Assembly: GCA_028286725.1 (NCBI GenBank)
Contig: JAQBQZ010000009.1
Coordinates: 1,408 to 65,407 of the forward strand
Reading direction: 5' to 3'
Length of the DNA: 64,000 nucleotides
From: Candidatus Tayloriibacteriota bacterium
GTDB lineage: Bacteria > Patescibacteriota > Minisyncoccia > Phycocordibacterales > CAIRYW01
The translations under genes and the position numbers were made by a program. How positions within the stretch are numbered: the stretch's first letter is position 1; each line of letters starts with the position of its first letter. Below are positions 1 to 64,000 of this stretch, piece by piece. The notes under the pieces are model-generated. The model was given only the letters and a program-made list of their open reading frames with translations. It made no database searches and was not told the DNA's origin.

Positions 1-146
1 TATCGGGATAGTTGTTCTACTTAATTATCGACGCATCTCGTGCGGGATAACCTTTGTTTCCAAAACTGCTTGTTTAAGACTCGAACCGATTTCGAGCGAA
101 GTTATCAGGCTCGAGACCCTTGACAAACTCGTGCGCACGTGTTGAC

Positions 147-215
147 TGGGGAACTAGGACTCGAACCTAGATACTATGCGCCAAAGGCACATGTCCTACC
201 ATTAGACGATTCCCC
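147..215 (-). tRNA. tRNA-Gln (anticodon TTG)
   Basis: Reverse complement folds as a cloverleaf with acceptor GGGGAAT/GTTCCCC, anticodon stem TGTGC/GCATA, loop CTTTGGC and T-loop GGTTCGAGTCC. No encoded CCA. Confidence 0.7.
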
Positions 216-354
216 AACGTCCATAAATACTATTTATAGTAGGCATAGAATACCTTTTTTTGATCAAAAAATCAAAGATTCATTTTAATTTTATTTCCTC
301 ACCAAAGGAATCAAAACACTTTTAGGACCATAGGGATAGCATAAAAAATGAATA

Positions 355-395
355 TAAAAAACAGACACGGAAGGATGAACCTTTCGTGTCTGTGT
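355..395 (-). terminator. intrinsic terminator hairpin downstream of the acyltransferase gene
   Basis: 9-bp stem ACAGACACG/CGTGTCTGT (361-394) followed on the minus strand by a T-rich run. Confidence 0.55.
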
Positions 396-423
396 CCTGA
401 TTTAGTGCAACCAAACAACCCAA

Positions 424-1440
424 TCAACCAATGAGCCGACCCGCAAGTTCCTCCATTCGAGCGGTACCATAGGGGCCCTTTTCTGCAACATTTGGAGCCA
501 GAGCCGCAATGAGCAGCATCATTCCATCCGCAATGATTCGATCATTATATGAACAACGATCGAGGAACGTATTCCCGCAGATCATTTGCCCAATTCGCAG
601 ATTTGCTTGACCACGCTCTACCGAGTCAAATACTTGGTTGTATTCATTGGGACCTCGCCTGACTGGCAAGAGATTGGTGGCGCCGCTCACAAAGGTGGGC
701 AGAATATAGAATGGTTTATCTGTCCTGCCGCTAATCAGTTTCGGAATGCAGGAAGTTTTTGCTTCACCTTGTTTGAGACAGCCTTCACCGCGACCACCTT
801 CAGGATAAAGAACAGTAAACTGTCCTCCCTGTTTTGTCCGCTCCACAAGAGCAGTCATGGCACGCATATTCTGCATGACCATTTCACCTTTGAGTTCGGC
901 GGTAATCTGCTCGATAACACCAGTTCCAGTTTGGTTTTTGACCGAGTAGATCTGGTAGCGGTCAAGCGATGTGCTGAACACCATCGGCGCCAAAAAGACG
1001 TTGACGATGTGGCCAGACATATAAGCCCAGCCCCGTGTTGTATCATCACCAAACGACCTCTTGATGAGCATTTCAAAAACGCCAGTGTCGGCACCCGAGC
1101 GATGGTTTTGGACAACGAGAACATTGGCTCCGGTTTTTGCAACCTCGATCGCTTCGGCCAAATACTCTTGACCAGCAATAGCACTGTCCGAACTGAGCGC
1201 CCGATCAAGAACAATCTGAACAAGTTCGCGAGCATGAGGGATATGGGTCACGAAACCCTGGGTCATCCAATGACTGAGATTTGCAATGCAAATGTCGAGT
1301 GTCAGTTTGGTAAGGTGCATGATCCTCTGAGAATCAGTGGCTTCTAGAAGAAGTCGCAGGCACATCTTGTGCATGCTCTCCATAACATACCTTCTAGTGG
1401 TTTCGTGATTTTGAAGTAGTGGGAATGCAGTGGTGTTCAT
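424..1440 (-). CDS. PlsC/GPAT-family acyltransferase (glycerol-3-phosphate / lysophospholipid acyltransferase-like)
   Basis: 338-aa ORF containing the H(X4)D acyltransferase motif (VVQNHRSGADTG) and a second PEGGRG motif (LYPEGGRGEG). Confidence 0.7.
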   Translation of the reverse strand: MNTTAFPLLQNHETTRRYVMESMHKMCLRLLLEATDSQRIMHLTKLTLDICIANLSHWMTQGFVTHIPHARELVQIVLDRALSSDSAIAGQEYLAEAIEVAKTGANVLVVQNHRSGADTGVFEMLIKRSFGDDTTRGWAYMSGHIVNVFLAPMVFSTSLDRYQIYSVKNQTGTGVIEQITAELKGEMVMQNMRAMTALVERTKQGGQFTVLYPEGGRGEGCLKQGEAKTSCIPKLISGRTDKPFYILPTFVSGATNLLPVRRGPNEYNQVFDSVERGQANLRIGQMICGNTFLDRCSYNDRIIADGMMLLIAALAPNVAEKGPYGTARMEELAGRLIG

Positions 1441-1528
1441 CTTTGAGTTTGGGTACGGTTGAGATTGTGAATTGAGATTTTGTGCACTAATTTTTGAAGA
1501 GCACTTTTGTTATTTAATAACATTTTTT

Positions 1529-1563
1529 TGACAAAAAGTCAATAATACTATTATATTTTCATG
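1529..1563 (+). promoter_or_regulatory. candidate sigma70-like promoter (TTGACA - 15-17 nt - TATTAT) upstream of the 1634 gene
   Basis: TTGACAaaaagtcaataatacTATTAT lies about 70 nt before the ATG at 1634. Confidence 0.35.
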
Positions 1564-1633
1564 ACATGTCGACATCGCGCATAATCACCACATTACCCTA
1601 CCACCCTAAAAATCAGAGTGGTATAATATAAAT

Positions 1634-2224
1634 ATGAAAAAAACATACACAATCATAGGATTATTAATCATTATTATTGGCCTTATTTTTATTTTCAAAA
1701 AAGATGACACGGTAGCCCCTGTTGTCACTGATAGCAATACTCCAGTTTATACAAATCCGACACAGTCATTCTCTGTTTCTGTACCAAAAGATTTTACAAT
1801 TGACGAGAAATATTCATACAATATCTCCCCAACTCGAAGCATAAGCGGTACAAAGTATACAATTCCCGCAAGTCTTGCTAAGGGTACAAATTTGAGCACT
1901 GATTCATATGTTTCAGTCGAATCAATTCCTGATGCGGATTCTTGTACTGCAGAAAGATTTTTTGAATCTGCTCCACAGGCACCTGACACAGTCACAGAGA
2001 ACGGTGTGACATATTCTGTAAACTCTACACAAGACGCAGGCGCTGGTAATAGATATGAGGAAACAGTATATGCAATTAAAGATTCTAAGCCTTGTATCGC
2101 AGTCAGATATTTTATCCACTATGGAGCTATCCAGAACTATCCTGAAGGAGCAGTCAAAGAGTTCGATCGATCAGCACTCCTCCAACAGTTTGATGCAATC
2201 AGAAAGAGTTTGAAAATCAAATAA
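1634..2224 (+). CDS. hypothetical membrane-anchored/secreted protein
   Basis: 196 aa with an N-terminal hydrophobic anchor (IIGLLIIIIGLIFIF) and a Thr/Ser-rich ectodomain. A terminator follows. Confidence 0.6.
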   Translation: MKKTYTIIGLLIIIIGLIFIFKKDDTVAPVVTDSNTPVYTNPTQSFSVSVPKDFTIDEKYSYNISPTRSISGTKYTIPASLAKGTNLSTDSYVSVESIPDADSCTAERFFESAPQAPDTVTENGVTYSVNSTQDAGAGNRYEETVYAIKDSKPCIAVRYFIHYGAIQNYPEGAVKEFDRSALLQQFDAIRKSLKIK

Positions 2225-2239
2225 TCTCTTATCAAAACT

Positions 2240-2265
2240 CAGCCGCAATGCGGCTGGGTTTTTTG
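2240..2265 (+). terminator. rho-independent terminator
   Basis: CAGCCGcaatGCGGCTG hairpin followed by a TTTTTT run. Confidence 0.7.
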
Positions 2266-2308
2266 TTTATCACTTTCTCCTCAATTCATTTTATGCTAAA
2301 GTGCTCAA

Positions 2309-3019
2309 ATGAAATTAATACAAATAAATATTGAAGGAGATAAACATTTTGATCTTGTTTATGACTTTATCTCTCGAGAGAATCCTGATGTTATTACTAT
2401 GCAAGAGATTTTTGAGAATGAGTTTGAAAAATTCAAGTCAAAATATTCTATATATGGAGTATATGCCCCACTCTATATCATTAATGGCCGTACCATAGGT
2501 ACCGCAATATTCTGCAAAACAGAGATTGTTGCACATAATATTGAATCTTATTTAAAATCAGTGCAAGAGGTAACTAATGCCAATAGTTTTTCTTTCCCTA
2601 TGAGCGATGCACATTGTTCCCTTTTGTCGGCAGAAATAGTACATAATGATCAAATTTTTAACTTTATGACAACTCACTTCCCTGTTAATTACCCAGGAAG
2701 TAAAGTATCAGATTTTCAAAGAGAGTGTTTCAAAAAGATGGACGCAATACTTAAGAACAAAAAAGATTTTATCCTTTCAGGAGATACTAATTGCCCTCGA
2801 GGAACAGAACTCTTTGATTCTCTTGCAAAAGATTATAAAGATAATATACCAAAGGACGCTGTAACAACGATCGACGAAAAGATACATCGTGCAGGATTTA
2901 TGCCCTATGTTATTGACTGCCTCTTTACAACTTCTGAATACAAAGTGACAAATGTAAAATTAGTAAGTGGGGTAAGTGACCATTTGGGGATTGTTGCAGA
3001 AATTGAAAAAGTAATATGA
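2309..3019 (+). CDS. endonuclease/exonuclease/phosphatase (EEP) family protein
   Basis: 236 aa with an N-terminal TMQE motif, an internal SGDTN motif and the C-terminal SDHLGIVAEI (SDH) motif typical of the DNase I-like EEP fold. Confidence 0.65.
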   Translation: MKLIQINIEGDKHFDLVYDFISRENPDVITMQEIFENEFEKFKSKYSIYGVYAPLYIINGRTIGTAIFCKTEIVAHNIESYLKSVQEVTNANSFSFPMSDAHCSLLSAEIVHNDQIFNFMTTHFPVNYPGSKVSDFQRECFKKMDAILKNKKDFILSGDTNCPRGTELFDSLAKDYKDNIPKDAVTTIDEKIHRAGFMPYVIDCLFTTSEYKVTNVKLVSGVSDHLGIVAEIEKVI

Positions 3020-3145
3020 TATAATTTATATATTATAAGTTTTAAATTCACCCGAGAAAATTTTGATTGATGAAAAACTTTGTTTTTCTGCATTAGACTT
3101 TGTCTAATGCGTCAATCAAAACTTTAGCGGGTAAAAAATAAATAT

Positions 3146-3217
3146 ATGGGAAAAGGAGATAATTCACAGAAGAAAGATAAGAAGAAGCCAAAGAAGCCTA
3201 AAGCTGAGAAGAAATAA
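3146..3217 (+). CDS. Lys-rich micro-ORF (MGKGDNSQKKDKKKPKKPKAEKK), speculative
   Basis: 23-codon ORF preceded by a nested hairpin (3058-3120) and followed by a strong terminator. No homology assignable by eye. Confidence 0.2.
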   Translation: MGKGDNSQKKDKKKPKKPKAEKK

Positions 3218-3223
3218 TAAAAA

Positions 3224-3263
3224 GAAAATGCACCGCAGCTACGCTGCGGTGCATTTTCTTTTT
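3224..3263. terminator. bidirectional intrinsic terminator
   Basis: AAAATGCACCGCAGctacGCTGCGGTGCATTTT, a perfect 14-bp stem flanked by an A-run and a T-run. It serves the minus-strand dnaX gene. Confidence 0.75.
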
Positions 3264-3278
3264 ATCCTCATTTACTTT

Positions 3279-4322
3279 CTACTCCCCACTTACAACTTGT
3301 ATGAGAGTAGCTTCTAATACTATTTCAGGTAATGAAGAGTAGCTCACCTTGTCATACACATCAAGGAGCTTCAGAAGCGCCTCAGAATTGATATTTGTAT
3401 CCTTCCCTTTTTTATCACTATGAGATTTGATAAATTCATATGTCTCTTTGGTCAAAGTCGCCTTTTGCGTATCATCAAATTCTTTTGAAATACGAACGAG
3501 CATTATGGCACGAATCTTTTCAAGCACCATCTTGAGAAATGCTTTAATATCGAGATTATCCTTTCTTATATTTGAGATGACATCAAGAGCTTTTGAAATA
3601 TCTTTGACGTTTATTGCTTGAATAAGATCGTTCACAAGCCCAGATTTTGGAACCCCTGAAATATCTTCAACACTTTGAAGTGATATTGTTTTACTTGTAA
3701 TACCAGAGATTACTTTTTGGAGCGCTCCATGCGCATCACGAAACGATCCGTCAGCAGTGAGTGCCAGGACGTCAGCAGCCTCATCTTCAATATCGTATCC
3801 TTCCTTTTTTGCTGTCCGAGAGATCACCTCTTTGAGGACACTTTGATCTGGTTTTCGGAATCGGTAGAGTTCTGATCGAGAAATGATAGTATCCGGAATC
3901 TTCTCCATTTCTGTAGTAGCGAGTATGAATATAATGTGCGCTGGCGGCTCTTCCAGAGTCTTTAGAAGCGCATTCCACGCATCTCTAGAGAGCATGTGTG
4001 CCTCATCTAAAATATATATTTTATATTTTGAATCAAATGGCATAGTGTTGACCGCCTCTTTGATCGCACGAATGTCATCAATACCTCTGTTTGACGCGGC
4101 ATCTATTTCATAGAGATCATTCCCGGTCACCCCAAGCGCATCTGCAAAGATTCTTGCGATACTAGTCTTTCCTGTTCCACGAGTACCTGCAAATATATAC
4201 GCATGAGCAATCTTGCCTGACTTCAAAGAATTTTGAAGTGCTCCTACAACTGCATCCTGTCCGATCACTTCGTCGAATTTGCTTGGACGATATTTACGAT
4301 ATAAAGTTTGATTCTGATTCAT
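3279..4322 (-). CDS. dnaX: DNA polymerase III subunit gamma/tau (short form)
   Basis: N-terminus YRKYRPSKFDEVIGQ, Walker A GTRGTGKTS, the DEAHML box and sensor motifs. 347 aa. Confidence 0.9.
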   Translation of the reverse strand: MNQNQTLYRKYRPSKFDEVIGQDAVVGALQNSLKSGKIAHAYIFAGTRGTGKTSIARIFADALGVTGNDLYEIDAASNRGIDDIRAIKEAVNTMPFDSKYKIYILDEAHMLSRDAWNALLKTLEEPPAHIIFILATTEMEKIPDTIISRSELYRFRKPDQSVLKEVISRTAKKEGYDIEDEAADVLALTADGSFRDAHGALQKVISGITSKTISLQSVEDISGVPKSGLVNDLIQAINVKDISKALDVISNIRKDNLDIKAFLKMVLEKIRAIMLVRISKEFDDTQKATLTKETYEFIKSHSDKKGKDTNINSEALLKLLDVYDKVSYSSLPEIVLEATLIQVVSGE

Positions 4323-4402
4323 TGCGATATTATAACAGAGATTCAGTATTTATAAAAAATGAGCTCGTACACCGAAGTGTATGAGCTCACACAATTCATT
4401 CA

Positions 4403-4765
4403 TCAATCACTCTCTATAAGTCGGAGTTCACCTTTTTCCATATAGAGGAGTCTTGAGCAGCTTCCAGCATGCTCTGGATCAAGAGGAATCGAAAAGGATC
4501 TTCGACGATCAGGAGATTTCACTCCTCTGACCAACTCCTGAATGATTCCTCCAGGAGTTTTAGCCTTAAACTCGACTCCATATGTTCTTGCAGATGCATA
4601 TGTTGTGAGAACCCGCACAGCGCACGCTCGTGAGACCCTTGGATTCGGATCATCATTGTGGATGGATGCGTAGGTTAAAGCCGCAAAACATGAAATAAGA
4701 CAGATGCATACAAGGAGTTCAACGCGTGTGAACCCCCGATTCTTACTACGGGATGAGAATTTCAT
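4403..4765 (-). CDS. type IV pilin / pseudopilin-like protein (prepilin N-terminal methylation motif)
   Basis: Internal Met start MKFSSRSKNR followed by GFTRVELLVCICLISCFAAL. This is a class III signal with the G-F-T-x-V-E-L cleavage/methylation motif plus a hydrophobic helix. The upstream in-frame His-rich ORF extension is judged non-coding. Confidence 0.65.
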   Translation of the reverse strand: MKFSSRSKNRGFTRVELLVCICLISCFAALTYASIHNDDPNPRVSRACAVRVLTTYASARTYGVEFKAKTPGGIIQELVRGVKSPDRRRSFSIPLDPEHAGSCSRLLYMEKGELRLIESD

Positions 4766-4947
4766 AGTCTGGTTGTTGGCTGCTGGGTGGAGTTGAACAT
4801 GAATTGTGAAGGACATGTTCTGGGATAAAATTATGGCACGAGAATGGAAGGATTGCAATAAATTTAAGCAAACGAAAACGACGCACCCCCCGAGGAAGTG
4901 CGCCGTTATTTGATGAGACCCACATAAGGTCACGTGTTTCTTCGCCT

Positions 4948-5067
4948 TTAGAAGGCAGGGGCAGGGGCGTTCGGGCGGCCGGCGTTGGTGGCGGAGAAGA
5001 TGCCAGTGAGTGCGTTGCCAGCCATTTGAGCGGCGCCGATGATGCAGGTGAGGATGCGAGTTTTCAT
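4948..5067 (-). CDS. small GC-rich ORF encoding an Ala/Gly-rich 39-aa peptide (speculative)
   Basis: MKTRILTCIIGAAQMAGNALTGIFSATNAGRPNAPAPAF. It sits in a GC-rich patch and is followed by a GC hairpin. No recognisable family. Confidence 0.2.
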   Translation of the reverse strand: MKTRILTCIIGAAQMAGNALTGIFSATNAGRPNAPAPAF

Positions 5068-5274
5068 GATGAGGATGCGGATGTTTAACCAGTGTTTGTT
5101 GATGTTGTAGCGCTGCGCACACATGTTACCGAAAAGCCTTCGTGGGACGAAGAAATCAAGGAACAAGCGATTGCATTAAGATAAATAATACTCCCCACGC
5201 ACGAGAACGCAAATAGCTATCCACACCCCATCCATAGTTCACCTTAAGGTGAACTATGGGACATTTAAAGATTT

Positions 5275-5322
5275 AAAAAACTGCAACAATTTCTAAGGCT
5301 GTAGAAATTGTTGCAGTTTTTT
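5275..5322. terminator. bidirectional terminator downstream of dus
   Basis: CTGCAACAATTTCTAaggctgTAGAAATTGTTGCAG, a perfect 15-bp stem with an A-run and a T-run. Confidence 0.75.
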
Positions 5323-5324
5323 AG

Positions 5325-6305
5325 TTAAGAATTCAAACTTTTAGAATTTAATTTTAAAAATTCATTTATCAAAACCTCCACTTCCCCTGCGTTTTCTGTA
5401 TTCATGAGTGCAGCACAAAGCTCTTTTGAATCAGGGATTTGTTTTAAATAGGATTTGAAATGCTTTTTCATTATATGAAAGCTTTTTGTTCCTCCAAGTT
5501 TTTCGTTGTAGATTTTTGTGTGTTCCAAAAGCGCATTCAATCTTTCTTGTGGTGTCACATCTGCCCTTTCACTAAAAAGAAAAGGGTTACCGAATATTCC
5601 ACGGCCAATCATTACTCCATCTGCACCAGTTTCTTCGACTTTTTTTCTCGCAGCTGCAACATCTTCAACATCCCCATTTCCAAAAATAAGGGTTTCTGAT
5701 TTGAGCTCGTCTCGTATCTCTACGGCTCGCTTTATTCTCTCCCATCGAGCCGGAACTTTACTCATCTCCTTTCTAGTTCTTGCATGGATCGTGATAACTG
5801 CAGGTTCAGCAGACAAAAGTATTGGTAGCCATGCTTCTAATTCATCAGTATTGTATCCGAGACGAGTCTTCACTGACACAGGCATATCACCTGCTCCTCT
5901 TTTGGCAGCTGCGATAACTTCTTTTGCAAGTGATGGATTTTTGATCATCGCCGAGCCACACCCTTGTCGTTCGATCGATTTGTCTGGACAACCCATATTG
6001 ATATCTACTCCATCAAATCCGAGTTCTCGTACAAGCTTACATGCCTTTTCCATATTCTCAGGTTTTGAAGAGAAGAGCTGCGCCACGATCGGTCGTTCGA
6101 TCTCTGAATACAACAAGTCTTTCAGAAGCTTCTGCTTCCCCGCCTCTGGAGCGAGCACAAGCCCGTCTGCGGAGACGAATTCAGTCCACATCACAGATGG
6201 CTTGCCGTATTTTGCGATCACATATCGAAAAGACACATCCGTGACATCAGCCATAGGAGCCAAGACCATGATTGGTTTTTTGAGATTTTTCCAAAAGTTT
6301 TTCAT
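5325..6305 (-). CDS. dusB: tRNA-dihydrouridine synthase
   Basis: MVLAPMADVTD N-terminal motif and the TIM-barrel FMN-binding Dus family. 326 aa. Confidence 0.9.
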   Translation of the reverse strand: MKNFWKNLKKPIMVLAPMADVTDVSFRYVIAKYGKPSVMWTEFVSADGLVLAPEAGKQKLLKDLLYSEIERPIVAQLFSSKPENMEKACKLVRELGFDGVDINMGCPDKSIERQGCGSAMIKNPSLAKEVIAAAKRGAGDMPVSVKTRLGYNTDELEAWLPILLSAEPAVITIHARTRKEMSKVPARWERIKRAVEIRDELKSETLIFGNGDVEDVAAARKKVEETGADGVMIGRGIFGNPFLFSERADVTPQERLNALLEHTKIYNEKLGGTKSFHIMKKHFKSYLKQIPDSKELCAALMNTENAGEVEVLINEFLKLNSKSLNS

Positions 6306-6398
6306 ATTGCCATAATATACATTAAAAGTGGAAATTAAACACGTGAGGATCTTTGAAATACAAAATGCAGTGCAACCTTCGGTTGCGCTACATTTAAA

Positions 6399-9300
6399 TT
6401 ATTTCCCTTTTAGCATTGCATTTATGAACGTCTTTGTCACCGGTCCAAAATATCCTGAAGCAGGTTTGATATGATGATCCTTCTGGAATTTAATGAGAGC
6501 AACTTTGGTAGCAGGTCCAAACTTTGTCGTCTCTTTTCCTGGGGAACCTGCTCCTGTCTTTGCAACAATGTATCCTTGTGCATTAAGGAAGATTTGGAGG
6601 TTTTTGATTTCGGGAGAGGTGTTGCCGAGTATTGCAGTTTTAGTGAAAGTAAATGTAGAAGATAATGGGTTGGTTGCAGGTGTAGATGGTGGAGTAACTG
6701 TTGGAGTAGAGGTTGCTGTAGGAGTTTGAAGAATGAGGATGTTTGGAACAGGTGAACCTCCACCACTTGAGAGAATGTTAGTGAAGTTTGAGTTGTAGGT
6801 ACCTCCACCTGAACTTGGTACGGGAGTTGTGTTTGTTACAGTGACACCTGAGACGGGTTGTAAGTCATTGCCTGCAAGATCTTTTGTATGTGGGTCATTT
6901 GCATTCGCATAATTAAGAGTGATGATATCACTTGATATAACTGATTCATTGAGTGTGAAAGTGATTGTGTTGCCACTTACCACAGGACTCACCGCTTGAG
7001 GATATTCTCCTCCTGTATTTATGCCTATGAGGTAGTTGTAGAGACTTGGACTGTTTGAGAGGATGGGTTCGTTCAAGGTAACTACGAGTTTGTTACCGCT
7101 CACTGTTGCAGAAGAAATTTGGGGAGGGGTGGTGTCTGGTGTGCCACTCGCTGTTGTGGTAAATGTCTGTTCAGTTGATGTTGAGATGCTTCCCGCTGTA
7201 TCAGTTGAGACTGCGACGAAGTAGTATTGTGTGTTTGAAGAAAGTCCTGAGAGATCGATCGAGTGTGAAGTGTTAAATGATGCATCATTCACTTCGGATA
7301 TATATGTACCACTTACTGTCCCGTAGGAGACTTTCGAATTGGAGGATTCGTCAGGGGTGGACCAGGAGATATTTGCGGTTGTTGTAGTGGTTGATGATGC
7401 GATGGAGGAGATTTGGGGAGAGGTGGTGTCGATAGTCACCGTAAGTGCAGGCGATGCCCCACTTTCATTACCTACAGAATCTACCTCCTTGTATGTGACA
7501 GTATGTACTCCATCACTTAAAGTCGTGCTTGTAATTGTAAAATTACCTGCATTACATCCAATATAATTATTTAATGTTTCATCTACATACAGATTGACCT
7601 GAATATCAGTACATGTTCCAGTAAATGTCGGCGTTGTGTCGCTCGTTATATTATCGGTTGATGAAATGCCGGTATCACTTGAAGAGTCCAAGTTTGGTGC
7701 AGAAGAGGGGGTGGAGGGTGCGACACCGTCTATCACCAAATCTTTATTATAACTAAGAGACCCTTCGTCACCTGGGGCAGGAAGTGTAAGTGTTACATCA
7801 TTACCAGCCTCATCTTTTATATTACCGGAAAGTGACTCTGTTGTATCGTAATCAAAATCCGATGAACTATATCCTGGTTGTACAATATATAGATATGACA
7901 AAATGTTAGTTATAGATCCAGAACTAGCATACACATTTTGAGCGCCATCAAACCTCAATACAGAATCACCAGTCAGAATTACATTCCCGTTGAATTGAAC
8001 CTGAATATTAATCGCATCTCCAGTTTTGTAGGTTCCATCTGGAGTGTTTGATGTGACATTTGTCACAAACAAAGGCGTTGTTTGAATTGTTAGAGTCATC
8101 GAATCAGAAAGTGCACTTGAGTTCCCGGCAAGATCTGATTGTTGTGCAGTCAAATAATGAGCACCTTCTGCAAAAGAAAGATTAAACACAGCAGACGATC
8201 CATCACAAGTGGAAGTATCTAGTCCCGTACCACTGTCATACATGGAAACTGTATCACCCGCTTCATCACAAGACACCGTAAGTGTTGGATTCGTATTTGA
8301 AGTTATGTTATCAGTATTTGAAACACCAGTGTCTGAGCCAGGAGCGAGGTCTGGAATACTGGGAGTGTTTGGGGATGTGGTATCAACCGTCACAGAAAGG
8401 GCTGGAGAAAAACCAGAAGATTTGCCAGCAACAGTTGATGCCTTGTATTTAAATAAATTTACACCATCAGCTGTTGCATCACTTATTATTGAAAAAAGGC
8501 TGCCGGCACAAGTCTGGGGACTCCCAGTTACAACACCATCATTATACAAAGTAATAATATCACCGTCAGTACAAGGTCCTTCGAATGTCAGTGAACCAAA
8601 ATTGGTTATGTTATCAGTATCTGATAACCCAGTATCACTGCCGACATAAAGATCTGGTGCGGTGTCCGGAGTGTCAGGTGTATGCGCATCTATTGTTAAA
8701 TTCAAAGCTTCGCTTTCGACAGAGTCTCCATTAGCATTCGATTGTATTGCAGTAAGTGAATAATTACCATCAGATACTAGTAAAGGATGAAAAGTTGCAA
8801 TACTATCAACGCAAGTTTGGGTCACCAAAAGCGAACCATCAGCATAAAGTGTGACAGAATCATCGGACACACAACTTACCGTAACTGTCGGAGTGCTACT
8901 ACTTGTAATATTATCTCCCAAAATACCTGTATCACTTTCGTCCGTAAGGGTTGGAGTACCTGGAGTTGTTGGAAGATATAAACAAGATCCATCATCGTCT
9001 GTTGCAGAAGGGTCGTAATTTATTGCGTATAGATCTGTACATCCTGGATGAGTAGTTGTATTACTAACAGTCACCGATAGCGCATTTTCACCCAAATTGC
9101 CTGCATCATCTCGTGCAACGGCTTTGAGATAATATACACCGTCTGCATAATCCCCACTACTCCAAGATATTGTGTATGGTGAAGAAGTTATTTCGCTTCC
9201 AAGGTTTGAATAACTGTTACCACCATCAACACTGATCATAAACTGCAGACCAGCAACTGTAGCGGAATCATCAGATGCATCAGCAGCAATATCTACAGAT

Positions 9301-10430
9301 CCTGAAACAGTTGCGCTGTCTAATGGTGCTGTGATTGATACAACAGGTGCTGTCGTGTCAATAAAGTTATTTGAATCACCCACAGTCCCCGATGCTCCGG
9401 CTCCACCATTTGCACCATTTGTGCCCGATACTCCGTCTGTCCCGTCCGCACCACTTGCACCAGAATTTCCACAAACAACATTCTCTGGATCATTCGTATC
9501 GCAACAAGGAGTGCCTCCGGATCCTCCACCCCCGTGGGCACCACCAGCTCCACCGGTACCACCCGAAGCTCCACTACCAGCACTACCAGCCTCAAAATGA
9601 CTCATTCCAAAACTTGAACCATAATTTGTGCCTTGGGATAGATAAAAGTGCCCCCCATTACCAGCATTGCCTCCATTTCCTCCAGCACCACCATCTTGAC
9701 CATTACTACCGTTGCCACCAGAGTTTCCAGCACCCCCGTCACCGACAGTATTTCCTGACAGACAGCTATCTCCACCACTACCATTTTGACCATTAGTTCC
9801 TGCATCACCGTATCCACCTTGAGCACCATCTCCACCATTACCACCAGTAAGATAAATACCTACACCTAGAGCATCTGTGTGTATGAGTCTGATACTCCCC
9901 CCATTTCCTCCGTTACCTCCCGAACCTCCTGCCACACCAAGACCTGAAGAAGCTGCACCATTTGCACCGGAACCTCCACTTGCTTCAATATTATCATTCA
10001 CTGCTGAATTTTGTATTACAATATCACCACCGTCGGTACCATTTACACCGGGACTCGATGAAGTAAATCCATCAGATTCTATTGGACCATATACTAATGC
10101 ATTTTTTAGGGTAAAAGAATGTCCTCGCTCACCTTCGCTTTGTCCACCCGCATGAATACTTCCAGTAATTGAGTATCCTGCAGCATCTATAATAATTCCA
10201 TCTGCAGTTATAAGTAAACAAGTTCCTGCAGTACCAATATTTTGAGTAAGGACATATGTCGCGTTTGGAGTATTGAGAGTCAGACATGAACCAATACTAA
10301 TTGCATCTGCATCCGTAGTTTTTGGCAATATCAAAACCCCTCCAACAGAAAGGAGAGTAATCATAAAAATCATTACAGGAGAAGTGAAACTGTATATACG
10401 AGTGAGCGTTCGTGATTTATAGATCGACAT
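6399..10430 (-). CDS. giant secreted surface protein with C-terminal PG_binding_1-like anchor
   Basis: About 1343 aa; the ORF track extends to 10460, but the second Met is preferred by paralogy. It has a signal/TM N-terminus and a Gly/Asn-rich GGxGGNGG region with a DPENVVCG motif. Multiple Ig-like and fibronectin-III-like modules follow (ISWSTP...YYFVAVSTD). The C-terminus LQIFLNAQGY...FGPATKVALIKFQ...GYFGP matches the PG_binding_1 pattern. It is a paralog of the upstream 2160-aa gene. Confidence 0.8.
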   Translation of the reverse strand: MSIYKSRTLTRIYSFTSPVMIFMITLLSVGGVLILPKTTDADAISIGSCLTLNTPNATYVLTQNIGTAGTCLLITADGIIIDAAGYSITGSIHAGGQSEGERGHSFTLKNALVYGPIESDGFTSSSPGVNGTDGGDIVIQNSAVNDNIEASGGSGANGAASSGLGVAGGSGGNGGNGGSIRLIHTDALGVGIYLTGGNGGDGAQGGYGDAGTNGQNGSGGDSCLSGNTVGDGGAGNSGGNGSNGQDGGAGGNGGNAGNGGHFYLSQGTNYGSSFGMSHFEAGSAGSGASGGTGGAGGAHGGGGSGGTPCCDTNDPENVVCGNSGASGADGTDGVSGTNGANGGAGASGTVGDSNNFIDTTAPVVSITAPLDSATVSGSVDIAADASDDSATVAGLQFMISVDGGNSYSNLGSEITSSPYTISWSSGDYADGVYYLKAVARDDAGNLGENALSVTVSNTTTHPGCTDLYAINYDPSATDDDGSCLYLPTTPGTPTLTDESDTGILGDNITSSSTPTVTVSCVSDDSVTLYADGSLLVTQTCVDSIATFHPLLVSDGNYSLTAIQSNANGDSVESEALNLTIDAHTPDTPDTAPDLYVGSDTGLSDTDNITNFGSLTFEGPCTDGDIITLYNDGVVTGSPQTCAGSLFSIISDATADGVNLFKYKASTVAGKSSGFSPALSVTVDTTSPNTPSIPDLAPGSDTGVSNTDNITSNTNPTLTVSCDEAGDTVSMYDSGTGLDTSTCDGSSAVFNLSFAEGAHYLTAQQSDLAGNSSALSDSMTLTIQTTPLFVTNVTSNTPDGTYKTGDAINIQVQFNGNVILTGDSVLRFDGAQNVYASSGSITNILSYLYIVQPGYSSSDFDYDTTESLSGNIKDEAGNDVTLTLPAPGDEGSLSYNKDLVIDGVAPSTPSSAPNLDSSSDTGISSTDNITSDTTPTFTGTCTDIQVNLYVDETLNNYIGCNAGNFTITSTTLSDGVHTVTYKEVDSVGNESGASPALTVTIDTTSPQISSIASSTTTTTANISWSTPDESSNSKVSYGTVSGTYISEVNDASFNTSHSIDLSGLSSNTQYYFVAVSTDTAGSISTSTEQTFTTTASGTPDTTPPQISSATVSGNKLVVTLNEPILSNSPSLYNYLIGINTGGEYPQAVSPVVSGNTITFTLNESVISSDIITLNYANANDPHTKDLAGNDLQPVSGVTVTNTTPVPSSGGGTYNSNFTNILSSGGGSPVPNILILQTPTATSTPTVTPPSTPATNPLSSTFTFTKTAILGNTSPEIKNLQIFLNAQGYIVAKTGAGSPGKETTKFGPATKVALIKFQKDHHIKPASGYFGPVTKTFINAMLKGK

Positions 10431-10465
10431 ATGAACATTATAACTCAAAAATATTGACATGTAAC

Positions 10466-10502
10466 GAAAAAGTGCCGTAGCCTTTGGCTACGGCACTTTT
10501 TT
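10466..10502. terminator. bidirectional intrinsic terminator after the 2160-aa gene
   Basis: AGTGCCGTAGCCtttgGCTACGGCACT flanked by AAAAA and TTTTTT. Confidence 0.75.
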
Positions 10503-10518
10503 GTTTTTTCTTCTCGTA

Positions 10519-13500
10519 TTATTTTTGACTCGCTTTCAACATTGCATTTATGTATGACCTAGTGACGAGGCCGAAGTATCCAGCCGGAGGATTTATCCTG
10601 TGAGATTTTTGGAATTTTGCAAGCGCGGCTTTTGTCGCAGCACCAAATTTATTTGTTTCCTTTCCTTTTGATCCTGCTCCAGTTTTTGCGATAGTATATC
10701 CAGTTGCATTGAGGAATCTCTGAAGAGCCAGTACTTCTGTATTCGTATCCCCGAACTGTAATACTTTTGTGAAGGTAAAGCGAGATGCTTTGAGATTAAG
10801 AAGTGTTTTTGCAGGAGTTGTAGTAGTTGCCGCTGCTGTTGTTGCCACAGCTACACTTTGTGAATTATTCGCTTGCATAGTAAGGAAGTTAAATACTCCT
10901 CCACCTCCGCCGCCAGTTGAAATAATTGGTGTGTATGCAGTTCCGAAGATTGCAAAGTCTGAGAAGTTTGAAGTCTCGCAAGTAACCGTTCGCGCACCTG
11001 TATTTACAGAACAACTGGAAAGCGGATACCACGCAGATCCATCATATCTGTAGATTGAGAGTGTTGAAGGATTGATATTTATAATATCGCTTGGAGAATA
11101 TGAAAGCGTCACAGTGATTGGATGATCGAATGTTGAAATAACATCAGTATCGTTCACAAGCGCCTTGAGGTTGTAAACTGTTCCAACAAAATTCTGACCG
11201 CTCGGAGTTCCTGCACTTCCCACAAAACTTAATGTGTTTAATTTCTTTATTTGGAATGTTGCAGACGTTGTTGCGGATGTGAAATTATTTGGAACACTAA
11301 TATTCATGCTATCAACACTGAAGCTACCGCCTGATCCAACATTAATAGAATTAGAATCACTTGCGACCACAGCCGCGTTGCCCGTACATCCAGTCGTTGT
11401 GAAGGTACTGTCATTCGACTCCCCAGTGTGCGACAACTCATCAGTTGAAGCTACTTTATAATGGTAGATACTACAAGCGACTAATCCTGAAATATTTATA
11501 CTGTGACTTGTCACACGAGTTACTACATCTGTTTCTGCTGTTGTTCGAGAATAATTATAAGTTGGTCCGAAAGAAACTTGGGATGACGCATCGACGTTTG
11601 TTGTCCAACTGATTGTTGCAGCATTGCTTGCTGGAGTTGCCGATAGTCCACTTATTTGTGGTACAGAAACACCGTTACCATTTCCAATGAGTGTGACACA
11701 ACTTCCATCATCTACATTTGCAGACGGATCGTATTCTTCATAACCAGCGTCTGTACAGCCAAGTACATCATATGTACAAGAACTATCATCAACGTTTGCA
11801 GATGAATTGTAGTTTCTTGCAGAAGGGTCTGTGCAACCAGGAACCTTTGGTGTCACGCAACTTCCATCATCAGTATTAGCGGCCCCACTGTACTCCAGAT
11901 ACGCTTCATTCATACACCCAAGAATCACAAGAGTTGAACAACTTCCATCATCAACAGTCGCCGCTGAATTATATTCAGTGTAACCAGAATCTGTACAACC
12001 TAGAATATCTGGGGGGATATAATTGAACGTTTGCTGTGTCGTCTGTGGTGTTCCAGATTCAAAATCTGGCGAAGAAGATCTAAGATAGATAGTTACTGCA
12101 CCGTTTGAATCTGGCTGTGGTATATCACTACCATTAACCGCACAATTTGCAGAATGCCAAGTGTTATTATCGTAACTATACTCACAAGTATCTGGAGAGA
12201 AATTACCCCAATTTACTGTTGCCCCCGTCCAATTAACTATATTTTGATTGTGAGTCGGAGCAGTAATATCCATATAAACACAGAATCCATCATCTATATT
12301 TGCACTAGAGTTATAATTTATCGCCACAGGATCAGTACATCCATACACATCATAAGTACAAGAGCCGTCGTCTGTTGTTGCTGATGGGTTGTAATTATTG
12401 GCAAAACTATCAGTACAACCAGAAACTACGAACTCACAAGAAGCATCGTCAGTATTTGCAGATGAATCATAGTTGTTTGCAGAAGAATCAGTACAACCAA
12501 ATACTTTTAATGTCAAACAAGTTGCATTATCTATTGTTGCTGCAGCATTATATTCAACATATGAACTATCAGTACAACCAGAAATATCATAAGTACAAGA
12601 AGCATCATTCGTATTAGCCATATTATTGTAATTGTTTGCAGTTGAATCTGTGCAACCTAAAATATACCCAAGATAATCCACATTACCGGACACTGTCCCT
12701 CCTATAGGATTTGGTGTGGGATAGTAGACATTAACATTTCCATTAATATCACCATGATTTTGAGCAGAATTATTAAACTCTACAACCGATGCGGTCACTG
12801 ATCCTAAATTTTGACTGTCGTCATTGAATATTACAGAGTTTGTCGCAATAATACTTACTCTAATGACCGCCCCATTTGAGAATGTAGCTTGATTCACAGT
12901 TGGTGTTGCCCCGCTATTAGAATTTACGGCCGCAGATATGTAGACTGTGCTTGAATTGTTTGGCAAGACCGTCGCAGGAATAACAAAACTTGCATCTCCC
13001 CACCAGTTACCTAGATTATTCCAATCGTTATCCACCGCTCCATTAAAATACAACCCAACAACATCGTAAGTACAGGAACCATCATCTGTATTTGCGGAAG
13101 AGTTATAGTTATTTGCGGTACCGTCTATACAACCAAAAGCCACTGCGACACAAGAACCGTCATCTCTATTGGCAAGTGCATCGTAGTTGAATGCGGTCGA
13201 ATCTGTACATCCCATATTATACAGACAGCTTCCATCATCTATGGTTGCAGCAGGATCGTAGCTAGTAGAAACCGGATCAGTACATCCTAGAACATCGTTT
13301 GAACATGACCCATCGTCAACAGTTGCACTTGAATTATAATTTAAGTAAGCAGAATCAGTACACCCGAGCACATCATAAGTACATGATCCATCATCTACAG
13401 TAGCAGTAGAATCGTAATTACTTGCAGAGCTATCGGTACAGCCAGAAATATCATATGTAAAATTTACACTCGCGCTTGTTTTGTTAAAAGCACCTGCGAA

Positions 13501-16500
13501 TGATTGATCTGTTGATCTTATATAAAGAGTGATATTGCCGGTCGTGTCTGGCGCTCCAATATCGGATCCCCCCAAACTACAGTCTGTTGCAATCCAGCTT
13601 GAATTGTCATAACTGTAAGCGCATTCAGTAGGCCCATAAATACCCCAGTCTACAATTGCACCTGCCCAAGTTGCGGACGTAAGGGCATAATCAGTTACAG
13701 GTTGAGTTATATTTACAAAATAGCAAGATCCGTCATCTATATTTGCAGCTCCGTTGTAGTTTAATGCACGCCCATCTGTACATCCAGAAACATCATAAGT
13801 ACAAGAACCATCATCTGTATTTGCAGAAGAATCATAGTTGTTTGCAGAAGAATCCATACATCCCAAAACAACAGCCACACATGATCCATCATCTACATTC
13901 GCAGCAGAGTTGTAATTAAATGCTGAAGGATCTGTACAGCCAAGTACATCATAAGTACAAGAACCATCATCAGAGTTTGCAGAAGAGTTGTAATTATTAG
14001 CAGTAGTATCTGTACAGCCAGATGTTCCCTGACAACTATAATCGCAGCCTGAATCCACATTTGCACTTGGGTCATAATTACAAGCATTAGAATCTGTACA
14101 TCCGACTACATCATATGAACACGATGCATCATCTACAGTAGCGCTCGGATCATAGTTAGTAGCGGCACTATCAGTACATCCGTAAACAGGTGAGTAAGAG
14201 AAATTAACCTGCGCAAAGTAATTATTTGAGGCTCTTATATAGAGAGTATTAGATCCTATTTGAGGCTCAACAAAATCAGATCCATTAGAACCACAATTCG
14301 ATGTATACCAACTTGTATTATCATAACTATATTCACATACACCAGGTCCACCAGATACATATACACCCCAATTAACTGTTGCGCCGCCTCCCCAAGTGCT
14401 CATTATAGTATCACCCTCTAATGGATTATTGATTTGAACACGGTAACAACTTCCATCATCATTATTTGCAGAAGAGTTGTAGTTTATTGCATTACCATCT
14501 GTACACCCTGATACAGTATATGTACAAGAACCGTCGTCAGAGTTTGCCGAAGAATTGTAGTTGTTTGCCATATTGTCTGTACATCCTGTAACGGTGTAAG
14601 TACAAGAACCGTCGTCGGTATTTGCTGAAGAATTATAGTTATTGGCAGACGGATCAGTACAACCAGAGACATTATAGGTACATGATCCGTTGTCATGCGT
14701 AGCATTTGAATCATAATTGCTTGCAGATGAATCCATACAGCCTTCATTATATGTACAACCACCACTGTCTACGTTTGCTGATATATTATAATTGTTGGCT
14801 TGGTTGTCAGTACATCCAGAAATATTAAAATCACAACTTCCATCATCGTAGTTTGCTGATGAGTTGTAATTATTTGCACCTTGAGTAGTGCATCCATAAA
14901 AGAGGCATGAACCATCATCAGAGTTTGCAGATGGATTATAATTATTCGCACTCGAATTCGTACATCCAGGAACAGTATACGCACAACTTCCGTCGTTATA
15001 ATTTGCTCCCGAATTGTAATTGTTTGCAGTGGTGTCAGTACATCCATAGAAGAGACAAGACCCGTCATCTGTATTTGCAGATGAATTGTAGTTATTAGCA
15101 CTTCCATTCATACATCCATTAACAGTATATGTACAAGAACCATCATCAGTATTCGCTGATGCGTTGTAGTTATTAGCACTTCCATTTGTACAACCAAATG
15201 ATTTTGCTACGCAAGAACCGTCATCATTAGTTGCAGATGAATTATAATTATACGCGTTAGAATCTGTACAACCATTTACGTTATGGCAACTGTAATCACA
15301 ACTACCAGAAGATCCGTAATTACATGCTGTACCGTCAGTACATGTAGTATTATTTTGGCAACTGTAGTCACAGCCTGAATTTATATTTGCACTCGAATTA
15401 TAATTACATGCACCAGAATCCATACAACCGTAAGTATCATAAGTACAAGAACCATCACTTATGGTCGCGGATGAATTATAGTTGTTTGCAGAATTATCTG
15501 TACACCCATATGTATCATAAGTACAAGAACCGTCGTCTTGAGTTGCTCCCGAGTTGTAGTTGTTTGCAGAACCTGTTGTACAGCCATATATAGTATTAGA
15601 AACATTTACACTTATAGCATCAGAAACTGATGAATTCCCTGCAACATCTCTTGCCACCACATCTATATAATAGACTCCATTTGAGACAGTAGTAGAATCC
15701 CAATTCAAATCGTAAGGTTCAGAAGTTATCTCTGAGCCTAAATCACTAAAATTACTGCCATCTGTACTCACTCGAAATTGTACACCTGCAATAATTCCAT
15801 TATCGGTCACATCTGCACTCAGATATACCGAAGATCCGTTCACACCCGAACCATTTGTTGGAGACGAAATAGTGGCACTTGGAGCAGACATATCTGTCGG
15901 TTGATAAAATGTTCCATCTGTACCATAGGATCCTGATGATCCCGTACCACCTGTCGATCCTGGATTACCAGGAGTTCCCGATGATCCATTCTGACCAGTT
16001 GCACCTTGAGCACCATCAATTCCACAGACAACATTTTCAGGATCACTATAATCACATCCATGTACACCCCCTCGTCCACCTTGTCCGCCTGGACCACCAT
16101 TAGCACTTCCTCCAGCGCCTCCTTGTCCACCTGCTCCTGGAGCACCTGCGTAACCTCCAGTTAAATTTTGACCGCCGATAGTTGAACCTTCATCAAGATT
16201 AATATTTCCTGAGTTTCCTCCAGCTCCGCCATTGCCTCCATTACCACCTGCTCCTCCATCACCAGCAGGGCTTCCACTAGTACCGTCTTGCCCAGGACTT
16301 CCATCACCACCATTACAATTTGTATTTGGATCACAATCAGTTCCAGGAGCTCCATCGCTACCCGCCACCCCATCTGCACTTGTCGCATCAGAACCATTTG
16401 CCCCCATTCCACCATTTCCTCCCGCACCCCCATATGTAGAAACGGTACCTGTAACTTTTGAATGATTTGCCAAAGTAACATTACCTCCATTTCCTCCGTA

Positions 16501-17001
16501 ATCTCCGGAAGCACCGTCGCCACTTGTTGCATTAGGTGCTGATGAACCAGTACCACCAGTAGCCACGATATTTCCATTAACTGTAGTATTCGAAATAGAG
16601 ACACTGCCAGCAGATCCCGCTCGAGTCGCTATGCCATCTGCACCACTCGCAATAATATCTCCGTTCAACGTAAGATTCGTTATTTGAACAGCGAGACCAT
16701 CGTCTCCATCACCCCTTAACACCCCTGAAGCATTTATATTTCCAGTTATTGTATGCCCCCCGCCATTTATAGTTATTCCAGAAGCAGTAATAATAAGACA
16801 ATCACCTCCGCCTCCAAAATCGCCAGTTATTTCATATGTTTCATTTGGCGTAGCAAGAGACTGACAGCCTCCAACAGTCGTATCTGCAAAAGTAGATTTC
16901 GGAAAAAGAAATGCCCCACCTAGAGAGAGAAAAGTGACAAGAAATATAAGCAAGGGCGAAGTAAAACTATATATTTTTTTGATCGTCCGTGACTTATACA
17001 T
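10519..17001 (-). CDS. giant surface protein carrying at least 45 tandem 28-aa Cys-pair repeats and a C-terminal PG_binding_1-like anchor
   Basis: 2160 aa with a signal/TM N-terminus (MYKSRTIKKIYSFTSPLLIF) and a Gly-rich region with DPENVVCG. Long arrays of G-C-T-D-x-x-A-x-N-Y-N-x-x-A-x-x-D-D-G-S-C-x-Y units are interrupted by three roughly 90-aa CEYSYDN modules. An FN3-like module and a C-terminal LQRFLNATGY...FGAATKAALAKFQ...GYFGL PG-binding-like domain follow. Confidence 0.85.
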   Translation of the reverse strand: MYKSRTIKKIYSFTSPLLIFLVTFLSLGGAFLFPKSTFADTTVGGCQSLATPNETYEITGDFGGGGDCLIITASGITINGGGHTITGNINASGVLRGDGDDGLAVQITNLTLNGDIIASGADGIATRAGSAGSVSISNTTVNGNIVATGGTGSSAPNATSGDGASGDYGGNGGNVTLANHSKVTGTVSTYGGAGGNGGMGANGSDATSADGVAGSDGAPGTDCDPNTNCNGGDGSPGQDGTSGSPAGDGGAGGNGGNGGAGGNSGNINLDEGSTIGGQNLTGGYAGAPGAGGQGGAGGSANGGPGGQGGRGGVHGCDYSDPENVVCGIDGAQGATGQNGSSGTPGNPGSTGGTGSSGSYGTDGTFYQPTDMSAPSATISSPTNGSGVNGSSVYLSADVTDNGIIAGVQFRVSTDGSNFSDLGSEITSEPYDLNWDSTTVSNGVYYIDVVARDVAGNSSVSDAISVNVSNTIYGCTTGSANNYNSGATQDDGSCTYDTYGCTDNSANNYNSSATISDGSCTYDTYGCMDSGACNYNSSANINSGCDYSCQNNTTCTDGTACNYGSSGSCDYSCHNVNGCTDSNAYNYNSSATNDDGSCVAKSFGCTNGSANNYNASANTDDGSCTYTVNGCMNGSANNYNSSANTDDGSCLFYGCTDTTANNYNSGANYNDGSCAYTVPGCTNSSANNYNPSANSDDGSCLFYGCTTQGANNYNSSANYDDGSCDFNISGCTDNQANNYNISANVDSGGCTYNEGCMDSSASNYDSNATHDNGSCTYNVSGCTDPSANNYNSSANTDDGSCTYTVTGCTDNMANNYNSSANSDDGSCTYTVSGCTDGNAINYNSSANNDDGSCYRVQINNPLEGDTIMSTWGGGATVNWGVYVSGGPGVCEYSYDNTSWYTSNCGSNGSDFVEPQIGSNTLYIRASNNYFAQVNFSYSPVYGCTDSAATNYDPSATVDDASCSYDVVGCTDSNACNYDPSANVDSGCDYSCQGTSGCTDTTANNYNSSANSDDGSCTYDVLGCTDPSAFNYNSAANVDDGSCVAVVLGCMDSSANNYDSSANTDDGSCTYDVSGCTDGRALNYNGAANIDDGSCYFVNITQPVTDYALTSATWAGAIVDWGIYGPTECAYSYDNSSWIATDCSLGGSDIGAPDTTGNITLYIRSTDQSFAGAFNKTSASVNFTYDISGCTDSSASNYDSTATVDDGSCTYDVLGCTDSAYLNYNSSATVDDGSCSNDVLGCTDPVSTSYDPAATIDDGSCLYNMGCTDSTAFNYDALANRDDGSCVAVAFGCIDGTANNYNSSANTDDGSCTYDVVGLYFNGAVDNDWNNLGNWWGDASFVIPATVLPNNSSTVYISAAVNSNSGATPTVNQATFSNGAVIRVSIIATNSVIFNDDSQNLGSVTASVVEFNNSAQNHGDINGNVNVYYPTPNPIGGTVSGNVDYLGYILGCTDSTANNYNNMANTNDASCTYDISGCTDSSYVEYNAAATIDNATCLTLKVFGCTDSSANNYDSSANTDDASCEFVVSGCTDSFANNYNPSATTDDGSCTYDVYGCTDPVAINYNSSANIDDGFCVYMDITAPTHNQNIVNWTGATVNWGNFSPDTCEYSYDNNTWHSANCAVNGSDIPQPDSNGAVTIYLRSSSPDFESGTPQTTQQTFNYIPPDILGCTDSGYTEYNSAATVDDGSCSTLVILGCMNEAYLEYSGAANTDDGSCVTPKVPGCTDPSARNYNSSANVDDSSCTYDVLGCTDAGYEEYDPSANVDDGSCVTLIGNGNGVSVPQISGLSATPASNAATISWTTNVDASSQVSFGPTYNYSRTTAETDVVTRVTSHSINISGLVACSIYHYKVASTDELSHTGESNDSTFTTTGCTGNAAVVASDSNSINVGSGGSFSVDSMNISVPNNFTSATTSATFQIKKLNTLSFVGSAGTPSGQNFVGTVYNLKALVNDTDVISTFDHPITVTLSYSPSDIININPSTLSIYRYDGSAWYPLSSCSVNTGARTVTCETSNFSDFAIFGTAYTPIISTGGGGGGVFNFLTMQANNSQSVAVATTAAATTTTPAKTLLNLKASRFTFTKVLQFGDTNTEVLALQRFLNATGYTIAKTGAGSKGKETNKFGAATKAALAKFQKSHRINPPAGYFGLVTRSYINAMLKASQK

Positions 17002-17085
17002 ATAATTAGTACTATTGTACCTTAAAAAGACAGATTTCTTAAGTGGATAACCGAAATAAGAATGGAAATATGTCAGACCGATCTT

Positions 17086-17904
17086 CTAGAGTGTCTCGCG
17101 AGCTTTCCAAAAAGCTTTTTTACCGTATCGAAGGTCAATATAATCTATTTTGTCGATTCCTCCAGACTTATCTAAAAAATCTTTAGATTCGAGCAGAGTT
17201 TTTATATTTATATAAGTATCACTCAAACTCCTATCAATACCGACGATTAATTTTGTTCCTGAGCTCAAAGTAAGCGTCACCCCTTCTTCTGTTTTGACAT
17301 CAACCGATCTCACTTCAATGCCGAGCTCTTTTAATTTGGAATTGAAATCCAGGATATTTTTCATTTTTTCTTCTGTCAGAAAATATTTGCCGAGCACATC
17401 ACCATTCATCTGTCCGCTAAAAGTTGTAAAAATATTTCCTTCGTATTTTGGAGCACTCGCAAATATGTATCCAGTTTCTGTCATATAAAAACAATCACCG
17501 TTGTCATTGCACCAGAGGAACTTATTGTTTTTCTCTCTCACATCGATATGCAAAGTATCAGATTTGTCCAAATAAATACTTGCCCCCAATATTGATGGCA
17601 GTGTTTTTATTTGAACGAGCATTTTTTGTTTTGGATAGAGCCAGATATTTGATTGTGGAACAATATAAAAATAAGTATACGAAAGATATTCATCTGCAAT
17701 AGCTTTGATATCTTGTTCAGGAGTGAGTACAGCATTCTCAACAACAATATTTTCAATCTGATATTCTGGAAGTCTCAAAATATAAATAACACCAACAATA
17801 CAGAAGATAATCAAAACGAGATAAAGCCAGTATCTTTTTGGAATTTTGAATTCTTTTTTATCCTTATCTGGTTTTGTGTGCCATTTTTTCTTTTGGGAAA
17901 ACAT
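17086..17904 (-). CDS. ftsQ: cell division protein FtsQ/DivIB-like
   Basis: Basic N-terminus, a single TM, then a POTRA-like region. The C-terminal beta domain ends in KLIVGIDRS...IDYIDLRYGKKAFWK, typical of FtsQ. Confidence 0.55.
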   Translation of the reverse strand: MFSQKKKWHTKPDKDKKEFKIPKRYWLYLVLIIFCIVGVIYILRLPEYQIENIVVENAVLTPEQDIKAIADEYLSYTYFYIVPQSNIWLYPKQKMLVQIKTLPSILGASIYLDKSDTLHIDVREKNNKFLWCNDNGDCFYMTETGYIFASAPKYEGNIFTTFSGQMNGDVLGKYFLTEEKMKNILDFNSKLKELGIEVRSVDVKTEEGVTLTLSSGTKLIVGIDRSLSDTYINIKTLLESKDFLDKSGGIDKIDYIDLRYGKKAFWKARETL

Positions 17905-17936
17905 ATAGAGTAGTATAAAGGATTATTCACAAATAT

Positions 17937-17972
17937 AAAATGCACCGCCCCGAAGGGGCGGTGCATTTTATT
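17937..17972. terminator. bidirectional intrinsic terminator between ftsQ-like and serS
   Basis: AAAATGCACCGCCCCgaaGGGGCGGTGCATTTT. Confidence 0.75.
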
Positions 17973-17979
17973 TAAAAAT

Positions 17980-19281
17980 TTAAACCAGTGTTGGAAGTTT
18001 CTCAATATGAGTTTTTCCTAACATATATTTCTTCAAGACTTCTGGAATTCGCACTCGCCCATCTTCTTCTTGATAATTTTCTATTATTGCAACAAGTGTT
18101 CGTCCAGCAGAAGCGGTCGCATCATTCATATGCACAGGTTCAATCTTTTGATCAGTCCGTCTTACTCGTGTCCCAAGTCTTCGAGCCTGATATCCTGTCA
18201 TATTGTCAGCACTATGTGTCTCTCGATATTTGTCCTGTCCTGGCATCCATGTCTCAATATCTAAGTGTCGGTAATCAGGATCACCCATATCTCCCGTACA
18301 ACAAATGATAACTTGATAAGGAAGATTCAAAGACTTAGTGATGTGTTCCTGGATCGCAACAAGAAAATCTTGTTCTTGCATTGATGTTTCAGGAAGACAG
18401 AATGTTTCCATCTCCACTTTCTCAAACTGATGAAGCCTGATGATACCTTTCATATCCCTTCCATAAGATCCCGCCTCTCGTCTAAATGAAGATGAGTAAC
18501 CAACATATCGTATCGGCAATTCTTTTTCGTCAAACACTTCATCCATATGCATTGCACCGAGAGTATGTTCTGCACTTCCAATGAGATATAAATCATCAGA
18601 GTCGATATGATACCTTTCCTCACGAGGTTCAAGTCGTGCCATTTTATTCATGACATTAGGCTTGATCATAAGTGGAGGAATAACAGGAATGAATGGTTTC
18701 GGATTTATTGTGAGTCCAGCCTCTTTAGCGATCTGCTCCAAAGTTGCCTTATTGGTTAAAGTTTCCAAAATAAAATTAATGAGAGCGAAATGCATAAGCA
18801 CCAAGTCTCCCTTGAGATATGAAAATCTTGGACCAGAAACTTCTGTTGCAGTTTCTGTATCGATCACTCCCAAGTCCGCACCAATCTCATAATGCTCTCG
18901 AGGTTTGAATGAGAACGTTGGCTTCACTCCCCACTGTCTCACTACTTTATTTTCAGAATCATCTTTTCCAATTGGAGTATCCGCAGATGGAATGTTTGGA
19001 ACTTGGAGCATTGCTGTAAGAAACTGCTTATCAGCTTCTTTGTATTTTGTTTCCACTTCTTCAAGGAGCCCCTTAAGCTTTTGACCCTCTTCAATATTTC
19101 GATCCTTTTGAGCAACATTTCGCTTTGTATTGATCTCATCGATCTCACGCTTCAAAGTAGTTCGAGTATCGTACGCAGAAATAAGAGACTCAAGATCAAT
19201 CACCTTGTTCTTGTTTTTACAGGCGTTCTCTACAATGTCTTTATTTTCCTTTATGAATTTTATATCTAACATAATGCCCAT
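17980..19281 (-). CDS. serS: seryl-tRNA synthetase
   Basis: N-terminal coiled-coil (MLDIKFIKEN...), class II motifs and the FRREAGSYGRDMKGIIRLHQFEKVE region. The true start is probably the MLDIK Met at 19272. Confidence 0.9.
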   Translation of the reverse strand: MGIMLDIKFIKENKDIVENACKNKNKVIDLESLISAYDTRTTLKREIDEINTKRNVAQKDRNIEEGQKLKGLLEEVETKYKEADKQFLTAMLQVPNIPSADTPIGKDDSENKVVRQWGVKPTFSFKPREHYEIGADLGVIDTETATEVSGPRFSYLKGDLVLMHFALINFILETLTNKATLEQIAKEAGLTINPKPFIPVIPPLMIKPNVMNKMARLEPREERYHIDSDDLYLIGSAEHTLGAMHMDEVFDEKELPIRYVGYSSSFRREAGSYGRDMKGIIRLHQFEKVEMETFCLPETSMQEQDFLVAIQEHITKSLNLPYQVIICCTGDMGDPDYRHLDIETWMPGQDKYRETHSADNMTGYQARRLGTRVRRTDQKIEPVHMNDATASAGRTLVAIIENYQEEDGRVRIPEVLKKYMLGKTHIEKLPTLV

Positions 19282-19290
19282 AATAGCATT

Positions 19291-20199
19291 TTGTTTTTAA
19301 TTACAAAAGAGCTACAATTTATACAAATGTTTAAAGACTTTCCTTTAAAACAACTAGATACAAAAGATTTTCCTCGTCCACTTCGGGAGATTCCTCAGCC
19401 ACCAAAATCACTCTATATAAGAGGCCAGCTTCCCCACCCAGACTTCAAAAGACTTTGTGTTGTCGGCAGCCGCAAATACACCCCCTATGGCAAACAAGTC
19501 TGCGAGAAATTAATTGAGGGTCTCCGCGGTTATCCAGTCGCAATCGTCTCAGGTCTTGCGCTCGGTATTGATAGCATTGCACACGAGTCTGCACTCAAGG
19601 CGGGACTCCCGACAATTGCAGTCCCAGGTTCTGGACTCGGCGAGAATGTGTTGTATCCTCGATCAAATAGTGGCCTCGCATTCGATATTCTACGACATGA
19701 CGGATGTTTGTTTTCTGAATTTGAAGAACATTTCAAAGCGACCAATTATTCGTTTCCCCAAAGAAACAGAATCATGGCGGGACTTTCTGACGCGGTTCTT
19801 ATCATTGAAGCCGAGATCAAATCAGGGACACTCATCACTGCCAAACTCGCAACAGATTATAATCGCGATGTTCTCACGGTGCCTCAAAATATTTTCTCTT
19901 CGACCTCCGAGGGTCCAGTGATGCTCATGCGACTCGGGGCAACACTTATCGCAACAAGTGAGGATATTTTAGAAGCACTCCACATAGAAATCAAAGACAA
20001 AGAATTCAAAACCAAATCATTATTTCTCGATCTAAACGATGATGAAAAACTATTAGTCGAGACTCTCCGAATACCTCTTTCAAGAGATGAGATAATTTTA
20101 GAAACGAATTGGGATGCATCGAAGCTCGCACAGATCATGACACTACTTGAGATAAAAGGAGTCATAAAAGAAAATGGAGGTAGAGTGTATTTGTCATAA
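19291..20199 (+). CDS. dprA: DNA processing protein DprA/Smf
   Basis: Rossmann-like core VSGLALGIDSIAHESAL...GTLITA and a C-terminal winged-helix-like tail. The start is probably an internal Met near 19327. Confidence 0.85.
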   Translation: MFLITKELQFIQMFKDFPLKQLDTKDFPRPLREIPQPPKSLYIRGQLPHPDFKRLCVVGSRKYTPYGKQVCEKLIEGLRGYPVAIVSGLALGIDSIAHESALKAGLPTIAVPGSGLGENVLYPRSNSGLAFDILRHDGCLFSEFEEHFKATNYSFPQRNRIMAGLSDAVLIIEAEIKSGTLITAKLATDYNRDVLTVPQNIFSSTSEGPVMLMRLGATLIATSEDILEALHIEIKDKEFKTKSLFLDLNDDEKLLVETLRIPLSRDEIILETNWDASKLAQIMTLLEIKGVIKENGGRVYLS

Positions 20200-20490
20200 T
20201 TGTGTGATATATTGCCTTTGAAGGCACATTCCAGCCCAACACAACCTATGAAGATGCAAGCACAACCCAAGGTCAAAAAGGCAAAAACCACACTCTCCGC
20301 CAAATGCTCTGTCGAAGCCATCTGTGACATCAATTATCCAGGTGGCTCCCTCATCAAGCAAGGGACGAAAGGGACCATCAAAACAGCACATCCTACCCAA
20401 AAAAGGTACTGGCTGGTTCGCTGGAGCTCGTTACCTGGCCAGCCGCTTTCCACTGCGGAAAGCAATCTCGAAAAGAGTAAAAAAGCCTAG
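20200..20490 (+). CDS. hypothetical small basic protein
   Basis: 96-aa ORF (possible internal start MKMQAQ at 20248) immediately after dprA. It is GC-richer than its neighbours and has a weak downstream hairpin. Confidence 0.35.
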   Translation: MCDILPLKAHSSPTQPMKMQAQPKVKKAKTTLSAKCSVEAICDINYPGGSLIKQGTKGTIKTAHPTQKRYWLVRWSSLPGQPLSTAESNLEKSKKA

Positions 20491-20635
20491 GTACACTCAA
20501 CAGAACTCCGATTTAATCGGGGTTCTTTTTTATTTGAAATTTGCCATTTTGTAACTTTTGTTCTACCTTATAGATTATCCTTACTGAATTATATTGTTCT
20601 TCAATCCATAACAACAACTTAAATTCAATTTAAAA

Positions 20636-22921
20636 ATGAAACTACTAATCGTTGAGTCCCCAGCCAAAGCAAAGACAATCGAGAAATATCTCGACGGAGA
20701 ATACACAGTGCGCGCATCTGTGGGGCATGTTCGCGATCTCCCAAAAAGCAACAAGCTTGCAATAGATATTCCTGGAGGCTATGTCCCTCACTATGAGATC
20801 AGTGCCGGTAAAGAAAAAGTAATTGCGGAAATCAAAGCTCTTGCAAAAGATGCAACTGAAATAATACTCGCAACTGACCCCGACCGAGAAGGAGAAGCAA
20901 TCGCATGGCATATCGCTGAGCTCCTCAAAGGCAAAGATAAAGGGGCAAGAATAAAACGAGCAACATATACAGAGATCACAAAAGAAGCGATTGTCGCCGC
21001 TCTCAAACATCCACGAGAGATTGATCAAAATCTCCGAAAGGCTCAAGAGGCACGACGAGTACTTGATAGACTTGTGGGATACGATCTTTCGGGAATCATC
21101 TGGAAAAAAGTTCGTTACGGGCTTTCTGCTGGACGAGTACAATCCCCTGCATTACGTATCATAATGGAAAGAGAACGAGAGATTCGGGCTTTCAATCCTG
21201 AAGATTATTTCGTCATCACTGCAAACTTTGAAGATAAAGAAAATAAAGAGAAGCTTCTTTTGACTTGTGAAGAGGAGCCGAAAACAAAAGTTGATGCTGA
21301 AAAAATAGTTTCAAAATCAGAAAATGGAAACTGGTCTATCATTGATATCGAAAAAACAAATGTAAAGAGATCTCCAAAGGCGCCATTTTCGACTTCAACA
21401 ATCCAACAAACAGCGAGTACACGGCTTGGATTCTCTCCATCAAACACAATGCGTATTGCGCAGAAACTCTACGAAGCTGGACACATTACTTATATGCGAA
21501 CAGATAGTACAAACCTAAGTGAGACAGCACTCACAGCAATTGAATCGACGGTCAAAAAAGAATTTGGCGCAAGCTATTACGAAAAAAGAATCTTCGCGAC
21601 AAAATCAAAGAACGCTCAAGAAGCTCACGAAGCGATCCGTCCTGCTCACTTTGAAAAAGAAGTTGCAGGAAACAATGATGATGAAAAGAGACTCTACTCT
21701 CTCATTTGGACACGCGCAGTTGCAAGTCAGATGAAGGATGCTCAACTCAGTCGAACAAAGATAATTGCGAATATTGGAACTATGGATATTCCCAACTTCT
21801 CTACCGTAGGCTCTGTTATATCTTTCGACGGATGGCTGAAGTGTGATCCAAAAAGCGCAGGAGAAGACAATATTCTTCCCGAGGTTTCAAAAGATGACGC
21901 GCTCAAACTTCTCGACATCAATACGGAAGCAAAACAAACAACTCCTCCAAATAGATTTACCGAAGCAGGTCTCGTCAAAGAACTCGAAAAAAGAGGTATT
22001 GGACGACCTTCAACTTACGCGTCTATTATCAAGACTCTCGAAGATCGAGAATATGTGACCAAAGAAAACAAAGCGCTGAAGCCGACAGATACTGGAGACG
22101 TGGTTTCATCATTCCTTGAAGATAACTTTGGCGAATACATCAACGATACATTTACTGCAGGAATGGAAGACAAGCTCGATGATATTGCAAATGGGGATGC
22201 AGAATACGTAGCGACACTCAAATCTTTTTATGAACCACTCCATGAAGAAATAAAAATAAAAGAAAAACTCGACAAGGCAACCAATCTTGGAGACGCAGAT
22301 CCAAAATACAAATGTCCAAAATGTGGAGGCCCGATGACGATCAAGCTCTCTCGAGGAGGAAAATTCCTAAGCTGTGCCCGATATCCAGACTGTGATGGAG
22401 CACTCTCTATAGATGGACAAGAGATCAAAAAAGATGAGCCGATCGGAATTGATCCAGAGACGAAGCTTCCGATCTTTGTAAAAACAGGACGATATGGACC
22501 ATATGTTCAGCTCGGTGAGATGGTCAAAAAAGAAAAGGTAACTCCTAGGCCTAAAGATGCGAAAGGCAAAACAATCAAAAGAACCAAAGAAGAAATCGCT
22601 CTAGCCAAAGAAGCAAAAGCTAAAGCCGCACTTCTTCCAAAACCTCGAATGGCTAGTATTCCAAAAGAATATGACCCGACAAACATCACTCTCGATAACG
22701 CACTCAAATTCCTGACACTTCCTCGAATACTCGGAACGCACCCAGATACAGGAAAGAATATTATTGCGAACCGTGGAATGTTCGGGCCATATGTCATGCA
22801 TGATGGAGATTTTCGATCACTCAAAAAAGATGACGTTTATGAAGTAACATTTGATCGTGCACTCGAAATAATTCGTGAGCCAAAAGTGGTTGGCAGAAGA
22901 GGAAGGTTTAAGAAGAAATAA
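20636..22921 (+). CDS. topA: DNA topoisomerase I
   Basis: Toprim N-terminus MKLLIVESPAKAKTIEKYL, active-site region and a C-terminal Zn-ribbon CPKCGG...CARYPDCDG. 761 aa. Confidence 0.92.
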   Translation: MKLLIVESPAKAKTIEKYLDGEYTVRASVGHVRDLPKSNKLAIDIPGGYVPHYEISAGKEKVIAEIKALAKDATEIILATDPDREGEAIAWHIAELLKGKDKGARIKRATYTEITKEAIVAALKHPREIDQNLRKAQEARRVLDRLVGYDLSGIIWKKVRYGLSAGRVQSPALRIIMEREREIRAFNPEDYFVITANFEDKENKEKLLLTCEEEPKTKVDAEKIVSKSENGNWSIIDIEKTNVKRSPKAPFSTSTIQQTASTRLGFSPSNTMRIAQKLYEAGHITYMRTDSTNLSETALTAIESTVKKEFGASYYEKRIFATKSKNAQEAHEAIRPAHFEKEVAGNNDDEKRLYSLIWTRAVASQMKDAQLSRTKIIANIGTMDIPNFSTVGSVISFDGWLKCDPKSAGEDNILPEVSKDDALKLLDINTEAKQTTPPNRFTEAGLVKELEKRGIGRPSTYASIIKTLEDREYVTKENKALKPTDTGDVVSSFLEDNFGEYINDTFTAGMEDKLDDIANGDAEYVATLKSFYEPLHEEIKIKEKLDKATNLGDADPKYKCPKCGGPMTIKLSRGGKFLSCARYPDCDGALSIDGQEIKKDEPIGIDPETKLPIFVKTGRYGPYVQLGEMVKKEKVTPRPKDAKGKTIKRTKEEIALAKEAKAKAALLPKPRMASIPKEYDPTNITLDNALKFLTLPRILGTHPDTGKNIIANRGMFGPYVMHDGDFRSLKKDDVYEVTFDRALEIIREPKVVGRRGRFKKK

Positions 22922-22932
22922 AATGGGAAAAT

Positions 22933-22970
22933 AGTCCTCAAAATTCCAAAAGAATTTTGAGGACTATTTT
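22933..22970 (+). terminator. rho-independent terminator of topA
   Basis: AGTCCTCAAAATTCcaaaaGAATTTTGAGGACT followed by a T-run. Confidence 0.7.
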
Positions 22971-23442
22971 AAAAATGAAGTCGCTCCCTGGATATGAAGT
23001 CCGGGAGCAACGCAGGCACTGATGTTTCGCATCAGATTTTTGGTGAACAGTCAGGCTTCAAAGCCTCACGAAAGCAGAGCCCCATGAGAATAGCAGCAAC
23101 TGACACGGCACCAATGAGAAACCAAGGATCGGTGTTCATGGCTAATACAATAATATCCCTAAAATCTAAACTGTAAAGTTAAATTATAAATAACCGCCTC
23201 GGCTTCCGAGGCGGTTATTCAGATTCAATCAAACTCGATATTTTGCAGCCAACAAAACTAGGCTGAAAAAACCAAAGATGACTAATTGGACATACATTGG
23301 CACAATGCTTTCTCCTTGAGCAAATGCCAACAGAAGGTGCGAGAGTTTCATATTCTCGATTCTACTCCAACTTACAAATATGTAAAGCAGCACGGAGCCT
23401 ATGGCTCCGTGCTGCTTTCATTTTCCCATCACTCACACTTCC

Positions 23443-24471
23443 CTATACCGTAAAATTATTCAAATCGAACGATTCTTCTTCATCATTCTTGTCCTCTTTT
23501 GGCATATCATCGGTGAGCACTTTTTGTTCTTCTTCGGAAATATTTACATCATTTAGATTCGCCACAGGAAGCATCGAGCTATCAGTTATCGGCTCTAGTG
23601 TCACTGGAGCTACTGGAACTGCTTCAACACCTCCAACTTTTTGCTCCAAATTTTTCTTCAAGAGTTCAAGAATATTTCGAAGATCAACATCTGAGAAATA
23701 ATCAATATGAATCTTTCCACCGTCTTGAATTGATTCGATCTGCACACGAGTACCGAGCGCTTCTGTAAGTTTTTCTTCCATCTCAATGATCTCAGGTTTG
23801 ATCAAATATTCTTTCTTTCGAACTTTGTCTACTGCGATTCTTCGAGCAACACTTTCCGCTTCTCGCACCGTCATCTTACGCTGCATGATTTCACGGAAAA
23901 GCACCATCTGTTCCTGAGGTCTGTCATTAAGCATCATCAAAGGTCGAGTATGACCTTCGGAAATTTTCCCTACCGCGAGTGCTTGCTGAATCTCTTCTGG
24001 CATCTGAAGTAATCGCAAACTGTTAGAGACGTATTCACGACTCTTGCCGATCTTTTCTGCAATCTCGGTGTGCTTCAAATTAAATGTATCAACAAGCTGC
24101 TTGAATGATTTTGCACGATCGATAGCATTTAGATCTTCTCGCTGAAGATTCTCAATGATCGCAAGCTCGAGCTTTACTCGATCTGTCTGCTCGCCTGTTC
24201 GAATGATTGCTGGTACTTGAGTCAGTCCCGCGATCTTTGATGCCCGAAGTCGTCGCTCTCCAGAAATGAGTTCGTAGTCTACATACATGCTTCCATCTTC
24301 TCGAAATATTTCTTTTCGCGTCACTACCATTGGCTGAAGAATTCCATACTGGCGAATAGATGATGCGAGGTCTTTAAGCCGCGCTTCATCAAATTCCTTT
24401 CGTGGCTGAAATGGGTTAGGTTTGATCTTATCTGTCTCTATCCAAAAAATCGAGTTGTTGTAAAATTCCAT
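23443..24471 (-). CDS. parB: chromosome partitioning protein ParB/Spo0J with an acidic C-terminal extension
   Basis: ParB N-terminal box (IKPNPFQPRKEFDE...GILQPMVV...ISGERRLRA) and an HTH region. 342 aa. Confidence 0.88.
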   Translation of the reverse strand: MEFYNNSIFWIETDKIKPNPFQPRKEFDEARLKDLASSIRQYGILQPMVVTRKEIFREDGSMYVDYELISGERRLRASKIAGLTQVPAIIRTGEQTDRVKLELAIIENLQREDLNAIDRAKSFKQLVDTFNLKHTEIAEKIGKSREYVSNSLRLLQMPEEIQQALAVGKISEGHTRPLMMLNDRPQEQMVLFREIMQRKMTVREAESVARRIAVDKVRKKEYLIKPEIIEMEEKLTEALGTRVQIESIQDGGKIHIDYFSDVDLRNILELLKKNLEQKVGGVEAVPVAPVTLEPITDSSMLPVANLNDVNISEEEQKVLTDDMPKEDKNDEEESFDLNNFTV

Positions 24472-24593
24472 TCCGTTAAAAATTAATTAATAATATTTTA
24501 TTTCTATAAACATCATCATATCAGAAATTGCCACAAACCCGAAAGACAAATGGGATTGAAATAATCTAACTTTTGTAGTACTTTGTAGTCTCT

Positions 24594-24674
24594 GCCCGGG
24601 TGACGAAATGGTAAACGTACTCGACTCAAAATCGAGCGCCGCAAGGCTTGGGAGTTCAAGTCTCCCCCCGGGCA
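24594..24674 (+). tRNA. tRNA-Leu (anticodon CAA), long variable arm
   Basis: Acceptor GCCCGGG/CCCGGGC, anticodon stem-loop CTCGA-CTCAAAA-TCGAG, variable arm CGCCGCAAGGCTTG and T-loop GGAGTTCAAGTCTCC. Confidence 0.8.
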
Positions 24675-24729
24675 CAAAATACAAAAAACAGAGAAATAAT
24701 TTCTCTGTTTTTTGTATTTTGTGCCCGGG
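24667..24729. repeat. 63-bp perfect palindrome overlapping the tRNA-Leu(CAA) 3' end
   Basis: CCCGGGCACAAAATACAAAAAACAGAGAAAT / ATTTCTCTGTTTTTTGTATTTTGTGCCCGGG. It is followed by the short hairpin GAAAGTGCtaaacGCACTTTC and an inverted T-arm copy TGGGAGACTTGAA. Confidence 0.85.
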
Positions 24730-25099
24730 AGAAAGTGCTAAACGCACTTTCGTGGGAGACTTGAAAGGCGCAGGTATATTTCTTGTAGAAACAAGAAATA
24801 CCGAGCCGGGGTCGAGGAAATTTTGATTCGACGGAATCAAAATTATCCGTGACCAAGTCCCTCTCCACCTCTACCTCTACCTGTAAGTCTTAAATCCTAA
24901 ATGATACAATACAACCCTTTCCCCCCCACCCTCGCTATATCCCCCATCTGTGCTACACTTGCTACCTTATCCACTAATCACAAAAAACATGGACGAAACA
25001 ACTACAACAACAGCTACTCCAGTAGTAGCAGAAGAAGAAACTACAGTTCCTACAGAACCTACAACACCTGCACCAGCAGCTGATGAAGTAACTGCATAA

Positions 25100-26020
25100 T
25101 TGTATCTAAACTCTTTTACTCATATGCCAAAGGCAAAACCAAAGATAATATCGATAGTAGGCCCTACAGCGTCGGGTAAAAGTGATTTGGCCGTAATGCT
25201 CGCAAAGCAGTTCAAAGGTGAAGTAATCTCCGCCGATTCAAGACAAGTCTATACTGGACTCAATATTGGTTCAGGCAAGATAACAAAAAAAGAGATGATG
25301 GGTATTCCTCATCATCTTCTTGATGTTGTGAGTCCTAAGAAGGTCTTCACTGTCGCAAATTTCAAAAAACTAGCGAATGAAAAAATAAATGAGATTGTTG
25401 ATCACGGTCATATTCCCATACTTTGTGGCGGTACAGGATTCTATATCGACACAGTCACAAAAAATATTCTTCTCCCCGAAGTCCCACCAAACCAAGCCTT
25501 AAGAAAAAAGCTCGAGGTTTTGAGTCTCGAAAAACTCCAAAAGATGTTAATGAAGCTTGATCAAAAAAGATTCATATCAATTGATCTCAATAATAAAGTC
25601 CGACTCATTCGAGCGATCGAAATAACCAAAGCGCTCGGCAGCGTTCCAAAGATCAAAAGCAAACCTCTCTATGATGTACTCACGATCGGGATACTCTGGA
25701 ATCCAGAAAGTTTAAGAAAAAGAATCAATCTTCGATTACAAAAAAGAATAAAAATTGGAATGATAAATGAAGTAAAGAAACTCAAAAAAAGCGGAGTGTC
25801 TTGGAAGCGACTTGAATCTCTCGGACTCGAGTACAGATATGTTGCGCAATTCTTACAAAAGAAAATATCAAAAATAGAAATGATCGAAAAACTCCAATTT
25901 GAGATCTGGCACTATGCAAAACGACAAATGACATGGTTTCAGAAAGATATGGGTATCAAATGGATGCGACCGACCGAGAAAACAAAAATTAAAAAAGAAG
26001 TAAAAGAGTTTCTAAAATAG
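25100..26020 (+). CDS. miaA: tRNA dimethylallyltransferase
   Basis: P-loop IVGPTASGKS, then DSRQVY and CGGTGFY motifs. The probable start is MPKAK at 25124. Confidence 0.9.
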   Translation: MYLNSFTHMPKAKPKIISIVGPTASGKSDLAVMLAKQFKGEVISADSRQVYTGLNIGSGKITKKEMMGIPHHLLDVVSPKKVFTVANFKKLANEKINEIVDHGHIPILCGGTGFYIDTVTKNILLPEVPPNQALRKKLEVLSLEKLQKMLMKLDQKRFISIDLNNKVRLIRAIEITKALGSVPKIKSKPLYDVLTIGILWNPESLRKRINLRLQKRIKIGMINEVKKLKKSGVSWKRLESLGLEYRYVAQFLQKKISKIEMIEKLQFEIWHYAKRQMTWFQKDMGIKWMRPTEKTKIKKEVKEFLK

Positions 26021-26088
26021 AGGATCGGAACAGAACTGCAACATATTGACCTATAGTCCAACTGCGACTCGGACGATATGTACCCACA

Positions 26089-26245
26089 CTTTCCTTACAG
26101 GAACTGATCATGCATAAATTTCTACTGAAATTTTGCTCGACCCCGACTCGCGTCTTCGCGCTCTGCCTCTGAATTCTTCTAAGTATTCAGAATTCAGCAC
26201 CTTTTGGATCGAGTACTATCTCAAAAGATCTTGCAAAGCTCCACG
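26089..26245. repeat. copy R4 of a dispersed hairpin repeat family (inverted orientation, with about 95-nt nested insertion)
   Basis: Shares TTCCTTACAGGAAC...CACCTTTTGGATCGAGTACTATCTCAAAAGATCTTGCAAAGCTCC with copies at 28417, 39611 and 45988. The insertion itself carries GAATTCAG inverted repeats. Confidence 0.7.
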
Positions 26246-26949
26246 TATTCGCTTTTCACCTCGCTTGTTGGAATAACAACAACGCAGGTCCCCCGAAGGA
26301 AAACTGCGTTGCAGGCTGCTGGTGCTAACAAAACATTTTTTTCATGCCATTTTCGACTCAAAGAGCGAATGGTGGGCAGGATCAAAATGATCAATCAGAT
26401 CAGCGAGGGTGACACCGTATTTTGACAGGTGAAGCTTATCAAGCAAATCGACGAGCAAGAGCTCGCCAAGAGACTTCACAAGGCTTGGCCTGTTTTCGGA
26501 CGTTAAGAGCGATTCCATGTGTTGTTGGTAGCAGTCTGTAATTATTCACACTATTTGAATAATGTCAATAGTATATAAATGACAATGGCGCAGGTCCCCT
26601 GGTTGGAGGAGCCTGCGCCATATTTATCCATGACCTTTTACCACCGTGGTTTGTACTTCTGGGACCCAGGGCGTGCCTGTGGGCTACAGTGTCTCGCAGT
26701 GCGATCCACTTTAGGATTGGTGGCACCGATTGCCGCCAAAGATTGGGGGCATTTCAGTAAGCCTCGCTCATGCAGCCATTGCGCGGCTGCTTGAAAACCA
26801 GGTGATTTAAGATGATTGATGGGAGGAGCAGTGTTCATGTCAGGTGTTGTTGGTAACCGATATATATTATACATATTTATGTACAAATGTCAATATCAGA
26901 CCATTATTACCTAGATTAAATAGCCATATTCTGCTAGAATGCACTGCAT

Positions 26950-27020
26950 TGGGCGATTAGTTTAGTGGTAGAACAAGGCACTCCAAACGCCTAGGTGTAG
27001 GTTCGATTCCTACATCGCCC
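26950..27020 (+). tRNA. tRNA-Trp (anticodon CCA)
   Basis: Acceptor GGGCGAT/ATCGCCC, anticodon loop CTCCAAA and T-loop GGTTCGATTCC. Confidence 0.75.
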
Positions 27021-27204
27021 GCAGAAGGAGCGAAGCGACGACAAGGTTGATAGCAAGCAAACTGCTTTGCTTGCGTGTAGGAATCGAAAGGCTTTTTATT
27101 ATTTAATCGACTGCAAGGAGATTAAATTAAAAAGCACCCGCGACGGTAGTCGAGATTTCCTACATCGCCCGCAAATAATTTTTCAATTTTGATATAACGT
27201 ATCT

Positions 27205-27759
27205 ATGTCTGAACAATTAGAAATGTTAGAGGTGGTAGATGGGCTGGATAACATGATCGGTCTTGAAACTCGTAAAAAAATTCACAAGGACGGACTTCTT
27301 CATCGTGAAATACACATATTTTTTATAACTCCAAAAGGAGAAATCATCTTTCAACATAGAGCAAAAGACAAGGATACTTACCCTGATAAACTGGATGCGA
27401 CTGTGGCAGGACACGTTGAACCAAATATGTCTTACGAAGAAACTGCTATTAAAGAAACAAAAGAAGAGACTGGACTTGATATAAATTCAAAGGATTTAAT
27501 TGTGCTAGAAAAAATGAACCTTCGAGAAGTGGATGAGGCAACTGGACTAATCAACAATACCGTCCGTGTACAATATGCTTATTTATACAAGGGATTGGTT
27601 GAGGATCTAATTGTGGAAGAAGGTAAAGCTATTGGGTTTGAGCCATGGAATATGGATACTCTTTTTACACTTTCTAACAAGGATAAGAATAGATTTAAAC
27701 CCATCGTCATATCCAATAGATTTCTTCTTTTGTTTAAAAAGGCAAAGGACTTAATTTAA
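27205..27759 (+). CDS. NUDIX hydrolase, isopentenyl-diphosphate isomerase (type 1)-like
   Basis: DGLLHREIHIFF...QHRAKDK...PDKLDATVAGHVEPNMSYEETAIKETKEETG. This is a Nudix box arranged like IDI (HRAFS...CGHP...E...RR...EElG). Confidence 0.5.
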   Translation: MSEQLEMLEVVDGLDNMIGLETRKKIHKDGLLHREIHIFFITPKGEIIFQHRAKDKDTYPDKLDATVAGHVEPNMSYEETAIKETKEETGLDINSKDLIVLEKMNLREVDEATGLINNTVRVQYAYLYKGLVEDLIVEEGKAIGFEPWNMDTLFTLSNKDKNRFKPIVISNRFLLLFKKAKDLI

Positions 27760-27765
27760 CCCAAA

Positions 27766-27798
27766 AGAAAAAACCACCAAAAGGTGGTTTTTTCTTTT
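27766..27798. terminator. bidirectional terminator (NUDIX gene and rpmG)
   Basis: AAAAAACCACCaaaaGGTGGTTTTTT. Confidence 0.75.
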
Positions 27799-27802
27799 GA
27801 AA

Positions 27803-27958
27803 TTATTTCTTCGCTTCTTTGAAAGTGATGTGCTTTCGGAGTTTCTTTGAGAATTTCTTGAGCTCAATCTTTCTCTGGACACCCTTTTTGTTCTTTCGAG
27901 AGTAGTATACCTCGCCTGTTTCTTTGTTTTTTAATATAAGTAGATTATCCTGTGACAT
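27803..27958 (-). CDS. rpmG: 50S ribosomal protein L33
   Basis: 51-aa ORF MSQDNLLILKNKETGEVYYSRKNKKGVQRKIELKKFSKKLRKHITFKEAKK. It matches the L33 pattern (Y-T-KNK-N...LELKKY...LRKH...KE-K). It is absent from the ORF track because it is under 60 aa. Confidence 0.8.
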   Translation of the reverse strand: MSQDNLLILKNKETGEVYYSRKNKKGVQRKIELKKFSKKLRKHITFKEAKK

Positions 27959-28067
27959 ATATGTATTTATTTAATGTCTGATGATTATAGCTCAATATAT
28001 CCAAAAAAGCAATTCGAGCCTTAATTGTTTACTCACCCCCCTTTTTGTGATATTCTCTATCGATAAT

Positions 28068-28150
28068 GCGTAGGTGGTAGAGCGGTCAATTACAAGAGAC
28101 TGTAAATCTCTCGCCTTCGGGCTACACAGGTTCGAATCCTGTCCTACGCA
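28068..28150 (+). tRNA. tRNA-Tyr (anticodon GTA), long variable arm
   Basis: Acceptor GCGTAGG/CCTACGC, anticodon stem-loop AGAGA-CTGTAAA-TCTCT and T-loop GGTTCGAATCC. Confidence 0.75.
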
Positions 28151-28209
28151 CAAAATATGAAAAAACCTGAAGCAAGTTTGCTTCAGGTTTTTTCATATTT
28201 TGTGCGTAG
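28144..28209. repeat. 66-bp perfect palindrome overlapping the tRNA-Tyr 3' end
   Basis: CTACGCACAAAATATGAAAAAACCTGAAGCAAG / TTGCTTCAGGTTTTTTCATATTTTGTGCGTAG. Followed by GAAAGTGCtaaatGCACTTTT and GGACAGGATTTGAAGCC (inverted T-arm-like). Two more degenerate direct copies of the tRNA 3' half lie at 28311-28330 and 28380-28399. Confidence 0.85.
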
Positions 28210-28416
28210 AGAAAGTGCTAAATGCACTTTTGGACAGGATTTGAAGCCCGATTGAGCATAATTTGTGAGGTATCGAAACAAATTATCCAATCGGGATATT
28301 GACCCTGTAAGGGTCGAATATCCTGTCTGATCGAACGGAGAGTAAGATATTTGTGATCAAATACTATCAATCTAGTCGAGGTCGAAACTCCTGTCCTGAT
28401 TTTTACTTCTTCTCTT

Positions 28417-28470
28417 CCTTACAGGAACAGTACACCTTTTGGATTGACTACAATCTCAAAAGGTCTTGCG
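28417..28470. repeat. copy R1 of the dispersed hairpin repeat family (abuts/overlaps the clpB 3' end)
   Basis: CCTTACAGGAACAGTACACCTTTTGGATTGACTACAATCTCAAAAGGTCTTGCGC is the reverse complement of the core seen at 45988-46057 and 39611-39675. Confidence 0.75.
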
Positions 28471-31170
28471 CTCGGGTCCCGATCCCGAGCTCACCTTCCC
28501 ATTCCTTGAGAAAAATTCCTCTCCAATAATATTCCCCTTTCTCCCCTTCTTCACATCAAAAACGAGTTCTTTGTTTTTGAGATCTACATTTACAACCCCT
28601 CCTTTTATAACACTCTGAGCAATGATCATATTCGCTACAGGGTTTAGAATCTTGTTTTGAATAAGTCGCTTTAATGGTCGCGCACCATACTGTGGGTTAT
28701 ACCCTTCCTTTGCAAGATAGTCGAGGGCTGCCACAGAGAGCGTCAGTCCAATCTCTTTTGCCGCAAGTCTTTCTTTGATAAGTCCCACTTGAATATCTAC
28801 GATCTTTCGAATGTTTTCGTTTGAAAGAATATCAAAGAGGATAATATCATCGAGTCGGTTCAAGAATTCTGGTCGGAAATAATCCTTGAGAGATTCCATC
28901 ACCTTCGCTTTTGCATCGTCATAGTTTTGCTTGTCAGTTTCATCCATTGCAAATCCAATCTTCTGCATTCGATCAATATATTGCGATCCAATGTTTGAAG
29001 TCAAAATGATCACAGTATTTTTGAAGTTCACTGTTCGCCCTTTTGAATCTGTAAGTCGCCCATTGTCCAAGACCTGAAGAAGCACATTGAACACTTCTGG
29101 ATGTGCCTTCTCGATCTCATCAAAAAGAATGACTGAGTAAGGTCTGTGTCGGACGATCTCTGTAATACTTCCCCCTTCATCATGGCCCACATAACCCGGT
29201 GGCGCACCAAGAATTTTTGACACTGCATGCTTCTCCATATATTCAGACATATCTACGCGCACGAGCGCTTTGTCATCATCAAACATAAATTCAGCGAGTG
29301 CTTTTGTGAGCTCTGTCTTTCCAACTCCAGTTGGTCCCAAAAAGAGGAACGATCCTATTGGTTTATTCGGATCAGAAATACCCGCTCGATTTCTTTTGAT
29401 TGTATCAGAAATACTTTTGACCGCCTTGTTCTGTCCGATAATTCTCTTCTCAAGATCCTCTTCCATTCGCTGAAGCTTCTCCGCTTCTGCTTCAAGCATT
29501 CTGTCTACTGGGATACCCGTCCACTTTGCAACGATCTCTGCAACATCAGATGCAGTCACTTCTTCTTTGAGAATTCTTCGTGAGCTCTGGAGCTTCTTTA
29601 GTTTTTTACTTTTGATATCAAGTTCTTTTTCAAGAGTTGGGATCTTTCCATATCTAATCTCTGCAGCCTTTGTGAGGTCTGCTCTAATCTCGGCGCTTTC
29701 AGCTTCAACACGAAGATCATCAAGTTCTTTTTTGACCTCTTTTATTTCTCCCAAAATTTCCTTTTCATTTTTCCATTTGAGTTCGAGTTCATTTGTCGAT
29801 TCTTTAAGATTTCCAATTTCTTCATCGATCTTTAATACTCGAGCCTTAACATTCTTGTCAGTTTCAATATCTTTTTTGAGTGCTTCTCGTTCAATCTCAA
29901 GCCGCATGATCTGTCGGTGTGCAATATCGAGCGCTTCTGGCTTGTTTTCAAGTGCGATCTTCAAATGCGATGCAGACTCATCAATGAGGTCCACCGCTTT
30001 GTCAGGAAGGAATCTGTCAGTAATATATCGGCTTGAGAGATTCACCGCAGAGACGATTGCATCATCAGTGATCCGTACACCATGATAGAGTTCATATCGA
30101 TCTCGAAGTCCTCGAAGGATTGCGATCGCATCTTCGATAGTCGGCTCTGAAACGAACACTGGCTGGAATCGTCGTGTCAGCGCTGGATCTTTTTCAATAT
30201 GCTTTTGGTATTCACGAAGCGTTGTTGCTCCCACAGCTCGAAGCTCTCCACGCGCAAGCGCAGGCTTCAGCATATTTGATGCATCGAGCGATCCTTCTGC
30301 AGCTCCTGCTCCAACAATAGTGTGGATCTCATCGATAAAAAGAATTACCTTTCCATCACTTTTTTCAATATCTTTCAAAATGTTTTTGAGTCGTTCTTCG
30401 AATTCTCCTCGGTATTTTGTTCCTGCAACAAGTGAGCCCAAATCGAGTGACACGAGCTCCTTATCTTTGAGACTTTCTGGCACATCACCCTGAGCGATTC
30501 GTCCTGCGAGACCTTCGATGATCGCAGTCTTTCCTACTCCCGCCTCTCCAATAAGGATTGGATTGTTCTTTGTTCGTCTTGAGAGAATTTGCACAACTCG
30601 TGCGATCTCAGTATCTCGTCCGATCACTGGATCAAGCTTGTTTTCTTTTGCGAGCTTTGTGAGATTACGAGTGTACTTTGTGAGTGCTTTCATTTTCTTT
30701 GGATGCTGAACATCTGTGACAGTACCGAGCTTTAATTCCTGAACAACACGAAGAACAGATTCTTTTGTGATCTTGAATCTTTGAAGCATTTCTTTTGAAG
30801 ATGATGGGACTTCAGTAGATGCAATAAAGAGGTGCTCTGTTCCGATGAATTCGTCTTTGAGAGACGCTGCGATTTTGCCTGATACTTCGATGATCTGCGC
30901 GAGTTCTGGAGTGAGGTAGATCTGGTATGAAGGAGAAAGCACCTGAGCAGACTCAGGACCTTCGAGAGAATCAAGGAGTGAATCGGTGAGAAGGATAGTA
31001 TCAATCTCGAGTCGTTCGAGGATCGACAAAACCATACTCTCGTCCTGAAGGATGAGAGATGCGAGCAGGTGAAGAGGACTTACATGATTCTGTCCTCGCT
31101 CAATAGCAAGCTCGTGAGCTTTTCGGATGGCTTCTTTTGCTTTTGTGGTGAAATTTCCAAATGGAGGCAT
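28456..31170 (-). CDS. clpB: ATP-dependent chaperone ClpB
   Basis: 904 aa with a Clp N-domain, two AAA+ modules (GEAGVGKTA and GPTGVGKTE Walker A motifs) and a long middle coiled-coil domain. Confidence 0.92.
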
Positions 31171-31380
31171 ATTTTAAATAGTATTTAGTTTATTATTTGT
31201 AGTTTTATAGTATAAAAGACGGAAACCCGAGAACTATCTTAATAATACGATCATTATAGCACAAAATGTGCATTTTCTAAATGACAAAGTCCTGGATTTT
31301 GCTTCGCAAAATCCAGGACTTCTAATTAAAAATCCCACGCAACAGCAAGCTGTCGCGCGGGATCAATGTGTAAGCTTTCG

Positions 31381-31569
31381 TCAGCGAAATTTCGGGTGGC
31401 CGAATGGTTCCCAAAGCGGCTGCTGGTAGTAGCCACCGTAGGGGTAAATCATATAAGTGCCAAGTGGCCCCGACATGAAATTCTGCCCCGGTGTGAACGG
31501 TGCATTCCCGTTCGGGTACACACAGGACACGAGACTCAGAGCAGCAAACAAAAGAATAAAGGTCTTCAT
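31381..31569 (-). CDS. small secreted lipoprotein (62 aa) in GC-rich island
   Basis: MKTFILLFAALSLVSC lipobox-like signal, then a Pro/Gly/Tyr-rich tail. The start is at the internal Met of ORF 31381..31596. Confidence 0.45.
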   Translation of the reverse strand: MKTFILLFAALSLVSCVYPNGNAPFTPGQNFMSGPLGTYMIYPYGGYYQQPLWEPFGHPKFR

Positions 31570-31583
31570 CGTGTTTGTCTGAG

Positions 31584-31955
31584 TTAGTTGCTCCATCCTC
31601 CCGTTTGAGGATTGAATCCTGCGGAGTAACCTCCGCCCACCATGCCGTTTCCAACCGGGTAGATTGGCGACGGCTGGCGACGGACTTGCTGCTGGTTGTA
31701 GAAGTTGCCAAATCCGTTGAAACCATTGTTTCCAGAGTTCACAGGCATGCTGTTATTGCTGGGATAGTAGCCACGATTGGAGCCTGTGTTCACTGGGATG
31801 CGGGGAGCGTTATTGCCGGGATAGTAGCCACGATTGGAGCTTGTGACCACAGAACCACCTTGGCCGTAGCCGTAGTAGCGGTTGACGGTGCAGTTGCTGA
31901 AACCAGTGGCAACGAGGACAGCGAAGACGAGGCGGATGATGAGAGATGTTTTCAT
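31584..31955 (-). CDS. small secreted Gly/Tyr/Asn-rich repeat protein (123 aa)
   Basis: MKTSLIIRLVFAVLVATGFSNC signal, then internal repeats SNRGYYPGNNAPRIPVN / SNRGYYPSNNSMPVN. GC-rich codon usage. Confidence 0.45.
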   Translation of the reverse strand: MKTSLIIRLVFAVLVATGFSNCTVNRYYGYGQGGSVVTSSNRGYYPGNNAPRIPVNTGSNRGYYPSNNSMPVNSGNNGFNGFGNFYNQQQVRRQPSPIYPVGNGMVGGGYSAGFNPQTGGWSN

Positions 31956-31996
31956 GAGCTTGAGTTGGGTGGAGTTGTTGGAGTTACGCAAGCAGT

Positions 31997-32130
31997 TTGT
32001 TTCTGCGAGCGTGAAAATGAACCACATAAATGGACCATTTTCACGCTCGCTTTTCTCATTTTATCCTTATTTTGTTTGACGAATAGCTTTCAAAGAACCT
32101 TACTTAACTAGGATAAGTATACACCATATT
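31997..32130. repeat. about 130-bp module (copy 1) containing a perfect 14-bp inverted repeat. It is repeated at 33431-33535 upstream of a second secreted-protein gene.
   Basis: The hairpin is GCGAGCGTGAAAATgaaccacataaatggaccATTTTCACGCTCGC. The shared block GCTTTCAAAGAACCTTACTTAACTAGGATAAGTATACACCAT follows, then an AAAGTCAATACCCC... GC hairpin. Confidence 0.85.
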
Positions 32131-32237
32131 TAGGTAAAAGTCAATACCCCTGAATTTCATTGAAATTCAGGGGTATATAAAAAAAGAGACTCGCTAGGTG
32201 GGTACCATGCGAGTCTCTTCGTAGTTGAAGCCAGATG

Positions 32238-33368
32238 TTAGTTCGGACGGATGTTGAACCGGGATGACCCAGACGACGCAGACTGGCGTTTCGCTCCTGC
32301 CTGTGCTGCAAGTGCTGCTTGGATGTCTGTCCGATCCTGAGCCTTGAGCTTACCATTTGCGGCGAACCGCGTAAGGTATTCCCGCTGAGGATCAGTCAGA
32401 TTTCCATCCAAAGTGGCCTGGAAGGCAGCAATGCTGTTTTCGACAGCCTTGATGTCTTGAGGGCTTGCACCCCCTGCAGCACGTGCTGCGTCCAAATCAT
32501 TCTGACCCTTCTGAACGAAACTCCGCATAGCTGTGCGCCATTGAGACTCATTGCCGTTGTCGGCAACAGCAAGACCTTCGGGCTGGCGGCTAAAGATAGA
32601 GCTTCCCGGATATTGCTTCCGTTCTGCTGCATCAGTAACGGCTTGGATTGAAGGCACTGCGACAGCGACTGGAACTGGCTGTTGTTGGCGAAGCACAAGA
32701 GCTTTTTCGAGCTCAAGAACTTTTGCTTCAGAAGCTTCCAGCTTGCCCTTGGCTTCATCACGCTCCTTGCGGGCGGAATCGGCTTGGGAACTGTAGAGAT
32801 CAGCATTTTTCGCTTTGTCGGCGAGAGACTCCAGCTGTTTCGCATGAGTCTCAGCTTCACTCAGCTTCTTAGCAGTGTCAACCTTCTCCTTGATGGCGTC
32901 GGTTGTGGACTTGTCGGCAAGCGTGAGCTTGCTTTCCAATTCCTGCTTCTTGCTCTCGGCAGCCTTGATATCAGCCTCGAGCTTCTGCATCTTCTTTCCG
33001 TCCTCGATGCGGCCCTCGTTGAGAGAGGCCACAGTCTGCTGATACCCCAAATTTTCTTTGGAGAGCTTCTCCATCTTGGAGTTGCCGTTGCCGCCGAAGA
33101 TGAGGCAGAACAGGAGGATAAGGAGTGCAGCAGCTTCGGCCAAGATGATGATGCCCTTGGTGCGACCTCTTTGGGCCGCGTTCCGAGTGGCACAGTCTTT
33201 GCCTTCAGTGCGAGCTTCTTCCACCTCATCGAGGTGAATCTGGATCACATTCTCCGGATCCTTGCTGACCGCTTCGATGAGCAGCGTACTGCTGTCGAAC
33301 GGACCGGGAGCCGGTGGTGGTGTGTTGGTTGGAGCTGGAGTGCGTGTTGGTGGGGTGTGTGTGTTCAT
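32238..33368 (-). CDS. membrane-anchored coiled-coil protein (376 aa) in GC-rich island
   Basis: Pro-rich N-terminus and one TM (GIIILAEAAALLILLFCLIFGG). A long Lys/Glu/Ala-rich coiled-coil follows (KLEADIKAAESKKQELESKL...). GC-rich codons. Plus-strand ORFs overlapping it are judged spurious. Confidence 0.5.
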   Translation of the reverse strand: MNTHTPPTRTPAPTNTPPPAPGPFDSSTLLIEAVSKDPENVIQIHLDEVEEARTEGKDCATRNAAQRGRTKGIIILAEAAALLILLFCLIFGGNGNSKMEKLSKENLGYQQTVASLNEGRIEDGKKMQKLEADIKAAESKKQELESKLTLADKSTTDAIKEKVDTAKKLSEAETHAKQLESLADKAKNADLYSSQADSARKERDEAKGKLEASEAKVLELEKALVLRQQQPVPVAVAVPSIQAVTDAAERKQYPGSSIFSRQPEGLAVADNGNESQWRTAMRSFVQKGQNDLDAARAAGGASPQDIKAVENSIAAFQATLDGNLTDPQREYLTRFAANGKLKAQDRTDIQAALAAQAGAKRQSASSGSSRFNIRPN

Positions 33369-33430
33369 ACGGGTGGGATGTGTTGCATTTTGACGGAATT
33401 GACATCACGGATCACAAAGGGGTTTTGTCC

Positions 33431-33535
33431 TTGCGAGCGTGAAAATGAACCACATAAATGGACCATTTTCACGCTCGCAGTACTAACATTTGGCTTTCAA
33501 AGAACCTTACTTAACTAGGATAAGTATACACCATT
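33431..33535. repeat. second copy of the 14-bp-IR leader/promoter module
   Basis: The 46-nt hairpin and the GCTTTCAAAGAACCTTACTTAACTAGGATAAGTATACACCAT block are identical to those at 31997-32130. The AAAGTCAATACCCCTCCTACCGcacGGTAGGAGGGGT hairpin follows. Confidence 0.85.
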
Positions 33536-33606
33536 TTATCACAAAAGTCAATACCCCTCCTACCGCACGGTAGGAGGGGTATTTTGACCTATTTTATCTC
33601 TATTTC

Positions 33607-34995
33607 TTAAGCTATAATCCCCTTTCGAGCAAGATTATCTCTCTTGAACTTTGCGATCATTTCTCGCTGGGTCATACCGAGCTTGGCTGCTTTCTTCTTC
33701 AAGAATACCCACGCCATAAATGCTGACCAAAGTGTCATACCGAGTACGAAAAGGATCATTTTGAGGTTCTCTCCTACTCCTGTATATGGAATATCACTAA
33801 GATATACTCCAGAGGCAAGTGTTCCGTTGTTTGGTGTATTACCACCGTTACTTACGAGAGTAATATTGCCGTTGTTTCCACCTACATATACATTACATGT
33901 CTGTGTGACTGACTGACCACCTCCATCAGTTATTCGTACTGTCGCAGACTTTGTTCCACTCGTGCTAAACGATTGAGTTACAACTGATCCGTTACCATAT
34001 ACATCTCCTGACCACTGATAGTTATAGTTACTACCATTTCCGCCGTTTGCATTAGCTGTGAATGTAGCAACATTATTACCAGATACACTTGCAGAACAGT
34101 ATCCAGAAAGTGATTGGTTGTAGTTGTTGTTAACCTGAGTACTACAATTTCGTGTGATTGACTGACCGTTTGAAGTGATAGTTACAGTTGCAGATTTTGT
34201 TCCTCCGTTGTAGTAAGTATTTGAAACACTAGAACCATTACCATATGCATCTCCTGACCAACTATATGTATATCCTCCATTTCCACCTGTAGCATTAGCT
34301 GTCCAAGTAACAGTCTGGTTTGTCCCATATGATCCACTTGCAGTACATGAACCCTCCAAAGTATTTGTATTTTGCGCTACCTGGTTTGTAACTACGTTAC
34401 AGTTTCCCTGTCCTGCACAAGTGTTGTTCGTATTAGTGACCGTACTTGTATAGTTATAGTTAGTATTAGTTTTATTGCTTAAGAATGAGAGTGAAGAATT
34501 TCCTCCGTAACCACCACCGTTATTGTATCCACTATATCCACCTCCAATTCCTCCATATGAGTATGGCATTACGTAACCAGAAGAGTATCCGTATGATGAT
34601 GACTGAGGATATCCATATGAAGAGTATCCGTATGAAGGAGATGAGTAACCAGTCGAATAAGGTTGACTGTAAGAATCAGAATATCCATAGTTACTTGAAG
34701 GATAGTAGTCGTAACCAGTATCGTACCCATAATTACTTGAAGGGTAATAGTCGTAAGACGAATCAGCCGCATAGTTACTTGATGGATAGTAGTCGTATGA
34801 TGAACCACTTGAGTAATTACTTGAAGGGTAATAGTCGTAAGACGAATCAGCCGCATAGTTACTTGATGGATAGTAGTCGTATGAACTTCCTTCATCTGCC
34901 ATTACAGCAGTCGGAACTACCAAGATCGCCATAGAAGCAACAACAAAAAGTGCTGTTATTACCCTATATTTGATTGTGTTTATAATGTTTTGCAT
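33607..34995 (-). CDS. secreted low-complexity surface protein with PKD-like domains and a conserved C-terminal IPYTG-TM-basic tail module
   Basis: Signal peptide, then 5x SSYDYYPSSNY tandem repeats. There are two YxYxWSGDxYGNGS...GTKSATVxIT PKD-like modules. The C-terminus SGVYLSDIPYTGVGENLKMILFVLGMTLWSAFMAWVFLKKKAAK...AKFKRDNLARKGIIA is paralogous to that of 44439..45653. Confidence 0.7.
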   Translation of the reverse strand: MQNIINTIKYRVITALFVVASMAILVVPTAVMADEGSSYDYYPSSNYAADSSYDYYPSSNYSSGSSYDYYPSSNYAADSSYDYYPSSNYGYDTGYDYYPSSNYGYSDSYSQPYSTGYSSPSYGYSSYGYPQSSSYGYSSGYVMPYSYGGIGGGYSGYNNGGGYGGNSSLSFLSNKTNTNYNYTSTVTNTNNTCAGQGNCNVVTNQVAQNTNTLEGSCTASGSYGTNQTVTWTANATGGNGGYTYSWSGDAYGNGSSVSNTYYNGGTKSATVTITSNGQSITRNCSTQVNNNYNQSLSGYCSASVSGNNVATFTANANGGNGSNYNYQWSGDVYGNGSVVTQSFSTSGTKSATVRITDGGGQSVTQTCNVYVGGNNGNITLVSNGGNTPNNGTLASGVYLSDIPYTGVGENLKMILFVLGMTLWSAFMAWVFLKKKAAKLGMTQREMIAKFKRDNLARKGIIA

Positions 34996-35130
34996 AAATT
35001 TGTTTATTTATTTTTATAGGGTAATTATACACCCTTAGATTCATATTGTCAAGTGTTCTATTTACATAATAAAAATAGTGTTGTTTTAAAAGGATGCGGG
35101 CGGTACAAAGTACCGCCCGCGAAGGATGAC

Positions 35131-35511
35131 TCAAGGTCGATGTGCGTAAAGCACTTGCACCTCATCTCCCACGAGTCTCAGGACAAAGTGGCCCGATTCT
35201 GTGGCTTCTTCCACCGTCATTCCCCTGCTTTCAGGGATACGAATGCGTCCAGGGATCATATCTAATCCCGTTTTTGGTTCAGCGAGAATCAGATTGCCGG
35301 AGCGGTTGCGTGCAAAGACGAGTTTGCCCTCCTGGAGTGCCTGACGATAGGTTATTTGATGACCACCATAGGTCCGATCGAGTGGAAAGATTTCTCCATC
35401 GAGGATTTTGGGGTTGATTTGAGGCCGGGATTGAGGTTGAGGTTGAAGAGAGTTGCACGATGACAGGAAGCCTGCCACCACCAATAGAGCGATGCGAATG
35501 AGCGAGTTCAT
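35131..35511 (-). CDS. small lipoprotein (GC-rich), function unknown
   Basis: MNSLIRIALLVVAGFLSSC lipobox signal and a 126-aa mature product. The start is taken at the internal Met of ORF 35131..35550. Confidence 0.45.
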   Translation of the reverse strand: MNSLIRIALLVVAGFLSSCNSLQPQPQSRPQINPKILDGEIFPLDRTYGGHQITYRQALQEGKLVFARNRSGNLILAEPKTGLDMIPGRIRIPESRGMTVEEATESGHFVLRLVGDEVQVLYAHRP

Positions 35512-35601
35512 AACGACCTCCATAAAACCACAAAATGGAGTAAAAAGCAAGGCATCGCGGCTACGCCGCGATGCCTTTTGAAATATTCAATATTCTTTGC
35601 T

Positions 35602-36417
35602 TTATAGATAGTCCTTCACCTCATCAACCAAAAGCTTCGCATTCACAAACACTGGAGATGATTCTGTCTCGCTCGCCTTCTTTTCAAATGCGATAAGATT
35701 GCCTCCTGTATCAAAGAGAAGCCATCCTGATATTGGAGTTGTGAGAATCATATCAGTCACGAGAATGTTTTTTGTGCTTGATGCATTTTCGTCTGCAGAT
35801 TTTATTTCTGTCACGATTCCTGTTGAGACCACATCACCACTTTCTTTGCCTCCGAGTGCGACGATGTTGCTGCCAAGCTTGATGCCCGTAATACTTTTCA
35901 AAACAAGTGTTGGTATTTTGTTCTTCTCGCCTTGGGCATACTGCAGAGTAAAGACTGCAAAATTATTTGAAAGCCCCGACTTTTCAAACTTGAGAGGGAT
36001 CTCCTTGCCTGCAGAAGTCACAGCTGTGAATTGATGTTCCGGAAGTACTGACTCTGGGAGAGACGATGCGAGTACAGCATTCTTGCTTCCGATGGCAAGT
36101 CCGAGCGCGATGAATTGTTTTGTCTCACCAATAGTCTCATAGATTCGAACAAGACTATCAGACTTTTGGTCTGCAATATCAGCAGGTGAAAGCTCAGTCA
36201 CAGTCGGAGTCTTCACTTCTGGAGTACCAACAATATTTTTGACAGTTGGAATATCTGCAACTCTATCAATCGTCTTTTCGATCACCTGATAGATAGTCTG
36301 ATCTGGCCCAGAGCTGTTGTCTGTGAGTGACACTGTTGCGACACTCGTTGTCACCGCAGTCACGATCGCGACAAGAAGACAGACGAGGATGAGTTGTTGT
36401 TTAGTTATTTGTTCCAT
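35602..36417 (-). CDS. membrane-anchored trypsin-like (S1C/Do-like) domain protein, possibly catalytically degenerate
   Basis: N-terminal TM, then a C-terminal region VALGGKESGDVVSTGIVTEI...TDMILTTPISGWLLFDTGGNLIAF. It resembles the GNSGGPL C-terminal beta-barrel of the S1C fold, but no clear His/Asp triad is seen. Confidence 0.35.
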   Translation of the reverse strand: MEQITKQQLILVCLLVAIVTAVTTSVATVSLTDNSSGPDQTIYQVIEKTIDRVADIPTVKNIVGTPEVKTPTVTELSPADIADQKSDSLVRIYETIGETKQFIALGLAIGSKNAVLASSLPESVLPEHQFTAVTSAGKEIPLKFEKSGLSNNFAVFTLQYAQGEKNKIPTLVLKSITGIKLGSNIVALGGKESGDVVSTGIVTEIKSADENASSTKNILVTDMILTTPISGWLLFDTGGNLIAFEKKASETESSPVFVNAKLLVDEVKDYL

Positions 36418-37613
36418 TGGAGTAATAATACCTTTTTCAAAATTTTAAGACAATCATCGATTTCACTCTTTGTAGTATATCGTCCGAGTGAAAATCGAAG
36501 AGACGAGGCTGCGCAAGAGCGGTCACCATAGATTCGTTCGAGTACATATGAGTATGATTCCTCGCTTGTATTCATACAAGTTGATGCGGATGAACATGCT
36601 ACCCCATTTTCATCAAGACCGATCACTGCAAACTCTGCATCGATATCTGGAATACAGACATTCACATTATTTGGCAGTCGACTAATGAGTGCTCCATTTA
36701 TTTTTGCATTTGGAATCATCTTAGTGATTTCTTTAAAGAAATAGTCTCGAAGCTTTGTGAGCCTCACCACCTCTTTATTCATTTCCTTTTTTGCGATTGT
36801 GAAGCTTTCCGCAAATCCATGCGCAAGGATCGGAAGCTCTCGTCCTGAACGGAGCCCTTCTTCTTGTCCTCCGCCAAAAATAATCGGACTTATATTTACT
36901 CCTCTTCTTTTATATAGAAGCCCAATACCTGCTGGTCCATATATCTTTGGACTATGAAGCGTCAGGAGATCCACTCCAACCTTTTCCATATCGATAGGTA
37001 CATACGTCACTGACTGCGCAGCATCGGTGTGAAAATAGGGTGTGCCAGGTATTGCCATTCCAAGTTTTCTCCGCGCGTGCCGAACCTCTCGAGCAATCTC
37101 CTCAATATCATTTATTGTTCCGATCTCGTTGTTTGCATGCATAATCGTCACAAGCATTGTTTCTGACGTTAAGGATTTGCGAATTATTTTGTAAGGCAAG
37201 GTTCCATCTTTTTCTGGATCAATGTATGTTACCTTCACTCCTTTAGATTCAAGGTGTTTCAATACTTCAAGCACCGATTTATGTTCGATCGATGAAGAAA
37301 TAATATGCGGAGTCTTCCCTTTCTTTTTGTATTCATCCTTAAGAGATTCATAGAGACCGAGTATCGCAAGATTGTTTGACTCTGTCGCACCTGAAGTAAA
37401 TATGATCTCATCGGATTTTGCGCCGAGATTATTTGCAAGACTTTTTCTTGCATTCTCGTAGACCTTTTTTGCATTTCTTCCCTCTTCATGAAGCGCGTTT
37501 GGATTACCAATACAAAGCTTTTCAATCTTTTTCATCGAGAGAGACACCTTTGGATCAACAGGAGTCGACGAGGTGTAGTCGAGATAGATCCGTTTTTTTG
37601 CTCTTTTATTCAT
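36405..37613 (-). CDS. iscS: cysteine desulfurase (class V aminotransferase, IscS/NifS family)
   Basis: IYLDYTSSTPVD N-terminus, PLP-lysine region SPHKIYGP and C-terminal active-site Cys region. 402 aa. Confidence 0.85.
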   Translation of the reverse strand: MNKRAKKRIYLDYTSSTPVDPKVSLSMKKIEKLCIGNPNALHEEGRNAKKVYENARKSLANNLGAKSDEIIFTSGATESNNLAILGLYESLKDEYKKKGKTPHIISSSIEHKSVLEVLKHLESKGVKVTYIDPEKDGTLPYKIIRKSLTSETMLVTIMHANNEIGTINDIEEIAREVRHARRKLGMAIPGTPYFHTDAAQSVTYVPIDMEKVGVDLLTLHSPKIYGPAGIGLLYKRRGVNISPIIFGGGQEEGLRSGRELPILAHGFAESFTIAKKEMNKEVVRLTKLRDYFFKEITKMIPNAKINGALISRLPNNVNVCIPDIDAEFAVIGLDENGVACSSASTCMNTSEESYSYVLERIYGDRSCAASSLRFSLGRYTTKSEIDDCLKILKKVLLLQWNK

Positions 37614-37661
37614 AATTATATATATACCACATACTCCACACTATTCAAGCAACTTTGAAAA

Positions 37662-39200
37662 ATGTCAATTTGGTGCTATTATGTTGCCTTATATATGTCA
37701 AAGGATCAATCTCAAAAAAATAGACCTCCAGTAGTCGCCGTCATGGGTCATATTGACCATGGGAAGTCTACTCTTCTCGACCATATTCGAAAGACCAATA
37801 CAACAGATCGTGAGGCCGGAGGTATTACACAGAGAATGAGTGCCTACAAAGTAAGTCGTAAAAATGCAGAAGGAAGTGATGTTACAATCACATTCCTTGA
37901 TACTCCAGGACACGAAGCGTTTGGTGCGCTCAGATCACGAGGCGCGAAAGTCGCAGATATTGCGATCCTTGTTGTTGCAGCTGATGAAGGCGCAAAGCCA
38001 CAAACAATCGAAGCATACAAATGTATCAAAGAAGCAGGACTCCCATTCATCATCGCGATGAATAAGATAGACAAGCCGAACGCAAATATTGATCGAACAA
38101 AACAAATGCTCGGAGATGCAGAAATATTCGTTGAAGGCTGGGGAGGAGATATTCCAGCGATCGGTGTATCAGCTATTACAGGCGCAGGTGTTCCTGAGCT
38201 TCTTGATATGGTACTTCTCCTTGCTGATATTACGGATCTCAAAGCAGATATGGACGGAGCATCTGACGGCGTTATCATCGAAGCTCAAAACAGCAAACTC
38301 AAAGGTATCGGCGCGACAATTATCATCAAAAACGGAATCCTCAAATCAGGATCATTTGTTGTTGCAGGTGACGCAATCGCTCCAACACGAATCTTTGAAG
38401 ATTTCCAAGGCAAACCGATAAAAGAAGGTCATCCAAGCGATCCTGTTCGGATCACTGGATTCGACAAACTCCCTCCTGTAGGAGAAATCTGTGTAAGTGT
38501 TGAAACCAAAAAAGATGCGGAAGCTCTTGCAATGCAAAATAGAGAATTTATGGCAAAGATCGAAGGAGCCGTAACTATTGGAAGTGAAAATGCGACTGTT
38601 GCAATTCCTATCATCATCAAAGCCTCATCAACCGATGTTATTGAAGCAATCATGCACGAGATGAAGAAGATCAAAAATGAACGAGTATGTCTCAAAGTAG
38701 TTTCAACTGGCATTGGTTTTGTTTCAGAGAACGATGTAAAGATCGCAACAACAAAACCTGACAGTGTGATCCTCGGATTTGATACAAAGATCGATAACGG
38801 CGCAAAGACGCTTGCAGAGAGAGATAAAATAAATATCCAGACATTTGATATTATCTACAAGCTTACAGAATGGCTAGAAGTTTATATGAAGGAGAAGACT
38901 CCGAAGATGAAAGAAGAAGAAATTCATGGAAAAGCGAAGATCCTCAAATGTTTTAGTGTAAACAAAGATAAGCAAGTGTTGGGAGCAAGAGTTGAAGAAG
39001 GAATGATCTCTCTTAATGATGAGGTCAAGATCATAAGACGAGATGTTGAGCTTGGTCGTGGACGAATCAGACAGCTCCAGCAATCAAAGACAGAAGCCAA
39101 GGAAGTGAAAGAGGGGCTTGAATGCGGAACAATGATCGAATCAAAGATCGAGATCGCTCCAGGAGACAAAATTGAAAGTTTTAAAATAGTAGAAAGATAA
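37662..39200 (+). CDS. infB: translation initiation factor IF-2 (short N-terminus)
   Basis: G-domain VAVMGHIDHGKSTLLD...DTPGHEAF...NKID, followed by beta-barrel domains. The likely start is MSKDQ at 37698. Confidence 0.9.
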   Translation: MSIWCYYVALYMSKDQSQKNRPPVVAVMGHIDHGKSTLLDHIRKTNTTDREAGGITQRMSAYKVSRKNAEGSDVTITFLDTPGHEAFGALRSRGAKVADIAILVVAADEGAKPQTIEAYKCIKEAGLPFIIAMNKIDKPNANIDRTKQMLGDAEIFVEGWGGDIPAIGVSAITGAGVPELLDMVLLLADITDLKADMDGASDGVIIEAQNSKLKGIGATIIIKNGILKSGSFVVAGDAIAPTRIFEDFQGKPIKEGHPSDPVRITGFDKLPPVGEICVSVETKKDAEALAMQNREFMAKIEGAVTIGSENATVAIPIIIKASSTDVIEAIMHEMKKIKNERVCLKVVSTGIGFVSENDVKIATTKPDSVILGFDTKIDNGAKTLAERDKINIQTFDIIYKLTEWLEVYMKEKTPKMKEEEIHGKAKILKCFSVNKDKQVLGARVEEGMISLNDEVKIIRRDVELGRGRIRQLQQSKTEAKEVKEGLECGTMIESKIEIAPGDKIESFKIVER

Positions 39201-39201
39201 T

Positions 39202-39537
39202 ATGATCCCCAAAGACCCAAATAGAGACAAAAAAATAGAAGAAGTGATCAAAAAATGCGCTACCAAGTTTCTCTTGGAAGAAGGTTCTAACGCTTCCCTT
39301 CTTACCGTTACTAATGTGATCGTGTCAGCAAAGTTTGAGCAAGCAACGATCTTTTTTACCGCATTCCCAGAAAACAAAGAAAAGACTGCACTTGAATTTT
39401 TGAAGCGAAAGCGAGGAGAATTCAAAGAGATCCTAAAAAATGAAACAAGACTACAAAGAATTCCGTTTATAGACTTTGAGATTGATATAGGTGAAAAGAA
39501 CAGACAGAATATCGAAAGACTTTCAAATCAAATATAA
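39202..39537 (+). CDS. rbfA: ribosome-binding factor A
   Basis: LLTVTNVIVSAKFEQATIFFT...LQRIPFIDFEID matches the RbfA KH-like fold consensus. Conserved infB-rbfA order. Confidence 0.8.
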   Translation: MIPKDPNRDKKIEEVIKKCATKFLLEEGSNASLLTVTNVIVSAKFEQATIFFTAFPENKEKTALEFLKRKRGEFKEILKNETRLQRIPFIDFEIDIGEKNRQNIERLSNQI

Positions 39538-39610
39538 TTTAAAATCTCTACGAATTCAGGCTTCGCGGGGATTTTTTATTTCCAACAAGCGAGGTGAAAA
39601 GCGAATACAT

Positions 39611-39675
39611 GGAGCTTTGCAAGACCTTTTGAGATCGTACTCGATCCAAAAGGTGTACAGTTCCTGTAAGGAAAG
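39611..39675. repeat. copy R3 of the dispersed hairpin repeat family
   Basis: GGAGCTTTGCAAGACCTTTTGAGATCGTACTCGATCCAAAAGGTGTACAGTTCCTGTAAGGAAAG. Confidence 0.7.
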
Positions 39676-39880
39676 CGTGGACGAGTACTCTCGTACACAG
39701 CGTCCGAGTCGCACTACAAGAGTACTTCTTATTTTCTAACTCACTTCGTTCATAAGAAAATAATGTCGAGTTGGAATATAGGGTTAATACCCGAAGCGAT
39801 GCCGAAGGTCAAAAGTATGAGCGGAGCGAATTTACCTCGTGAGCTCTGCTCCGAGGTCCTTTATATGATATAATTTTGAA

Positions 39881-40774
39881 ATGAAACAATCTAAAACAAA
39901 TTTTACAATCGCAATATTATTAGCGCTTATTTTTATTGGAATTAATGCAAATATTACGAAAGGTGCGGCTGCCGCAATCCTGACACTTGAAAGTGTTGGA
40001 TCGATCGATAGCCAAATCACTGTATATGGTGATCCTTATGGTGCCGTTGAACTTCACTATGGTAATGGTGGAGTAGTGACTCTCGGTAGTACAGATCAAA
40101 ATGGTTATCTTCGAATGGCGGTAAATACAGCAAGCTACAATATTGCCTGCGATCAGACTGCGTACGCGCTCGTAAATGGTCAAAGAACTGCAACAATCCG
40201 ATGGTCAAAGCCAGACGCACTTACTTGTGACAAAACCGCAAGCACAAATGGAATCTCTTTCAGTCAGAACAATATCGTGATGACGATCGGTCAAAGCAAA
40301 TCGATAACAATAAATGGAACAGGAGGATACTCTGTAACCAATAACTCAAGTCCGGTCATAAGCAGCACAATTACAAGCAGCACCTTGAATCTCATCGCGA
40401 ATGGATTTGGAGGAACGAGTATCACAGTCTGTGACAATAGCTCAAGATGCGGAACATTGTACGTGGTCGCAGTGAATGCAAGCGATATTCAAAACGTGAG
40501 CATTAATCAATGTGTGACACCAACGACAAATACCACAACTTCAACTACACCGACTAAATTTGTATTTACAAAACTTCTAGAGATGGATTCAATAGGAACC
40601 GAAGTGACAGAACTTCAGAAAAAACTAACAAACCTTGGATTCTATGCCGGCCCTGTGACTGGAAAGTTTGGACCACTTACAGAGACCGCTGTTAAAAAGT
40701 TTCAAAAAGAATATAAGATCACTCAAGCTGGATATGTTGGTCCGTCTACAAGAGCGAAGCTGAATCAACTCTAA
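39881..40774 (+). CDS. secreted protein with C-terminal PG_binding_1-like domain
   Basis: Signal peptide and a Thr/Ser-rich beta-rich ectodomain. The C-terminus LQKKLTNLGFYAGPVTGKFGPLTETAVKKFQKEYKITQAGYVGPSTRAKL matches the peptidoglycan-binding domain pattern. Confidence 0.7.
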   Translation: MKQSKTNFTIAILLALIFIGINANITKGAAAAILTLESVGSIDSQITVYGDPYGAVELHYGNGGVVTLGSTDQNGYLRMAVNTASYNIACDQTAYALVNGQRTATIRWSKPDALTCDKTASTNGISFSQNNIVMTIGQSKSITINGTGGYSVTNNSSPVISSTITSSTLNLIANGFGGTSITVCDNSSRCGTLYVVAVNASDIQNVSINQCVTPTTNTTTSTTPTKFVFTKLLEMDSIGTEVTELQKKLTNLGFYAGPVTGKFGPLTETAVKKFQKEYKITQAGYVGPSTRAKLNQL

Positions 40775-40826
40775 AGCTGGTAAAAAGTCTCAAAAAAATG
40801 TAAACTGTCACCAGTCCTAAAATATT

Positions 40827-40899
40827 GGTGTAGTGGCGAAGTGGTTAACGCGGCAGTTTGCAAAACTGTTATGCGCCGGTTCGATCCCGGCCTACACCT
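40827..40899 (+). tRNA. tRNA-Cys (anticodon GCA)
   Basis: Acceptor GGTGTAG/CTACACC, anticodon stem-loop GCAGT-TTGCAAA-ACTGT and T-loop GGTTCGATCCC. Confidence 0.75.
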
Positions 40900-40952
40900 C
40901 AATAAAAAGCAGCGCTTTTTAGGTATAGATTCCCGGTCGTATATATAAAATT

Positions 40953-41035
40953 GCCCGGGTGATGTAATGGTAGCCATAGGGGACTTAAAATCCCCAGGTC
41001 GCAAGACCGTGCGGGTTCGAGTCCCGCCCCGGGCA
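40953..41035 (+). tRNA. tRNA-Leu (anticodon TAA), long variable arm
   Basis: Acceptor GCCCGGG/CCCGGGC, anticodon stem-loop GGGGA-CTTAAAA-TCCCC, variable arm GGTCGCAAGACC and T-loop GGTTCGAGTCCCGC. Confidence 0.8.
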
Positions 41036-41090
41036 CAAAATACAAAAGACTTCAGAAATTTTTCTGAAGTCTTTTGTATTTTGTGCCCGG
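41029..41090. repeat. 62-bp perfect palindrome overlapping the tRNA-Leu(TAA) 3' end
   Basis: CCGGGCACAAAATACAAAAGACTTCAGAAA / TTTCTGAAGTCTTTTGTATTTTGTGCCCGG. Followed by GAAAGTGCtaaacaCACTTTC and GAGGCGGGACTCGAA (inverted T-arm copy). The arms share GGGCACAAAATACAAAA with the locus at 24667. Confidence 0.85.
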
Positions 41091-41286
41091 AGAAAGTGCT
41101 AAACACACTTTCGAGGCGGGACTCGAAAAGGTTCTCCCATATTTTTGAGAATGTAATCATTTGAGAAAATGGGAAACCTATACGACATTGTTTTCTTATG
41201 ACTGAAAGGAATTAGAAAACAAGAAGTACTCTTGTGGTGCTGCGGCTGTAAGCCGAGAGTTCCGGTAAGGACCGAGTTCCCGTCCC

Positions 41287-41694
41287 TTACTTAAACCCCT
41301 CCACAACCAACCCCTTTATCTGATCTCTCACAACCGCACTTACTTCATAGCCCATTTTGTAAGGATCAACAATATCCCAAAAAATGAGTTTCTTATTTGC
41401 TTTAATATAATCTGGAATTTTTGATTCTTTTTCCAAGATAACAACGACATCAAAATCAGCTAGCATGCTCGGATCAAAAACAGTTCTTGTATTATCACTC
41501 ATATCGACACCCTCTTCTCTCATCGCCCGAATAACATCTTTAGCTTCTTCTTTATCTCCAATTCTTTGTCCAGGAATACTTACATTAAATCCAGCAGAGG
41601 AAACTTCATATTCAGGATGAAGTTTTTTTAAAAACATTTGAGCCATCTGGCTTCGTCCCACATTTCCACCGCATACAAAGAGAACTTTTTTCAT
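41287..41694 (-). CDS. low-molecular-weight phosphotyrosine phosphatase / ArsC-like family protein
   Basis: N-terminal CX5R P-loop VLFVCGGNVGRSQMAQ. 135 aa. Confidence 0.7.
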   Translation of the reverse strand: MKKVLFVCGGNVGRSQMAQMFLKKLHPEYEVSSAGFNVSIPGQRIGDKEEAKDVIRAMREEGVDMSDNTRTVFDPSMLADFDVVVILEKESKIPDYIKANKKLIFWDIVDPYKMGYEVSAVVRDQIKGLVVEGFK

Positions 41695-43001
41695 TAATTT
41701 AATATTTTTTTCAATTCCTCCCTCACCACATTCCGATCATCCCAAGGAATTGATATGCCACCAATAATCATTGACTGCTCTGCACCTTTGCCAGTGACCA
41801 TCACTACATCGCCCTCCTTGGCGATCTCAAAGCACTTTCGAATACCCTCTCGCCTATCTTCAATCACAAAAAGATTTTGCCCTCGAACTTTACCTACTTG
41901 TAGCGATGCTTTGGCAATATCCTCAACAATAGGTGTTGGATCATCCTCATACGGATCTACATTGGACACCACAACCACATCAGCAAGCCTGCCTACGATT
42001 TCACCCATAATCGCTCGCTTACCCTTGTCCCGTCCTCCACCCTCGGCGCCAAGAAGCATAATTGATTTTCCATTTTCACCTTTAAGTGTATTCGCCGTTT
42101 CTGTTGCATAAGTCATACTCTCCTTTTCGTGAGCATAATCTACAAACACTCTAAAGTTCTGTCCTTCTTTTATTTCTTCCATTCGTCCCGGAATAATACT
42201 CAAGTGCTCGATCGCTTTTTTTGCTCGCTCGTGACCAATACCAAAGAGTTTGCCGACAACGATCGCAGGCAATGCATTATAGACATTAAATGTTCCCGGG
42301 ATTGAAATTGAATATTTATGATTATGTAATTCAAAATCAACACCGTTTTTGCTCGGAGTAATATTCTCTGCTTTGTTTTGGCTTTGAAGATTAATACTGA
42401 ACGATTCTTTATTATCTGCATCAAACGATAAATAGTATGATGAATGTTCACTGTCAGTATTTACAATAATTGTTTTTGGAAACTCCTTTCCTTTAAACAT
42501 TTTTTTCTGTGATTTACTTAAACGCTCAAAAAGCTTACCTTTCATATTTTTATAATTATCAAATGTCTTATGGGCATCAATATGCTCTGGAGTAAGGTTC
42601 GTAAATATTGCAATATCATAATCAATCCCGATATGACGATATTGAGCAATACCTTGTGATGTTGTTTCAACGATCGCACATTCACAATCCTCAGATACCA
42701 TTCGTCGAAGGAATTTTTGGATAACAAATCTTCCAGGCATTGTCATATGAAAAGGATTCAATAATTCTTCATTACCGATTCGGACATTTGCAGTGGTAAT
42801 GATCCCTGTTTTTATACCGCTTTGATTCAACACTGACCAAATAAAGTTAATGGCGGAAGTCTTGCCTTTTGTTCCAGTCACCCCAATCACAATCATTTTC
42901 TTTGAAGGGAATCCGTATACAAAAGATGCAAAAAGTGCAGTCAGATAATGATAGTAAGAGAAAAATTTCTGTGGAACTATTTTTCTAATTAAAGATTTCA
43001 T
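41694..43001 (-). CDS. Mur ligase family protein (MurE-like UDP-N-acetylmuramoyl-peptide ligase), N-terminal TM
   Basis: ATP-binding P-loop VIGVTGTKGKTS and the Mur_ligase middle and C-terminal domains (TFNVYNALPAIVVG). Which amino acid is added cannot be told from sequence alone. Confidence 0.7.
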   Translation of the reverse strand: MKSLIRKIVPQKFFSYYHYLTALFASFVYGFPSKKMIVIGVTGTKGKTSAINFIWSVLNQSGIKTGIITTANVRIGNEELLNPFHMTMPGRFVIQKFLRRMVSEDCECAIVETTSQGIAQYRHIGIDYDIAIFTNLTPEHIDAHKTFDNYKNMKGKLFERLSKSQKKMFKGKEFPKTIIVNTDSEHSSYYLSFDADNKESFSINLQSQNKAENITPSKNGVDFELHNHKYSISIPGTFNVYNALPAIVVGKLFGIGHERAKKAIEHLSIIPGRMEEIKEGQNFRVFVDYAHEKESMTYATETANTLKGENGKSIMLLGAEGGGRDKGKRAIMGEIVGRLADVVVVSNVDPYEDDPTPIVEDIAKASLQVGKVRGQNLFVIEDRREGIRKCFEIAKEGDVVMVTGKGAEQSMIIGGISIPWDDRNVVREELKKILN

Positions 43002-43002
43002 A

Positions 43003-44025
43003 TTAAATATATTTTTTAATTAATTTTCTTGTTATATAAACATAATACCAAAATGGCTTCAATACGAGATCATAGAGTGCCAGATGGTGAACTACTTCCC
43101 CTCCAAACTTCTGTTTAAAGGAACTCAAGCCCTGCCATTTTTTGTTTTCTTCTCCGACCGACACTGCGCCAAAATTATAATATTTTGCACCCATATCTTT
43201 TGCCTTGAGCATCGCATTAAAATGCGCAAGATATGGAGCACAAAGATCTTTATGCAAATCAGAAGATGCTCCAAATACATAGTGCGCTACATCACCTACA
43301 ACAAACACAACATGTGAGGCGAGACGTTCATTTTCATAAAAAGCTTCGATCAAAAATCCTTTGCCTGTCTTTTCAAGTTCTTCAAAATATTATTTGAAGT
43401 AATCATTATTATGTAGTGCGAATCCTTTTAGAACAGAGGTCTGCTTCATAAGTTCCAAAAAAGCTGGGAGTTTTTTTGCAAGATCCTTATCTATAAGAAC
43501 CGTTTTTATTCCTTTCTTTTCTGCAAGACGAACTGAGTAGCGAGTCTTTGAATGCATTGCACTCAGGATCTCTTCAGGGGTACCACTTATCGCTGTATAC
43601 CACTCGTCACGAGGCTGGAAATACGCACCAACAATTGAAGGGGGTAAGGACTCTGTAAAATATTTTTTGAGTGGAATAGAATTATTTGAATCAATAAAAG
43701 TAAAATCCAGTCTTACAAATGCCACATTATTTTTCTTCGCCCACATTGTGAGCCCACTTTTAATAGATAAAATAATTTCTTCTGATACATTAGAGAGAAT
43801 CGGGCCGTAGGGAGCATACCAGTATGTGAGACTTCTGAAGAGCGGATATTCAACAATAAGAACAGAACCAATAACACTTTTGTCATTTAAGATTTGAAAG
43901 TTCTTTATATTCCTACTCATTCTTTTCTGGATCAGGCCATAGGCAAAAGTCTGAGTTAAAGGAATATTTTGACCATTTACTTCCACAAAATCTTTTTCGT
44001 TTGTAATCTCTTTGAGGTGTATCAT
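43003..44025 (-). pseudogene. FemAB-family (FemX/MurM-like) peptidoglycan bridge aminoacyltransferase interrupted by an in-frame TAA
   Basis: ORFs 43390..44025 (N part, ...MHSKTRYSVRLAEKKGIKT) and 43003..43353 (C part, ...GLSSFKQKFGGEVV) are in the same frame. They are separated by a single TAA at 43390-43392, and translation continues sensibly across it (YFEELEKTGKGFLIEAFYENE...). Confidence 0.6.
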
Positions 44026-44114
44026 CGATCCTATTATACTATATTTTTCTGAGTGATCCGATTAGACATTTCTCTATTTTCTGGTATATTTCTAAGATAC
44101 CAAATATACGGCAT

Positions 44115-44188
44115 GCGTCCATAGCTCAGCTGGTAGAGCAGCTCCCTCTTAAGGAGACGGTCGTAGGTTCGACTCCTACTGGACGCAC
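44115..44188 (+). tRNA. tRNA-Lys (anticodon CTT)
   Basis: Acceptor GCGTCCA/TGGACGC, D-arm GCTCAGCTGGTAGAGC, anticodon loop CTCTTAA and T-loop GGTTCGACTCC. The anticodon identity is less certain (G-A at the top of the anticodon stem). Confidence 0.6.
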
Positions 44189-44245
44189 AAATAAAGAAAA
44201 ACCTCAGCAGATATCTGCTGAGGTTTTTCTTTATTTGTGCGTCCA
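44182..44245. repeat. 64-bp perfect palindrome overlapping the tRNA-Lys 3' end
   Basis: GGACGCACAAATAAAGAAAAACCTCAGCAGAT / ATCTGCTGAGGTTTTTCTTTATTTGTGCGTCC. Followed by the hairpin CAAGCgcggggcactTGCTTG and TAGGAGTCGAAC, an exact inverted copy of the tRNA T-arm GTTCGACTCCTAC. Confidence 0.85.
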
Positions 44246-44438
44246 AGCAAGCGCGGGGCACTTGCTTGTAGGAGTCGAACGGTTTGCATTGAGCTTGTAG
44301 TAACAAGCGAAGCGAAAACCGGTGACCAGAAAACTTCTGCGGGTAGCAGAAGTTTTCGAGGTCGACAAGCGTACTCACGGTCCAATTGGAATTAAAAATC
44401 CAGGAGTTCGGCTCCTGGATTTTTATTTTTTACGTTCG

Positions 44439-45653
44439 CTATCTAACTCCTTTTCTCCTCAAATTCTCCTTCTTAAACTCTTCAATTCTTTCTTTCATAG
44501 ACATCTTAGGATGTCCCGCAGGCTGTAGCATTCCTCTTTTAAGCATAAGAGCATATGCCATGAATGCACTCCAAATCATCATTCCAAGAATAAAGAAAAT
44601 CATCTTAAGATTCTCCTCTACTCCAGTGTAAGGAATTTGACTGAGATATACTCCCGATGCGCTTGTACCAATACTTGGAGTGTTGTAGTAAGTCGTATTA
44701 GTATTATTTCCATAATAGTAGTTACCATTACCTACAGTCACATAAAGATTGGCGCAGCTGCTGTAGTTGTAATTATTGCCAGATGAAACATTTGAAGAGC
44801 AGACAGTTATTGTTGCTGACCCAGGATTACGAGCGTACAAGTTAATCGTGTTACCATTTATGCTTGCATTCACAACATAAGAATCAGTACCGTTAGATGT
44901 ATAGTACACATTGTTTCCTCCGTAGATACTGACATTCGCACTCTGCCCCACAGTAAGTGAAATACTGCTTGGATTTATAGTGATCGGATTTGAGTTGTAA
45001 TTGTTGTTACCATTTCCATTTATTGTGACATAGAGAGTCGCACATCCATATCCAGATGAGTTTGCACAGACAGTTATCGTAGATGATCCTCCAGAACTAT
45101 TTGCAGAGAGATTGATTGTATTACCACTTACATATGCAGAGACAGCTCCTGAATTTGAGTTTGATGAAATATAGTATCCGTTACCGTTGCCTCCATTTAC
45201 GTTAACTGTTGCACTACCAAGCGAATTGATGTTGATGTTGTTTTGACTGAGATACACATTTCCACCATTGCTGTTTCCATTATTGCTGTAGTTTGGCCAA
45301 GTTTTTGCCTGAGATTGCTGACCATTTACTATCACATAAACTGATGATCCAGAAGGGATACTATAGTTGTAACTATTGAGAGTAGTATTTAGATTTCCTG
45401 AACTATCAGTTGTTCCAATGTTTGTCGATGAAGGATTTGATGCATTGTTCGGGTAGTAATAAAGCAAAACCTGCGCATTCGGGTCCGCATTAAGACTTAT
45501 TGATACGATGCTATTGTTACCGTTTGCAAGTGCAAAAGTAGGCGTAACAGCCGCTTTTACGCTCAAAAATGGCAAAAATAGAGCTATAATGGCAAAAACA
45601 CTGATAATTAAGGGGTATTTGTATGTATGTTTCATGATAAAACTAATTATCAA
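44439..45653 (-). CDS. secreted Asn/Gly/Ser-rich surface protein with conserved C-terminal IPYTG-TM-basic tail module
   Basis: Signal/TM N-terminus and a long low-complexity N/G/S/Y-rich region. The C-terminus SGVYLSQIPYTGVEENLKMIFFILGMMIWSAFMAYALMLKRG...EEFKKENLRRKGVR is paralogous to that of 33607..34995. A terminator hairpin lies at 44392-44425. Confidence 0.7.
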   Translation of the reverse strand: MIISFIMKHTYKYPLIISVFAIIALFLPFLSVKAAVTPTFALANGNNSIVSISLNADPNAQVLLYYYPNNASNPSSTNIGTTDSSGNLNTTLNSYNYSIPSGSSVYVIVNGQQSQAKTWPNYSNNGNSNGGNVYLSQNNININSLGSATVNVNGGNGNGYYISSNSNSGAVSAYVSGNTINLSANSSGGSSTITVCANSSGYGCATLYVTINGNGNNNYNSNPITINPSSISLTVGQSANVSIYGGNNVYYTSNGTDSYVVNASINGNTINLYARNPGSATITVCSSNVSSGNNYNYSSCANLYVTVGNGNYYYGNNTNTTYYNTPSIGTSASGVYLSQIPYTGVEENLKMIFFILGMMIWSAFMAYALMLKRGMLQPAGHPKMSMKERIEEFKKENLRRKGVR

Positions 45654-45764
45654 TATTGTAAGAGGTTTGTCAATATCAATAAGAAATTTGATCGATCGAT
45701 TAAAAATCGAAAAAACTTAGTAAAATATTGATAAAATCGAAAAATAATATATTATGTATGGATT

Positions 45765-45846
45765 GCTGGAGTGGCGGAATTGGTATACGCGCTAGTCTTA
45801 GGAACTAGTCCCGTAAGGGTTAGGAGTTCGAGTCTCCTCTCCAGCA
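45765..45846 (+). tRNA. tRNA-Leu (anticodon TAG), long variable arm
   Basis: Acceptor GCTGGAG/CTCCAGC, anticodon stem-loop CTAGT-CTTAGGA-ACTAG, variable arm CCCGTAAGGG and T-loop GGAGTTCGAGTCTCC. Confidence 0.8.
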
Positions 45847-45987
45847 CAAAAAATGACCCCGAAAGGGGTCTATTTTTATGTCTGCTGGAGAGGAGACTCG
45901 AAGGGCGCAGCACACCGAAGTTTACGAGGTCTGAATTCAGCAGAATTCAGAAGCGAGGAGGGGTGAGCTCGGGATTGGGACCCGAGT

Positions 45988-46057
45988 GCAAGACCTTTTG
46001 AGATACAATCGAGCTTGCGAGATTTTATCCAAAAGGTGTACTGCTCCTGTATGGAGG
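45988..46057. repeat. copy R2 of the dispersed hairpin repeat family (includes a duplicate of the clpB 3' end)
   Basis: GGTGAGCTCGGGATTGGGACCCGAGTGCAAGACCTTTTGAGAT...ATCCAAAAGGTGTACTGCTCCTGTATGGAGG. The first part is the reverse complement of the last clpB codons at 28456-28495. Confidence 0.75.
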
Positions 46058-46169
46058 CGATTTGCGACGGCGAGTAAAATATTCGTGACCGAGTCTCCTC
46101 TCCAGTCTACGGACCTACACCCATCCCCCCCCCAAAAAAAAATAACACCTCTCGGTGTTATTTTTTTCT

Positions 46170-46487
46170 TTATCTTGTAGGTTTCAGAACTTTCTTCATA
46201 TCTTCCTTAGTTTGTGTATCCTGACCGAGTCCGAAAGTATTGATAGAAATCTTGACTATCGTAAATGCCATAAACATAAGCGCCATTCCAATAATTCCCC
46301 AAAGTATTCCGTTAGCCCCTTTTGCTCTAACCTCTGGATTATCAGCCCCAGTTATATAAGCTCGCACTCCCCACAAAAATGCAACGAGTGCAAACGTAAA
46401 CATAAGAACAATAAGCGGGTTCACAATGACCCCGCTTATGTTCTCAATTAATTTATCTGCGGCGGCTGATGCTGCAATATTGTTCAT
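46170..46487 (-). CDS. two-TM small membrane protein, member 1 of a 7-gene paralog array (VirB2/TrbC-type T4SS pilin-like)
   Basis: 105 aa with two hydrophobic helices separated by a short charged loop (ITGADNPEVRAKGANGILWGIIGMALMFMAF). A terminator hairpin follows at 46139-46165. Confidence 0.55.
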   Translation of the reverse strand: MNNIAASAAADKLIENISGVIVNPLIVLMFTFALVAFLWGVRAYITGADNPEVRAKGANGILWGIIGMALMFMAFTIVKISINTFGLGQDTQTKEDMKKVLKPTR

Positions 46488-46489
46488 AG

Positions 46490-46819
46490 TTATCTAGTGA
46501 CCGCACCTGAAGCTGGACCTATTGCCTTAGGAATATAGTCTGGAGCAATTGTACTTGTTCCACCGCTCTGGAAGAATGTCTTTGAGAGAATGTTTACAAA
46601 TCCCCAAACTGAAACCATCACGAAAAGCGCAATGATACCGAAAATGATCATACCTCGCGCAGCCGCTCGCTTCTCTTCGTCTCCTCCTGCAGTCACGAAC
46701 TGTACGATACCAATGAGAAACAAAATGAGTCCGATTGAAATGATCAAAGGGATCAAACCGTTCATGAAGTTAGTAATAGATGTGAGACTAGAACCGATAC
46801 TTGAAAAATCCAGATTCAT
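46490..46819 (-). CDS. two-TM pilin-like protein, array member 2
   Basis: 109 aa. Core motif FVTAGGDEEKRAAARGMIIFGIIALFVMVSVWGFVNILSKTFF is shared with members 3-5. Confidence 0.6.
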   Translation of the reverse strand: MNLDFSSIGSSLTSITNFMNGLIPLIISIGLILFLIGIVQFVTAGGDEEKRAAARGMIIFGIIALFVMVSVWGFVNILSKTFFQSGGTSTIAPDYIPKAIGPASGAVTR

Positions 46820-46925
46820 AAATTAATTTATTAATTATTAATATTAAACGTAGAACTAATTATACCCTCGAAGCGTTACGGATTGCAATAGCAAGGTGGA
46901 AAACCTCATTAAAATTTCAAATCAA

Positions 46926-47495
46926 TTATCGCGAAATCTCATTACCCGAATTCGCAGAAAACTGGATTGATTGCTGCTGAGCTGGGGCACTAATGCTACC
47001 AGTACTTATTGATTGTGTTGGAGCTGCACTAATAGGAGTATTTACACCTCCAGCATCTTGAGCGCCAGAACAAGTTGTTGAAAAAACTTTATCATCACTA
47101 CTATTGAATTGAGGTATCACAAGCTGCAACCCAAAACTATTTGTAAATAATCCCAATATTCCCCAGATCGAGACCATAAAGAAAAATCCGAGTATCCCAT
47201 AGATCATCATCTTGCGCCCTTCACTCATCTTTTCACTATCATCTCCATGACTTACATATTTGATGAGTCCTTGAATAAAAGCACCGAGCGCAATAACAAC
47301 AAGATAAGGTATGAAATCGAGAGCAAGCTTTACAACAATACAGACAAGCTGGCTAAAATTCTGGGGCGCTGACGGTATCGTGCTCGAAAACATTGAATTA
47401 TCATCAGCATAAACAAAAACTGCATTTATAAGAACAAGAACCGCTACAAGTAGAAGATAATATGGTTTTTTCATCCCGTTAGAAAAGATTAGCAA
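46926..47495 (-). CDS. two-TM pilin-like protein, array member 3
   Basis: 189 aa with signal/TM and core YVSHGDDSEKMSEGRKMMIYGILGFFFMVSIWGILGLFTNSFG. Confidence 0.6.
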   Translation of the reverse strand: MLIFSNGMKKPYYLLLVAVLVLINAVFVYADDNSMFSSTIPSAPQNFSQLVCIVVKLALDFIPYLVVIALGAFIQGLIKYVSHGDDSEKMSEGRKMMIYGILGFFFMVSIWGILGLFTNSFGLQLVIPQFNSSDDKVFSTTCSGAQDAGGVNTPISAAPTQSISTGSISAPAQQQSIQFSANSGNEISR

Positions 47496-47583
47496 TTGCC
47501 TCTAATAAATTTTTATACTTTACATTCATGTGTTTTTGCAGATTTAGATTTTGTAAATAGTCTGCTTTTCTAACGGGACAGGC

Positions 47584-47937
47584 TTATTGTTGTAGTTTTG
47601 GTAAATAATTAGGTATTCCAAAATTCTGTCCAAAGAATGACTGAGTAAGAATGTTTACAAATCCCCAGATTGAGACCATCACAAAAAGAATAATAATTCC
47701 GTAGACCATGATCTTTCTTCCTGCCGACCTCTTCTCCGCATCATCTCCTGCACCGAGAAATCGAAGCACACCCGTCATAAATGTAATGACGGCAATGAGG
47801 ATGAGGGTTGGAATAAGCCCCATAAGATTCCCTACAGAAAAGTTTGTGAATATCTGATTAGCAGTATCAGGTGTTGTATTATCTGCCAACACAAGTGCCG
47901 GGGCGAAAGTGATGATAAATAAAAGAGCTTTTTTCAT
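47584..47937 (-). CDS. two-TM pilin-like protein, array member 4
   Basis: 117 aa with a signal peptide and core FLGAGDDAEKRSAGRKIMVYGIIILFVMVSIWGFVNILTQSFFG. Confidence 0.6.
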   Translation of the reverse strand: MKKALLFIITFAPALVLADNTTPDTANQIFTNFSVGNLMGLIPTLILIAVITFMTGVLRFLGAGDDAEKRSAGRKIMVYGIIILFVMVSIWGFVNILTQSFFGQNFGIPNYLPKLQQ

Positions 47938-47938
47938 A

Positions 47939-48505
47939 TTATTGTTTGAAGACAGTTGCTGATTTTTTTGGAAGGCTTTGAATCTCAGAATCAGTTCCGA
48001 AGAAAGATTTAGAAAGAATGTTTACAAATCCCCAGATTGAGACCATCACGAAAAGAGAAATGATACCGAAGAGCATCATATTTCGCCCTCCCTGTCTCGC
48101 CTCTTCATTATCTCCAGAGCTTACAAACTTGATCACTCCCGCCAAGAATAGTATGAGACCGAGACCGATCAAAAATGGTACTACGGCACTGTCGAGAAGG
48201 CAAAGCGCGTATGTGAACAATGATCCGATGTCGGTTGGAATATGACAGCTTCCAGATGCCGCAGCTCTTGCAGTAGCGTCAGTGACAGTAACCTGATTAG
48301 CTGAAGTCTGGCTAATTCCTGGTTGTACTTGAATACTAGTATTTATTGCAGAATTAACTTGTGAAGGACCTGAACCTCCTAGATTAGAACCTGGTATTGG
48401 GTTATTAGAGAAGCTTCCATCAAATGGACTTGCATAAGCGACTGTTAAAGATAGACCGAGTACAAAAACAGATAATGCTATTAAATATATTTTTTTCATA
48501 ATCAT
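47939..48505 (-). CDS. two-TM pilin-like protein, array member 5
   Basis: 188 aa with a signal peptide and core FVSSGDNEEARQGGRNMMLFGIISLFVMVSIWGFVNILSKSFFG. Confidence 0.6.
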   Translation of the reverse strand: MIMKKIYLIALSVFVLGLSLTVAYASPFDGSFSNNPIPGSNLGGSGPSQVNSAINTSIQVQPGISQTSANQVTVTDATARAAASGSCHIPTDIGSLFTYALCLLDSAVVPFLIGLGLILFLAGVIKFVSSGDNEEARQGGRNMMLFGIISLFVMVSIWGFVNILSKSFFGTDSEIQSLPKKSATVFKQ

Positions 48506-48530
48506 TTATTAATATTAAATATTTATACAA

Positions 48531-48908
48531 TTAATTAACCCCCGTACTCAAATCCTTGACCGTACTTGTCACTGCGAGCATTATCGTTCGCGCACCAAGA
48601 AGTATTGCAGTGCCAACAAGCGCCCAAGTAATAGTCTTATATGCCTTGCTGATCGCCTCTGGGTCACCTTGCGCAGTAACATACATAAATCCGCCGTACA
48701 TAATAGCAAGTACAGAAATAATTGTTCCAAGTTCAATACATACACCTACAATAGAATTAAAAAAATCGGTAAGACTCTTGTTTTGTCCAAGCGGATTAGG
48801 AATGTGACCAGCATCGCTTGCTCCATATACATATGATGTTGCTGATACGAATACAATAAACAAAAATACGCTAAGGTTAATAATTATTTTTTTAAGATTA
48901 ATTTTCAT
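48531..48908 (-). CDS. two-TM pilin-like protein, array member 6 (divergent)
   Basis: 125 aa, signal plus two hydrophobic segments (YVTAQGDPEAISKAYKTITWALVGTAILLGARTIMLAV). Confidence 0.5.
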   Translation of the reverse strand: MKINLKKIIINLSVFLFIVFVSATSYVYGASDAGHIPNPLGQNKSLTDFFNSIVGVCIELGTIISVLAIMYGGFMYVTAQGDPEAISKAYKTITWALVGTAILLGARTIMLAVTSTVKDLSTGVN

Positions 48909-48935
48909 AGTTTAATTATACGATAATTACACTGA

Positions 48936-49439
48936 TTATGCATTAGGTAAACTGCTGCCATCACTAGGAAGAACAGGTGGCGTTCTATCACTTGTATTAT
49001 TTTCCAAAATAGTAAACTCAGGCGAAATCTCAAGCACATTAAGTACAGTTGCAACAATAAGCCATGCAAGCATTATAATGATCACCCCCATTATAGTAGT
49101 ACTAAAAATTTTGTGAGCTTGCTCAACCTTACCCATTTCTCCAAATGCAGTGAGGTACAAAAATCCCGCGTACACAAACATCATTACCGCAATGGTTGCT
49201 GAGATAAAGATAATATATTTTAAAATTCTATTTAAAAGTACAATAAGATCACCCCATCCACATTCCCGGTTGATTGTACCTGAGCCTGTAGTCTGCCCAC
49301 AATCAGTCGATACCAATTGAAAATTAGGATCTGTTGCTGGGTCCCCTGTTGCAGCATTTGCTAACAAAGGAACAGAAAAAGAAAGAAACATTATCCCCAA
49401 AGAAAGAAAACCTATTTTTAATGCATTTTTAATTTTCAT
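48936..49439 (-). CDS. two-TM pilin-like protein, array member 7 (divergent, Cys-containing loop)
   Basis: 167 aa with a signal peptide and two hydrophobic segments (FISATIAVMMFVYAGFLYLTAFGEMGKVEQAHKIFSTTIMGVIIIMLAWLIVATV). Confidence 0.5.
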   Translation of the reverse strand: MKIKNALKIGFLSLGIMFLSFSVPLLANAATGDPATDPNFQLVSTDCGQTTGSGTINRECGWGDLIVLLNRILKYIIFISATIAVMMFVYAGFLYLTAFGEMGKVEQAHKIFSTTIMGVIIIMLAWLIVATVLNVLEISPEFTILENNTSDRTPPVLPSDGSSLPNA

Positions 49440-50788
49440 TATTTTAAGAGTTCATCTACTTGCTGGCTAATAAGCTTCGCTGAATCTGCAGGTTTTGATT
49501 TGCCTGTGACAATATCATCAACACCTTGAGCAAATGCTATGCTGGTTTGAATCGGATCTGGGTCAAGCCATGTTTTTGTCCAAAGCGCACTCTCCCAAAA
49601 TACATCTCCAAAAGAGGTGCCGGGTGAAGCACTCAAAAGATCTCTTCGTGCTGGCGGAAGTCCTGTGGCACTTGAAATCAAACTCGCGATCGGTGCGCTC
49701 GTGAGTACTGAAATATTATTGAAAGCGGCCTGCTGATTCTTTGATGTTGCAAGAATAGAGAAGCTGTACATTGTTCCCGAAGTAACTTTGACTGCTGAAT
49801 CTTTTGGTTGAGGCAATGGTGCAATATCAAAATTGAGGTTTGGATTTTTGGCTCGAATATCTCCCGCATCGCTTGCATGTCCAAAATAAAACGCCAAGTC
49901 GCCATTTATAAATGATTTTTCTGAATCAGGAAGGGACCGGTTCCAAGAATAAACAGACTTCAAAGGATCAGAGAATTGTGTAAAGAACGTAAGTGAAGCA
50001 CTAAATGGTGACAAACTGTCTATGGCAGAATCAGCGTTAAGCAAATTAACAGCTCTATCATTTGAATCTCGACCCACAAATACTCCCCCCGCCTGCATTG
50101 TGAGAGCAAGAAGAATATCTTTTGAATACGCAACATTACTATAATCTCCCATCGCAACAGTGCTTTTAAGAATGCTTCTGTCGTCTCTTCTCTCAGTCAA
50201 TAAATTGGTCAATGACAATACTTCTTCCCAAGTTTGAGGAGGTCTCGCAACATTTTTAGAAGTAAGAATGTTTCTGTTCCAATACATCACTAGTGGATCA
50301 ACAAGAAGCGGTACCCCGTAAGTACCCTTTGAAGTCATGAGAGGCTCTGCCCCTTCGACAAAAGTATCTTGAAATGTTCGCGCTGATAGAGCGTCAGTAC
50401 TGATAACGGTAAATTTTCTTTGGTTTTTGAGAAGGAGTGTGTTTGGCAAAAGTACTGCGTCTGGACCGTAGCCATCAGCAAGGGATTCAATAAGAGTCTG
50501 TTCAAAATTATTTGCAGGAATTTCTTTATATGCAATATTTATACTTGCCATCTTTTGACCGCTTACTACATCAAGCACATTAGCAATAGCACCCTCAGGT
50601 ACTGTGCCCCAAATCACTACTTGAGTAGCATCTGCATTAGTGTTTGAGCTAGTGCTGAATTTTGCAAAGACAATAACACCCGTAACAAGAAAAAGAATAA
50701 AAATTCCAAGAATAATTATTTGAGTAGCGTTCGTTTTCACATTTATAATTATATAGAGAGAAAGATACAAAGACAAGGGAAAATTCAA
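49439..50788 (-). CDS. membrane-anchored extracellular solute-binding protein (SBP family 1-like), orphan
   Basis: 449 aa with an N-terminal TM anchor and a periplasmic-binding-protein-like two-lobe sequence (QVVIWGTVPEG...). No adjacent permease or ATPase genes. It overlaps the start of array member 7 by 1 nt. Confidence 0.5.
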   Translation of the reverse strand: MNFPLSLYLSLYIIINVKTNATQIIILGIFILFLVTGVIVFAKFSTSSNTNADATQVVIWGTVPEGAIANVLDVVSGQKMASINIAYKEIPANNFEQTLIESLADGYGPDAVLLPNTLLLKNQRKFTVISTDALSARTFQDTFVEGAEPLMTSKGTYGVPLLVDPLVMYWNRNILTSKNVARPPQTWEEVLSLTNLLTERRDDRSILKSTVAMGDYSNVAYSKDILLALTMQAGGVFVGRDSNDRAVNLLNADSAIDSLSPFSASLTFFTQFSDPLKSVYSWNRSLPDSEKSFINGDLAFYFGHASDAGDIRAKNPNLNFDIAPLPQPKDSAVKVTSGTMYSFSILATSKNQQAAFNNISVLTSAPIASLISSATGLPPARRDLLSASPGTSFGDVFWESALWTKTWLDPDPIQTSIAFAQGVDDIVTGKSKPADSAKLISQQVDELLK

Positions 50789-50820
50789 AATGCACGGAAG
50801 CGAAGCTTCCGTGCATTTTG
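50787..50820. terminator. bidirectional intrinsic terminator
   Basis: AAAATGCACGGAAGCgaaGCTTCCGTGCATTTT. Confidence 0.75.
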
Positions 50821-50831
50821 AATTAAATAGA

Positions 50832-51356
50832 TTATTTACGAAACACTAATCCATAATGATGCTCCCCCGCATCAATCTCATGATCAAGTACAAGCCCTGC
50901 ATCAGTAAATATTTTCAAAGCGTCTTCTTTTTTAACAAGATGATCCTTGTGTGGCCCCATTCCAGCAAATGAATCCGCCCACTCAATGACGAGCACTCGT
51001 CCTTTTACACGAAGGATTCGCAAAGCTTCTTTTGCAACAGCGTGTTTGTCATCATTTTGAAAAAGAGTGTTCGCAATCAGTACCACATCAACAGAATCTT
51101 TGGTCAAAGTTGAACCTTTTTCTTTCTCAATATCACTCGTTATTATTTCAATATTTTGAATATTCTCCGTTTCTGCTTCTTTTGCGATTTTTTGAAGCAT
51201 ATCACTTTGTACATCAATACAATACACTCGTCCTGTCTCACCCACTTTTCGCGCCAAAAGAAATGCATAATATCCATTACCTGATCCGAAGTCTGCTATC
51301 TGCATACCAACTGATATTCCAAACTGTATTAAATTTTTTTCTGGGTTTGAGAACAT
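50832..51356 (-). CDS. class I SAM-dependent methyltransferase
   Basis: Motif I IADFGSGNGYYAF and the Rossmann-fold methyltransferase layout. 174 aa. Confidence 0.75.
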   Translation of the reverse strand: MFSNPEKNLIQFGISVGMQIADFGSGNGYYAFLLARKVGETGRVYCIDVQSDMLQKIAKEAETENIQNIEIITSDIEKEKGSTLTKDSVDVVLIANTLFQNDDKHAVAKEALRILRVKGRVLVIEWADSFAGMGPHKDHLVKKEDALKIFTDAGLVLDHEIDAGEHHYGLVFRK

Positions 51357-51404
51357 ATTTTAAAAAGTATTATATATTAAGTATAAGGTATAAAGAATTA
51401 ATTT

Positions 51405-51450
51405 GAAAGAACCGCATAACAAACTTTGTTTGTTATGCGGTTCTTTATTC
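51405..51450. terminator. bidirectional terminator downstream of gyrA
   Basis: AAAGAACCGCATAACAAACtttgTTTGTTATGCGGTTCTTT, a perfect 19-bp stem. Confidence 0.75.
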
Positions 51451-51476
51451 TTAATTCCAAATACTTAATTCTATTT

Positions 51477-53957
51477 CTAGAGTGCAATCACTGATGCAAG
51501 TGAATCCCCTTCTCGAAGCTTCATGATTCGTACTCCTTGAGTGTCTCGTCCGAGTGTCGGGATCTCTTTGAGTTCACAACGGATTACCTGGCTTTTCTTT
51601 GAGATTGCCACAAGTTCTTCTGTCTCTGATGTTACCACTCGTGCTGAAATAAGATTACCCGTCTTTGTAGTAACTTTGATTGCTTTTACTCCTGATCCTC
51701 CTCGTCCTTGAGTTTTGAATTCTTTGATCTGTGTTTTCTTTCCATATCCGTTTGAAGAAATAACAAGAATCTCTGCATCTTTAACACCTTTCTTGATCGT
51801 ATCTGCGCCAACAACTACTTCACCTTTATCAATCTTCATTGCTCGCACTCCTCCTGCAGATCGTCCCATTTCTCGAACTTCACTTTCTTCAAATCGGATT
51901 GACTGACCGTCAGATGAAACACAGACGACTTCGTCTCCTTTTTCTACAAAGAGTGCGGATGTGAGCTCGTCACCCTTGTCTAAGGTGATTGCAATGATTC
52001 CACTTCGTCTTACATCTTTGAAATTCTCAGCAGAAACTTTCTTTCCTGTTCCCTGTTTTGTAATAAGGAAGAGAGACAGCCCATCACCTTTTCTTACGTC
52101 TTTTGGCATTGGAAGAATAGATGTCACCTTCTCGTCATTTTGTAGCGAGAGGAAGTTCATGATTGATTTACCTTTTGTTGCACGCTTTCCTTCTGGAATA
52201 TCATACATCTTGATCTGGTATGCCTTACCCTTGTCAGTAAAGAACAAAAGGTCGCTGTGTGTATTTGTTGTGATGAGATGAGAAATGAAGTCCTCTTCTT
52301 TTGTATCAAGATCTACGACTCCAACTCCCCCTCGTTTTTGTTTTCGGTATTCTTCAGGATCTGTTCGTTTGATATATCCTCCTCCCGTGTACACAAGAAC
52401 GCTCTCTTCATCTGGGATTAGATCTTCAACTGAAAATGTCTTTGCATTGTGAGCGACCACTTTTGTTTTTCGCGGATCTGCAAACTTATCTTTAATATTA
52501 CCAAGCTCATCTTTGATGATTTTTGGAATTCGTTTTGGGTTTTCGAGAATGTCTTTCAAATCTTTGATTAAGTCACGAATAGCATCAAGCTCTTCTTGGA
52601 TCTTCAATCTCTCAAGACTTGCGAGTTTCTGAAGTCGAAGTTCAAGGATCGCCACAGCCTGTCGTTCAGAGAACTTGAACTGATCCATAAGACCCTTTCT
52701 CGCATCATCAACAGTTTTTGACGCACGGATAAGTTTAATGATGGCATCAATTGCATCGAGCGCTTTTTTGAGACCTTCAAGAATGTGTTCACGATCAAGA
52801 GCCTTGTTCAAATCGAATTGTGTTCGACGTGTGATAACAATCTTTCGATGTTTTACGAATTCTTCAAGAATTGTTTTAAGTGACAAAGTTTGAGGTACTC
52901 CATCAAGAAGTGCCACCATGTTCATGTGGAATGTTTCTTCGAGTCGTGTGTGTTTGTAGAGGAAGTTTAAGACTTGTTCTGGATAGCTTCCTTTTTTAAG
53001 TTCGATAACGATTCGAACATCCTGAGTAGATTCGTCTCTAAGATCTTTGATGCCTTCAAGTTTTTTCTCACGAACCAAATCAGCAATAGCCATGATGAAT
53101 TCAGATTTGTTCACTCGATATGGAATACTTGTGATGATGATTATCGGATATCCCGCTTTGTCTTCTATGATCTCAGCTTCTCCACGACACAGGATTCCAC
53201 CTCGTCCTTGAGTATATGCGTGAAGCATTTCTTTCTTTCCAAAAATTATTCCACTAGTTGGAAAGTCAGGACCTTTTACGAATTGCAAAAGATCTTCAGT
53301 CGTCGCGTCTTTGTTGTCAATCAAATAATTTATTGCATCAACAATTTCACCGAGATTGTGCGGAGGAATGTTTGTTGCCATACCAACCGCAATACCGAGT
53401 GTTCCATTGAGGATTAGGTTTGGCACCGCAGCAGGTAAAACCACAGGCTCTCGACGAGTGTTTTCGTAGTTTGGTCGGAAATCCACTGAATCCTTTTCAA
53501 TATCACGAAGCATTTCAACCGTGATCTTTGACATCTTTGCCTCTGTGTATCTGTCCGCAGCTGGCGGATCTCCATCAACAGATCCCCAGTTTCCTTGTCC
53601 GATCGCGAGAGGATATCTCATTGTAAAATCCTGCACAAGAGTTACAAGTGCGCCATAAGCAGATGCAGTACCGTGTGGGTGATAATTACCCGTCACGTCT
53701 CCAATGATCTTTGCACTCTTTCGAGTTTTGCCTCCAGGATTAAGACCAAGCTCATGCATTGTATAAAGAATTCGTCTCTGTACCGGCTTCATACCATCAC
53801 GAACATCAGGGAGCGCACGATCTGTAATCACAGACATCGCGTAGTCCAAGTAACTTTCTCGCATTTCAGTAACGAGGGATCGTGGAACAATAGAGAGCGC
53901 TATCGCTTCTGCTTTCTCAGCGTCCGTTCGTTCCTGTTTTGGTTTTTCTTTGGCCAT
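51477..53957 (-). CDS. gyrA: DNA gyrase subunit A
   Basis: [12 protein letters not shown], the active-site Tyr region, the QRDR-like region and C-terminal beta-pinwheel repeats. 826 aa. Confidence 0.93.
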
Positions 53958-53972
53958 AAATTTTTGTTGTTG

Positions 53973-54278
53973 TTAATTTACCACACTGCCCGTCGTTGTC
54001 GTAGATGTTTGTGTCTCCATATCTGTGTTCCCATTATTAATATTTGAAATATCCTTTGGAATTATTTTTGTCACCGTATTATATACTTTTTCTATACTTT
54101 GTTCAAAAGCGCTGTAAGCACTTGCTCCTTTTGTCGCAGCACCATCTATAGTGGTTACAAAAATTCCAAAAAAATTAAATATCCAGAATACAAAAACAAA
54201 AAAAGTGAGCATCGAGGCAAGCGTTAATACCACTTTTCTTTTTGACTCGGGCGATAAGCTTCGAAGTCTTCGTAACAT
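53973..54278 (-). CDS. hypothetical small membrane protein
   Basis: 101 aa with one TM (LTLASMLTFFVFVFWIFNFFGIFV), immediately downstream of gyrA. Confidence 0.45.
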   Translation of the reverse strand: MLRRLRSLSPESKRKVVLTLASMLTFFVFVFWIFNFFGIFVTTIDGAATKGASAYSAFEQSIEKVYNTVTKIIPKDISNINNGNTDMETQTSTTTTGSVVN

Positions 54279-54284
54279 AATTGG

Positions 54285-54896
54285 TTATGAATTTAGAATT
54301 ACAATCTCACCCTCTTTTCCATCCAAATCCTTTCTTTTGAGAGTAAGCTTATCGAGCTTTTCTGGCACTCCTGAACCTTCTTTTACAAAGAGCTTGATGT
54401 CTGCCTCATCACCTAAGGGAATTATGAGTTTTGACTCGAGCTTTACTGCAAGCTTGTATGCTTTTGCAGGCGGGAGCATATCACCACCAACAGGCACAAA
54501 GAGAATATCAATATCTGTGAGTGATTCTGTCGCCTCATCACTTATTTCTCCATTTGAAAGTGCCCCAAGAAAACAAAGATTCATTCCGTCAAAAAAGATA
54601 GAGTATATAGTATTAATCTTTCTCTCCTTTCCATCTACTCCTTCACTCTCAAATCCTTTTATAAATACATTCTTCACTTCATATTCTCCAGGACCAACAG
54701 CAACGAAAGGTTTTTTCTCTCCAAAAGAGATCTCATCAACACCATTGAAGTCTGCTGAGTTCATAGAAATGAGTCCGATGTCTGCTCCAAATTTTGAAGT
54801 CTTGAGTTTTGACGCTTTTGAAATAGGGTTCACCGCAACAATCGTATCGCCTGATTGAGCCTTGATAAATTGTCCGCCGTGGTAAGTAAGGATCAT
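54285..54896 (-). CDS. MBL-fold metallo-hydrolase (UPF0173-like)
   Basis: MILTYHGGQFIKAQSGDTIVAVNP N-terminus typical of UPF0173 metal-dependent hydrolases. 203 aa. Confidence 0.6.
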   Translation of the reverse strand: MILTYHGGQFIKAQSGDTIVAVNPISKASKLKTSKFGADIGLISMNSADFNGVDEISFGEKKPFVAVGPGEYEVKNVFIKGFESEGVDGKERKINTIYSIFFDGMNLCFLGALSNGEISDEATESLTDIDILFVPVGGDMLPPAKAYKLAVKLESKLIIPLGDEADIKLFVKEGSGVPEKLDKLTLKRKDLDGKEGEIVILNS

Positions 54897-55058
54897 GAAT
54901 GTAGAATTAAGTATTATGTATTAAGAATGATGAATAAATGCAAATACAAGAAGTGCAAAATTCGATGTGGTCATTGTAGCATATTTAAAAAAGGAGGAAA
55001 ATAAAAACCGCACAAGCTTGGGAGCTGTGAGGTTCTGCAGATAATCTTCAGAGCAATT

Positions 55059-55241
55059 TTACTCTTCAGTGTACAAAATCAAGCAGCTGAAGACGCATTT
55101 GACCACAACACTCTCTTTGGTTGCTCCAGCGTACTTGACCTCCAAGTAACTGAAGCTCTTACCCTTTAGCCAGGAATTAATCCTCTCTTCAAAATCACCT
55201 TCGTCATCAGATGTAAAGATCTTAGCTTTTATATTCTTCAT
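55059..55241 (-). CDS. hypothetical small protein (60 aa)
   Basis: ORF with no recognisable motif. Retained only because it has a clean intergenic position. Confidence 0.3.
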   Translation of the reverse strand: MKNIKAKIFTSDDEGDFEERINSWLKGKSFSYLEVKYAGATKESVVVKCVFSCLILYTEE

Positions 55242-55292
55242 ATTATTAAAATGATGGTTTCGTTTTCCCTTTCATTCAAGCACCGTTTGTTC

Positions 55293-55340
55293 GTTAGGGT
55301 AGAAAAAAACTGCAAAAGGTTCTTTCTACCCTAACGAAAC
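55293..55340. promoter_or_regulatory. large perfect hairpin (14-bp stem, 17-nt loop) in the rpsA upstream region
   Basis: CGTTAGGGTAGAAAaaaactgcaaaaggttcTTTCTACCCTAACG. Possible operator or leader structure. Confidence 0.4.
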
Positions 55341-55506
55341 TATTACTAGTTATTATAATAATATAAAAATATAAAAAGTCAATACTTCACAAAGCTCAAA
55401 AATCAAGTACTATAAGGCGATTATTAGTTAATTGTAGAGGTAATCTCGCTATTGTTAAATTGCTACGAGCGACGCAAGCGAAACCCTACTTACACATTAA
55501 AATTAT

Positions 55507-56622
55507 ATGGCAAAGGTATCAAAAGAAGAGACAGCCCTGATCCTCGAAGCGAAAAAGGAAAATCCTGTTCACTTGAAGATCATCGCTGACTCTATGACTC
55601 CACCAGGAATCGGAGATCTAGTGGAAGGTCCAGTTATTACTATCGGTAAAGGTGTTGTATACATTGACCTCTTCCCTTACGGAACAGGTATCATCTACGG
55701 ACGAGAATTCATCGCAGTGCGAGACGTTCTCCGAAAGATCAATGTTGGCGACACAGTCGCTGCGAAAGTTGTTGACCTCTCAAATGATGAGGGCTATGTT
55801 GAACTTTCTCTCAAGGAAGCAAAACAAGCAGCTATCTGGTCTGATGCTGAAAAGGCAATGAAGGAAAAGAAGATCTTTGAAGTAACTGTACTTGAAGCAA
55901 ACAAAGGTGGACTTCTCATCAATTGGCAAGGTGTTCAAGGATTCCTTCCAGCATCCCAGCTTAAGAGCGAGCACTACCCACGAGTATCTGATGGAGACAA
56001 AGATCGAATCCTCGAAGAGCTTAAGAAGCTCGTTGGAGGCAAGCTTTCTGTTGCGATCATCGGAGCTACTCCAAAGGATGGCAAGCTCATCTTCTCTGAA
56101 AAAGTTCAAGGATCAGAAAACCGAGAAAAGATCGTTGGCAAATATGTTGTTGGCGATGTTGTAGACGGTGAAGTGACTGGAATCGTAGACTTCGGAGCAT
56201 TCGTGAAGATCGAAGACGGTCTCGAAGGATTGATTCACATCTCAGAAATTGACTGGGGACTAGTAGAAGACCCGCGAGCATTCTTCAAAGTTGGAGACAA
56301 GATCAAGGTAAAAGTGATCGAAGTTAAAGACGGAAAAGTATCTCTCTCAGTAAAAGCACTCAAGGACAATCCTTGGACTGAAGCTGCAAAGAAATACAAG
56401 AAGGATGACACAGTACAGGGTGTTGTAATCAAATTCAATCGACACGGTGCGCTGGCATCTATCGAAGAAGGTGTTGCAGGACTCGTACACATCTCAGAAT
56501 TCGGTAGTGAAGAAAAGCTTCGAGAGAAACTCGAGCTTGGAAAGAGCTACTCATTCAAGATTTCACTCTTTGATCCAAAGGAACAGAAAATGGCTTTGGT
56601 ATTCGGAGCGAAGAAAGAATAA
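55507..56622 (+). CDS. rpsA: 30S ribosomal protein S1 (four S1 domains)
   Basis: Repeated S1 OB-fold modules (GDxVxGxVxxIxxxGAFVxI-like). 371 aa. Confidence 0.85.
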   Translation: MAKVSKEETALILEAKKENPVHLKIIADSMTPPGIGDLVEGPVITIGKGVVYIDLFPYGTGIIYGREFIAVRDVLRKINVGDTVAAKVVDLSNDEGYVELSLKEAKQAAIWSDAEKAMKEKKIFEVTVLEANKGGLLINWQGVQGFLPASQLKSEHYPRVSDGDKDRILEELKKLVGGKLSVAIIGATPKDGKLIFSEKVQGSENREKIVGKYVVGDVVDGEVTGIVDFGAFVKIEDGLEGLIHISEIDWGLVEDPRAFFKVGDKIKVKVIEVKDGKVSLSVKALKDNPWTEAAKKYKKDDTVQGVVIKFNRHGALASIEEGVAGLVHISEFGSEEKLREKLELGKSYSFKISLFDPKEQKMALVFGAKKE

Positions 56623-56627
56623 GAAAA

Positions 56628-56670
56628 ATAAAATCAGCCGCGGCCCAAAGGGCCGTGGCTGATTTTATTT
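56628..56670. terminator. bidirectional terminator after rpsA
   Basis: AAAATCAGCCGCGGCCCaaaGGGCCGTGGCTGATTTT. Confidence 0.75.
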
Positions 56671-57003
56671 TTACTTTAATAATTCCAATCCCCTCTTCTT
56701 CATTTCATCTTGAACAAAGTCCCGAGTCTGTTTCATCGAAGCCAATATAGCTTGTTCCAATTGCTTCGATCCTCGACCTTCTTGAGTATCAGGATACCAG
56801 TTTGGGTCAGCTAACTTTGCCTCCAAATCAGCAATCGAACCGTGCGACCCGCCCTCACGACTACCATTAGTTTCATCTGCTAGCATAAGATCCTCATACT
56901 GTTGTTTTAAGTAATCATCCTCCCATCCCACTATAACTTCTCTCCGTTCCTCAGGTGAAATAACATGAGCGCTAGTTTCTGATTGTGGAAATTCTTCATT
57001 CAT
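56671..57003 (-). CDS. hypothetical acidic protein (110 aa)
   Basis: Asp/Glu-rich ORF lying inside a segment bounded by duplicated rpsA 3' ends. Confidence 0.45.
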   Translation of the reverse strand: MNEEFPQSETSAHVISPEERREVIVGWEDDYLKQQYEDLMLADETNGSREGGSHGSIADLEAKLADPNWYPDTQEGRGSKQLEQAILASMKQTRDFVQDEMKKRGLELLK

Positions 57004-57167
57004 ATAAATTCATTTTAATATTAATCTTTAATATTAAAATTATATAACGATAAATTGATTTGTACAATAGTACATAAATTTGACCATCTTTCTCGTTTGA
57101 ACATTTCTCCACCAGACTCTATCTAAACTTCTTTTGTTTCTTTCGTAGTTCATATCCTTAATTAAAA

Positions 57168-57262
57168 TTAGTCATTCCTTTTTTGTAAACTGTCCTTCAT
57201 AATAACTTCAAGTGCTTCATATACTTTCTTCCCCACTTTTTCTATAATATCAAGAAAAAAAT
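57168..57262 (-). pseudogene. degenerate duplicate of the pth 3' end (peptidyl-tRNA hydrolase C-terminal fragment)
   Basis: The reverse complement translates to LDIIEKVGKKVYEALEVIMKDSLQKRND*, against the intact Pth C-terminus LDIIKKVGKKVCGALEVIVTDSLQKGMTDFN at 57727-57830. Nucleotide similarity is about 75%. Confidence 0.7.
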
Positions 57263-57297
57263 ACACAAGGGGAGGGATAGTTCTGTGTATTTTTGAA

Positions 57298-57334
57298 TAA
57301 AATGGCTTTGGTATTCGGAGCGAAGAAAGAATAA
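57298..57334 (+). repeat. 37-bp perfect direct duplicate of the rpsA 3' end (AAAATGGCTTTGGTATTCGGAGCGAAGAAAGAATAA)
   Basis: Identical to 56586-56622 including the stop codon. It encodes MALVFGAKKE*. Confidence 0.9.
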
Positions 57335-57344
57335 TTCAAAAGTA

Positions 57345-57388
57345 AAAATAAAAAGCACGACACCTACGGTGTCGTGCTTTTTATTTTT
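57345..57388. terminator. intrinsic terminator after the duplicated rpsA end
   Basis: AAAAAGCACGACACCtacgGTGTCGTGCTTTTT. Confidence 0.7.
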
Positions 57389-57408
57389 AAAACAACAATC
57401 TTAATTAT

Positions 57409-57702
57409 TTACCCAGCTAAAGAAGAGTCTAATAGCGACATTTTTACTTCCAAATCTAAGACTATTCTAGATAACTCTTGCACATCTGCTTTAGAAGATT
57501 TGAGTGCCTGTGCAAGCTCATGTATATATTCTATTTCTTTATCACTAATTTCATTTGAATCTAATTGAGAATATTGAGTCACTGTTTCTCTACAATTCAC
57601 AATGAATTGAGATAGTGCGCCCAATTCATTTAGAATTAGACCGTATTGTTGTTTTAATTGCTCCCTTGTAATTGGTTTTTCGATCTCTTCTGGACTGCTC
57701 AT
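57409..57702 (-). CDS. hypothetical protein (97 aa)
   Basis: Helical/acidic ORF between the duplicated rpsA end and pth. No assignable family. Confidence 0.4.
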   Translation of the reverse strand: MSSPEEIEKPITREQLKQQYGLILNELGALSQFIVNCRETVTQYSQLDSNEISDKEIEYIHELAQALKSSKADVQELSRIVLDLEVKMSLLDSSLAG

Positions 57703-57726
57703 TTTTTGTATTTATTTTTAATTTAT

Positions 57727-58314
57727 CTAATTAAAATCCGTCATCCCCTTCTGCAAACTATCAGTAACAATTACTTCGAGAGCTCCGCACACCTTCTTTC
57801 CTACCTTCTTTATAATATCTAATTCTGGTTTTTTGAAATCTCCTACAATAAAATCGAGCATCTTTTCGTGATCTGGTTTTTTGAGCTTTCCTGTTGGAGT
57901 TGTAGGACAGATCCCAATTCTAACTCGAGCAAATGCTTCACTTTTGACACTTCGAACGATCGATTCAATACCTTTATGTCCTCCGCTCCCTCGATTAAAT
58001 ACAATCTTCATACTTCCCAAAGGTAGATCGAGATCATCCTGAATAACAATTAATTTCTCAAGTTTCTTTGGACTACCGGCTAAATCTTTAACCGAAATTC
58101 CAGACTTGTTCATAAATGTTTGAGGCTTCACAAGCAACACTTTTTCACCACTCACTTCAGCTTTTGAGATAAGTGAATCTCTCGTATTATCTCTTTTCCA
58201 ATCGCTTCCTTCATTTTTCTTTGCGAACTGGTCGAGAATAATCATTCCCGCATTATGTCGAGTATTTTCGTATTCTTTTTCTGGATTTCCGAGTCCAACA
58301 ATTATATAGCCCAT
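57727..58314 (-). CDS. pth: peptidyl-tRNA hydrolase
   Basis: MGYIIVGLGNPEKEYENTRHNAGM N-terminus with the catalytic His. 195 aa. Confidence 0.9.
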   Translation of the reverse strand: MGYIIVGLGNPEKEYENTRHNAGMIILDQFAKKNEGSDWKRDNTRDSLISKAEVSGEKVLLVKPQTFMNKSGISVKDLAGSPKKLEKLIVIQDDLDLPLGSMKIVFNRGSGGHKGIESIVRSVKSEAFARVRIGICPTTPTGKLKKPDHEKMLDFIVGDFKKPELDIIKKVGKKVCGALEVIVTDSLQKGMTDFN

Positions 58315-58316
58315 AA

Positions 58317-58973
58317 ATGTATATTAAAATAATATTTTGTATTTACAAAATTAGTATTAGGATGTTAATTTTGCCTTGCGTCAATAAGCACTTATATAAT
58401 ATCATTGTGTTACCAATGGAACAACAAAAGAAAAAAGGTATCGTGAGAGATTTTTTTGAAGCGTTCATTATCGCACTTTTGATAGCGTTACCTATCAAAT
58501 ATTTTGTTGCATCCCCCTTTATAGTTCGACAAACTTCGATGTTCCCAACATTTAAAGATGGCAACTACTTAATCGTTGACAAACTCTCATACAAATTTGA
58601 AGCACCGAAAAGAGGTGAAGTGATTGTTTTCAAGCCGCCTTTTGATAACACAACATATTTCATTAAGAGAATTGTCGGGCTTCCAGGAGAAACAGTGATC
58701 GTCGATAACGAAGGCGTCACAATCAAAAATACTGAGCATCCAGAGGGATTCAAACTCAATGAGCCATACGTATCTTCTTCAAGAGACAATGCAGTCACGA
58801 CAGTTCTCGACAACGATCATTATTTTGTTATGGGTGACAACCGCTCTGTCAGTTCTGATTCTCGAAACTGGGGACCTCTCCCAAAAGAAAACATCAGCGG
58901 ACGAGCACTCCTTCGACTCTTCCCTTTGAGCAGTCTCGATTATATGCCAGGCAAATCAACAGATAACGAATAG
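58317..58973 (+). CDS. lepB: signal peptidase I
   Basis: S26 motifs: box B with the SMFPTF Ser, box D GDNRSVSSDSR and box E. The likely start is MEQQKKK at 58413. Confidence 0.85.
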   Translation: MYIKIIFCIYKISIRMLILPCVNKHLYNIIVLPMEQQKKKGIVRDFFEAFIIALLIALPIKYFVASPFIVRQTSMFPTFKDGNYLIVDKLSYKFEAPKRGEVIVFKPPFDNTTYFIKRIVGLPGETVIVDNEGVTIKNTEHPEGFKLNEPYVSSSRDNAVTTVLDNDHYFVMGDNRSVSSDSRNWGPLPKENISGRALLRLFPLSSLDYMPGKSTDNE

Positions 58974-59001
58974 AATCAATGAGGTTTAGTATTCAAAGAC
59001 A

Positions 59002-60276
59002 ATGCCGAAAATAAAACCTAAATCTAAAATAAAAATGCAGAAGAAAAAAACTAACGAGAAGTTAGCAGATAAAAAAGTTATTGAAAAAGAACCAGCCCAG
59101 ATATCTCCTGAATTTGAAATGGCAGAATGTGCCGCAAAGCACTTTGGATTCATAAAGCTCCCTGAAGTCGAAATTGAAAAGAATGATCTTCTCGGTGCAA
59201 AGAAATTCAGCGAATCACATCTCGCCATTGTAAAGCCATGGACTGAAGACTGCGACAGATACCAAGGATTTCTCGAAGAAAAAATCTCAATAATGCGAAA
59301 CTACATCGATAAGAAATGGTCTAACATTGCACTCCCTCTTTTGGGTTATTATATAGGACCCATAAAAGGCAATCCCCATCTCAAACGAAATACAGATAAC
59401 AAGACGTTCAATCTTGAGATCATCGGTGCGCAAAAAGCTATTGCTGAAGCGATGATTATCGAGACTGCATTTGTGATCCTTAAGGAAAGATACCCTGGAG
59501 AAGAAATGTTTGTTGAGATCAACTCGATCGGAGACAAAGAATCAATGGCAAGATTTGCAAAAGAACTTCAAAACTATGTCAAAAAAGAAATCAATAAGCT
59601 CCCTCTCGAATTCCGATCTGAAATAAAAAAGGATGTATTCAATCTATTCAATTTAAAGAATCCAAAAGCATTTGAGTTTGTTGAGAATGCGCCAAAACCA
59701 ATGTCATTCCTCTCTGATACAAGCAGAACTCATTTTAAAGAAGTGCTGGAATTCCTCGAATCGCTCAATATCCCTTATGAAATAAATCACAAGCTCATTG
59801 GTAGTCGAAGCTACTGTTCAGAAACGATCTTTGAGATCAGAAGCCAAAAGGAAGTCTTTGCGATCGGAGAAAGATATAACGGTCTTGCAAAAAAAGTTTG
59901 GGGCAAAAAAGATGTTCCTGCAATCGGTGTCACCTTACATATCCATCCTCACTATGTTCAAAACCTCAAAAAGAAGGCTGCGAAAGAAGAGTCGCCTAAG
60001 TTCTATTTCATTCAGTTTGGAGACACTGCAAAAAAAAGAAGCCTGACTATCATCGAATCACTCCGTAAGGCCAAGATCCCAGTACATCAATCCCTCTCAA
60101 AAGATAAGCTTTCAGTCCAGCTCACTCAGGCAGAAAAGATGAACATTCCCTACATTATTATGATGGGTCAAAAAGAAGCGATCGAGAACACTGTTGTCGT
60201 TCGACATATGATGACTCGCGCTCAAGATACGGTAGAAATAGACCTTTTGGTAAGCCATATAAAGGGACTGAGATAA
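59002..60276 (+). CDS. divergent histidyl-tRNA synthetase-like protein (HisRS/HisZ-like class II core plus anticodon-binding domain)
   Basis: Class II-like core (FNLEIIGAQKAIAEAMII resembling HisRS motif 2) but lacking a clear RYERPQ signature. The C-terminus IPYIIMMGQKEAIENTVVVRHMMTRAQDTVEID matches the HisRS anticodon-binding domain. Lys-rich N-terminal extension. Confidence 0.5.
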   Translation: MPKIKPKSKIKMQKKKTNEKLADKKVIEKEPAQISPEFEMAECAAKHFGFIKLPEVEIEKNDLLGAKKFSESHLAIVKPWTEDCDRYQGFLEEKISIMRNYIDKKWSNIALPLLGYYIGPIKGNPHLKRNTDNKTFNLEIIGAQKAIAEAMIIETAFVILKERYPGEEMFVEINSIGDKESMARFAKELQNYVKKEINKLPLEFRSEIKKDVFNLFNLKNPKAFEFVENAPKPMSFLSDTSRTHFKEVLEFLESLNIPYEINHKLIGSRSYCSETIFEIRSQKEVFAIGERYNGLAKKVWGKKDVPAIGVTLHIHPHYVQNLKKKAAKEESPKFYFIQFGDTAKKRSLTIIESLRKAKIPVHQSLSKDKLSVQLTQAEKMNIPYIIMMGQKEAIENTVVVRHMMTRAQDTVEIDLLVSHIKGLR

Positions 60277-60296
60277 GTATTCAAGTAACAAGTACA

Positions 60297-60333
60297 AACA
60301 AAGTGCATCGCGGCTAGGCTGCGATGCACTTTG
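60297..60333. terminator. bidirectional terminator
   Basis: CAAAGTGCATCGCGGCtagGCTGCGATGCACTTTG. Confidence 0.7.
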
Positions 60334-60454
60334 AATCTTTTTGAGACTTGCCCACTTGGGAACTTGCCACCTTCCACATAATTAATCCAATCCAAAACCT
60401 CAGAAAAACCTATACTGTATAACATTTGCAGAGTTCAGGGACTTATGTTAATAT

Positions 60455-60709
60455 GTGGGAATGTCAACAAACGTAGCAGTAGAAAAAAACGCAACAGAAA
60501 ACAACGTAAATCTTATTAGACGATTCACTAAGCGAGTCCAGGAATCTGGTATCGTTAAGCGAGTACGAGGTATCCGATACGAAGAACGAGCTCGTTCACA
60601 CTATGTGAGCAAGAAGAAGACTCTCGAAGTCATCAAAAGACGAGCAGAACGAGAAAGACTTCTCAAACTCGGAAAGATCTCACTTCTTCCAAAGAAACGA
60701 AAGAAATAA
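60455..60709 (+). CDS. rpsU: 30S ribosomal protein S21
   Basis: LIRRFTKRVQESGIVKRVRGIRYEERARSHYVSKKK matches the S21 core ([33 protein letters not shown]). The likely ATG start is at 60461. A candidate promoter TTGCAG-16-TTAATA lies at 60426-60453. Confidence 0.65.
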   Translation: MGMSTNVAVEKNATENNVNLIRRFTKRVQESGIVKRVRGIRYEERARSHYVSKKKTLEVIKRRAERERLLKLGKISLLPKKRKK

Positions 60710-60714
60710 TACTA

Positions 60715-61107
60715 ATGGAAAGTAACATAACAATTACTTACAAATCAAAAAGCAATTCATTCAAAATCGATGAATTGCTTTTTGGTAATATAAAAAGTGC
60801 AGCCTTGGGCAAAAAGTACGAACTCTCGGTGGTATTCATTGGTCCCAAAGAGATGCAAAAGATTAATCTTACCTATCGAAACAAAGATTACGCAACTGAC
60901 ATATTGAGCTTCCCTCTTTCCGAAACCTCAGGTGAAATATTTATTTGTCGCCAAAAGGCAGACCAAAAATCAAAAGAATACGATCGAGAAAAACTGAATT
61001 TTCTCTATTTTCTCTTTATACACGGACTTGTGCATTTGAAAGGATTCGAACATGGTAGTAGAATGGATAAAGAAGAAGAAAAATTCCGCAAAAAATTCAA
61101 GATCTAA
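60715..61107 (+). CDS. ybeY: rRNA maturation endoribonuclease YbeY
   Basis: TDILSFP and HGLVHLKGFEH (the H..LHL.G.DH zinc motif). 130 aa. Confidence 0.85.
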   Translation: MESNITITYKSKSNSFKIDELLFGNIKSAALGKKYELSVVFIGPKEMQKINLTYRNKDYATDILSFPLSETSGEIFICRQKADQKSKEYDREKLNFLYFLFIHGLVHLKGFEHGSRMDKEEEKFRKKFKI

Positions 61108-61188
61108 ATTTTGAATTTTAGGAAATTTCTTTTTAATCTTAATTTATAATTCTATTTATCCTCGCCCTCTAAAGTTTTATTTATCGTT

Positions 61189-61443
61189 ATGCAATATGTT
61201 TACATTTTGCAAAGTAAAACAGATCTCAATTTATATATTGGTTGTACAAATGATATAAAAGGACGCCTCATATTGCATAACAACAAAAAAGTTGGTTCGA
61301 CAAAGGAACGTGCACCGTTTATACTTATACATTATGAAGCGTTTTTAGATCCTGTAGATGCTTACAATAGAGAAAAGTATCTAAAAACGCGTTGGGGTAG
61401 AAATTTTATAATAAAGAATCTCACCAACTTTTTTAATAGATAA
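61189..61443 (+). CDS. GIY-YIG nuclease domain protein (UPF0213-like)
   Basis: YVYILQS...LYIGCTNDIKGRLILHN, i.e. the GIY and YIG elements plus a conserved Arg. 84 aa. Confidence 0.7.
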   Translation: MQYVYILQSKTDLNLYIGCTNDIKGRLILHNNKKVGSTKERAPFILIHYEAFLDPVDAYNREKYLKTRWGRNFIIKNLTNFFNR

Positions 61444-61458
61444 AATTTTCTAGGGTAA

Positions 61459-62667
61459 ATGTCTCAAAAAATCTCAGTCGGTATAGATATTGGAAGCTCA
61501 ACTATTAAAGTAATAGTTGTTGAATCTCTACGCGAAGACAAATCAAAGCCTCGCGTTATTGGCGTGGGCTATGCTGAGTCTGATGGTCTTCGACACGGAT
61601 ACATCACGAGTCCTGAAGATGCGGCCAAAGCTCTTCGCCGTGCGATACACGAAGCACAGAAAACTTCTGGATACAAAATCGAGAAGGCATACTTTGGTAT
61701 TGGATGCGCAGGACTCGAAGGAGTTGTAGGCAGTTCAATCCTCGAACTCGGCACAAAAGAAACCGTCGTTACTACAAGTGACATCGAGCAAGCTCTTGAA
61801 CTCTGCCAGAATGAACTGAATGCGACAGTCACCCGAAACCGAGAAGTCCTTCACGCGATCCCTCTTAGCTTCAAAATTGACGGTAAGCAAATATTTGGAA
61901 AGCCTCAAGGAATGTCAGGACTGAATCTTGAAGTTAAAGCAATCTTCATCACAGCGCTCTCACAACACTTAAATAGTCTTCTTGAAACTGCACGACTCGC
62001 TGGTATTGGAATTGAGGATATTGTCGCTTCTCCTATCGCCGCAAGCATCACCCTCCTTTCAAAATCTCAGCAGGTTGCAGGATGCGGACTCCTCATTGTT
62101 GGAAGCGAATCAGTGTCACTTAGTATCTTTGAAAACGGAGTACCAATCTCTGTTGAAGTCTCACCCCTTGGAAGCCGCGATATCACAAATGATCTTGCGC
62201 TCGGATTTAAAGTGTCTCTCGAAGAAGCGGAGCGCATCAAAATGTCTCGTCCTGAAAGTCTTCCTTATCCCCGAAGAAAATTAGAAGAGATCGTCAAAGC
62301 AAGACTCGAAGATACTTGCGATTTTGTTCACACAACTTTAAAGAAAATTGGAAAGAACGGACTCTTGCCTGCTGGAATTTTAATTACCGGCGGAGGAGCG
62401 ATGAGTGTATACATTGAGGAACTCGTAAAGGAAAAATTAAAACTTCCAGCAAAAAAAATTGGAATAAAATTTGACGGTGAAACAAAATTTCCATTAAATG
62501 ACGCAACTTGGTCTATCGCATACGGACTTGGCATGATCGGAATAGAAAGAGGTGGAGAATCTGGTGGTGATTTTAACTTTGGTGGCACATTTATCAAGTC
62601 AGCAAGAAGTGGATTTATGCGATCCCTCAAAAAACTAGGTAAGCTCATAAAACGGATACTTCCGTAG
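61459..62667 (+). CDS. ftsA: cell division protein FtsA (actin-like ATPase)
   Basis: VGIDIGSSTIKVIV phosphate-1 motif, actin-fold motifs, and a position immediately upstream of ftsZ. Confidence 0.85.
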   Translation: MSQKISVGIDIGSSTIKVIVVESLREDKSKPRVIGVGYAESDGLRHGYITSPEDAAKALRRAIHEAQKTSGYKIEKAYFGIGCAGLEGVVGSSILELGTKETVVTTSDIEQALELCQNELNATVTRNREVLHAIPLSFKIDGKQIFGKPQGMSGLNLEVKAIFITALSQHLNSLLETARLAGIGIEDIVASPIAASITLLSKSQQVAGCGLLIVGSESVSLSIFENGVPISVEVSPLGSRDITNDLALGFKVSLEEAERIKMSRPESLPYPRRKLEEIVKARLEDTCDFVHTTLKKIGKNGLLPAGILITGGGAMSVYIEELVKEKLKLPAKKIGIKFDGETKFPLNDATWSIAYGLGMIGIERGGESGGDFNFGGTFIKSARSGFMRSLKKLGKLIKRILP

Positions 62668-62807
62668 AAAAATCCTCTAATATCCTTGTAAAATAAGGAT
62701 TGATTCGGAAACAAGAGCAGAATAGTGTCAACACTATTGTTTTTAGCCTTTGTTTGCTATGATAACGCCATAGGAGGAAAGATAAGAAATAATCCATAAA
62801 CCCATAT

Positions 62808-63959
62808 ATGCCACAAATAAAACCAGAAGTAGAGACATTCGCACGAATAAAAGTAATCGGTATTGGAGGTTCAGGAAAGAACGCGCTCAACCACATGATT
62901 AATGCCAAAGTAAAAGGTGTTGATTTTATTTCTGTAAACACTGATGCGCAAGATCTCCACAACTCACTCGCAAAGAAAAAAATTCACATTGGAAAGAATC
63001 TTACAAAAGGTCTCGGAGCTGGAATGAATCCAGAAATCGGAAAGCGAGCAGCCGAAGAAACAAAAGAAGAAATTCAAGAAGCAATCAAAGGTGCTGACAT
63101 GGTATTCATCGCAGGTGGAGAAGGGGGAGGAACAGGAACAGGTGCGGCACCAGTTGTCGCAAAGACAGCAAAGGAACTTGGTACTCTCACAATCGCAGTC
63201 GTTACTCGACCATTCTCATTTGAAGGACAGCAGCGAGTGAAGCTCGCAGAAGCCGGTATCGACGAACTCCGAAAAGCAGTAGATGCGATTATCATCATCC
63301 CTAACGATCGACTTCTCGCAACAGTTTCAAAAGACACAACAGCACGACAAGCATTCACAATGTGTGATGAGATCTTGAAGCAAGCGGTTGAAGGTATTTC
63401 AGACCTCATCACAACTCCAGGGGTTATCGGTAACATCGACTTCGCTGATATTCGAGCAGTTCTCGAGAATGCAGGTAGCGCTCTCATGGGCATTGGAACA
63501 GCGACAGGAGACAACAGAGCTATTGATGCAGCACGGGCAGCGATCAACTCCCCTCTCCTTGATGTTTCGATTACAGGAGCCAAAGGAGTTCTCTTCTCAA
63601 TTGCAGGTGGTGATGATCTTACAATGTTTGAGATCCAAGATGCTGCAAAACTCATCACTGACTCAGTAGATCCAAATGCAAAGATCATCTTTGGAACAGT
63701 GCACGATGACAAGCTTAAAAAAGGCGAAGTTCGAGTAACAGTAGTTGCTGCAGGATTCCCAAGTGAAGCTCCAAAGAAATCTCTTTTTGAAGGAAAGATC
63801 TTCAACAGTGTTACACCATCACAGACAACATCAGAACCAAAGGTTGAGATGCCAAGCAAAGCAATAGAAACACCAGCCACCGCACCAAAGCCAGATGAGG
63901 AAGATGAAGATGATTGGGGTTCAGTACCAGCGTTCCTCCGACGAAGTAAGCTCAAATAA
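62808..63959 (+). CDS. ftsZ: cell division GTPase FtsZ
   Basis: IKVIGIGGSGKNALNHM, the tubulin signature GGGTGTG and T7-loop region. C-terminal acidic tail with a conserved end (DDWGSVPAFLRR). Confidence 0.93.
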   Translation: MPQIKPEVETFARIKVIGIGGSGKNALNHMINAKVKGVDFISVNTDAQDLHNSLAKKKIHIGKNLTKGLGAGMNPEIGKRAAEETKEEIQEAIKGADMVFIAGGEGGGTGTGAAPVVAKTAKELGTLTIAVVTRPFSFEGQQRVKLAEAGIDELRKAVDAIIIIPNDRLLATVSKDTTARQAFTMCDEILKQAVEGISDLITTPGVIGNIDFADIRAVLENAGSALMGIGTATGDNRAIDAARAAINSPLLDVSITGAKGVLFSIAGGDDLTMFEIQDAAKLITDSVDPNAKIIFGTVHDDKLKKGEVRVTVVAAGFPSEAPKKSLFEGKIFNSVTPSQTTSEPKVEMPSKAIETPATAPKPDEEDEDDWGSVPAFLRRSKLK

Positions 63960-64000
63960 GCAAACCAAAAACTAAAACACCAACGACGCTTGAAGCGTCG

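Follow-up and report, generated by a model that had tools for sequence, protein, structure and literature searches.

Two minus-strand ORFs of the 64-kb stretch of DNA analysed here (the window), 33607-34995 and 44439-45653, encode proteins A (462 aa) and B (404 aa), which end in a common module of ~70 residues. The two genes, their parts and three further genes of the window are:

33607..34995, minus strand: protein A, 462 aa, with signal peptide, SSYDYYPSSNY-type Tyr/Ser repeats, two PKD-like repeats and the C-terminal module
34897..34995, minus strand: predicted Sec signal peptide of A, aa 1-33, hydropathy peak at aa 12-30; putative cleavage between ...AVMA and DEG, read from the sequence
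33610..33813, minus strand: module of A, aa 395-462, SGVYLSD-IPYTG-VGENLK-TM-KKK...FKRDNLARKGIIA (BLASTP, profile search, local HMM E 5e-28)
33778..33792, minus strand: IPYTG of A, aa 402-406, with presumed sortase cleavage between T405 and G406
33700..33759, minus strand: TM helix of A, MILFVLGMTLWSAFMAWVFL, aa 413-432, Kyte-Doolittle 2.12, with conserved F, W-S and Y/W positions
33619..33648, minus strand: cytoplasmic C-terminal motif of A, FKRDNLARKG, aa 450-459, the FKxxN motif of the family
44439..45653, minus strand: protein B, 404 aa, with signal peptide, N-terminal beta-rich domain, two Big_2/Ig-like repeats and the C-terminal module
44442..44657, minus strand: module of B, aa 333-404, SGVYLSQ-IPYTG-VEENLK-TM-KR...FKKENLRRKGVR (BLASTP, local HMM E 6e-25)
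44622..44636, minus strand: IPYTG of B, aa 340-344 (six-frame motif position)
44541..44603, minus strand: TM helix of B, MIFFILGMMIWSAFMAYALML, aa 351-371, Kyte-Doolittle 2.06
44448..44477, minus strand: cytoplasmic C-terminal motif of B, FKKENLRRKG, aa 393-402 (BLASTP and family motif)
39881..40774, plus strand: paralogue of the B ectodomain with a PG_binding_1 end where B has the module, so that the anchor is naturally swapped
41694-43001, minus strand: Mur ligase (Pfam match), directly downstream of B together with the FemAB-family gene
43003-44025, minus strand: FemAB-family peptidoglycan branch-forming gene (Pfam match), interrupted by an in-frame TAA

BLASTP aligned residues 388-460 of A with 326-403 of B at 56% identity and 72% positives (E 4e-27), while no other significant segment was found outside the last ~75 residues, confirming the homologous ends that an earlier, sequence-only reading had described. 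That reading had also called both ectodomains low-complexity, which held for the Tyr/Ser repeats of A, but A additionally carries the PKD-like repeats (a weak PKD_4 match in Pfam) and B the Big_2/Ig-like repeats (a weak Big_2 match in Pfam). An exact look-up of the protein A sequence returned no record.

By hydropathy, each protein has exactly two hydrophobic spans, an N-terminal signal peptide (aa 12-30 in A and 14-32 in B), with AxA-like sites read from the sequence, and a C-terminal TM helix. The module follows the consensus S-G-V-[YF]-L-S-[QD]-[IVL]-P-x-T-G, then six residues, the TM helix LFxLGLxxWSAxxAY, a KRK cluster and finally FKxxN[LM]xxKKG. In both proteins, a 6-residue spacer separates IPYTG from a span of 20-21 residues (Kyte-Doolittle 2.06-2.12), and basic residues come after it, in cytoplasmic tails of 30 (A) and 33 (B) residues that both contain FK(R/K)(D/E)NLxRKG. 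Six-frame translation of the window placed IPYTG at 33778-33792 and 44622-44636, with no third copy. A tail-anchored membrane protein was rejected for both A and B, as they have an N-terminal signal-like span and ectodomains of PKD-like or Ig-like repeats. At the DNA level, the two modules differ at many synonymous sites, some across codon families; for the invariant Ser of 'WS', for example, one gene uses TCA and the other AGT. Because of these many synonymous differences, the likeness of A and B is taken as old and selected rather than as a recent fragment copy.

ORF 39881-40774 was 35% identical to the ectodomain of B over 197 aa (E 3e-18) and ended in a PG_binding_1 domain (Pfam, E 1e-17), so the module takes the position of a device for anchoring to the wall. 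The window also has genes of peptidoglycan synthesis, among them the FemAB-family gene, which may be relevant as supplier of the sortase nucleophile. No sortase gene was found in the 64-kb window, and an Rfam scan of it returned tRNAs only.

The module family in Patescibacteria

An exhaustive profile search of cluster representatives found the module in 315 protein clusters at E<=1e-3 (71 representatives at E<=1e-10), so the further carriers that the sequence-only reading had proposed to look for do exist. When the 75-aa module was run against a word index, one near-identical fragment was the only match, the query being too short for the index. All of the 151 returned family representatives carried [ILVMF]PxTG in register, with L-3, P, T and G invariant and x being Y, A, D, S, E, N, F or H. 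A genome scan with the module alignment yielded 21 loci, and all labelled ones were Patescibacteria. Beside the non-operonic module genes, no recurrent partner gene was found, the neighbours being housekeeping synteny (TsaE, PolA, HolA, PilB, RuvB, YebC). A literature search on PYTG, VPYTG, IPYTG and CPR sortase signals found nothing specific, while a sortase family is encoded by more than half of CPR genomes (PMC6744442).

These data bear on the reading of the shared ends as a recent within-genome duplication or transfer of a gene fragment with no dedicated function. Just two module copies in the window would agree with it, but the 56% amino acid identity, the synonymous and codon-family differences in the DNA, the 315 clusters across diverse Patescibacteria and the higher conservation of the module than of the ectodomains leave it practically no probability.

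The module was then compared with known anchoring signals. As with the LPXTG signal (PF00746, TIGR01167), its carriers have an N-terminal signal peptide, and a pentapeptide that is fixed at P, T and G but free at its third position stands a short distance before a hydrophobic span of ~20 residues, with basic residues after the span. Like LPXTG substrates, its carriers have ectodomains of Ig-like, PKD or SpaA repeats, and in related genomes they show gene linkage to a sortase. The likeness to a sortase-type signal seen in the sequence-only reading was thus borne out by [IVL]PxTG, its variable x, and the TM helix and basic residues behind it. In contrast to the LPXTG signal, the module motif starts with I, V or L and mostly has Y or A at x, the seven upstream residues [SA]-G-V-[YF]-L-[SN]-[QDE] are nearly invariant, as are K+10, F+14, W-S+21/22 and Y+27 in the TM part, and the tail runs to 30-35 residues and bears a conserved FKxxN[LM]xxKKG at its end, whereas a canonical tail has about 5-12 residues. 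Nor does the module match the curated anchor models; neither PF00746 in Pfam nor TIGR01167 in NCBIfam was matched by A or B at E<=1.

The PEP-CTERM/exosortase, GlyGly-CTERM/rhombosortase and PGF-CTERM/archaeosortase systems likewise combine a motif, a TM helix and a basic cluster, and within one lineage their tags are found on many surface proteins that are not otherwise related. However, the motif of the module is PxTG, and the enzyme linked to it belongs to the cysteine transpeptidases of sortase fold and not to the polytopic exosortases or the rhomboids. An exosortase, rhombosortase or archaeosortase tag was accordingly rejected, given this motif and the lack of any such NCBIfam match for A or B.

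A linked clade of sortases

In 3 of the 21 module loci from genomes (L008, L009 and L023), a gene matching Pfam Sortase (E 1e-17 to 1e-22) lay directly upstream on the same strand. The other 18 had no sortase within 10 kb, which fits one shared sortase but does not prove it. As a reverse test, metagenomes were scanned with the sortase alone as seed, giving 57 loci (L024-L080). Among the 21 of these with >=4.5 kb of downstream sequence, 19 had a module ORF downstream on the same strand, and after de-duplication a downstream module gene was present in 16 of 18 sortase loci at a median sortase identity of 51%. This adjacency suggests that a CPR sortase clade has the module as its cognate sorting signal. 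Three loci (L061, L068 and L070) paired the sortase with protein-A-like genes having the window-type FKxxNxxKKG tail, and in L061 and L068 these cassette proteins were orthologue-like to A; other loci with an adjacent module gene encoded a long cytoplasmic domain. In L061 and L068, inserted genes separate the sortase from the protein-A-like genes; the GC-rich neighbours of A were compared with these insertions and were not homologous to them.

The linked sortases scored 63-80 bits against PF04203 (cutoff 26.6). As in sortase classes A-F, they match Pfam Sortase, have an N-terminal TM anchor and possess the His/Cys/Arg residues (H151, C218 and R227, all invariant), the Cys lying in a TLxTC-like motif, LT[LI]STC. 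In contrast to these classes, they fell below every class cutoff (NF033745-NF033748, TIGR01076), with best class scores of 18-43 bits vs. 140-166; class D was the top class with 43 bits vs. 165, and TIGR01076 gave 34-38 bits vs. 39.35. They are further set apart from classes A-F by a conserved N-terminus, comprising cytoplasmic and TM parts (FLDLVWxYK...IGGVPxEL), and by their place in a conserved cassette, in which the gene of a CARDB-domain membrane protein is transcribed divergently. Each cassette holds one substrate gene.

A sortase gene beside its substrate gene is also the arrangement of pilus sortases, and several operon substrates have SpaA/prealbumin-fold domains, as expected if the module proteins were pilin-like subunits that a class C-like polymerising sortase joins through PxT to a lysine of the next subunit, forming a sortase-type pilus. 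This explanation is very improbable: a YPK-type pilin motif and a canonical E-box were absent from 155 module proteins including A and B in a regex scan of limited sensitivity, there is but a single substrate gene per cassette, the linked sortases reached 30-32 bits vs. the class C cutoff of 160, and A and B have PKD-like and Big_2-like domains rather than SpaA.

The sequence-only reading had suggested that the module marks the substrates of a lineage-specific sorting system, and had proposed to search for a co-occurring processing enzyme. Consistently, 315 protein clusters carry the module, and in related genomes a distinct clade of patescibacterial sortases is encoded just upstream of module genes in most sortase loci.

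Tail, cytoplasmic domain and proposed sorting route

What is unusual about the module is the constraint on its TM helix and cytoplasmic tail. The FKxxN motif forms the extreme C-terminus in 83 of the 151 family representatives, while 13 have a canonical short basic tail, the tails of A and B being 3-6 times longer than those of canonical sorting signals. Judged from the comparison of A with P0002, with 88% identity in the module vs. 50% in the ectodomain, the tail is clearly under strong purifying selection, and such constraint would not be expected if the piece were just thrown off. In approximately one third of the family, a folded cytoplasmic domain of 75 or ~190 residues takes the place of the tail after the TM helix. 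An alignment-based model of this domain reached pLDDT 90 and predicted a fold like the clamp-loader lid/collar; for P0077, AlphaFold run on a single sequence gave an unusable model (pLDDT 42). Sequence homology of the long domain to DnaX was rejected, with an hhalign probability of 0.6% and no match in PDB sequence and Pfam searches, so the modelled likeness to DnaX would hold for the fold only.

From the long conserved tail, the sequence-only reading had argued that the module is kept as an anchor or recognition module and not shed as a sorting signal. In its full form this would make the module a permanent type-I membrane anchor, with PxTG in a structural or recognition role, a cytoplasmic partner bound to the tail, and the sortase acting at most on operon-encoded paralogues. 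The conservation of tail and TM helix, the folded domain (pLDDT 90) after the helix in many relatives, the window devoid of a sortase and the module's failure to match PF00746 or TIGR01167 all speak for it. It is nonetheless unlikely, since a PxTG in which x alone is free to vary is the signature of sortases, canonical short-tailed members belong to the same family, the sortase adjoins module genes in 16 of 18 de-duplicated sortase loci, including genes with window-type tails and with the long cytoplasmic domain, and the non-operonic genes stand among housekeeping neighbours (TsaE, PolA, RuvB, PilB) with no recurrent partner. The argument from the tail in particular was not supported as it stood: the tail is short in 13 of 151 representatives, and the window-type tails in the cassettes L061, L068 and L070 show that a long tail is no exemption from the sortase link.

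The shared C-terminus is best explained, with a probability of roughly 0.7, as an extended cell-wall sorting signal that is read by a Patescibacteria-specific clade of sortases. On this explanation, the N-terminal Sec signal would export each protein, and the TM helix and KRK cluster would then stop transfer, leaving the ectodomain outside and the 30-33-residue tail in the cytoplasm. [IVL]PxTG would thereby stand ~6 residues above the membrane, within reach of the membrane-anchored His-Cys-Arg sortase, which would cut between T and G and move the ectodomain onto an amine of a peptidoglycan precursor. The upstream G-V-[YF]-L-S-Q and K+10, F+14 and W-S+21/22 in the helix could serve as extra recognition or docking determinants, and FKxxN[LM]xxKKG may help to retain, dock or clear either the precursor or the leftover membrane peptide.

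Within the sorting-signal explanation, cleavage may also be a switch that severs the ectodomain from the conserved membrane-tethered cytoplasmic piece (FKxxNxxKKG in A and B, the folded domain of 75-190 residues in relatives), which then signals, oligomerises or is degraded and so reports surface display; we offer this as a tentative addition, on the doubtful side. In streptococci, the C-pep of sortase A substrates is reportedly sensed by an intramembrane two-component system, a precedent for an informative, non-inert membrane fragment after sortase cleavage. Whereas C-pep is short and not conserved as a family, the module fragment is conserved over hundreds of clusters and can be a folded domain. 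If true, the switch would amount to a family-wide, hard-wired 'C-pep'-like sensing that couples the surface proteome to the cytoplasm in host-attached organisms.

Patescibacteria/CPR account for a large part of bacterial diversity and are thought to live attached to other cells. Almost all of their surface proteins are annotated as hypothetical, and the module and its cassette offer a direct route to listing the wall-displayed surface proteome, as the module can be searched by HMM and permits the annotation of hundreds of protein clusters. Further, the constraint on TM helix and tail, together with the fusions to folded domains, suggests that a function can reside in that half of a sortase substrate which counts as 'discarded'; this would add to the textbook picture of sortase sorting and is testable with GVYLSQVPYTGVGEN-type peptides and recombinant enzyme.

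A C-terminal module common to proteins A and B and its family

Protein A: 33607-34995, minus strand, 462-aa ORF ending in the module
Protein B: 44439-45653, minus strand, 404-aa ORF ending in the module

When A was aligned against B by BLASTP, residues 388-460 of A and 326-403 of B formed the sole significant segment (56% identity, 72% positives, E 4e-27), and no alignment was obtained outside the module. The ectodomain of A was weakly PKD-like and that of B weakly Big_2/Ig-like, and the hydrophobic spans numbered exactly two in each protein, one signal-like at the N-terminus and the other the C-terminal helix. A six-frame motif scan of the 64-kb window found IPYTG at just two sites, one each in A and B. 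At the DNA level, many third-codon positions of the two modules differed, and the invariant Ser of 'WS' was encoded by TCA in one gene and by AGT in the other, indicating that the similarity is ancient and kept by selection rather than the product of a recent copy.

Neither Pfam nor NCBIfam recognized the module. An exhaustive search of 1.84 billion cluster representatives with the module profile matched 315 proteins with a cutoff of E<=1e-3, of which 71 reached E<=1e-10, and every family member whose database name was seen was a 'hypothetical protein'. [ILVMF]PxTG was in register in 151/151 sequences returned by the profile search, over which column conservation and tail classes were computed. 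The x of PxTG was Y in 65% and A in 23%, with D, S, E, N, F and H found too; the module thus shares the hallmark of LPXTG-type signals, in which P, T and G are fixed and the third residue is free to vary.

Column statistics of the module family (positions relative to PxTG)
L-3, P, T and G: 100%
V-5: 91%
G-6: 73%
K+10: 84%
F+14: 90%
W+21: 93%
S+22: 95%
Basic cluster, +31 to +33: present

Across 185,579 species, each represented by one genome, a pattern scan returned 21 module loci, several genomes having two; all the taxonomically labelled ones belonged to Patescibacteria. A recent duplication of the module was ruled out by the 315-protein family, these 21 loci and the DNA-level divergence.

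Linkage of the module to an unclassified sortase

General mentions of sortases and 'sortase motifs' in CPR bacteria exist (PMC6744442; PMC5220378), and no description of the extended module, its tails or the sortase cassette was found in the searchable literature. In 3 of the 21 genome module loci, a sortase gene was located directly upstream on the same strand; these sortases matched PF04203 in Pfam (E 1e-17 to 1e-22) with the His, Cys and Arg invariant. For an independent reverse test, metagenome contigs were scanned with the sortase alignment only, and the resulting 57 loci were then searched with the module HMM.

Sortase loci with a module ORF downstream on the same strand (collapsed: sortases at least 90% identical counted once)
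Downstream sequence at least 4.5 kb: 19/21 raw, 16/18 collapsed
Downstream sequence at least 3 kb: 22/25 raw, 19/22 collapsed
Downstream sequence at least 2 kb: 27/32 raw, 24/29 collapsed

The median pairwise identity of the sortases was just 51%, so the sortase-module linkage persists over deep divergence, with three long sortase loci lacking the module as genuine exceptions. Ahead of the sortase, a divergently transcribed gene for a CARDB-domain membrane protein was present in 35 of the 57 loci.

Genome loci L008 (6174-10963), L009 (5332-10972) and L023 (4971-10078) and sortase-seeded metagenome loci L024-L080: conserved three-gene cassette of Patescibacteria, with a divergent CARDB-domain membrane protein, the unclassified sortase and a module surface protein

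The cassette sortases missed every class cutoff of the NCBIfam class A-F models. They fell far under that of class C, the YPK motif and E-box were absent in 155 members, and each cassette held one substrate, all of which make it unlikely that the adjacent sortase polymerizes its substrates into pili.

These results bear out the suggestion of the sequence-only reading that the module marks a lineage-specific sorting system, given the 315-protein family in Patescibacteria and the sortase gene adjacency (16/18). On the best-supported interpretation, the module serves a Patescibacteria sortase clade as its cognate, extended sorting signal. A module protein would be exported by Sec, the helix and KRK cluster would then stop its transfer, and [IVL]PxTG would be displayed about six residues above the membrane; cleavage after T would then pass the ectodomain to a peptidoglycan amine, the putative acceptor, and the conserved flanks may have roles in these steps. 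Of this scheme, the family and its motif logic, the features of topology, the linkage to the sortase gene and the swap of anchors are shown, and cleavage, acceptor and flank roles are inferred.

In L068, a YkuD-type L,D-transpeptidase (8520-9836, minus strand; Pfam E 3e-10) is encoded between the sortase and a protein-A-like substrate, and an ORF of L061 (9276-10052, plus strand) is at the matching position, its likeness being read from the motif alone ('SHGCVRL' vs 'SHGCIRL' in L068). If both hold, this cassette would include a second peptidoglycan transpeptidase.

Wall-related genes and other features of the window

The ORF at 39881-40774 is a paralogue of the B ectodomain (35% identity over 197 aa, E 3e-18), and its C-terminus is PG_binding_1 (E 1e-17) where B carries the module, indicating that the module takes the place of a device for attachment to the wall. 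The genes immediately downstream of B are those of a Mur ligase and a FemAB-family protein. In Firmicutes, the peptidoglycan branch that acts as sortase acceptor is made by FemAB enzymes. The FemAB-family gene (43003-44025, minus strand), between the Mur ligase and protein B, contains a single in-frame TAA at 43390-43392, beyond which FemAB-like sequence resumes in the same frame; the gene may be split or a pseudogene, or the stop may be a sequencing error.

Two giant surface proteins, of 1353 aa (6399-10460, minus strand) and 2160 aa (10519-17001, minus strand), have homologous N-termini, and in the latter a Cys-containing repeat of 26 residues with a period of 78 nt ('GCTDSSANNYNSSANTDDGSCTY') recurs dozens of times. 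As read from the sequences, the C-termini of both resemble the PG_binding_1 of ORF 39881-40774, and these proteins may represent an alternative, non-covalent style of wall anchoring in the source genome.

The window also encodes GyrA, TopA, ClpB, SerRS, FtsA, FtsZ, signal peptidase I and a row of small T4SS-pilin-like membrane proteins. The best named relatives of its SerRS were from Patescibacteria, Paceibacterota and Zambryskibacteria MAGs, and the genome is of a Parcubacteria/Paceibacteria-type CPR bacterium. At 46170-49439 (minus strand), seven small two-TM proteins in a run share the core 'G.D.E.....G......G......MV..WG', one of them being Pfam T4SS_pilin, and a solute-binding protein gene comes after them; pilin-like gene arrays of this kind are typical of CPR bacteria.

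GC-rich islets (31400-33560, 35131-35550 and 4403-5122; 52-55% vs ~40% background) flank protein A on both sides. Their products, which had no Pfam match, comprise small proteins that look secreted or like lipoproteins, in which the lipobox-like 'GFSNC' and 'FLSSC' occur, as well as a coiled-coil protein rich in Pro/Thr. GC-richer genes for small secreted proteins or lipoproteins also flank the protein-A-like gene of L061 and L068, with no homology to the islet genes. Bias in protein composition, an island or a chimeric assembly may account for the islets. A ~160-nt element occurs twice (31996-32151 and 33424-33558, 91-95% identity), each copy closely preceding one of two GC-rich genes on the minus strand (31584-32027 and 32238-33368). 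It holds a perfect 15-bp hairpin (GCGAGCGTGAAAATG...CATTTTCACGCTCGC), had no Rfam match, and may be a promoter, operator or leader that the two genes have in common. A conserved long hairpin (CCCGGGCACAAAATACAAA ... TTTGTATTTTGTGCCCGGG) lies directly after tRNA-Leu genes and near tRNA-Tyr, and the ORFs antisense to tRNAs (24487-24840, 40771-41160 and 44034-44378) are probably spurious.

24649-24750, 41010-41111 and 28191-28230: long tRNA-linked hairpin, repeat families D9 and D10

Tail types and possible fate of the membrane fragment

The window-type tail, [IL][EA]xFKxxN[LM]xx[KR]G, was found in 83/151 family sequences at the extreme C-terminus, preceded by a linker of variable length, while 13/151 had a short basic tail of the canonical kind. 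Roughly a third carried after the helix either a ~75-residue domain ('IEDYARxNKVLLSSxA...') or a ~190-residue domain that starts with the same residues. All three kinds (short, cytoplasmic-domain and window-type) occurred on cassette substrates. The window-type FKxxNxxKKG tail was on those of L061, L068 and L070, and the L061 and L068 substrates share the architecture of protein A, with Tyr-rich repeats followed by two PKD-like repeats. The earlier argument that a long tail means retention without processing was therefore not borne out. Since the sortase check of their own genome spans just the 64-kb window, in which no sortase gene was found, a permanent type-I anchor for the window proteins keeps some small likelihood.

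Between A and its homologue P0002, the module was 88% identical and ungapped, and the ectodomain 50% identical with 69 gapped positions; the tail is clearly under constraint. Its roles are a matter of speculation: it might dock to the conserved cytoplasmic/TM N-terminus of the sortase, hold the protein back until it is processed, or mark the leftover peptide for clearance. With regard to clearance, 27 of the 83 window-type tails have Ala as the last residue, 20 of those 27 with a largely nonpolar xxA ending. No dedicated partner gene was found among the neighbours of non-operonic module genes.

C-terminal ~190 aa of the L009 protein (7769-10972), module-family protein P0152 and alignment A5: long-tail examples

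A confident AlphaFold model from the alignment predicted an all-helical cytoplasmic domain of 190 residues after the TM helix (pLDDT 90, pTM 0.77), and its best PDB matches were domains II-III (lid and collar) of the bacterial clamp-loader gamma, tau and delta subunits (E 1e-5, probability 1.0, query TM 0.45). Homology to clamp loaders at the sequence level was unsupported by Pfam, PDB-sequence and hhalign comparisons, and the modelled resemblance serves as a lead and does not amount to membership. From it comes a hint that a sortase substrate may bear an oligomerizing helical domain on its cytoplasmic side, and this hint feeds the more novel reading that cleavage would free a functional, membrane-tethered fragment. 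The clear practical use of the module is in annotation of the surface proteome, and there is a smaller chance that it reveals cleavage-coupled signalling.

Follow-up and report, generated by a model that had tools for sequence, protein, structure and literature searches.

A chromosomal Candidatus Taylorbacteria operon that couples an ordered array of VirB2/TrbC-like pilin homologues to an oligosaccharide-type binding protein

Seven small membrane proteins encoded one after another behind a gene for a solute-binding-like protein raise the question of what these proteins are, whether they form a unit with the binding protein, and which machine they might serve. We addressed this question in a 64-kb stretch of DNA (64,000 nucleotides, hereafter the window) and in related loci of other Paceibacteria species. 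Arrays of VirB2 genes as such are an already published phenomenon in Patescibacteria (PMC12102498, PMC10633639).

The array occupies positions 46170-49439 of the minus strand and consists of seven consecutive ORFs (P1 to P7) of 105-189 aa, each encoding a helical hairpin of two TM helices that are joined by a short charged loop (Table 1). An earlier, sequence-only reading of the window had described such a tandem of minus-strand two-TM genes led by a TM-anchored SBP-like protein. All of these ORFs were confirmed, and the ORF of the binding protein lies directly upstream of P1. The genes lie close together: the ATG of P1 and the stop codon of the binding-protein gene have one base in common, and the terminator-like hairpin behind P7 is likely the end of the operon. 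An HMM built from the array core matched exactly the seven array ORFs in the 64-kb window and, in 85 related loci, gave no match on the opposite strand; therefore, the array is not a product of chance. The identity of the array members to P1 was 12-24% in the alignment, and in pairwise BLASTP the members were up to ~64% identical.

Table 1. Positions of the array, its leading gene and neighbouring features in the window.
Feature	Position	Strand	Description
IPYTG-tailed protein	44439-45653		
tRNA-Leu	45765-45847	+	
Terminator-like hairpin	46136-46167	-	14-pair stem with a T run behind it, immediately past the P7 stop (terminator scan and sequence)
P7	46170-46487	-	105 aa; type D; final gene of the array
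P6	46490-46819	-	109 aa; type C; without signal peptide
P5	46926-47495	-	189 aa; type C; low-complexity C-terminal tail of ~65 aa, Ser/Gln/Ala-rich
P4	47584-47937	-	117 aa; type C; member with AlphaFold model
P3	47939-48505	-	188 aa; type C; N-terminal extension of ~75 aa past the signal peptide
P2	48531-48908	-	125 aa; type B; of all members nearest to TrbC/VirB2
P1	48936-49439	-	167 aa; type A; signal peptide, Cys-pair N-terminal extension, two-TM hairpin
MalE-like (family 1, oligosaccharide-type) solute-binding-like protein	49439-50788	-	449-aa ORF, membrane-anchored
SAM-dependent methyltransferase	50832-51356	-	Methyltransf_31/25 domains; between gyrA and the binding-protein gene
19-pair hairpin	51406-51446		after gyrA
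gyrA	51477-53957	-	826-aa ORF; chromosomal landmark upstream, outside the system
Signal peptidase I gene	58317-58973		

The array proteins were compared with the Pfam models T4SS_pilin (PF18895, cut-off 26.6 bits) and TrbC/VirB2 (PF04956, cut-off 27.9 bits). PF18895 was passed by P1 (37.3 bits), P4 (31.8 bits), P5 (29.6 bits), P6 (37.4 bits) and P7 (30.8 bits). P2 passed PF04956 with 32.4 bits and scored 25.4 bits with PF18895, while P3, with 24.5 bits, stayed ~2 bits under the PF18895 cut-off and reached 73.4 bits with the HMM built here from the array core. Six of the seven members accordingly pass one of the two models, in agreement with the VirB2/TrbC-like character proposed from the sequence alone. 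Among the orthologues of P1 and P2, PF18895 was found in 68/71 and TrbC in 45/71, and any third family in at most 2 of 71. All seven proteins also matched, or nearly matched, NF045849 (Mbov_0395 pilin-like conjugal transfer protein), with P2 at E=1.2e-8, every member in the window being below the 40-bit cut-off of this model. Beyond the Patescibacteria, an HMM of the Paceibacteria pilins gave 58.8 bits with a plasmid protein of Pontibacillus (Firmicutes) that is annotated as pilin-like conjugal transfer protein, and a VirB4-like ATPase (CD1110 family) is encoded 4 kb downstream of it. Taken together, these profile matches support the assignment of the array proteins as VirB2/TrbC-like T4SS pilin homologues. 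Solved pilin structures gave no sequence match to the array members. Type IV pilins (with class III signal peptide) were rejected, as none of the seven proteins matched PF07963 and no G/F-T-L-I-E-type motif was visible. Holins were rejected as well: there was no PHROG functional match, and the sole Pfam holin match, to the TM helix of the binding protein, was non-significant (E=0.4). An unrelated family such as holins, which the sequence-only reading had named as the outcome that would speak against it, was thus not found, nor was any other competing family.

The topology of the array proteins was predicted by a hydropathy scan. P1-P5 each have a signal-peptide-like helix, ending in an A-x-A-like site, and two TM helices; P6 and P7 have the two TM helices and no signal peptide. 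The AlphaFold model of P4 contains a signal helix (residues 2-16) and a hairpin of helices 26-62 and 67-102, joined by loop 63-66; the pLDDT of the hairpin is 84-91. The helical hairpin anticipated by the earlier reading is thus present in the model, and this fold is generic and not specific to VirB2-like proteins. Two TM helices with a charged loop, folded as a helical hairpin, are the defining features of VirB2-like proteins (bioRxiv 10.64898/2025.12.18.695078). The charged loop is positive-inside, so that both termini of each pilin point outward. Of the type-A (P1) orthologues, 57/71 carry at least two Cys in the N-terminal extension, and 0/61 type-D (P7) orthologues have a signal-peptide-like start.

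Positional orthology and clustering resolved the pilins into four subfamilies with the constant order A-B-C(2-5 copies)-D, the array in the window being A-B-C4-D. The most frequent arrangements were ABCCCCD (21 loci), ABCCD (18 loci) and ABCCCD (8 loci). Among 24 seven-gene arrays, the best match of P1, a member of cluster A, was at position 1 in 20, that of P2 at position 2 in all 24, that of P6 at position 6 in 16, and that of P7 at position 7 in 19; P3 and P5 both fell into cluster C. The order is kept across species in which the leader protein is only 36-55% identical, and copy number varies only in the C block. Judged by these sequence comparisons, the array is a set of four old subfamilies and not a recent burst, so the proposed paralog burst under diversification did not hold. 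The nearly invariant core LFVMVSIWGFVNIL, earlier attributed to five members, survives in part: it is near-exact in three (P3, P4 and P6) and loose in P5, while P1, P2 and P7 belong to other subfamilies. In relatives, the N-terminus of type A can carry a grafted domain, either subtilase-like or Cys-rich.

The binding protein at the head of the operon probably starts at position 50740, which gives a protein of 433 aa. A protein of Candidatus Taylorbacteria matches it with 100% identity. It passes the Pfam cut-offs of PF13416 (SBP_bac_8) and PF01547 (SBP_bac_1), and its AlphaFold model (pLDDT 87.9) shows one N-terminal TM helix and a two-lobe fold. The best Foldseek matches were oligosaccharide-binding proteins with a TM-score of 0.7-0.8 (maltodextrin, cyclodextrin and manno-oligosaccharide), and the best sequence-profile match in the PDB was 4r9f (E=7e-17). 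The TM anchor is conserved in sequence, and the oligosaccharide-type fold is full and well conserved.

Is this protein a partner of the pilins or a bystander? Where at least 400 bp of downstream sequence was available, the array directly follows the binding-protein gene in all related Paceibacteria species loci (77/77), with a median gap of 3 nt, and genes overlap in 31 loci. Moreover, natural fusions of the binding protein with a type-A pilin were found in five protein clusters (NCBI, JGI, Logan), and they form two divergent groups with a mutual identity of only 47%. The binding protein, which had been taken for an orphan neighbour, is instead an obligate partner that is probably translationally coupled and, in certain lineages, fused to type A. 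Genes for an ABC permease or ATPase were found neither in the 64-kb window nor around five related loci with Pfam annotation.

Other neighbours are constant to different degrees. A gyrA homologue lies within ~0.5-1 kb upstream of the unit in most related loci, and the methyltransferase gene is a frequent neighbour, upstream of the binding-protein gene in most of them. On the other side, the tRNA and the IPYTG-tailed protein are present as earlier reported. The IPYTG-tailed protein does not belong to the conserved unit; apart from the window, it adjoins the array in the closest relative alone.

The location of the corresponding T4SS was sought in the window and around the related arrays. In the window, no VirB4 or VirD4 was recognisable by Pfam scans or by phmmer, the latter run with a Firmicutes VirB4 query and without a positive control; the sequence-only reading had come to the same result. 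VirB6 was not found in the window either, and none of VirB4, VirB6 and VirD4 was found within 10 kb of any of ~80 related arrays; the search for VirB4-like proteins (Pfam scans, neighbour tables and phmmer) covered 85 related loci. The link between the array and a T4SS is therefore indirect. Published tables give the genomes of two related loci (L004 and L013) as VirB4-positive; of the 23 Taylorbacteria draft assemblies listed, 9 are VirB4-negative. Beside virB4, some Paceibacteria encode a pilin in a single gene of its own, and therefore the gyrA-linked array could serve something else.

We consider it moderately likely that this chromosomal operon of Candidatus Taylorbacteria supplies different kinds of pilin, arranged in a fixed order, to a T4SS whose genes lie elsewhere, together with a dedicated glycan-binding partner. 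A T4SS with VirB4/VirB6-like components at another place in the genome would extract the pilins from the membrane and assemble them into a short pilus or an envelope-spanning conduit. Type C, present in several copies, would be the bulk subunit, with its variable N- and C-terminal extensions decorating the outer surface, and the single-copy types A, B and D may act in the manner of minor pilins, at the tip or base or in initiation. The binding protein would pair with type A on the outer face and there recognise host-surface glycans or capture host-derived oligosaccharide. A bolder version, in which the patescibacterial T4SS pilus has the MalE-like protein as an integral receptor for a host cell-wall glycan or for the capture of a host oligosaccharide, attached to type A by docking or, in some lineages, by fusion, is tentative and rather doubtful; the four-class VirB2 filament would then be a host-recognition or uptake device that depends on the binding protein. 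To our knowledge, a VirB2 pilus of several subunit classes has not been described so far, nor has any T4SS with a coupled solute-binding protein. Two points weigh against the preferred reading: the T4SS pili known to us are each polymers of one subunit type, and we are aware of no pilus seen in organisms with these arrays. The leading position of the binding protein and its fusions give a hint of the means by which this tiny symbiotic bacterium recognises its host or feeds on it.

The operon could also be read without any T4SS. The hairpin proteins would then be an envelope or membrane scaffold that positions or holds the sugar-binding protein for nutrient capture and has no role in secretion. 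The array is always beside the binding protein and never near virB4, the fusions join this protein physically to a hairpin protein, its oligosaccharide-type fold is complete and conserved, and a separate pilin is found beside virB4 in some Paceibacteria, all of which would suit such an assembly. A loose parallel exists in archaea, whose 'bindosome' uses pilin-like proteins to organise proteins that bind sugars. However, the bindosome proteins are type IV pilin-like and of another family. The hairpin proteins are clearly homologous to the T4SS-cluster pilins of Saccharibacteria and Firmicutes, and the unit contains neither an assembly ATPase nor a permease. We regard this explanation as unlikely, although it carries more weight than the two that follow.

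The array may instead be a diversification cassette, as the sequence-only reading proposed. Its paralogues would be exchangeable versions of a single pilin whose amplification serves antigenic or host-range variation; a published paper offers this idea, which has also been put forward for VirB2 paralogues in Bartonella and Anaplasma. The low pairwise identity within the array, the 2-5 copies of type C with weaker positional orthology inside the C block, and the variable N- and C-terminal extensions are in line with this idea. Types A, B and D, however, are single-copy, fixed in position and orthologous across species with leaders 36-55% identical, a pattern that fits distinct conserved roles and not recent interchangeable copies; in addition, no type D has a signal peptide, and the Cys pair is typical of type A. 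Such a cassette is quite improbable here, and the evidence argues against antigenic variation as the sole reading of these arrays. Hardly credible is the view that the hairpins are unrelated small membrane proteins (holins, bacteriocin immunity proteins or a split transporter) and that the binding protein is an ordinary ABC-importer part with its partners elsewhere. The generic hairpin, weak sub-threshold matches to assorted DUFs and membrane families, and the SBP_bac_1 and SBP_bac_8 matches would allow for it, but no holin/PHROG functional family was matched, and only PF18895 and PF04956 recur across the orthologues. Strict linkage and fusion to pilins would also be unexpected for an ordinary importer component, and no ABC permease or ATPase is listed beside the binding protein in the Pfam-annotated loci.

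The findings bear on what the essential T4SS of Patescibacteria, which lacks a relaxase, is for; the pilin arrays are the most unusual part of this system. In Paceibacteria, the largest class of Patescibacteria, the array is a conserved, ordered four-type set with a permanent link to a binding protein of the oligosaccharide type. This protein, together with the type-A pilin, offers a concrete lead toward host recognition or nutrient capture. In the literature searched, we did not find the linkage of the binding-protein gene to the array (77/77) with no VirB4 within 10 kb, the four old subfamilies in A-B-C(2-5)-D order, or the fusions of the binding protein with type A in two divergent lineages.

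In 383 Patescibacteria assemblies, VirB2 genes have been reported to form arrays of 2-11 members whose identity averages 25% (Quinonero-Coronel et al. 2025, PMC12102498), and the PF18895 array SEML1_0014-0019 is essential in Southlakia epibionticum (Wang et al. 2023, PMC10633639). The present array resembles the Patescibacteria arrays in its tandem PF18895/PF04956 genes, low mutual identity and gene number (seven), and in being chromosomal in a monoderm ultra-small bacterium with no relaxase nearby. In contrast to the Southlakia and Microgenomatia arrays, which lie inside or beside a virB4/virB6 cluster (SEML1_0014-0019 adjoins VirB6-like genes), it is at least 10 kb from any VirB4 and beside gyrA. 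The Southlakia cluster has no MalE-like leader and none is mentioned in PMC12102498. Neither the constant order A-B-Cn-D nor any fusion with a binding protein is described in PMC12102498 or PMC10633639. PrgF of pCF10, a VirB2-like protein, is essential for Gram-positive conjugation (bioRxiv 10.64898/2025.12.18.695078). Like PrgF and the VirB2/TrbC pilins (PF04956), the array proteins are small, with two TM helices, a short charged loop and termini predicted outside, and most share with VirB2/TrbC pilins a signal-peptide-like leader. VirB2/TrbC systems have one pilin type inside the T4SS operon, and the Mbov_0395 family (NF045849, Mollicutes/Firmicutes ICEs) is encoded by a single gene within a mobile-element T4SS cluster, whereas here seven genes of four types lie away from the machine. 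Finally, the binding protein shares its two-lobe fold and Pfam matches with the family 1 (MalE-like) SBPs of ABC importers, but it has no adjacent permease or ATPase genes, is anchored by a TM helix and not by a lipobox, and is constantly coupled to a pilin array and sometimes fused to a pilin.

Eight co-directional minus-strand ORFs were found within 46170–50788 in the ORF listing. The first encodes the leader, a TM-anchored, MalE-like solute-binding-like protein, and the others encode the small two-TM proteins P1–P7. The stop codon of the leader gene and the ATG of P1 have one base in common, and the remaining intergenic gaps in the unit are 1–106 nt. The unit is thus organized as an operon. 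The annotated start of the leader protein lies 16 codons inside the ORF. In a hydropathy scan, P1–P5 showed a signal-peptide-like helix followed by two TM helices, P6 and P7 showed two TM helices and nothing more, and the leader protein showed a single N-terminal TM helix.

Coordinates of the array, of other features in the window and of features in related loci
Feature	Position	Strand	Length or detail
Leader ORF, first of eight	49439–50788	minus	449 aa
P1–P7, downstream of the leader ORF	46170–49439	minus	167, 125, 188, 117, 189, 109, 105 aa, in order
Hairpin directly past P7	46136–46167		14 pairs, then T run
Non-coding, GC-richer stretch between this terminator and tRNA-Leu	45871–46135		265 nt
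Giant protein	6399–10460	minus	1353 aa
Giant protein, adjacent	10519–17001	minus	2160 aa
IPYTG-motif protein	33607–34995	minus	
IPYTG-motif protein	44439–45653	minus	
FemAB-family gene, first ORF	43003–43353	minus	
FemAB-family gene, second ORF	43390–44025	minus	
Signal peptidase I (S26)	58317–58973	plus	
T4SS cluster, Pontibacillus plasmid NZ_CP062975.1	11779–18093		locus L086
Domain grafts and triple fusion in relatives	4722–6347; 1445–2194; 4092–5210		loci L027; L079; L037

The sequence-only reading had proposed that the small proteins are VirB2/TrbC-like pilins, and this homology is established by family matches, orthologue matches and the hairpin model of P4. In Pfam, P1, P4, P5, P6, and P7 scored above the cut-off of PF18895 (T4SS_pilin) and P2 above that of PF04956 (TrbC/VirB2), with P3 falling 2 bits under the PF18895 cut-off. 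In the set of 71 P1 and P2 orthologues taken from other species, PF18895 was matched in 68 and TrbC in 45, and every other Pfam family in at most two. The Mbov_0395 family of pilin-like conjugal transfer proteins in NCBIfam gave sub-threshold matches only, and a PHROGs search returned no holin or other functional family for P1–P7. The AlphaFold model of P4 consists of a signal helix and a hairpin (helix 26–62, a four-residue loop, and helix 67–102; hairpin pLDDT 84–91). This topology fits the definition of VirB2-like proteins as two-TM-helix proteins whose termini both lie outside and whose short charged loop is cytoplasmic (bioRxiv 10.64898/2025.12.18.695078). The hairpin fold is so generic that a structure search is uninformative, and sequence and profile searches of solved structures reached no solved pilin from P1–P7, only spurious membrane-protein matches. 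The near-invariant LFVMVSIWGFVNIL core, which had been ascribed to five members, is close in P3, P4, and P6 and loose in P5. The shared core served to build a pilin HMM, which was then iterated over related loci. It matched exactly the seven ORFs P1–P7 in the 64-kb window and gave 414 further matches in 85 related loci, all on the strand of the leader gene. The array is therefore real and not a chance resemblance.

The C-terminal I-P-N-Y-L-P-K of P4 was considered as a processing signal and rejected, because P-x-[Y/F/Q]-[L/I/M]-P occurs in just 10 of 203 members of type C, the subfamily of P4, and is therefore lineage-specific. A signal peptidase I gene is present in the window on the opposite strand, and its product is likely the enzyme that removes the pilin leaders.

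The leader protein scored above the Pfam cut-offs of SBP_bac_8 and SBP_bac_1 and is 100% identical to a protein from a Candidatus Taylorbacteria MAG. In its AlphaFold model (pLDDT 87.9), a flexible linker joins the N-terminal TM helix to a complete two-lobe fold. The closest structures by fold are a cyclic maltosyl-maltose binder, a cyclo/maltodextrin binder, and MalE (TM-score 0.7–0.8), and the closest solved structure by sequence profile is a manno-oligosaccharide binder (E=7e-17). All of these are oligosaccharide-binding proteins, and the leader is classed with them as a binding protein of the oligosaccharide type. Its TM anchor, which has no lipobox, is conserved in sequence.

Scanning one genome per species gave the leader protein at least 574 relatives; 80 loci were retained. 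The locus titles refer to Taylor-, Zambryski-, Wolfe-, Nomura-, and Kaiserbacteria and Paceibacterota; many others read 'uncultured Candidatus Saccharibacteria', presumably as a generic label. In every locus that extends 400 bp or more past the leader gene (77 loci), the very next gene is a pilin gene, at a median gap of 3 nt and with overlapping genes in 31 loci. In the three pilin-less loci, the sequence stops less than 250 bp past the leader gene. In most loci gyrA lies within ~0.5–1 kb upstream of the leader, often with the same methyltransferase between them. The linkage between leader and array is therefore obligate, and the leader, which had been called an orphan solute-binding protein, is nothing of the kind: it adjoins the array in every one of the 77 loci and is sometimes fused to type A, the first pilin subfamily.

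Clustering of all 421 pilins gave four subfamilies, A–D, and their order is fixed: in the 59 loci whose downstream sequence is 3.5 kb or longer, ABCCCCD was found 21 times, ABCCD 18 times, and ABCCCD 8 times. The window array reads A (P1), B (P2), C (P3–P6), and D (P7). Compared with the 24 other seven-gene arrays, P1 had its best match at position 1 in 20, P2 at position 2 in all 24, P6 at position 6 in 16, and P7 at position 7 in 19, and the best matches of P3–P5 swapped among positions 3–5. The subfamilies also carry traits of their own, as 57 of 71 type A proteins have at least two Cys in the N-terminal extension and none of 61 type D proteins has a signal peptide. The fixed order, the positional matches, and the type-specific traits together indicate that the array is an old set of unlike members. 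The C block is the sole part that grows and shrinks, and the proposed paralog burst thus gives way to old, ordered subfamilies with variable copy number in this block alone.

In two relatives (L072 and L082), a single ORF runs from the binding protein through a linker and a Cys pair to a type-A hairpin. Five fusion clusters (P0140, P0141, P0142, P0189, and P0215) were found in the protein database, originating from NCBI, JGI, and Logan assemblies. The fusions split into two groups with a mutual identity of just 47%, and the pilin domain forms the C-terminal end in every cluster. By their layout, the fusions put both the binding domain and the N terminus of the pilin on the outer side of the membrane. 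At the level of sequence, they are Rosetta-stone evidence that the binding protein and the pilin partner physically. Other relatives carry type A with a subtilase-like or Cys-rich N-terminal domain, and one relative genome has three type-C units in a single ORF.

VirB4 and VirD4 had been noted as absent from the window, and indeed neither these nor VirB6 could be recognized there; phmmer with a Firmicutes VirB4 gave no match. In the related loci, with flanks of as much as 10 kb per side, no VirB4 homologue was detected either. In the main rival explanation, the array would act as a scaffold that holds the binding protein, independently of any T4SS. The genomes behind two related loci, L004 and L013, are listed as VirB4-positive in the available part of Table S1 of PMC12102498, as are 14 of the 23 Taylorbacteria drafts given there. 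According to the available part of its Table S3, Microgenomatia arrays adjoin virB4, and some Paceibacteria have a lone pilin gene beside virB4. A tblastn search of plasmids with P2 gave one weak match (E=0.08), on a Pontibacillus plasmid, to a gene whose annotation reads pilin-like conjugal transfer protein and which sits 4 kb upstream of a VirB4-like ATPase. Rescored with the Paceibacteria pilin HMM, this protein reached 58.8 bits, and P1 of the window scores about equally. Judged by sequence, the plasmid gene is an independent link of the pilin family to a real T4SS. The plasmid locus is a Firmicutes T4SS cluster, in which the pilin-like gene (signal peptide, Cys pair, and hairpin) is followed downstream by a 779-aa hypothetical protein and the VirB4-like ATPase. 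The product of the pilin-like gene closely resembles Paceibacteria types A and B.

We favor a model in which the pilins would be built into a pilus or conduit by a T4SS encoded elsewhere. Type C would provide the bulk subunit, with its variable termini facing outward, and types A, B, and D may have minor-pilin-like roles. The binding protein would be seated on type A and serve there as glycan receptor or substrate catcher.

The remainder of the window is chromosomal housekeeping (gyrA, topA, parB, clpB, serS, infB, a Mur ligase, a FemAB-like gene, ftsA, ftsZ, and lepB). Relative to shuffled controls, the spacer past P7 has a more stable fold (z=-2.55); for it and elsewhere in the window, Rfam returned only tRNAs and sub-threshold noise. 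The IPYTG protein was rejected as a member of the unit, since it is a neighbour in the closest relative only. Two proteins share the C-terminal motif S-x-I-P-Y-T-G, TM helix, and basic tail, which resembles a sorting signal of the sortase type. The one encoded at 33607 lies in a GC-richer block at 30–34 kb (GC 0.46–0.49), beside ORFs without a Pfam match. The two giant proteins, with bacterial Ig-like domains (Big_13 and Big_7) and a C-terminal peptidoglycan-binding domain, are probably surface adhesins. The FemAB-family gene is apparently split over two consecutive ORFs, which may reflect a frameshift or a pseudogene; its homologue in one relative (L003) is a single 343-aa gene.

VirB2 arrays as a kind are already known: 383 Patescibacteria assemblies carry VirB2-like arrays of 2–11 genes, averaging 25% identity (PMC12102498), a paper with no mention of a solute-binding protein or gyrA. 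The full-text literature search did not find the combination of the array with a solute-binding protein or gyrA, and the binding-protein-led, gyrA-linked, virB4-detached variant ordered A-B-Cn-D appears undescribed in the literature searched. Patescibacterial systems are considered unique among monoderm (Gram-positive-type) T4SSs in their potential for conjugative pili (review, PMC12857230). In Southlakia, a six-gene array is essential and adjoins VirB6-like genes (PMC10633639). Unlike the array described here, which is led by a binding protein, the Southlakia cluster is without one (PMC10633639).
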